From positions 1-19,721 of the forward strand of contig JAYVCD010000090.1 in assembly GCA_043750125.1 (NCBI GenBank): a DNA stretch of 19,721 nucleotides, written 5' to 3'. The DNA comes from Archangiaceae bacterium (GTDB lineage: Bacteria; Myxococcota; Myxococcia; Myxococcales; Myxococcaceae). A program made the position numbers and the translations under genes. The notes beneath the pieces were generated by a model that saw only the letters and a list, made by a program, of their open reading frames with translations, was not told where the DNA came from and searched no databases. Positions 1-19,721 of this stretch are shown one piece after another; position 1 is the stretch's first letter; each line of letters begins with the position of its first letter.

Positions 1-668
1 TCCTCGGCCGGGTGGACAGCCAGGTGAAGATTCGCGGTCTGCGCATCGAGCTGGGGGAAATCGTGACCACCCTCGAAGCGCATCCAGGCGTGCGCGAAGC
101 GGTGGTGATCGCCGATCGCGAAGGAATCGACCGGCGGCTCGTGGCGTATGTGGTCCCTGCGTCGAGTTTTCCACCGACGAGCTTTGAGCTGCGCGATCAC
201 CTGCGCCGGAAGCTTCCCGACTACATGATCCCCGCCGTCTTCGTGACGCTGCAGGCGCTTCCGTTGACCGCGGGCGGCAAGATCGACAGGCGGTCGCTGC
301 CTGCGCCCGACACGGATCGTCCCGATCTGGCCCAGCCGTTCGTCGCGCCGCGCACGGTCGCCGAAGATTGGGTGGCGAAAGTGTGGGTCGAAGTGCTCGG
401 CGTCGAGCGGGTCGGTGTGGACGACGACTTCTTCGAGCTGGGCGGTCACTCTTTGCGCGCAACCCAGCTCGTCTCCCGAATTCGCGAGCGGCTGCGGGTC
501 GAGCTGCCGCTGCGCAGCCTGTTTCAGCGCCCCACCGTGGCCGGAATCGTCGACGAGCTTGCCGCGCGCGCGGGCGGGAAGGACGCGCTCGAGGAAATCG
601 CACTTGCCGTCCGCGAAGTCGAAGGCCTGTCCGACGAAGAGGTCAGCAGGCTGCTCGAGCAAGGCTGA
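1..668 (+). CDS. NRPS, 3' end only (A-domain C-terminal subdomain, thiolation domain, C-terminal docking helix); 5'-truncated by window edge
   Basis: Frame is open from base 3. Motifs: A8 LGRVDSQVKIRGLRIELGEI, A9 LPDYMIP, A10 PLTAGGKIDR, PCP DDFFELGGHSL, acidic tail VEGLSDEEVSRLLEQG. Stop TGA at 666-668. Confidence 0.95.
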   Translation, partial: LGRVDSQVKIRGLRIELGEIVTTLEAHPGVREAVVIADREGIDRRLVAYVVPASSFPPTSFELRDHLRRKLPDYMIPAVFVTLQALPLTAGGKIDRRSLPAPDTDRPDLAQPFVAPRTVAEDWVAKVWVEVLGVERVGVDDDFFELGGHSLRATQLVSRIRERLRVELPLRSLFQRPTVAGIVDELAARAGGKDALEEIALAVREVEGLSDEEVSRLLEQG

Positions 669-676
669 CCTTTGCT

Positions 677-690
677 AAAGAGCGTCCATG
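677..690 (+). promoter_or_regulatory. Putative ribosome-binding site and original ATG of the methyltransferase (5' exon of the intron)
   Basis: AAAGAG (677-682), a 5-nt spacer, then ATG at 688-690. This lies 19 nt after the NRPS stop and directly before the intron 5' end GTGCG. Confidence 0.55.
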
Positions 691-861
691 GTGCGTCGTG
701 AAGACTCAGAGCCAGCGGGAGCGCGAGCGACCGAAAGGGCGCAGTCACGCTGCACTTCACCAGCGGGCGAAAATCCCGTCCGGGTAATCGCCGGAGAGCC
801 CGGTAGCAGGCCACCACCTGAAGCAGAGATGCCGACTGGTGAAGCGTGGCGTCAAGAGCCG

Positions 862-1411
862 CTGGCTGAGGTCGAGGTGTACGGCGTGGAACGCATGCTC
901 ACCGAGGTGCAGGAAGCGCTGAAGGAAGGACGGTACCGGGCACCTGCTGTGCTGCGCCGGTACATCTCGAAGGCAGATGGGAAGAAGCGCCCGCTGGGCA
1001 TTCCGACGGTGCGGGACAGGGTGGTGCAAGCGGCGGTGAAGCTGATTCTGGAGCCGGTATTCGAAGCGGACTTCAAAGAGTCCTCTTATGGATTCCGGCG
1101 CGAAGCGCAGCGCCACGGGCGCGCTGGAGAAACTGCGGGTAGAAGGCGCGCGAGGCGGAAACCACGTCCTCGACGCCGACATCCGCGATTACTTCGGCAG
1201 CATCAACCACGACCCGTTGCTGAAGTTGGTGGCGCGACGAGTCGTAGACCGAAAGGTGCTGAAGCTGGTGCGGCCGTGGCTGCGTGCGGGTGTGCTGGAC
1301 GACGGAAAGCTGACGACACCGACGGTGGGTACGCCACAGGGTGGAGTCATCTTCGAGCACCACGGACTTGTCCGACTCAAAGGCCAAATCCACTATCCGG
1401 AGGCTGTGTAA
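862..1411 (+). pseudogene. ltrA: Group II intron reverse transcriptase/maturase remnant (frameshift and deletions; no YADD)
   Basis: First frame: [60 protein letters not shown]. Frameshift at about 1099-1102. Second frame: KRSA...[15 protein letters not shown]...GTPQGGVI, joined directly to a C-terminal-like [21 protein letters not shown]5-7, the X domain and the N-terminus are absent. Confidence 0.92.
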
Positions 1412-1436
1412 TGCGACCAACCGAAACTCCACCGGT

Positions 1437-1530
1437 AAGCCGTATGCGGGAAATCCGCACGTACGGTTTGAACGGGGGTCTTGCCTCAAACTTCAGGTCT
1501 TTCAACCCGCTGTAAGAGGCAAGATCTACC
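1437..1530 (+). ncRNA. Group II intron catalytic domains V and VI
   Basis: DV is AAGCCGTATGCGGGAAATCCGCACGTACGGTTT, with the AGC triad at 1438-1440, a GAAA loop and the AC bulge. The DVI stem GGGGGTCTTGCCTC (1474-1487) pairs with GAGGCAAGATCT-A-CC (1516-1530), leaving A1528 unpaired. Confidence 0.93.
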
Positions 1531-1531
1531 C

Positions 1532-2464
1532 ATGCCGCTTCAAGCCCTGCTCGAATGGAACACGCTGGTCGGTGAGATTTACGGAACAGAAGACAAGTCA
1601 CTCTTCTATTACTCGCTGGTCAAGATGCAGAAGCCCGAGAACATTCTCGAGCTGGGCACCGGGCTTGGAGTGTCCGCCTTCTGGATGGCTCAGGCGGTCA
1701 AAGAGAACCGCGTCGGTCACGTCTTTACCGTCGACAACGGTGAGCAGTGGAACGACGCGGTCGAGCTCTACGGGGTCAAGACCAAGAGCGCGCTGGCGTA
1801 CTTCGAGCGGCTGAAAGCCAACCCGCGTTTTGTCCCGGTTTTCTTTTCGGCCCCGGACCAGCCGGCCGACTACTTCAGCGCGATGGACCGCGCGACGGCG
1901 CTGTTGGGGATCACCGAGCAACTCACGCTGCTGAAGGGCTCGGTGTCGCTGCTCGACACCAAAGAAGTGACCGCGCAAACCGAGCCGCTGCTTGCGCCTG
2001 TCCTCAGCCGGCCGATCGACTTGTTGTTTGCCGACATCTACCACGGCCCCTGGGCCTGCCTGTCGTTGCTCGCGAAGTACCTGCCGTTGATGGCCGAATA
2101 CGGGTCCATCTTCATCGATTCGGCACCGACCCAGCTCGTCGCCTACCTGGCGCTCGAGCAGGTGATCGGGCAGCTCAATGCTGGCAAGGTTCCGGCGTTT
2201 TTCAACGCGGGCACCACCGAAGCGCAGCAGGCGCGCCTGGTGAAGTTGATTGCGTCGCGGCGCTTCACGCTGGTTCCGCTGGTCGAGAAGAAGAACCGCG
2301 ACCAGAACGGGTTCGCCTGGATCCGGATCGAGCCGGTCAACATCTTGCCGTACCCGTTGAGCGCGATGCGGGGGCTCGCAGAAGACCAGCCGCGACTGAG
2401 CGTTCCGGGGCACGCGATCGAAACCGCGATGCGCACCGGCCTCGCCGGGCCGATGATCAAATAA
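1532..2464 (+). CDS. Class I SAM-dependent methyltransferase (Methyltransf_24-like), probable NRPS tailoring enzyme
   Basis: SAM motif I ILELGTGLGVS, then VFTVDN and DLLFADIYHG. Start placed at ATG 1532 because the upstream ORF extension lies within intron domain VI. Confidence 0.82.
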   Translation: MPLQALLEWNTLVGEIYGTEDKSLFYYSLVKMQKPENILELGTGLGVSAFWMAQAVKENRVGHVFTVDNGEQWNDAVELYGVKTKSALAYFERLKANPRFVPVFFSAPDQPADYFSAMDRATALLGITEQLTLLKGSVSLLDTKEVTAQTEPLLAPVLSRPIDLLFADIYHGPWACLSLLAKYLPLMAEYGSIFIDSAPTQLVAYLALEQVIGQLNAGKVPAFFNAGTTEAQQARLVKLIASRRFTLVPLVEKKNRDQNGFAWIRIEPVNILPYPLSAMRGLAEDQPRLSVPGHAIETAMRTGLAGPMIK

Positions 2465-2507
2465 CCGCTCGGCGGGACGAGGTCGGCCGCTGTTAGGCTG
2501 GCCGCTC

Positions 2508-4112
2508 TTGGTCCGACTTCTATTCAAGACTTCCGGGCGGCTAATCGTATTGGCAGCGTTGGCGTCGGTCGTCGCGGGCGCCAGCACCACCTTGTTGATT
2601 GCGACCATCAACGGCACGCTGCGCAGTCAACAGGGGCCCAATTGGTTTGTCTTTCTGGGGCTGTGCCTGACGATGTTCGTGATGGAAATGGTCAGCCGCG
2701 TGCTGCTCATTCGGCTCTCGCAGCGGTGCCTGTTTCAGATGAGAACCCACCTGTCTGAGCAGCTGCTCGCAGCCCCTTTGAGCAAGCTCGAAGAGGTCGG
2801 GCCGAACCATGTTTTTTATCTGCTCGGCAGCAGCATCAACGAGATCCTCACTGCGATCATGAATTTCCCCGCGGTGCTCACCCATGCAGCGGTGATCCTC
2901 GGGGGCCTGGTTTACGTCTTCGTGCTCTGGCCTCCGGCGGGATTCGTGATTGTCGTGACTGGGGTAGGGGCGGTGACCATTTCTCGTCGGCTTCACCGCC
3001 GGGGGCTGCGAGACCTGTTCAGCCACAGCCACCAGGAACAAGAGGTGTTCAATCTTTTCCGCGGGATGGTCGACGGCGCCAAAGAGCTGAAGCTGCACCG
3101 GGCGCGGCGGGACGAATTTCGTGACCTTCTGGCCAATGTGATGAACGCGCTGCGTCTGGGGCAGACCCGGTCGATGAGCATTCTGGCCACCTCGCAGGCC
3201 TGGGGCGGGTCGTTCGTTTTCTTCATGCTCGGGTTTGGCCTGTACGCGCTGCCCAAGGTCTCGGATACGGGCTGGGGCGTGCTGGGCGGCTATGTGCTCG
3301 CCTGCCTCTTCCTCGCGCCGTCCACGGGCATCGTGCTCAACGGGCTTTCGATGATCACCCGGGCGGGCCTGGCAATTCAGAAGCTCGAAAACCTGGGCCT
3401 CTCGCTTCCCAGGGAATCAGCTTCGAATGGCGAAGCGTTGATCGCGCCCTGGAAAAAGATTGATCTGGCGCAAGTCACCTACACCTACGGTCTGAAAGGT
3501 GAGTCGGCCTTCACGCTCGGCCCGCTCGAGCTGTCTTTGAACCGGGGCGAAGTGCTCTTCCTGATTGGCGGCAACGGAAGTGGAAAGTCGACCCTCGCCA
3601 AGTTGCTCACCGGTCTCTACGTGCCGAGCTCCGGAGTGCTTCGCGTCGATGGAAAGCCGATCCTCGACGCAAACCGTGAAGAGTACCGACAGCTGTTCTC
3701 GGCCGTGTTTTCAGATTTCTACCTCTTCGATCGTCTGCTGGGCTCGGTAAATCCGGGACTCGACGCGGCGGCAGCTGACTATCTGGCGCGACTCGAGCTG
3801 ACTGCGAAGGTGACAGTCCAGGGCGGCCGATTCAGCACCCTGGCCCTTTCCCAGGGTCAGCGGAAGCGGCTCGCGTTGCTCTGCGCATTTCTGGAAAACC
3901 GCGACATCTACCTGTTCGATGAGTGGGCCGCCGACCAGGACCCCGAGTTCAAGAAGATCTTCTATCTGGGTCTGATCCCCGATCTGAAGAAGCTGGGAAA
4001 GACGGTGGTGGTGATCACCCACGACGATCGCTACTTCGCTTGCTGCGACCGGATCATCAAGCTCGAAAGCGGGCATTCCACCAGCTACGCCGCAGCGGCG
4101 ACCTCGGTATAA
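2508..4112 (+). CDS. Cyclic peptide export ABC transporter (PvdE/SyrD/YojI family; fused TMD and NBD)
   Basis: About 6 hydrophobic segments, family motif GAKELKLH, Walker A GGNGSGKST, signature LSQGQRKRLAL, Walker B region YLFDEWAADQDPEF, H-loop ITHD. The TTG start is uncertain. Confidence 0.93.
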   Translation: MVRLLFKTSGRLIVLAALASVVAGASTTLLIATINGTLRSQQGPNWFVFLGLCLTMFVMEMVSRVLLIRLSQRCLFQMRTHLSEQLLAAPLSKLEEVGPNHVFYLLGSSINEILTAIMNFPAVLTHAAVILGGLVYVFVLWPPAGFVIVVTGVGAVTISRRLHRRGLRDLFSHSHQEQEVFNLFRGMVDGAKELKLHRARRDEFRDLLANVMNALRLGQTRSMSILATSQAWGGSFVFFMLGFGLYALPKVSDTGWGVLGGYVLACLFLAPSTGIVLNGLSMITRAGLAIQKLENLGLSLPRESASNGEALIAPWKKIDLAQVTYTYGLKGESAFTLGPLELSLNRGEVLFLIGGNGSGKSTLAKLLTGLYVPSSGVLRVDGKPILDANREEYRQLFSAVFSDFYLFDRLLGSVNPGLDAAAADYLARLELTAKVTVQGGRFSTLALSQGQRKRLALLCAFLENRDIYLFDEWAADQDPEFKKIFYLGLIPDLKKLGKTVVVITHDDRYFACCDRIIKLESGHSTSYAAAATSV

Positions 4113-4123
4113 ACTCAAGGGAA

Positions 4124-7100
4124 ATGGGCAACGGCAGTCACTCGTTCGAGCGCGCAGCACTGCTCGACAAGATGTTGAAGAGAAAGGGAAGCATCGTCTC
4201 TGCGCGACCGCCCCTGTCACCGCGAGAACCGGGACTGCACTCGCCGTTGTCCTTTGCGCAGCAGCGAATCTGGTTCTTCGAGCAGCTCGAGCCCGGAACT
4301 GCGATTTACCACCTGCCCAGCCTCGACCGATTGCGGGGCGCTCTCGACCTGGTGATCCTCGAACGCAGCCTCAATGAGATTGTTCGCCGACATGAAGGTT
4401 TGCGGACCACGTTTCCTTCCGTCGACGGACAGCCGGTGCAGTGGGTCTCGGCGCCCTCGGCGATCCCCTTCACGGTCCTCGATCTCTCGAGCTTGCCGGC
4501 CGAGCGACGCGATCGCGCAGCGAAGGATGCAGTCACTGAGGAAAACCGACGCCCTTTCGACCTCTCGCGAGGGCCTTTGCTGCGGGCGACCGTGTTGCGC
4601 CTGGCTGCAGACGATCACCTGCTGTTGCTCGTCGTCCACCACATCGTGTTCGACGGCTGGTCGTCCGGCATTCTGTGGAACGAGCTCACCGCGCTCTACA
4701 CCGCGTTCTCGCAAGGACAGAGCTCACCGCTGCCCGAGCTCGCGATTCAGTACCCGGACTTCGCGACGTGGCAGCGAAGTTGGTTGGTCGGCAAGCCCCT
4801 CGAGGGGCAGCTGGGGTACTGGAAAGAGCGGCTCGCAGGCGCACTGCCCCGACTCGAAGTGCCTTCGGATCTTCCGCGGCCGGCGACGCCTTCGTATCGA
4901 GGCGGGTCCGCCGAGCGCGTTCTGTCTGGGTCGGTCTTTCAGGGGCTGCAGCTGCTGAGTCGGGGCGAGGGCGCGACCCAGTTCATGGTGATGCTCGCGG
5001 CCTTCGAGCTGCTGCTCCACCGCCACACGGGCCAGGAAGATCTGGTGATCGGGGCCCCGGTCGCCAATCGCAACCAGCGGGAAATCGAGCCGGTGATTGG
5101 GTTCTTCGTCAACACCCTGGTGCTGCGAACAGATCTCTCGGGCAACCCCACCTTCCGTGAGCTGCTCAGTCGAGTGCGCGGGGCCTCGCTGGGCGGCTAC
5201 GACCACCAGGACCTCCCGTTCGACAAGCTGGTCGAAGAGCTCAACCCCGATCGCACCCCCGGTGAGAACCCGCTGGTCGATGTGTTGGTGAACCACTACG
5301 TCAACGATGCGCAGGGCGTTGCGTTCGCGGGCATCACCCGACTGCCGCAGCCTCCGCCCGACGAAGAATCGAAGTTCAAGCTCAGTGTGCATCTGCTGCT
5401 CGAGGGGGACCAACTGAGGGTGGTCTGGGTCTATCGGGAGGACATTTTCTCTGCGACGCAGATCGATGTGCTGATGGATCAGTACGTTCACCTCGTCGAG
5501 CAGGCCGTGCAGGACCCCGGGAAATTGATTGGGGACTACAGCCTGGTGACCCCCTCGGCGCGGGCGGTGCTGCCTGACCCGACCCAAGCCTTCGATGAGC
5601 CACGGCACGAACCGATTCCGGCGCAGGTCGCAGCTGTTGCCGCGCGGTACCCCGACGTGCCTGCGCTTCGCTTCGGCGGAAAGGAGCTCAGCTACGCCCA
5701 GTTTGCCCAGCGCATTGATCAGCTGGCGCATGCACTGCTCGCGCGCGGTGCGTCGCGCGGTGGGACCGTGGCGATCCTCGGGCCGCGCAGTGCGGGCCAG
5801 GTCATTGCGATGGCCGCGGTGCTGCGCGCGGGTGGAGTGCTGCTCACCGTCGACCCGAAGTACCCGCCCGAACGGCAAAGCCTGATGCTGCGCGAAGCGG
5901 TCGCGACCCATGTCGTGTACGTGGGAAACCGGCGCCCCGAAGACGCCTGGCTCGATCAGAGCAAGCTGCCGGTGCTCGAGCTCGAGCTCGAAGGAACGGT
6001 CGGCCCAGGTGAGGACCTGACCCTCGCTGGAAAACCACTGCCCGACCTTTCCCCCGACGACTCGGCCTATGTGTTTTTTACCTCGGGGACGACAGGCGTG
6101 CCCAAGGCGGTTCGCGGCCTGCACAAGGGCCTGTCCCACTTCGTCGATTGGCAGCGCGAGACCTTCGCGATCGGGCCCGGAGATCGTTCCGCGCAGCTGA
6201 CCGGGCTGTCTTTCGACGTGCTCCTGCGCGACGTTTTCACCCCCCTGGCCAGTGGCGCGACTCTGTGCCTGCCCGAAGAAGAGGAGCTGAGCCCCGAAAC
6301 GCTGGGCTGGCTCGACCGCGAGGGAATCACGCTGCTGCACAGCGTCCCTTCGCTGCTGCAGTCCTGGCTGACTTCGCCCGCTCACACAGTGACTCTCGCC
6401 CGGCTGCGGTGGATCTTCTCAGCCGGCGAGCCGCTGACCCAGACGCTCGTTCGACGCTGGCGGAAGGCCTTTCCTGGCCCGGGGGGCATCGCCAACTTCT
6501 ACGGTCCAACCGAGACTTCGCTTGCGAAATTCTGCTACCGCGTTCCGAACGATCCCTTGCCCGGCGCGCAGCCGGTGGGCCGACCCCTTCCCCAGACTCA
6601 AGGGTTGGTCTTGAACCGCGCCGGTCAGCTGTGCGGAGTGGGCGAGCCGGGAGACGTTGCGATTCGAACTCCTTTCCGCACTGCCGGATACGCCAACTCG
6701 CTCGAAGAGACGCGCCGGCGATTCGTGCAGAACCCCTTTCGTTCCCAACTGGGCGACTTGCTGTATCTGACCGGTGATCGCGGGCGTTACCGTCCTGACG
6801 GGTTGCTCGAGCTGCTGGGGCGCAATGACGATCAGGTGAAAATCCGCGGCATTCGCATCGAGCCCGCAGAGCTCGAGGCCGCGTTGCTGGGTCACCCGGA
6901 CGTTCGGGCCGCAGCGGTGGTCGCCCGAGAAGACAGCCCGGGCGACAAACGCCTGGTCGCGTACCTGGTCCCCGCTGAAGGAGCCGGCGTTTCGCTGACC
7001 GAGGTCCGCGCGTTCCTGTCCCAACGGTTGCCCGAGCACTTGGTTCCTTCGGCGATCGTCGTGATCTCCGCGCTGCCGTTGACCCCTAACGGGAAGCTCG

Positions 7101-8737
7101 ATCGAAAGGCGTTGCCCGCGCCGAGCGCTGCCCCGGCCGCCTCAGCGCTCGACCGTTCGCCGCGCACTGAGGACGAAGAGGTATTGGTGGCGCTGTGGGC
7201 CCAGGTGCTCGACGCAACCGAAGTGGGCGTGCACGACAGCTTCTTCGCACTCGGCGGTCATTCGCTGCTCGCGATCCGAATGGTCGCCCGCATTCGCGAA
7301 ATCTTCCGGGTGAACTTCGGGGTGCGCGACCTGTTTGCCGCTCCCACCGTGGCTGGAGTCGCCCGGCGGATGAAAGTGCTCGGCCGCCTGGGTCGAGGAG
7401 AGCAACCGCCCCTCGCGATTCGACCCCCGGGCGAGTTGTTGCGTGCGTCTTTCTCGCAAGAGACCACCTGGCGCAACGTTCAGCTGTCGCCCACTTCCCC
7501 CCACTTCAATTGTCTGCTGGCCTGGAGGTTCCGGGGACCGCTGGACGTGGCGGTGCTCGAGCGGAGCATCAACGAGATCATCAGGCGCCACGACTCCCTT
7601 CGAACGACCTTCGAATGTGTCGGCGAGGCTTTGATGGCCCGCATTGCGCCGCACCTGGGTTGCTCGTTGCCCGTGGTCGACCTGGAATCGCGGGCGGACG
7701 GCGAGGCGACTTTCCAACGGCTCGTGACCGAAGACTGCCAACGCCTGTTCGACCTGCCGTCGCGCGCGCCCCCCTACCGTTCGACCCTTTATCGGCTCGC
7801 TGGGGACCACCATCTGTTCACCGCGATCTTCCACCACATCATCTGTGATGGATCCTCGCTGGGGCTGTTCTCTGAAGAGCTGGGCGAGCTCTATCCGGCA
7901 TTCGCCGCCGGACGAGCTTCGCCGCTGTCCGAGCTGCCTTTTCAGTTCACCGACTTCGCTCACTGGCAACGAACCTACCTGGACGCCGCGGCGCTCGAGC
8001 TTCGCCTGACCGCGTGGCGAAAACGGCTGGCCGGTTGTCCCAATCTGAAGCTCCCGACCGACCGGCCCCGCCTGGCCACGGGTGCGCTGAGCGCTCGACA
8101 GCAATCATTTCGGCTCACCGACGAGCTTGCGCTGGGCCTCGAGGAAGTCAGCCTTCGCCAAGCGAGCACTCAGTTCATCACACTGCTGGCGGTGTTTGCC
8201 GTCCTGCTGCGCCACCTGACCCAGCAACAAGATCTCTTCATGGGCGCCTGGGCGAGCACCCGTCGCGCCGAGGTCGAGCGGGTCTTCGGAATGTTCATCA
8301 CCCTCTCGCCGCTGCGCATCGATGCTTCGGGCGACCCGACCTTTGCCGAACTGCTCGCTCGGGTCCGCGACACCGTGCTCGAAGCCAACGACGATCGCGA
8401 GGTGCCCACCTGGCAGGCGATTCCCTCCGGGCTCGAAACCTCACTCACTTTGAACAATGCCTTCGAAGGCGTTTCGCTCAACACCCGGTGGGGTCCAGAG
8501 CTCACCGCCGAGAAGGTGGTCCCCGACACGGGACACCGCGGGCTGCGCACCGACCTGCAATGGACGGCTGACTTCTCGGACGCCGGGACCCAGGTGTCGC
8601 TGGTGTACTCCTCGCTGTTCGACGAGGCGACGATCGCCCGTTGGCTCGGCCAGTATCGCGCGCTCGCAGCCCTGTGCTTTGCGCAGCCTGAAAGTCCGCT
8701 CTCGGTGCTCCTCGATCGGCTCACCGCTTCCCCATGA
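4124..8737 (+). CDS. NRPS, single module C-A-T-C (about 1537 aa), no TE or reductase
   Basis: C1: LSFAQQRIWF and HHIVFDGWS (about 4637). A domain: YVFFTSGTTGVPK, FYGPTE, YLTGD, GRNDDQVKIRG, PNGKLDR. PCP: FFALGGHSL (Ser at about 7262). C2: HHIICDGSS (about 7832). ATG 4124 follows AAGGGA, 11 nt after the ABC transporter stop. Confidence 0.95.
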   Translation: MGNGSHSFERAALLDKMLKRKGSIVSARPPLSPREPGLHSPLSFAQQRIWFFEQLEPGTAIYHLPSLDRLRGALDLVILERSLNEIVRRHEGLRTTFPSVDGQPVQWVSAPSAIPFTVLDLSSLPAERRDRAAKDAVTEENRRPFDLSRGPLLRATVLRLAADDHLLLLVVHHIVFDGWSSGILWNELTALYTAFSQGQSSPLPELAIQYPDFATWQRSWLVGKPLEGQLGYWKERLAGALPRLEVPSDLPRPATPSYRGGSAERVLSGSVFQGLQLLSRGEGATQFMVMLAAFELLLHRHTGQEDLVIGAPVANRNQREIEPVIGFFVNTLVLRTDLSGNPTFRELLSRVRGASLGGYDHQDLPFDKLVEELNPDRTPGENPLVDVLVNHYVNDAQGVAFAGITRLPQPPPDEESKFKLSVHLLLEGDQLRVVWVYREDIFSATQIDVLMDQYVHLVEQAVQDPGKLIGDYSLVTPSARAVLPDPTQAFDEPRHEPIPAQVAAVAARYPDVPALRFGGKELSYAQFAQRIDQLAHALLARGASRGGTVAILGPRSAGQVIAMAAVLRAGGVLLTVDPKYPPERQSLMLREAVATHVVYVGNRRPEDAWLDQSKLPVLELELEGTVGPGEDLTLAGKPLPDLSPDDSAYVFFTSGTTGVPKAVRGLHKGLSHFVDWQRETFAIGPGDRSAQLTGLSFDVLLRDVFTPLASGATLCLPEEEELSPETLGWLDREGITLLHSVPSLLQSWLTSPAHTVTLARLRWIFSAGEPLTQTLVRRWRKAFPGPGGIANFYGPTETSLAKFCYRVPNDPLPGAQPVGRPLPQTQGLVLNRAGQLCGVGEPGDVAIRTPFRTAGYANSLEETRRRFVQNPFRSQLGDLLYLTGDRGRYRPDGLLELLGRNDDQVKIRGIRIEPAELEAALLGHPDVRAAAVVAREDSPGDKRLVAYLVPAEGAGVSLTEVRAFLSQRLPEHLVPSAIVVISALPLTPNGKLDRKALPAPSAAPAASALDRSPRTEDEEVLVALWAQVLDATEVGVHDSFFALGGHSLLAIRMVARIREIFRVNFGVRDLFAAPTVAGVARRMKVLGRLGRGEQPPLAIRPPGELLRASFSQETTWRNVQLSPTSPHFNCLLAWRFRGPLDVAVLERSINEIIRRHDSLRTTFECVGEALMARIAPHLGCSLPVVDLESRADGEATFQRLVTEDCQRLFDLPSRAPPYRSTLYRLAGDHHLFTAIFHHIICDGSSLGLFSEELGELYPAFAAGRASPLSELPFQFTDFAHWQRTYLDAAALELRLTAWRKRLAGCPNLKLPTDRPRLATGALSARQQSFRLTDELALGLEEVSLRQASTQFITLLAVFAVLLRHLTQQQDLFMGAWASTRRAEVERVFGMFITLSPLRIDASGDPTFAELLARVRDTVLEANDDREVPTWQAIPSGLETSLTLNNAFEGVSLNTRWGPELTAEKVVPDTGHRGLRTDLQWTADFSDAGTQVSLVYSSLFDEATIARWLGQYRALAALCFAQPESPLSVLLDRLTASP

Positions 8738-8771
8738 GCACGGATCCCAATAGTCGGGGCAGGCGCTGCTG

Positions 8772-10373
8772 ATGATCGAGACGGTCGACGGGCTTTTTCG
8801 AGAGTCGGTCAGGCACTTTCCTGATCGCATTTTTCTTCGGCATCTGACCGCCCACGGCACCACCTCCATCACCTACGCCCAGGCGGCGGTGCGGGTAGCG
8901 GGCAGCGTTCGAAGGCTTGCCGATGCGGGCCTGGCACCGGGCTCGCGCGCCGTGGCCTGCGCCGATGCGATGGTCGACTCGGTCTTCTTGTTCATCGCCT
9001 GTGCCCACGCGGGCGTGGTGTTGGCTCCGCTGTCCCCCAGCTCTTCAATCGAGATGGTTCGAAGTCTGCAACACCACGTCGATGCCCGAGCCGTCTTCGC
9101 CAGCGCCCCTGACGTTCCGCGGCTGAGCGCAGCAGGGCTGGCGCCGACCGCGCTGGGGCCGCCCCTGGAATTTGAGCTCGATCTGCCCGCGGCCCTGAAG
9201 CTGCTCGAGCAGGCAGGGCAGGGGCACTCGGCGGACTCGGTCTACATGCTCCAGCCCACGTCCGGCACCACCGCCCAGCCCAAGCTGGTGATTCGTTCCC
9301 ACCGCGCCTTCAGTCGGGCCGCGCGAATGCTTTCGGGAAACCTCTTCGCCGCCGACGCGCCCGCCCAGCGGGTGCTGATGGTCGCCGCCCTCACCCACGG
9401 AATGGGGCAGTACCTGCTCTCGATCGGGTTGACGCTGGCGGCCGAGTTCTGCGTTCCCGAGAAGAGCGACACCGCGGCCTCACTGCCTCAAGTGCGGCAG
9501 CTCGACCCGACCTACATCGTGCTCACCCCTCGGGTGCTTCGCTCGTTCGTCGATCAGCAGGCGGCCCTCGAAGGTCCCACCCCTTCGCGGCCCCTGTTCG
9601 GTCCGGGCGCGCGCTTGCTCAACATCGGCGGCGCCGAGTGCGATCCCGTTCTGATGCGCAGGGTCTCGGCGCAGGGCCTGGAGGTCAAGGTCGCTTACGG
9701 GGCGAGCGAGATCTCAGTGGTATCGATTACCGAGCCGGGCCAATGGAAGGAAGGATCTGCCGGAAAGATTCTCCCCGACGTCGAGCTGAAGATCGCCGAC
9801 GACGGAGAGTTGTTGGCGAAGACTCCGGTGATGATGGTCGGCTACCACGGAGCGCAGGCCCTCACCGAGCAGGCGTTTACTGCCGATGGCTTCTACCAAA
9901 CCGGGGACTTCGCCGAGATTACCGAGGACGGCGAGCTGCGGATCCTCGGACGCAAGCGTGACGTCTTCAACACCTTCGACGGCTCGAACATCTTCCCCGG
10001 TCGAATCGAGACGATGATCGAGACCCTTCCCTGGGTATCCCAGGCGGTCCTGGTGGGCGATCAACGGCCGTTTCTGACTGCGCTGCTGGTGATCAAAGAC
10101 TCGACCCAGGCGGGCGACGCGCGGCGATTGGGTCAGCTCGACGAGCAGAAATTCGCCTCCCTCTACTCGCGCGCCTATTCGGACCTGGCCCCGATCAACG
10201 CTTCGAACGAAGCAAACGAACGGGTACTCCGGGTCGTGCTGTTTGATCGCGCGATGGCTTCCGAGCTGTACGCGATCGTCGGGCACGGAAAGACGAAAAG
10301 GGACCGGGCGAAAATCGTGCAGGCCTATGCCGGCTCGATCTCCGAGCTCTATCCGACGGGCAAGCCCGCTTAG
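8772..10373 (+). CDS. AMP-dependent acyl-CoA synthetase/ligase (long-chain fatty acid-CoA ligase-like)
   Basis: P-loop variant QPTSGTTAQPK, AYGASE, DGFYQTGD, ILGRKRD, and VLVGDQRPFLTALLV typical of the long-chain ligase C-terminal domain. Terminal Lys motif HGKTKR. Confidence 0.88.
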   Translation: MIETVDGLFRESVRHFPDRIFLRHLTAHGTTSITYAQAAVRVAGSVRRLADAGLAPGSRAVACADAMVDSVFLFIACAHAGVVLAPLSPSSSIEMVRSLQHHVDARAVFASAPDVPRLSAAGLAPTALGPPLEFELDLPAALKLLEQAGQGHSADSVYMLQPTSGTTAQPKLVIRSHRAFSRAARMLSGNLFAADAPAQRVLMVAALTHGMGQYLLSIGLTLAAEFCVPEKSDTAASLPQVRQLDPTYIVLTPRVLRSFVDQQAALEGPTPSRPLFGPGARLLNIGGAECDPVLMRRVSAQGLEVKVAYGASEISVVSITEPGQWKEGSAGKILPDVELKIADDGELLAKTPVMMVGYHGAQALTEQAFTADGFYQTGDFAEITEDGELRILGRKRDVFNTFDGSNIFPGRIETMIETLPWVSQAVLVGDQRPFLTALLVIKDSTQAGDARRLGQLDEQKFASLYSRAYSDLAPINASNEANERVLRVVLFDRAMASELYAIVGHGKTKRDRAKIVQAYAGSISELYPTGKPA

Positions 10374-10390
10374 GCCGAAATTTCAGAATG

Positions 10391-12340
10391 TCACAGCGGC
10401 CCTTCGCCGCCGGCCAGCCGACGGGTACGAACCGCGGCAGCCGCCAACGCCACCTCTCGAACCGTCCGGGAACCGGGATCGAGGACCTGGGTGGGCGCGA
10501 TCAGCGAATCGACCACCGCGTCCGACGAACCGGGCGCGATCCATGAGTCCACCGCAGTGACTTCTGCGAAGGCCCGGGGCTGCAGAGGCTGCCCCAGCCT
10601 CGTCGCGCAGCAGGCCAGTGCCAAAACTTTGGCGCCGATCGCCGGACCCAGGGCCGGTCGGAGCACCACCGCTCCTGTGGCACGTGCCTGGTCGACCACC
10701 GATCGGCTGACGGGGGTTCGGCCGCAAAGGACGACGGTGTCGCGCGGACCCACGGTGCCTGTCCACCCCGCGCCGGACACGGCGACGATTACCTTCGGCG
10801 ATGCAGGGCAGGGCGTCCCCGATTGCGAGGTCACGCCCCGCTCACGCAGACGCCATTGGACAGAAGCGCGAGTCTCTTCATCGAGATCGCCCAGCCACAC
10901 CAACTGGCCGTCGGCCGCGCAGGCCGCAGCCAGATCGGCGGTGGCATCGGCGCACAATGCGTCGAACGGGTAGGCGAGCCGCAGCTCGGCTTTGGGCTCG
11001 ACGGCCAGGTTAAGTCGGGGGTCGATCAGCAGCACATTGATCAGGCGATCCTGCTTGGCCGCTTCAGCCGACAGTGCAGTGACCGGCAGCGTCAACCCGA
11101 CATAGTCGCCCGTTTCCCAAGGCAGCGGAGCGGCGAAGGGGAACGTCGCTGCCGCGACGAGGTGCAGCACGCTGGGCTTGTGTCGCTTTTCGGAACGGAC
11201 GAACAACGACTCGACAGCTGTGGACAAATCGACCCGGCTGTCCCGTTCGATGCCCAGAGCGACCCTTTCGACCACCCCTTGGGGAACTGCGCCGATTGAA
11301 GAGGGGGGGGTCTGCTCGCAAAGCGCGTCGACCAGCGCCTCGGGCAGCGCGTTCTTCGAAATCAGGTTGCGCGCGTTGACTTCGGCCCCCACCAACCGGA
11401 GCAGCTCGCGGGGGGAACGGCCCCGCTGCTTTGCGACCCGAACCAGGTTGGCCACGTGACGCGAATGCAGGCGGGCCGTGCCCGAAACGAAATGGGTGGG
11501 GTCATTGCCCCTTTCGGCGAACAACGAACGCGACATCTCACCCATTGAGAGGATGGTGTCGCGATCGACCTGAAGCTCGTGGCCCAGACGCTGAAGCAAC
11601 AACAGCAGCTGTTCGGTGGGTGGATTTCCGGTCGCGCGGCCGATGCCCTGCAACGAGCTGTCGACCAAAGTCGCCCCGGCTTCGATTGCCGCGAGGCTGT
11701 TGGCCACGGCGAGGCCGATGTTGTTGTGGGCATGGAGGCCGACGGTCATTCCGCTCGCGTCTCTCACCGCTCGAACGTATTCCCGGACTTCGCTGGTGGT
11801 CATTCCTCCGGCGGAATCCACGATGTAGAACCAGTCGGCTCCGCGTTTGGCGGCGTCCGCGGCGCCTGCCGCGACCTCGCTGACCGACAGCGTGTACGTC
11901 TGCATCAAGTTGAGCGAGACGATCAGCCCTTGAGACTTGGCTTCGTCGATGTATTCGGGGCAGAGGGTGAAGCCGTCATCGGGCCACAGCGCGAGCCGGA
12001 CGAAGCCCATGCCATACTTGCTCAGCTTGCGAATTTCCTGGGCCGGAGTGAAGCCTCGCCCTGTTCCCAGCAGCACTCCCCAGATGGCGTTCTTCACCAC
12101 CGCCTGCGCGGCTTCCATGTGGGCCTGGTCGTCGGCGGTCGCGCGTACTTTCGGGCGGAAGGGCGGCTGATGGTACTGCTCAGAGCCGATGCCGTGGCTG
12201 TGGCAGACCTCGATGTACTTCACCCCCGCCGCGTCCAGCATTCCCGCGATGTACGCGGTGTCTTCAGCGGTGAATTGAGAAAGGATCTCGTAGCTGCCGT
12301 CGCGAAGAGTGGTCTCGAAAAGATGAACCGGTTCGCTCAT
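10391..12340 (-). CDS. DRE-TIM metallolyase (4-hydroxy-2-oxovalerate aldolase-like) with a C-terminal extension of about 300 aa of unknown function
   Basis: ETTLRDGSY, YIEVCHSHGIG, FYIVDSAGGM, metal-binding GLHAHNNIGLAVANSLAAIEAGA and DSSLQGIGRATGN follow the DmpG/BphI pattern. 649 aa versus about 340 aa for DmpG. Confidence 0.85.
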   Translation of the reverse strand: MSEPVHLFETTLRDGSYEILSQFTAEDTAYIAGMLDAAGVKYIEVCHSHGIGSEQYHQPPFRPKVRATADDQAHMEAAQAVVKNAIWGVLLGTGRGFTPAQEIRKLSKYGMGFVRLALWPDDGFTLCPEYIDEAKSQGLIVSLNLMQTYTLSVSEVAAGAADAAKRGADWFYIVDSAGGMTTSEVREYVRAVRDASGMTVGLHAHNNIGLAVANSLAAIEAGATLVDSSLQGIGRATGNPPTEQLLLLLQRLGHELQVDRDTILSMGEMSRSLFAERGNDPTHFVSGTARLHSRHVANLVRVAKQRGRSPRELLRLVGAEVNARNLISKNALPEALVDALCEQTPPSSIGAVPQGVVERVALGIERDSRVDLSTAVESLFVRSEKRHKPSVLHLVAAATFPFAAPLPWETGDYVGLTLPVTALSAEAAKQDRLINVLLIDPRLNLAVEPKAELRLAYPFDALCADATADLAAACAADGQLVWLGDLDEETRASVQWRLRERGVTSQSGTPCPASPKVIVAVSGAGWTGTVGPRDTVVLCGRTPVSRSVVDQARATGAVVLRPALGPAIGAKVLALACCATRLGQPLQPRAFAEVTAVDSWIAPGSSDAVVDSLIAPTQVLDPGSRTVREVALAAAAVRTRRLAGGEGPL

Positions 12341-12416
12341 GAATTACCGAGCCTAACGCGGGCGGATTGCCGCGCGAAAGTATTGGGCGCTCGGCGCCGA
12401 CTGACTGACTGCTTTT

Positions 12417-13772
12417 TCAGGTGGGTGTTGCGGCTACAGGAATGAAGGTCGATCGCCGAGCGCTGATCACCAGCGAGGACGCGCTGCGCAGCGTGATTCC
12501 ACCCAGCTGGCCCCCGTAGTTGTACAGCCCGACCGACAGAGATTCCCCATTGGGCAGGCGCCGGGGCCGGTAGAAATCCTGGAGCACCCAGTTGGGGTCG
12601 GACCAGATCTCTTCCATCCGCTTCGACCATTCGTCCGGGGGTGTCTCGCGGCCGATGACGACTCCGTGCGCCCCTCCGGACTGGCAAGGCTTGAGCAGCA
12701 GGCCTTCGCGCCGTGAGGTGGCGTCGGCGACGCTCAGCACGCCTCCCCGGCGTTCCTCTGAGCTGTAGGTGCGTGCGACGTGGTCGCTGAGCCATCGACG
12801 GTCCTCGTCCCCCAGGAAGCGGTCCGCACGGTGGATCCAGGACAGCAGGTGCTTGGACAGCGCGAGGTAACTTTTGACCGGTGAAATGTTGATCACGTCT
12901 CGGCGCTTGAACAGCTCGAGGGCCAATGGGTTCTGGAGCACCGCGGCGGTCGCTTCGGGGGCTCCGACGAAGTCGAACTTGGTGGCGAACTGGGTCTGGA
13001 CGTACCGCTGAAATTGAAAGCCCAGGTAGAAGACGATGTCGCCCCACAGAATGTCGATCGGGGTTCCCCGAAGCCTCATTTGACCGGGCAAGATCTCGAG
13101 GTCCGCGGGGCGACCTTCGACGTAGCCCCACCCCAGCTCTTTGAAGGCGGGGCGCAGGGCCACCCGGACCGAACGCAACATCCGCGGCAGGGTGAAGATC
13201 CCGATTGTGGGATCCGAGCGGGGCCGCGCGGGCCGCTGACTCAAGTAGTGCCGTTGGAACGCTTGGGTCATCAGTCGGTAGAGGGAATAGACGTGCTCGG
13301 CGTCCTGGTTCAGCCCCTCACGCCCCAGGGCGCGTGACAGGTAGGTCACCGCGCGCAGATGCACGGTCGAGACTCCGACCGCGTTGATTTCGATGACCCG
13401 CAGCTCGCCGTCCTGGGTGAGCACGCAGTCCAGGCGTGAGAGGGGCAGCGGCATCGGGGTCGCGCGGTCGGCTTCGATCGCCGCGTCGAACATCGGGTTG
13501 CTCAGGTACTCGGGCCGCCGCGCCGGGCTTCGATAATATTCTTCAATCACCTTCCCGTAGAAGGCATCGAAGCGGGCCACCACTTCCCGGCAGCGCTCGA
13601 GCAGTTTTCCGTCGATCAGCTGCGGAGGGCCCAGCACCGTGGCCAGACCATCTGAGTTCAAGTACGGGCGGCCGGTGATGCGCCGCTGCACCCGCGACCA
13701 GCCGTCGGGGTCCCGCTGGAGGTCGGGGGTCAGCCGGATGTCGGGAATCTGCAGGTTGAACAGCGGCGTCAT
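12417..13772 (-). CDS. ATP-grasp amide ligase, glutathionylspermidine synthase / circularly permuted ATP-grasp-like
   Basis: SRLDCVLTQDGELRVIEINAVG (R-x-D...E-x-N), LLLKPCQSGGAHGVVIG, WVLQDFY. ATG at 13772 preferred over TTG at 13799. Confidence 0.75.
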   Translation of the reverse strand: MTPLFNLQIPDIRLTPDLQRDPDGWSRVQRRITGRPYLNSDGLATVLGPPQLIDGKLLERCREVVARFDAFYGKVIEEYYRSPARRPEYLSNPMFDAAIEADRATPMPLPLSRLDCVLTQDGELRVIEINAVGVSTVHLRAVTYLSRALGREGLNQDAEHVYSLYRLMTQAFQRHYLSQRPARPRSDPTIGIFTLPRMLRSVRVALRPAFKELGWGYVEGRPADLEILPGQMRLRGTPIDILWGDIVFYLGFQFQRYVQTQFATKFDFVGAPEATAAVLQNPLALELFKRRDVINISPVKSYLALSKHLLSWIHRADRFLGDEDRRWLSDHVARTYSSEERRGGVLSVADATSRREGLLLKPCQSGGAHGVVIGRETPPDEWSKRMEEIWSDPNWVLQDFYRPRRLPNGESLSVGLYNYGGQLGGITLRSASSLVISARRSTFIPVAATPT

Positions 13773-13894
13773 GGACACTCGAGGTTCGCGGGCAAGCAAC
13801 CGATGCTGGCCGATTTCTCAAACGCTGGAAAGGTCTGCCTCAAAAGGCGCCCCAGCCAACGCGACCCGGGCAGGTGCTAGCCTGTGCTTGCCTC

Positions 13895-14866
13895 GTGACT
13901 CTGATCCGGATTCCAAAAACGTGGGAACTGCCGTCGTCGGCGGTCACTCCGGAACGGACCTACTTGAATCGCAGGCAGCTGATCGCTGGGCTCGGTTTGG
14001 CTGGCCTCAGTCCCTTGCTGGGAGGCTGCTACCTGACGGTAGAGCCGGACCCGAACAGCCTGCCGCCGAAGCCGCCTTCTGGATTTCTGGGCGACCTTTA
14101 CCCCGCGCCGCGAAACTTCACGTTTCATCCGGATCGAGACCTTTCAAGCCAATACCAGGCGACCCATTTCAACAACTTCTACGAGTTCACGTCGAACAAG
14201 GGCAGCGTCTGGCGCACGGTCAACGACTTCGTCATTGCTCCGTGGACACTGGAAGTCAGCGGGCTGGTTCAAAAACCCCAGGTCTTCGATCTCGAGAAGT
14301 TGATCAGGTCGCTCTCGCTGGAAGAACGGCAGTACCGGTTTCGGTGCGTCGAAGCATGGTCGATGACCGTGCCGTGGACCGGGTTTTCGTTGTCTCGATT
14401 GCTGGGCCTGGTTCAGCCGCTGTCATCAGCGCGATTCGTGAGATTCATTTCGGCAGCCAATCCGGATCAGATGCCCGGGGTGGCCAACTTCAGCCACATG
14501 CCCTGGCCGTACTTCGAGGGACTTCGACTCGACGAGGCGATGAACGAGTTGACGCTGCTGGCCACCGGCATCTACGGAGCGCCCCTTCCGGCACAAAACG
14601 GCGCGCCGGTGCGGCTCGTGGTGCCCTGGAAGTACGGCTACAAGAGCATCAAGTCGATCGTGAAAATCGAGCTGGTCGCCGAGCAGCCTTCGTCGTTCTG
14701 GAGCCAGAGCAACCCCGCCGAGTATGATTTCTGGTCCAACGTGAACCCGAATGTTCCGCACCCGCGATGGTCCCAGGCCACTGAGCAGCTGATCGACGGC
14801 GGCCCGCGAATCGCGACCCAGCTCTACAATGGCTATGGGGATTCTGTCGCTGCGCTGTATGCCTGA
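13895..14866 (+). CDS. msrP: Protein-methionine-sulfoxide reductase catalytic subunit MsrP (molybdoenzyme)
   Basis: N-terminal VTPERTYLNRRQLI (twin-Arg), NNFYEF, RFRCVEAWSM (Mo-ligating Cys), NGAPVRLVVPWKYGYKSIKSIVKI, NVNPNVPHPRWSQATE, YNGYG. Start is uncertain (GTG 13895 or 13874). Confidence 0.95.
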   Translation: MTLIRIPKTWELPSSAVTPERTYLNRRQLIAGLGLAGLSPLLGGCYLTVEPDPNSLPPKPPSGFLGDLYPAPRNFTFHPDRDLSSQYQATHFNNFYEFTSNKGSVWRTVNDFVIAPWTLEVSGLVQKPQVFDLEKLIRSLSLEERQYRFRCVEAWSMTVPWTGFSLSRLLGLVQPLSSARFVRFISAANPDQMPGVANFSHMPWPYFEGLRLDEAMNELTLLATGIYGAPLPAQNGAPVRLVVPWKYGYKSIKSIVKIELVAEQPSSFWSQSNPAEYDFWSNVNPNVPHPRWSQATEQLIDGGPRIATQLYNGYGDSVAALYA

Positions 14867-15749
14867 AGCTGGCTCCCTTCACGCTTGTCTGCTGCGCAAG
14901 ACCCTTCTGGTGGGCGCCGCCTGGGTGGGAATGGTCTTCCCGACCGGTGCGAGCGCGGGCGCCTGGATTCGCGAGCCGGGCCACTTCTTTGCGAAGGTAG
15001 GGGCGAACTTTTCATCGGCGTACGACCCGGTGAATGAGCCGGTCGGTCTCGAGCAGCAGGTGATGGCCTTTTCGCTGTTCGCGGAAGTCGGGCTTCCCTA
15101 CCGAATGGACCTGGTGGTGGACGTTCCCTACGTGGTCGCGACGAATGGGTTCAGATCAGAGGCCCGTTACGACAACCACTCTTTCGGTGACGCCCACATT
15201 CAGCTCGACCGCGGGCTGTTTTCCCGGCTGCAGCTGACTGCCGCTCTGGACCTCAAGGTTCCGATGTACCGAACGCTGAGCGCGACCGCGACGACCGGAC
15301 TGGTGGAGATCAACCACAAGATCTACCCCAGCTCGAGCTTCCCGGAAGTGGGCAACGGGACCGTCGAGCTGACCCCCAAGCTGCTCTACGGGAAGTCGTT
15401 CAACCCCCGTCCCCTCTGGTTCACCGCCGAGCTCGGGGCCCGACTGCGTTTTGGTGGGTTGGCGCAGGGGCTCTACGCTTCGGCCGGCTCGGGGGCGTGG
15501 GTCTGGCCCGAGCACCTGGCGTTGGCGCTGTACGGCAGCGTGGCCTACAACTTCAGTTCCCGAGCCTCCGCGCTCAGGCCGAGCGGGGAAGATGCCCAGT
15601 ACGCGGTGTACTTCGGCGGCTCGGTGATCGTCTCGGGGGCCCCGTGGCTTCCCTGGCTCAAGATCTTCGGGTCGGCGGGAACCCTGTTGCTCGAGTCCAA
15701 ATCCAAAACCGGAACCGATTTTGGAGTGGGCGTGGCCGTCGAGTACTGA
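14859..15749 (+). CDS. Secreted protein, probable outer-membrane beta-barrel
   Basis: ATG overlaps the msrP stop (ATGCCTGA). Signal peptide ending ASA-GAW. Alternating amphipathic beta-strand patterns (FSLFAEVGL, LTAALDLKVP, WFTAELGARLR) and a C-terminal aromatic residue (FGVGVAVEY). Confidence 0.6.
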   Translation: MPEAGSLHACLLRKTLLVGAAWVGMVFPTGASAGAWIREPGHFFAKVGANFSSAYDPVNEPVGLEQQVMAFSLFAEVGLPYRMDLVVDVPYVVATNGFRSEARYDNHSFGDAHIQLDRGLFSRLQLTAALDLKVPMYRTLSATATTGLVEINHKIYPSSSFPEVGNGTVELTPKLLYGKSFNPRPLWFTAELGARLRFGGLAQGLYASAGSGAWVWPEHLALALYGSVAYNFSSRASALRPSGEDAQYAVYFGGSVIVSGAPWLPWLKIFGSAGTLLLESKSKTGTDFGVGVAVEY

Positions 15750-15771
15750 TCGGCGGCGTTGGGATGAGCTC

Positions 15772-16341
15772 CTAGTTTTCCTGCCACCAGTACTTCTTCC
15801 GGTCGAGCTTCTTGGGCTCGGACGGAGCTTTCTTCTTCACCGCCTTCTTGTCCGCCGCATCTGCGGGGCCCGCAATCGGTGCCACGTCGGGGCACTTGGG
15901 AGGCGGAAGGGGTTCGGGGCATTTGCAGACCGGGCCAGGCCCGGTGTTGGCAGGCTCGACCGAAGTGTTGGTCGAATCAGGACCATTGGACAGGGTGGTG
16001 GGCGTGCCGGCGACTTCCGCGCCCGGGGTCGTCTGCGCCGGGGCGCGGGTGCCTCCGGCCGGAGGAGCGCCATTCGCGGCCACCGCCGCCACAGGCGCAG
16101 CGCGGGCCACCGGAGGACGAACGGTCGGACGTTTCCTCAACCCGAGGAGGCGAAGGTCGCGCTCGAGCTCAGCCCAGGTCGGAGTAAAGCGAGGCACTGC
16201 CCACGAGCCAGATGCGAATGCGGCTGCGGGCAGAAGCAACGAGGCCAACAGCACCCCCGTCCCGAGTCGCCGCAGGAACAGCGGGTAGAGATTTGGATTC
16301 ACGGGTCTTTGGGGGGCTGGGGACAACGGCTGAAAGATCAT
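15772..16341 (-). CDS. Hypothetical secreted Pro/Ala-rich protein
   Basis: Signal-like segment RRLGTGVLLASLLLPAAAFA, a low-complexity linker, CKCPEPLPPPKCP and a basic tail ending KKYWWQEN. Fills the gap co-directionally with neighbouring minus-strand genes. Start uncertain. Confidence 0.5.
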   Translation of the reverse strand: MIFQPLSPAPQRPVNPNLYPLFLRRLGTGVLLASLLLPAAAFASGSWAVPRFTPTWAELERDLRLLGLRKRPTVRPPVARAAPVAAVAANGAPPAGGTRAPAQTTPGAEVAGTPTTLSNGPDSTNTSVEPANTGPGPVCKCPEPLPPPKCPDVAPIAGPADAADKKAVKKKAPSEPKKLDRKKYWWQEN

Positions 16342-16390
16342 TATGCTTGAGGGTGCCGGTGAACGGAAGGATCAATGTTCTCAATGGCTC

Positions 16391-16987
16391 TCAAGGGTGG
16401 CTGGCATTGATGGGCTGCGGCTTCCTCACCGCGGCACGGATGCTGAGGATCACTTCTTTGGCCGCTGTCTGCTGCGCTCTCGAAATCCACGAGGTGGGCA
16501 GATTGATCTTCGGCTTCACCCGAATCTTGTAGGTGGCGTAGGTCCTCTTTCCGCCGTCAATCGCGACCAGGGTCCACGAGCCGTTGTTGAAGTCGTAGTC
16601 GCCCGACACCAACGACCATTCCCTCGTGTACTTCACGCCCGGCTCGACCTTGTGGATCGCAAGGGTGGTTCCGGTGAGGTTTGAAAAGGGAAAGGGCAAA
16701 GCCGCGGTGACCTGACATTTGACGGTCCACAGCCGGGCCTCGTCACCTTCGCGCGAGAGCTCGAGGCTCTTCGCGATGCGGGGCATCGTTTTGAAATAAT
16801 CGGCGCAGCGTGAGACGACCGCCCACACCTCGGCGGCAGGAGCGTCGACGGTTCCTTCCGCGATGTGGGTGGGAATGTCGCTGTCCGGAAATGGCTGCTG
16901 GGAAATCTTGACCGTCTCTTCTTCACCAAACGAGGACGGGGCGGCCATCACGAAGACCAACGCGAGCCTGGCCCATTTGAAGTCCAC
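16391..16987 (-). CDS. SRPBCC/START (polyketide cyclase-like) family protein with signal peptide
   Basis: VDAPAAEVWAVVSRCADYFKTMPRI, WSLVSGDYDFNNGSWTL and LPTSWI followed by a C-terminal helix, typical of the SRPBCC fold. N-terminal hydrophobic signal. Confidence 0.8.
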   Translation of the reverse strand: MDFKWARLALVFVMAAPSSFGEEETVKISQQPFPDSDIPTHIAEGTVDAPAAEVWAVVSRCADYFKTMPRIAKSLELSREGDEARLWTVKCQVTAALPFPFSNLTGTTLAIHKVEPGVKYTREWSLVSGDYDFNNGSWTLVAIDGGKRTYATYKIRVKPKINLPTSWISRAQQTAAKEVILSIRAAVRKPQPINASHP

Positions 16988-17039
16988 GGCTTGTCTCTTA
17001 GCACCGGATTCCCGGTTCGAGCCTGAAGCGCGGCCTCGA

Positions 17040-17085
17040 GAAAAGAAGAAGGCCCGGCTCGCAGCTTTGCGCGAACCGGGCCTTC
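17040..17085 (-). terminator. Rho-independent terminator downstream of the lipoprotein gene
   Basis: GAAGGCCCGG (17048-17057) and CCGGGCCTTC (17076-17085) form a perfect 10-bp inverted repeat with further inner pairing. On the minus strand it is followed by TTCTTTTC, and it starts 24 nt after the stop at 17110. Confidence 0.8.
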
Positions 17086-17109
17086 GAGCTTCGTGACGAT
17101 TGTCGAAAG

Positions 17110-17922
17110 TTAGTTCGCCGTCTTCACGCGGGTGACGGTCTCAGCAGGCGAGACCGGGCACACCATCTCGAGCTGAAGCGTGACGGAGTGCGAGCTCGCC
17201 GAAGCGACCTGAACGACGCCGACCGAGGTGCACTGCACGTCGACGTGATCCCACATCTTGGCGTCGGCCTTCTGCACGGCCTTCAAGCGCTCGTTGGCCT
17301 GGGTGACCAGCGCGTCGCGGTGTTTTTCCATCGGCTCGACGCTCCAGATGATGTCCGGACCGATCGCCTGGCCCGACGACATCTCGAAGCCCGATTCGCT
17401 GCCCGCGTTGTACGGCGGGAGCGCGAGGACGTACTCACGCAGCGCCTTGAAGCAGGTGTTGGCAGCGGCGAAGCGCGCGTCGGGATCCTTGCCCGCGGTG
17501 TCGACGAAAATTTCCGCGTTCCCGCCCGTCTTCCAGCTCTTGTTGTCTTTGCTGCTCGGCACAGCGTAGTTGATGATCTTGAAGCCGCAGCCGGGGTTGC
17601 CACCGATCTTCTTCAGGTCGGCAAACGCGGTCTGCATCTGGGCCGCGGCCGAGTCGAACGTGCCGCCGTGGGCATTGATGCTGACCGGGGTGGTGCCGCG
17701 ATCGGGGGCCACTTCGATGGCCGTCTGAATCCGCAGCTCGCGCTCACCGCGTCCGACCGAGATGCCGCTGCTGTTGTCGTACTGGCCGTAGACCTTCGGG
17801 CCCCCGAGGCCAACGCCACCGACCGAGGGAAGGAGTCCGGCGCCGCCAAACAGGCCGCAACCAGAGCCGGAGATTACGAACAGCAGAGAAAAAGCCAACT
17901 GGGGAAGCTTGGAAAGGGTCAT
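17110..17922 (-). CDS. Hypothetical lipoprotein
   Basis: MTLSKLPQLAFSLLFVISGSG-C lipobox-like signal, Gly-rich linker, strong GC3 codon bias, followed by a terminator. Confidence 0.75.
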   Translation of the reverse strand: MTLSKLPQLAFSLLFVISGSGCGLFGGAGLLPSVGGVGLGGPKVYGQYDNSSGISVGRGERELRIQTAIEVAPDRGTTPVSINAHGGTFDSAAAQMQTAFADLKKIGGNPGCGFKIINYAVPSSKDNKSWKTGGNAEIFVDTAGKDPDARFAAANTCFKALREYVLALPPYNAGSESGFEMSSGQAIGPDIIWSVEPMEKHRDALVTQANERLKAVQKADAKMWDHVDVQCTSVGVVQVASASSHSVTLQLEMVCPVSPAETVTRVKTAN

Positions 17923-18038
17923 GGGCGCGGACCATATGTTCGGTTCGCAAAACCACGGCGAAAATTAGACGCGTGTGCGGCCGCGCAATCTCGAAGTTTT
18001 CTTGATCTCGATCCTGAAGTTTGTCTTGCCCAGACGCT

Positions 18039-18503
18039 TCAGGTCGCCCCGAGCGTCTTCAACACCTCGAGCGCCTCGGTGACGTGGCGGGTCGCGTTGA
18101 TCTGCGAATTGAAGACGTGGCGCACGGTGCCCTTCGGGTCGATGACGAAGGTTTCGCGGCCATCGACCAGGCCGAGGAATGAGGCCTTCACCCCGTACTG
18201 CTGGCGCACTTTTCCGCCTTCGTCGCTGACCAGCGTGAACGGCAAGCGGTTCTTGGTTGCGAAGGCTTTCTTCGAGGCGGTGCCCTGAGAGCTGATTCCC
18301 ACCACCGTGGCTCCGGCCTTTTGAAACTCGTCGTAGGCATCGCGAAATGCGCAGGCTTCGGCGGTGCAACCGACGGTGTCGTCCTTCGGGTAGAAAAAAA
18401 GGATCACCGGCCCGCGGCCCCACAGCGTGCTCAACCGCACGGGGGTTCCGTCTTGATCAGTGAGATTGAAATCAGGTGCAGAGTCGCCGGTATGGATCGT
18501 CAC
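18039..18503 (-). CDS. bcp: Peroxiredoxin, Bcp/PrxQ family
   Basis: APDFNLTDQDG, FFYPKDDTVGCTAEACAFRD (PxxxTxxC with CxxxxC), RETFVIDPKG. GTG start. Confidence 0.95.
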   Translation of the reverse strand: MTIHTGDSAPDFNLTDQDGTPVRLSTLWGRGPVILFFYPKDDTVGCTAEACAFRDAYDEFQKAGATVVGISSQGTASKKAFATKNRLPFTLVSDEGGKVRQQYGVKASFLGLVDGRETFVIDPKGTVRHVFNSQINATRHVTEALEVLKTLGAT

Positions 18504-18551
18504 GCGGGTGAGATGCGTGGGGGTGGCTTTGGTTGCGAAGAAGCGGTTGTT

Positions 18552-19451
18552 TCAATCGCCCGCGGCCAGGCGCACCTGTTCCCTCAGCCAACGATGGGCG
18601 GGCTCTGCCTGGCGAACGGGGTGCCAGACTTGATGCAGCAAAAGGGTGGCGGTCGGGATCTCGATGGGCCGCAGCATCAGCTCAAAACGTTCGGCGAACA
18701 GTCTGCCGACGCGCTCAGGCAGGGCGGCGAGCAGTTCGGTGTTCGCCAGAGTCCACGGGGTGGACAGATAGTGGGGGGTGAAGAGGACGACGTTGCGGCG
18801 GGTGCTGGACTTCCGTTCGAAGATCCCTTCGGTGCCCCCGCGCGGGGAGACATGCAGTTGGGGGCGGACGATCAGGCGCGAGAGCGGCTCTTTGAAAGCA
18901 GGGTGCCCCTTTCGTCCGGCGACCACGTAGCCCTCTTCGACCAGCAGCTGCCGCTTCAGGCCGCGCGGGACGCGATCCCCGGGTGAAAGATCAAAAGCCC
19001 CCAGGGTCAAGTCGAGCTCGCCCGATTCCAGCTCGCGCAATGGGAAGTCCCGCGACGGAGCGACGACTTTCAAGCTCAGCCCGGTGCAGCGCTGAAAGAC
19101 TTTGGCAAGGCGGGGGATGACCAGCAGCTGGGCGTGGTCGCTTGCGGCGAGGACGAAGCCGCGCCGGGCGGTAAGGGGGTCGAAGCCTCCGGGTGCATCG
19201 AGGGCGTGTTCGAGCTGCCGCAGGGCTCCGGTGACCGGGCCGCGCAAAGATCTCGCCCGATCGGTCGGCAACATTCCTTCCCGGGACCTGACGAACAACG
19301 GGTCGTTGAGGGCCAGGCGCAAGCGGCTCAGCGCGTTGCTGACTGCGGGCTGAGACAGGTGGAGGCGAGTGGCCGCACGCCCGACGCTGGCCTCTTCGAA
19401 CAGCGCGTCGAGCACCCGAAGCAGATTGAGATCCAATTGGGCTAAATTCAC
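18552..19451 (-). CDS. LysR family transcriptional regulator
   Basis: HTH LDLNLLRVLDALFEEASVGRAATRLHLSQPAVSNALSRLR, DPLFVR, FDPLTARRGF, C-terminal WHPVRQAEPAHRWLRE. Start is GTG 19451 (299 aa) or ATG 19469. Confidence 0.95.
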   Translation of the reverse strand: MNLAQLDLNLLRVLDALFEEASVGRAATRLHLSQPAVSNALSRLRLALNDPLFVRSREGMLPTDRARSLRGPVTGALRQLEHALDAPGGFDPLTARRGFVLAASDHAQLLVIPRLAKVFQRCTGLSLKVVAPSRDFPLRELESGELDLTLGAFDLSPGDRVPRGLKRQLLVEEGYVVAGRKGHPAFKEPLSRLIVRPQLHVSPRGGTEGIFERKSSTRRNVVLFTPHYLSTPWTLANTELLAALPERVGRLFAERFELMLRPIEIPTATLLLHQVWHPVRQAEPAHRWLREQVRLAAGD

Positions 19452-19721
19452 GTGGTGAATGTCGCACATCACGACGTTCAACGGCTGAATGGTGGGCAGC
19501 TGCGCATTGTCAGCCCATGACTCTTCGAGCGCTGCGGTTGCTGTCATTGGTCGTGATTGCCGTTTTCCCCTTCTCGTGCGCGTGGCTGCCGAAGTTGCCA
19601 CCCGCGGACTTCGTGGCCGCAAAGGTCGCTACGACCCCGATGGAAATCTGCTGGCTCGAGACGGCGGGGACGCACGTCTCGGCGGGCTTAGGCGCGGCGG
19701 GGATCACCACCGGGGCTGCGT

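Follow-up and report, generated by a model that had tools for sequence, protein, structure and literature searches.

Spliceosomal introns are presumed to descend from group II introns, which also serve as programmable tools for gene targeting, and how group II introns pick sites where insertion does little harm is a central question. Group IIC introns target terminators or attC sites, and a CGC triad in domain V is typical of them. Some group II introns contribute to the expression of neighboring genes or exploit host machinery: group IIC-attC introns contain internal promoters that point outward (Leon et al., 2010, PMC3001079), and RmInt1 is guided to replication forks through the beta-clamp (PMC12584367; PMC8914252). 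A start/stop-codon clade of subgroup IIB1 introns has also been published already (Avi.groEL, EcKTE56.groEL; Michel et al., 2007, as cited by Gomes et al., 2025, PMC12584367). As described in the latter article, these introns encode a CL1-lineage reverse transcriptase (RT), occur in proteobacteria and all have a subdomain Ia of 300-700 nt close to the 5' end, and insertion of the groEL intron turns UAA into UAG.

The window analyzed here is a 19,721-nt stretch of an Archangiaceae bacterium assembly (contig JAYVCD010000090.1). A reading made from its sequence alone (hereafter the sequence-only reading) had placed a group II intron directly after the start codon of a methyltransferase gene, and both junctions are as it described them: ATG (688-690) is followed by GTGCG and CTACCC-ATG (1532-1534) by CCG, with an 844-nt group II intron remnant in between (Table 1). 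The stop codon of the upstream NRPS gene (TGA, 666-668) is separated by 19 nt from the ATG, which abuts the intron start at 691-695. The right junction reads GATCT-A(1528)-CCC-ATG and then CCGCTT, and CCATG occurs at both ends (686-690 and 1530-1534). ABC transporter and NRPS genes follow the methyltransferase gene on the same strand. Logan contigs from three DNA runs bridge both junctions with 0 differences. No contig joint skipping 691-1534 was found in DNA runs X1, X2, X3 and X5, an absence that proves nothing.

Table 1. Features of the intron remnant and flanking genes, in window coordinates.
Feature	Position	Strand	Basis
3' end of upstream NRPS gene (adenylation C-terminal subdomain and carrier domain)	3-668	+	Pfam AMP-binding_C 1.1e-12, PP-binding 9.2e-18
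TAAAGA in the hexamer slot (-15..-10 from the insertion point)	676-681	+	One of 2/68 sites without a perfect TANNNT
IBS1: C + ATG, last four 5'-exon bases; ATG is the original methyltransferase start codon	687-690	+	Pairing of family EBS1 (CAYN) to -4..-1
Chimeric 275-codon open frame from the original ATG through the remnant; stop TAA 1513-1515, 16 nt before ATG 1532	688-1515	+	Sequence
Group II intron remnant, 844 nt (full-length relatives 1939-2035 nt)	691-1534	+	Rfam; comparison with relatives
Kept 5' 170 nt of ribozyme (GTGCG and start of domain I), including a Myxococcota-specific extra hairpin of ~45 nt	691-860	+	89% identity to L017 intron nt 1-170
Deletion junction 1, ~609 nt gone	860-870	+	L017 intron 171-779 without counterpart
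RT fragment, ~70% DNA identity to full-length copies; RT frame lost near 1090	870-1350	+	Comparison with relatives
Region of deletion junction 2: 87 nt vs ~673 nt in full-length copies (RT C-terminal half/maturase)	1350-1437	+	Comparison
Domain V hairpin	1435-1472	+	Rfam RF00029; fold
Domain VI, long stem 1476-1487/1516-1527	1473-1531	+	Fold z = -4.45
Shine-Dalgarno-like AAGAGG 12 nt upstream of ATG 1532, overlapping in part the 3' strand of the domain VI stem	1514-1519	+	Sequence; fold
A1528, putative branch adenosine (bulged), seventh base counting back from the 3' end	1528	+	Fold; family 3' ends C(U/C)ACC-N-RUG
Intron-borne ATG: last three intron bases, first codon of the present methyltransferase ORF	1532-1534	+	Sequence; family 3' ends
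Methyltransferase gene, 310 aa, intact	1532-2464	+	Pfam Methyltransf_24 E 7.1e-12
IBS3: first 3'-exon base, C of second codon CCG	1535	+	EBS3 covariation in relatives; the window copy's own EBS3 is gone

Two Rfam models recognize the remnant, group-II-D1D4-4 (RF02003) at 761-896 (73.6 bits, cut-off 49) and Intron_gpII (RF00029, domains V/VI) at 1435-1511 (48.9 bits, cut-off 40). RF02003 is not lineage-specific, as its matches in five genomes (G205, G150, G069, G056 and G120) have other 5' ends and lie away from start codons; it had matches in 0/14 control genomes. The full-length L017 copy is a 2023-nt intron with a 478-aa RT ORF, and its EBS1 loop and EBS3 lie at intron nt 268-286 and ~337. 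The first deletion in the window copy took the remainder of domains I-III with the EBS1 loop and EBS3, and reached through the beginning of domain IV into the RT ORF, of which the first ~74 codons are lost; no EBS1-loop motif occurs in the window. Together, the two internal deletions took ~1.2 kb, in which both EBS1 and EBS3 were lost along with most of domains I-III and half of the RT, and the copy is almost certainly unable to self-splice. This decay to a dead remnant was overlooked in the sequence-only reading. A reading in which domains I-III span only ~140-190 nt and the RT starts at 829 is ruled out by the full-length relatives, which reveal the 609-nt deletion.

The RT of the C167 copy matches RVT_1 (3.4e-36) and GIIM (7.5e-14) in Pfam, with no endonuclease domain and nothing after GIIM, and its closest solved relative is the GsI-IIC RT (1e-53). 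The lineage is abundant in Myxococcota and in Acidimicrobiia/Actinomycetota; one complete Myxococcota genome (G048) has five copies of identical type. Many contigs of the genome studied here end inside the intron.

The sequence-only reading held that the intron targets initiation codons, and other copies, both in the same genome and in relatives, agree in having RTG before and after the intron. Within the window's genome, all six 5' ends read ATG and then GTGCGTCGTGAAG behind unrelated upstream flanks, and all ten 3' ends read ACC-N-ATG and then run on into sequences that are unrelated, well beyond what chance would give. RTG precedes the intron at each of 68 unique 5' junctions (62 from relatives and 6 from this genome; ATG 44, GTG 24) and in 6/6 more copies from an independent Rfam-based sample, or 74/74 in total. 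The 3' end is likewise ATG or GTG in 58/58 relatives' rows, 10/10 copies of this genome and 6/6 further copies, again 74/74, although copies within one genome are kin and these counts therefore overstate the number of independent events. RTG at both intron ends is a family trait. Between the two triplets, intron 5' ends across the family follow [G/T]TGCGTC, with GTGCG, GTGTG or TTGCG at the same place.

Sibling copies in the same genome can have unlike 5' triplets and a common 3' triplet (L031 vs L033; L046 vs L047), indicating that the 5' triplet comes from the target and that the 3' triplet is intron-borne; these pairs also rule out a target-site duplication. An intron-less allele of the window's own locus was not found among 100 family genomes. 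One is available for a sibling insertion site, whose same-genus ortholog (L101) reads hexamer-N8-ATG-CGC-GTG with a single ATG; the upstream sequence of L101 matches a contig of the window's own genome (C318) that ends in a 5' junction.

Covariation between ribozyme and exons defines how the target is read. The EBS1 loop consists of four bases, 5'-CAYN-3', ~270 nt into the intron, and its partner is the start codon with the preceding base (N-R-U-G). Introns with CAT stand behind ATG in 37 cases and GTG in 7, and those with CAC behind GTG in 16 and ATG in 0. Pairing holds at -3 in 57/57 and at -4, opposite the fourth EBS1 base, in 56/60, and extends to -5 in only 17/60. In an unbiased covariation scan of 620 ribozyme columns, the EBS1 column was the only one with a 100% fit to -3. 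An earlier automatic column scan against the 3' triplet returned nothing, and EBS1 was first spotted by eye in the alignment and then confirmed. Together with the 74 5' junctions and the empty site with its one ATG, this covariation supports initiation-codon targeting.

In the 620-column scan, a single ribozyme position, the N of CGGGGUA[N]GGGG, complements the base after the terminal RTG in 56/56 full-length relatives through five pair types (T-A 22, G-C 14, C-G 13, A-T 4, T-G 3), as is characteristic of EBS3-IBS3, and the fit extends to six further copies. The 3' splice site therefore lies after the G and the intron ends in AUG, as the sequence-only reading had proposed; family members end in AUG or GUG, not in the canonical AY. 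Other hallmarks of group II introns are present. The GTGCG at 691-695 conforms to the 5' consensus GUGYG, and the window copy matches the curated domain V/VI model. Full-length relatives pair with both exons, through sites that are deleted in the window copy, and encode an RT with a maturase domain in domain IV, of which the window has only a frameshifted fragment. The missing AY end is a deviation within the family and no ground for excluding it from group II introns.

Upstream of the start codon, the targets share a -10-like hexamer, TANNNT, at a distance of 6 nt (42 sites) or 7 nt (20 sites) in 62/68 cases; of the remainder, three have it at 8 nt, one at 9 nt and two lack it. By comparison, only 36 of 12245 control RTG triplets in flanks (0.3%) have TANNNT at that distance. 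From the hexamer and its spacing, the targets look like leaderless gene starts. An upstream hairpin of the IIC kind is ruled out, since the upstream 40 nt fold no more strongly than controls (-11.78 vs -11.86 kcal/mol). The window site is atypical for the family, with TAAAGA in the hexamer slot and a position inside an operon without an obvious promoter ahead. TAAAGA overlaps AAAGAG (677-682), which the sequence-only reading took for a ribosome-binding site, overlooking that it occupies the slot of the family's hexamer. The association of intron targets with TANNNT is new here. Within the full-text library searched, no paper connects group II introns to leaderless genes or transcription start sites, or mentions a start codon carried by the intron; related lineages may be described in Michel et al., 2007 and Simon et al., 2008.

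The occupied allele presents a start codon and an intact ORF at its 3' junction: the intron terminates in a spare start codon, and the interrupted gene thereby retains an intact reading frame. Four copies are incompetent for splicing, and an intact, domain-bearing ORF follows three of them: the window copy (310 aa, Methyltransf_24), L045 (497 aa, DMFA2_C) and L089 (265 aa, ECH_1). Only a 37-codon frame follows the fourth, C46. That the host gene can be translated without splicing, as the sequence-only reading supposed, gains indirect support from these three ORFs and from a terminal triplet that is always a start codon, and we regard it as plausible. For the window itself, we predict that the methyltransferase is likely translated from the intron-borne ATG at 1532; if made, it would be translated from unspliced operon RNA. 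Initiation could rely on AAGAGG, although its spacing to the ATG is long for a Shine-Dalgarno sequence and half of it is buried in the domain VI stem, or could instead proceed by termination-reinitiation after the chimeric 688-1515 frame. The sequence-only reading suggested that RNA folding here could gate translation of the tailoring gene. A purine run at the position of AAGAGG is confined to the window's subfamily (window, C46, L027 and L156) and absent from most of the family. The sole methyltransferase homolog in the 100 family genomes (G031) is 45% identical, lies in another context and starts ~8 residues earlier.

The terminal triplet admits other interpretations. If the intron lay within the start codon (AU/G...AU/G), it would have a canonical AY end and start with G-GUGCG or G-UUGCG, much as the groEL intron separates the second from the third position of a stop codon (PMC12584367). 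The ligated exons are identical under either boundary, and in the 23/63 relatives' rows that start TTGCG the preceding G could be intron base 1. However, EBS3 covaries in 56/56 with the base after the G and not with the invariant G, and EBS1 CAYN pairs with the whole N-R-U-G; the EBS3 covariation leads us to reject this boundary, which we consider very improbable. It is also conceivable, but in our view unlikely, that the terminal AUG or GUG is a requirement of the ribozyme, an internal IBS1 mimic pairing with EBS1 in splicing or reverse splicing, so that it would be no translation device and its start-codon identity would merely follow the target. The triplet complements EBS1 in 47/55 copies (CAT/ATG 39, CAC/GTG 8), and in the window's subfamily the C before it would pair with the fourth EBS1 base too. 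GTG termini are found only with a CAC EBS1, in 8/16 such introns (all at GTG genes) vs 0/39 with CAT, a restriction that is also expected if the triplet must act as the host's start codon. Yet the other 8/16 CAC introns retain ATG, a C-A mismatch, and the triplet thus does not strictly track EBS1. Moreover, EBS1 holds the 5' exon during exon ligation, so that we know of no established group II step that needs it to pair with the intron's terminal triplet, and dead copies retain ATG ahead of intact ORFs in three of four cases.

The hexamer, too, could have a different meaning. TANNNT may be a DNA element recognized by the protein or RNA of the intron RNP, or a by-product of survivor bias, with no working -10 and targets that need not be leaderless; we hold this to be doubtful while taking it seriously. 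It would suit the window site, with its imperfect hexamer 19 nt after a stop codon in an operon, and EBS1 pairing accounts for the C at -4, which might otherwise be taken for a start site's -1 pyrimidine. Against it, no ribozyme column in the first 620 nt is complementary to -5..-21, leaving no EBS2-type pairing with hexamer or spacer, and the spacing varies over 6-9 nt, as promoter-to-start distances do, unlike a fixed molecular ruler. The invariant positions of the hexamer are T, A and T alone, which are also the most conserved part of -10 elements, and orthologs of the C134 gene in other genera have the hexamer or a GGAGG-type Shine-Dalgarno sequence at that place. As for the window's own gene, there is some chance, though not a large one, that the remnant is a polar insertion that silences or strongly lowers the methyltransferase, the intact ORF then reflecting recent decay rather than continued use. 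The poorly spaced and partly structured Shine-Dalgarno-like element fits such an effect, as does the short frame behind C46. But there has been time enough for two large deletions and a frameshift, and the 310-codon ORF and its domain are nevertheless intact, with ABC transporter and NRPS genes continuing downstream on the same strand.

We conclude that 691-1534 is probably a degenerate, non-autonomous member of a mobile group II intron lineage, one that inserts at start codons and carries a terminal start codon of its own. The lineage appears to combine an IIB-like ribozyme with an endonuclease-less RT/maturase. Covariation shows that it inserts between the start codon and the second codon and reads its target through very short RNA-DNA pairings, with one EBS3 nucleotide pairing with the first base of codon 2. 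If the targets are leaderless, the intron would begin near +4 of the transcript, preceded by a 5' exon of 3 nt. Since just five bases are read while insertions fall nearly always on promoter-proximal start codons, a targeting cue beyond base pairing is implied. A more speculative possibility is that the intron belongs to a separate group II lineage homing to leaderless genes, at the boundary after their first codon, through the context of transcription initiation, and that its spare start codon lets the host gene be expressed. Sites might be found when open or initially transcribing promoter complexes expose the non-template strand to reverse splicing, or through contact of the RT with RNA polymerase or sigma. 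The spare start codon would permit expression of the host gene even from an intron that is unspliced or no longer spliceable; if so, insertions would be nearly neutral, which would explain high copy numbers per genome and the persistence of dead copies like that in the window.

A cue other than pairing, possibly transcription initiation itself, would constitute a new mobility strategy beside the targeting of terminators, attC sites and replication forks, and an intron that brings a start codon illustrates in compact form how a mobile element can shield its host from the effects of inserting. For the biosynthetic cluster in the window, the intron-borne start codon decides whether the tailoring methyltransferase is likely made. 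The lineage also matters for annotation, as its copies in Myxococcota and Acidimicrobiia break assemblies and shift true gene starts by ~2 kb.

The published IIB1 start/stop-codon clade, as described in PMC12584367, resembles this lineage in being mobile, specialized for translation signals and found in several housekeeping-type genes, with the signal regenerated on insertion, here as a second start codon. Members of that clade insert within or next to an initiation or termination codon, and all 74/74 sites here lie directly after a start codon. However, the lineage does not have the large subdomain Ia that defines the clade in that description: in L017 the RT begins 558 nt after the intron's 5' end, and the extra hairpin measures only ~45 nt (intron nt 12-56) in Myxococcota copies and is absent from Acidimicrobiia copies. 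It further differs from the clade, as described there, in its 478-aa RT without an endonuclease domain, its hosts (Myxococcota and Actinomycetota) and its pairing of 4+1 bp.

Group IIC introns are similar in their endonuclease-less RT, their many copies per genome and their short pairings (IBS1 of 3-4 bp and IBS3 of 1 bp, against 4+1 bp here, with no EBS2 found), and in drawing the remaining specificity from a context feature that is not base-paired. Here that context is a -10-like hexamer and a start codon with no hairpin, the sites being gene starts rather than positions downstream of a terminator or attC hairpin; the 5' part of the ribozyme is larger, and domain V begins AAGCCG, with an AGC triad. 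As in the IIC-attC introns described in PMC3001079, the intron provides an expression signal for the gene past its 3' end, but this signal is a start codon at the extreme 3' end instead of a promoter inside the intron, and no TANNNT precedes the terminal ATG in the 3' ends seen. RmInt1 uses long EBS1/EBS2/EBS3 pairings at one cognate site, and the accounts cited (PMC12584367; PMC8914252) describe no link to transcription initiation for it; as an endonuclease-less intron whose site choice runs through a host machine that exposes single-stranded DNA, it nonetheless offers a model for how the present lineage could sense the context of a promoter or start site.

At 691-1534 the window holds the decayed remains of a group II intron that homes to start codons and itself terminates in one. 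Its junctions, re-read directly in the sequence, lie where the sequence-only reading had placed them. The window belongs to an NRPS cluster, with an ABC transporter, a C-A-T NRPS module and an AMP-binding enzyme downstream on the same strand. The stretches holding these genes (2508-10373 and 10391-19622) also encode a second condensation stretch in the module, an HMGL-like protein, a molybdopterin oxidoreductase, a LysR regulator and three ORFs without a Pfam match.

Features of the window around the intron remnant
Feature	Position	Detail	Basis
Upstream NRPS gene	stop TGA 666-668	AMP-binding_C and PP-binding domains	Pfam domains
Original start codon ATG	688-690	GTGCG 691-695 adjoins directly	sequence
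Chimeric open frame, 275 codons	688-1515	from original ATG 688; stop TAA 1513-1515, 16 nt before ATG 1532	
group-II-D1D4-4 (RF02003)	761-896	above gathering score	Rfam
Domain V/VI model (RF00029)	1435-1511	above gathering score	Rfam
Domain VI long stem	1476-1487/1516-1527	strongly predicted, z = -4.45	fold
SD-like AAGAGG	1514-1519	12 nt upstream of ATG 1532, half inside domain VI stem	sequence, fold
Right end	A1528; ATG 1532-1534	GATCT-A-CCC-ATG, then CCGCTT	sequence
Methyltransferase ORF, 310 codons	opens at ATG 1532	Methyltransf_24 domain	Pfam

The assembly of the window's genome (460 contigs, 89% complete) contains many contigs that end inside copies of the intron. All six 5' ends (C90, the window contig, and C3, C79, C317, C318 and C319) read ATG and then GTGCGTCGTGAAG after unrelated upstream sequence, and all ten 3' ends (C90, C46, C167, C427, C363, C362, C134, C2, C439 and C298) read ACC-N-ATG followed by divergent sequence. 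Frames longer than 100 codons begin at seven of the ten 3' ATGs, and several of these encode lipoprotein-type signal peptides; the remaining frames have 81, 37 and 6 codons. Using the reverse transcriptase (RT) of the C167 copy (P0002: RVT_1 and GIIM, without an endonuclease domain) as query, we fetched 80 loci from one-genome-per-species contigs, mostly of Myxococcota and Acidimicrobiia/Actinomycetota, in which full-length copies measure 1939-2035 nt. A second, independent sample, Rfam RF02003 matches in 151 Myxococcota genomes, added six copies (five in the complete genome G048, one in G181), each with C-ATG before GTGCGTC. Tabulating the flanks bore out the proposed targeting of initiation codons: the 68 unique 5' junctions (62 from relatives, six from the own genome) end in ATG (44) or GTG (24), as do the six added ones, leaving out L029, which is cut by a contig end, and a nested internal match at L058:1275. 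Other RF02003-positive introns (in G205, G150, G069, G056 and G120) have different 5' ends that are not at start codons, so the junction trait characterises this lineage rather than the Rfam family as a whole.

Two sequence peculiarities occur among the relatives. The first base of group II introns is normally conserved as G, and U there is unusual; 23 of 63 relatives' rows, comprising whole multi-copy sublineages (e.g. L038, L046 and L054), begin with TTGCG instead of GTGCG. One 2789-nt copy (L058:944-3732) carries at 1275 a second 5'-end-like sequence (GTGTGTCC...), a candidate nested insertion (twintron) or tandem fragment.

Start codons at both ends of the intron could be read as a target-site duplication, but this is ruled out by sibling copies within a genome, whose 5' triplets differ while the 3' triplet is common (e.g. 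GTG/ATG in L031 and ATG/ATG in L033); this makes the 5' triplet target DNA and assigns the 3' triplet to the intron. We compared every column of the first 620 intron bases in 57 full-length copies with every flank position. The Y of the loop GCCG-CU-CAY-GU-CACGGC complements position -3, counted upstream of the insertion point, in 57/57 (T-A 34, C-G 16, T-G 7), and the next column complements -4 at 95%; positions -5 to -21 have no fitting column. The N of CGGGGUA[N]GGGG complements the base that directly follows the terminal RTG (ATG or GTG) in 56/56 copies (T-A 22, G-C 14, C-G 13, A-T 4, T-G 3), and the six added copies also fit the exon pairings. Judged by covariation, these columns are signatures of EBS1-IBS1 and EBS3-IBS3, which places the 5' splice site directly behind the start codon and its 3' counterpart behind the intron-borne RTG. 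The EBS3 pairing supports the earlier proposal of an AUG rather than AY end, and an AU/G...AU/G boundary is disfavoured by the same covariation. EBS1 is four bases long, its fourth base pairing with -4 in 56/60 copies, against 17/60 for -5.

EBS1 sequence tracks the codon occupied: introns with CAC lie at GTG codons in 16/16 cases, and those with CAT at ATG in 37 and, by wobble, at GTG in seven. A terminal GTG occurs only in CAC introns, which occupy only GTG genes (8/16, against 0/39 with CAT). This distribution fits a triplet that has to act as the host start codon, and also one that pairs with EBS1. The loop reading the start codon (e.g. near nt 230 of the L057 intron) is C-U-C-A-U, five bases that also form the 5' side of the anticodon loop in initiator tRNA; the likeness is probably convergence on AUG pairing.

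The insertion sites share a further feature. In 62/68 the start codon is preceded by a hexamer, TANNNT, at a distance of 6 nt (42 sites) or 7 nt (20); of the others, three have a spacing of 8 nt, one of 9 nt, and two, including the window, lack it. Control RTG triplets in the same flanks have it in 36/12245 (0.29%), and at the five G048 sites the spacing is 7-8 nt. In the 57-copy scan (intron bases 1-620) no ribozyme column pairs with the hexamer region, nor is there an upstream hairpin signal at the insertion sites. Hexamer-to-start spacing varies as promoter-to-start distances do, and the simplest reading, given established promoter knowledge, is that the hexamers are -10 elements with transcription beginning at the start codon or beside it, which would place the intron at about +4 of the transcript. 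The hexamer may be sensed during homing, or may only be selected after insertion. In two same-genome pairs (L036/L074 and L061/L063) the 16-20 upstream bases closest to the intron, comprising hexamer, spacer and start codon, are common while sequence further upstream and exon 2 differ, perhaps through paralogous promoters or carried-along flank.

The search for an intron-less allele succeeded for a sibling copy; none was found for the window's own locus. A 2-hydroxyacid dehydrogenase gene follows the C134 copy; its same-genus ortholog in G004 (85% identity) has the start region hexamer-N8-ATG-CGC-GTG-CTC, an empty site with a single ATG. Sequence upstream of this ortholog is homologous to the end of C318, a 5' junction contig, and 14 more orthologs use this ATG as their start as well.

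Compared with full-length L017 (intron 1721-3743, RT ORF 478 aa), the window retains intron bases 1-170 (89% identity), 780-1259 (about 70%, the RT frame being lost near window 1090) and the last ~185. Missing are ~609 nt and ~586 nt, among them the EBS1 loop, EBS3, the remainder of domains I-III and the C-terminal half of the RT, making self-splicing of this copy very unlikely from its sequence. The window's own genome (G000) also holds a 5'-truncated member of the window's subfamily (C46:1716-2078) and, at C46:593-668 and C19:12356-12498, the 3' end of at least one different group II intron (RF00029 52.5 bits, ending ...CCTACTCAC) and another RT fragment.

Despite these deletions the methyltransferase frame is intact. 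Among four copies that lack the 5' part or core and keep the 3' end, an intact domain-bearing ORF follows in three: the window, L045 (DMFA2_C, 497 aa) and L089 (ECH_1, 265 aa); only a 37-codon frame follows the fourth, C46. The 5'-truncated L089 copy ends (3709-3720) in ...CTGACTACC-ATG where its relatives have ...ACCAATG, one base more, and still directly abuts the intact enoyl-CoA hydratase ORF. Ribosomes could reach the methyltransferase by initiating at ATG 1532 via the SD-like AAGAGG, or by reinitiating there after the stop of the chimeric frame. This frame extends across the 5' ribozyme sequence and the RT fragment; in GC-rich DNA it may have arisen by chance. The main inferences of the sequence-only reading hold overall, and the intron-borne ATG may serve as the host start codon. 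In Myxococcota copies (L014, from C167, 1480-2694 minus strand; L017:2279-3715) the RT frame extends through domain V to end within the domain VI loop, 28 nt short of the terminal ATG; Acidimicrobiia copies have its stop upstream of domain V (L029 sequence).

The nearest solved relative of the short, endonuclease-less RT is a group IIC enzyme, and the lineage uses IIC-like 4+1-bp pairing, but without the IIC hairpin target. The literature examined contains no match for the leaderless-type, promoter-proximal target context and this recognition, features that appear new relative to known systems; nothing relevant was found there linking group II introns to leaderless genes or transcription start sites, and the lineage may have been described earlier. 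The review by Zimmerly and Semper 2015 does not mention 'start codon', 'initiation codon' or 'ATG'. A monophyletic IIB1/CL1 start/stop-codon clade in proteobacteria is described by Gomes et al. 2025 (PMC12584367), with reference to Michel et al. 2007. The present lineage resembles the clade in inserting at translation signals but lacks its large subdomain Ia, the whole 5' ribozyme part being ~560 nt and the extra 5' hairpin at most 45 nt. This hairpin of ~35-45 nt, right after GUGCGUCGUGA in Myxococcota and Burkholderiales copies (window 702-756; L017 nt 12-56) and lacking in Acidimicrobiia copies, occupies the same 5'-subterminal place as the much larger subdomain Ia. Group II introns specialised for start and stop codons are already known, and the present lineage would be a variant of this kind.
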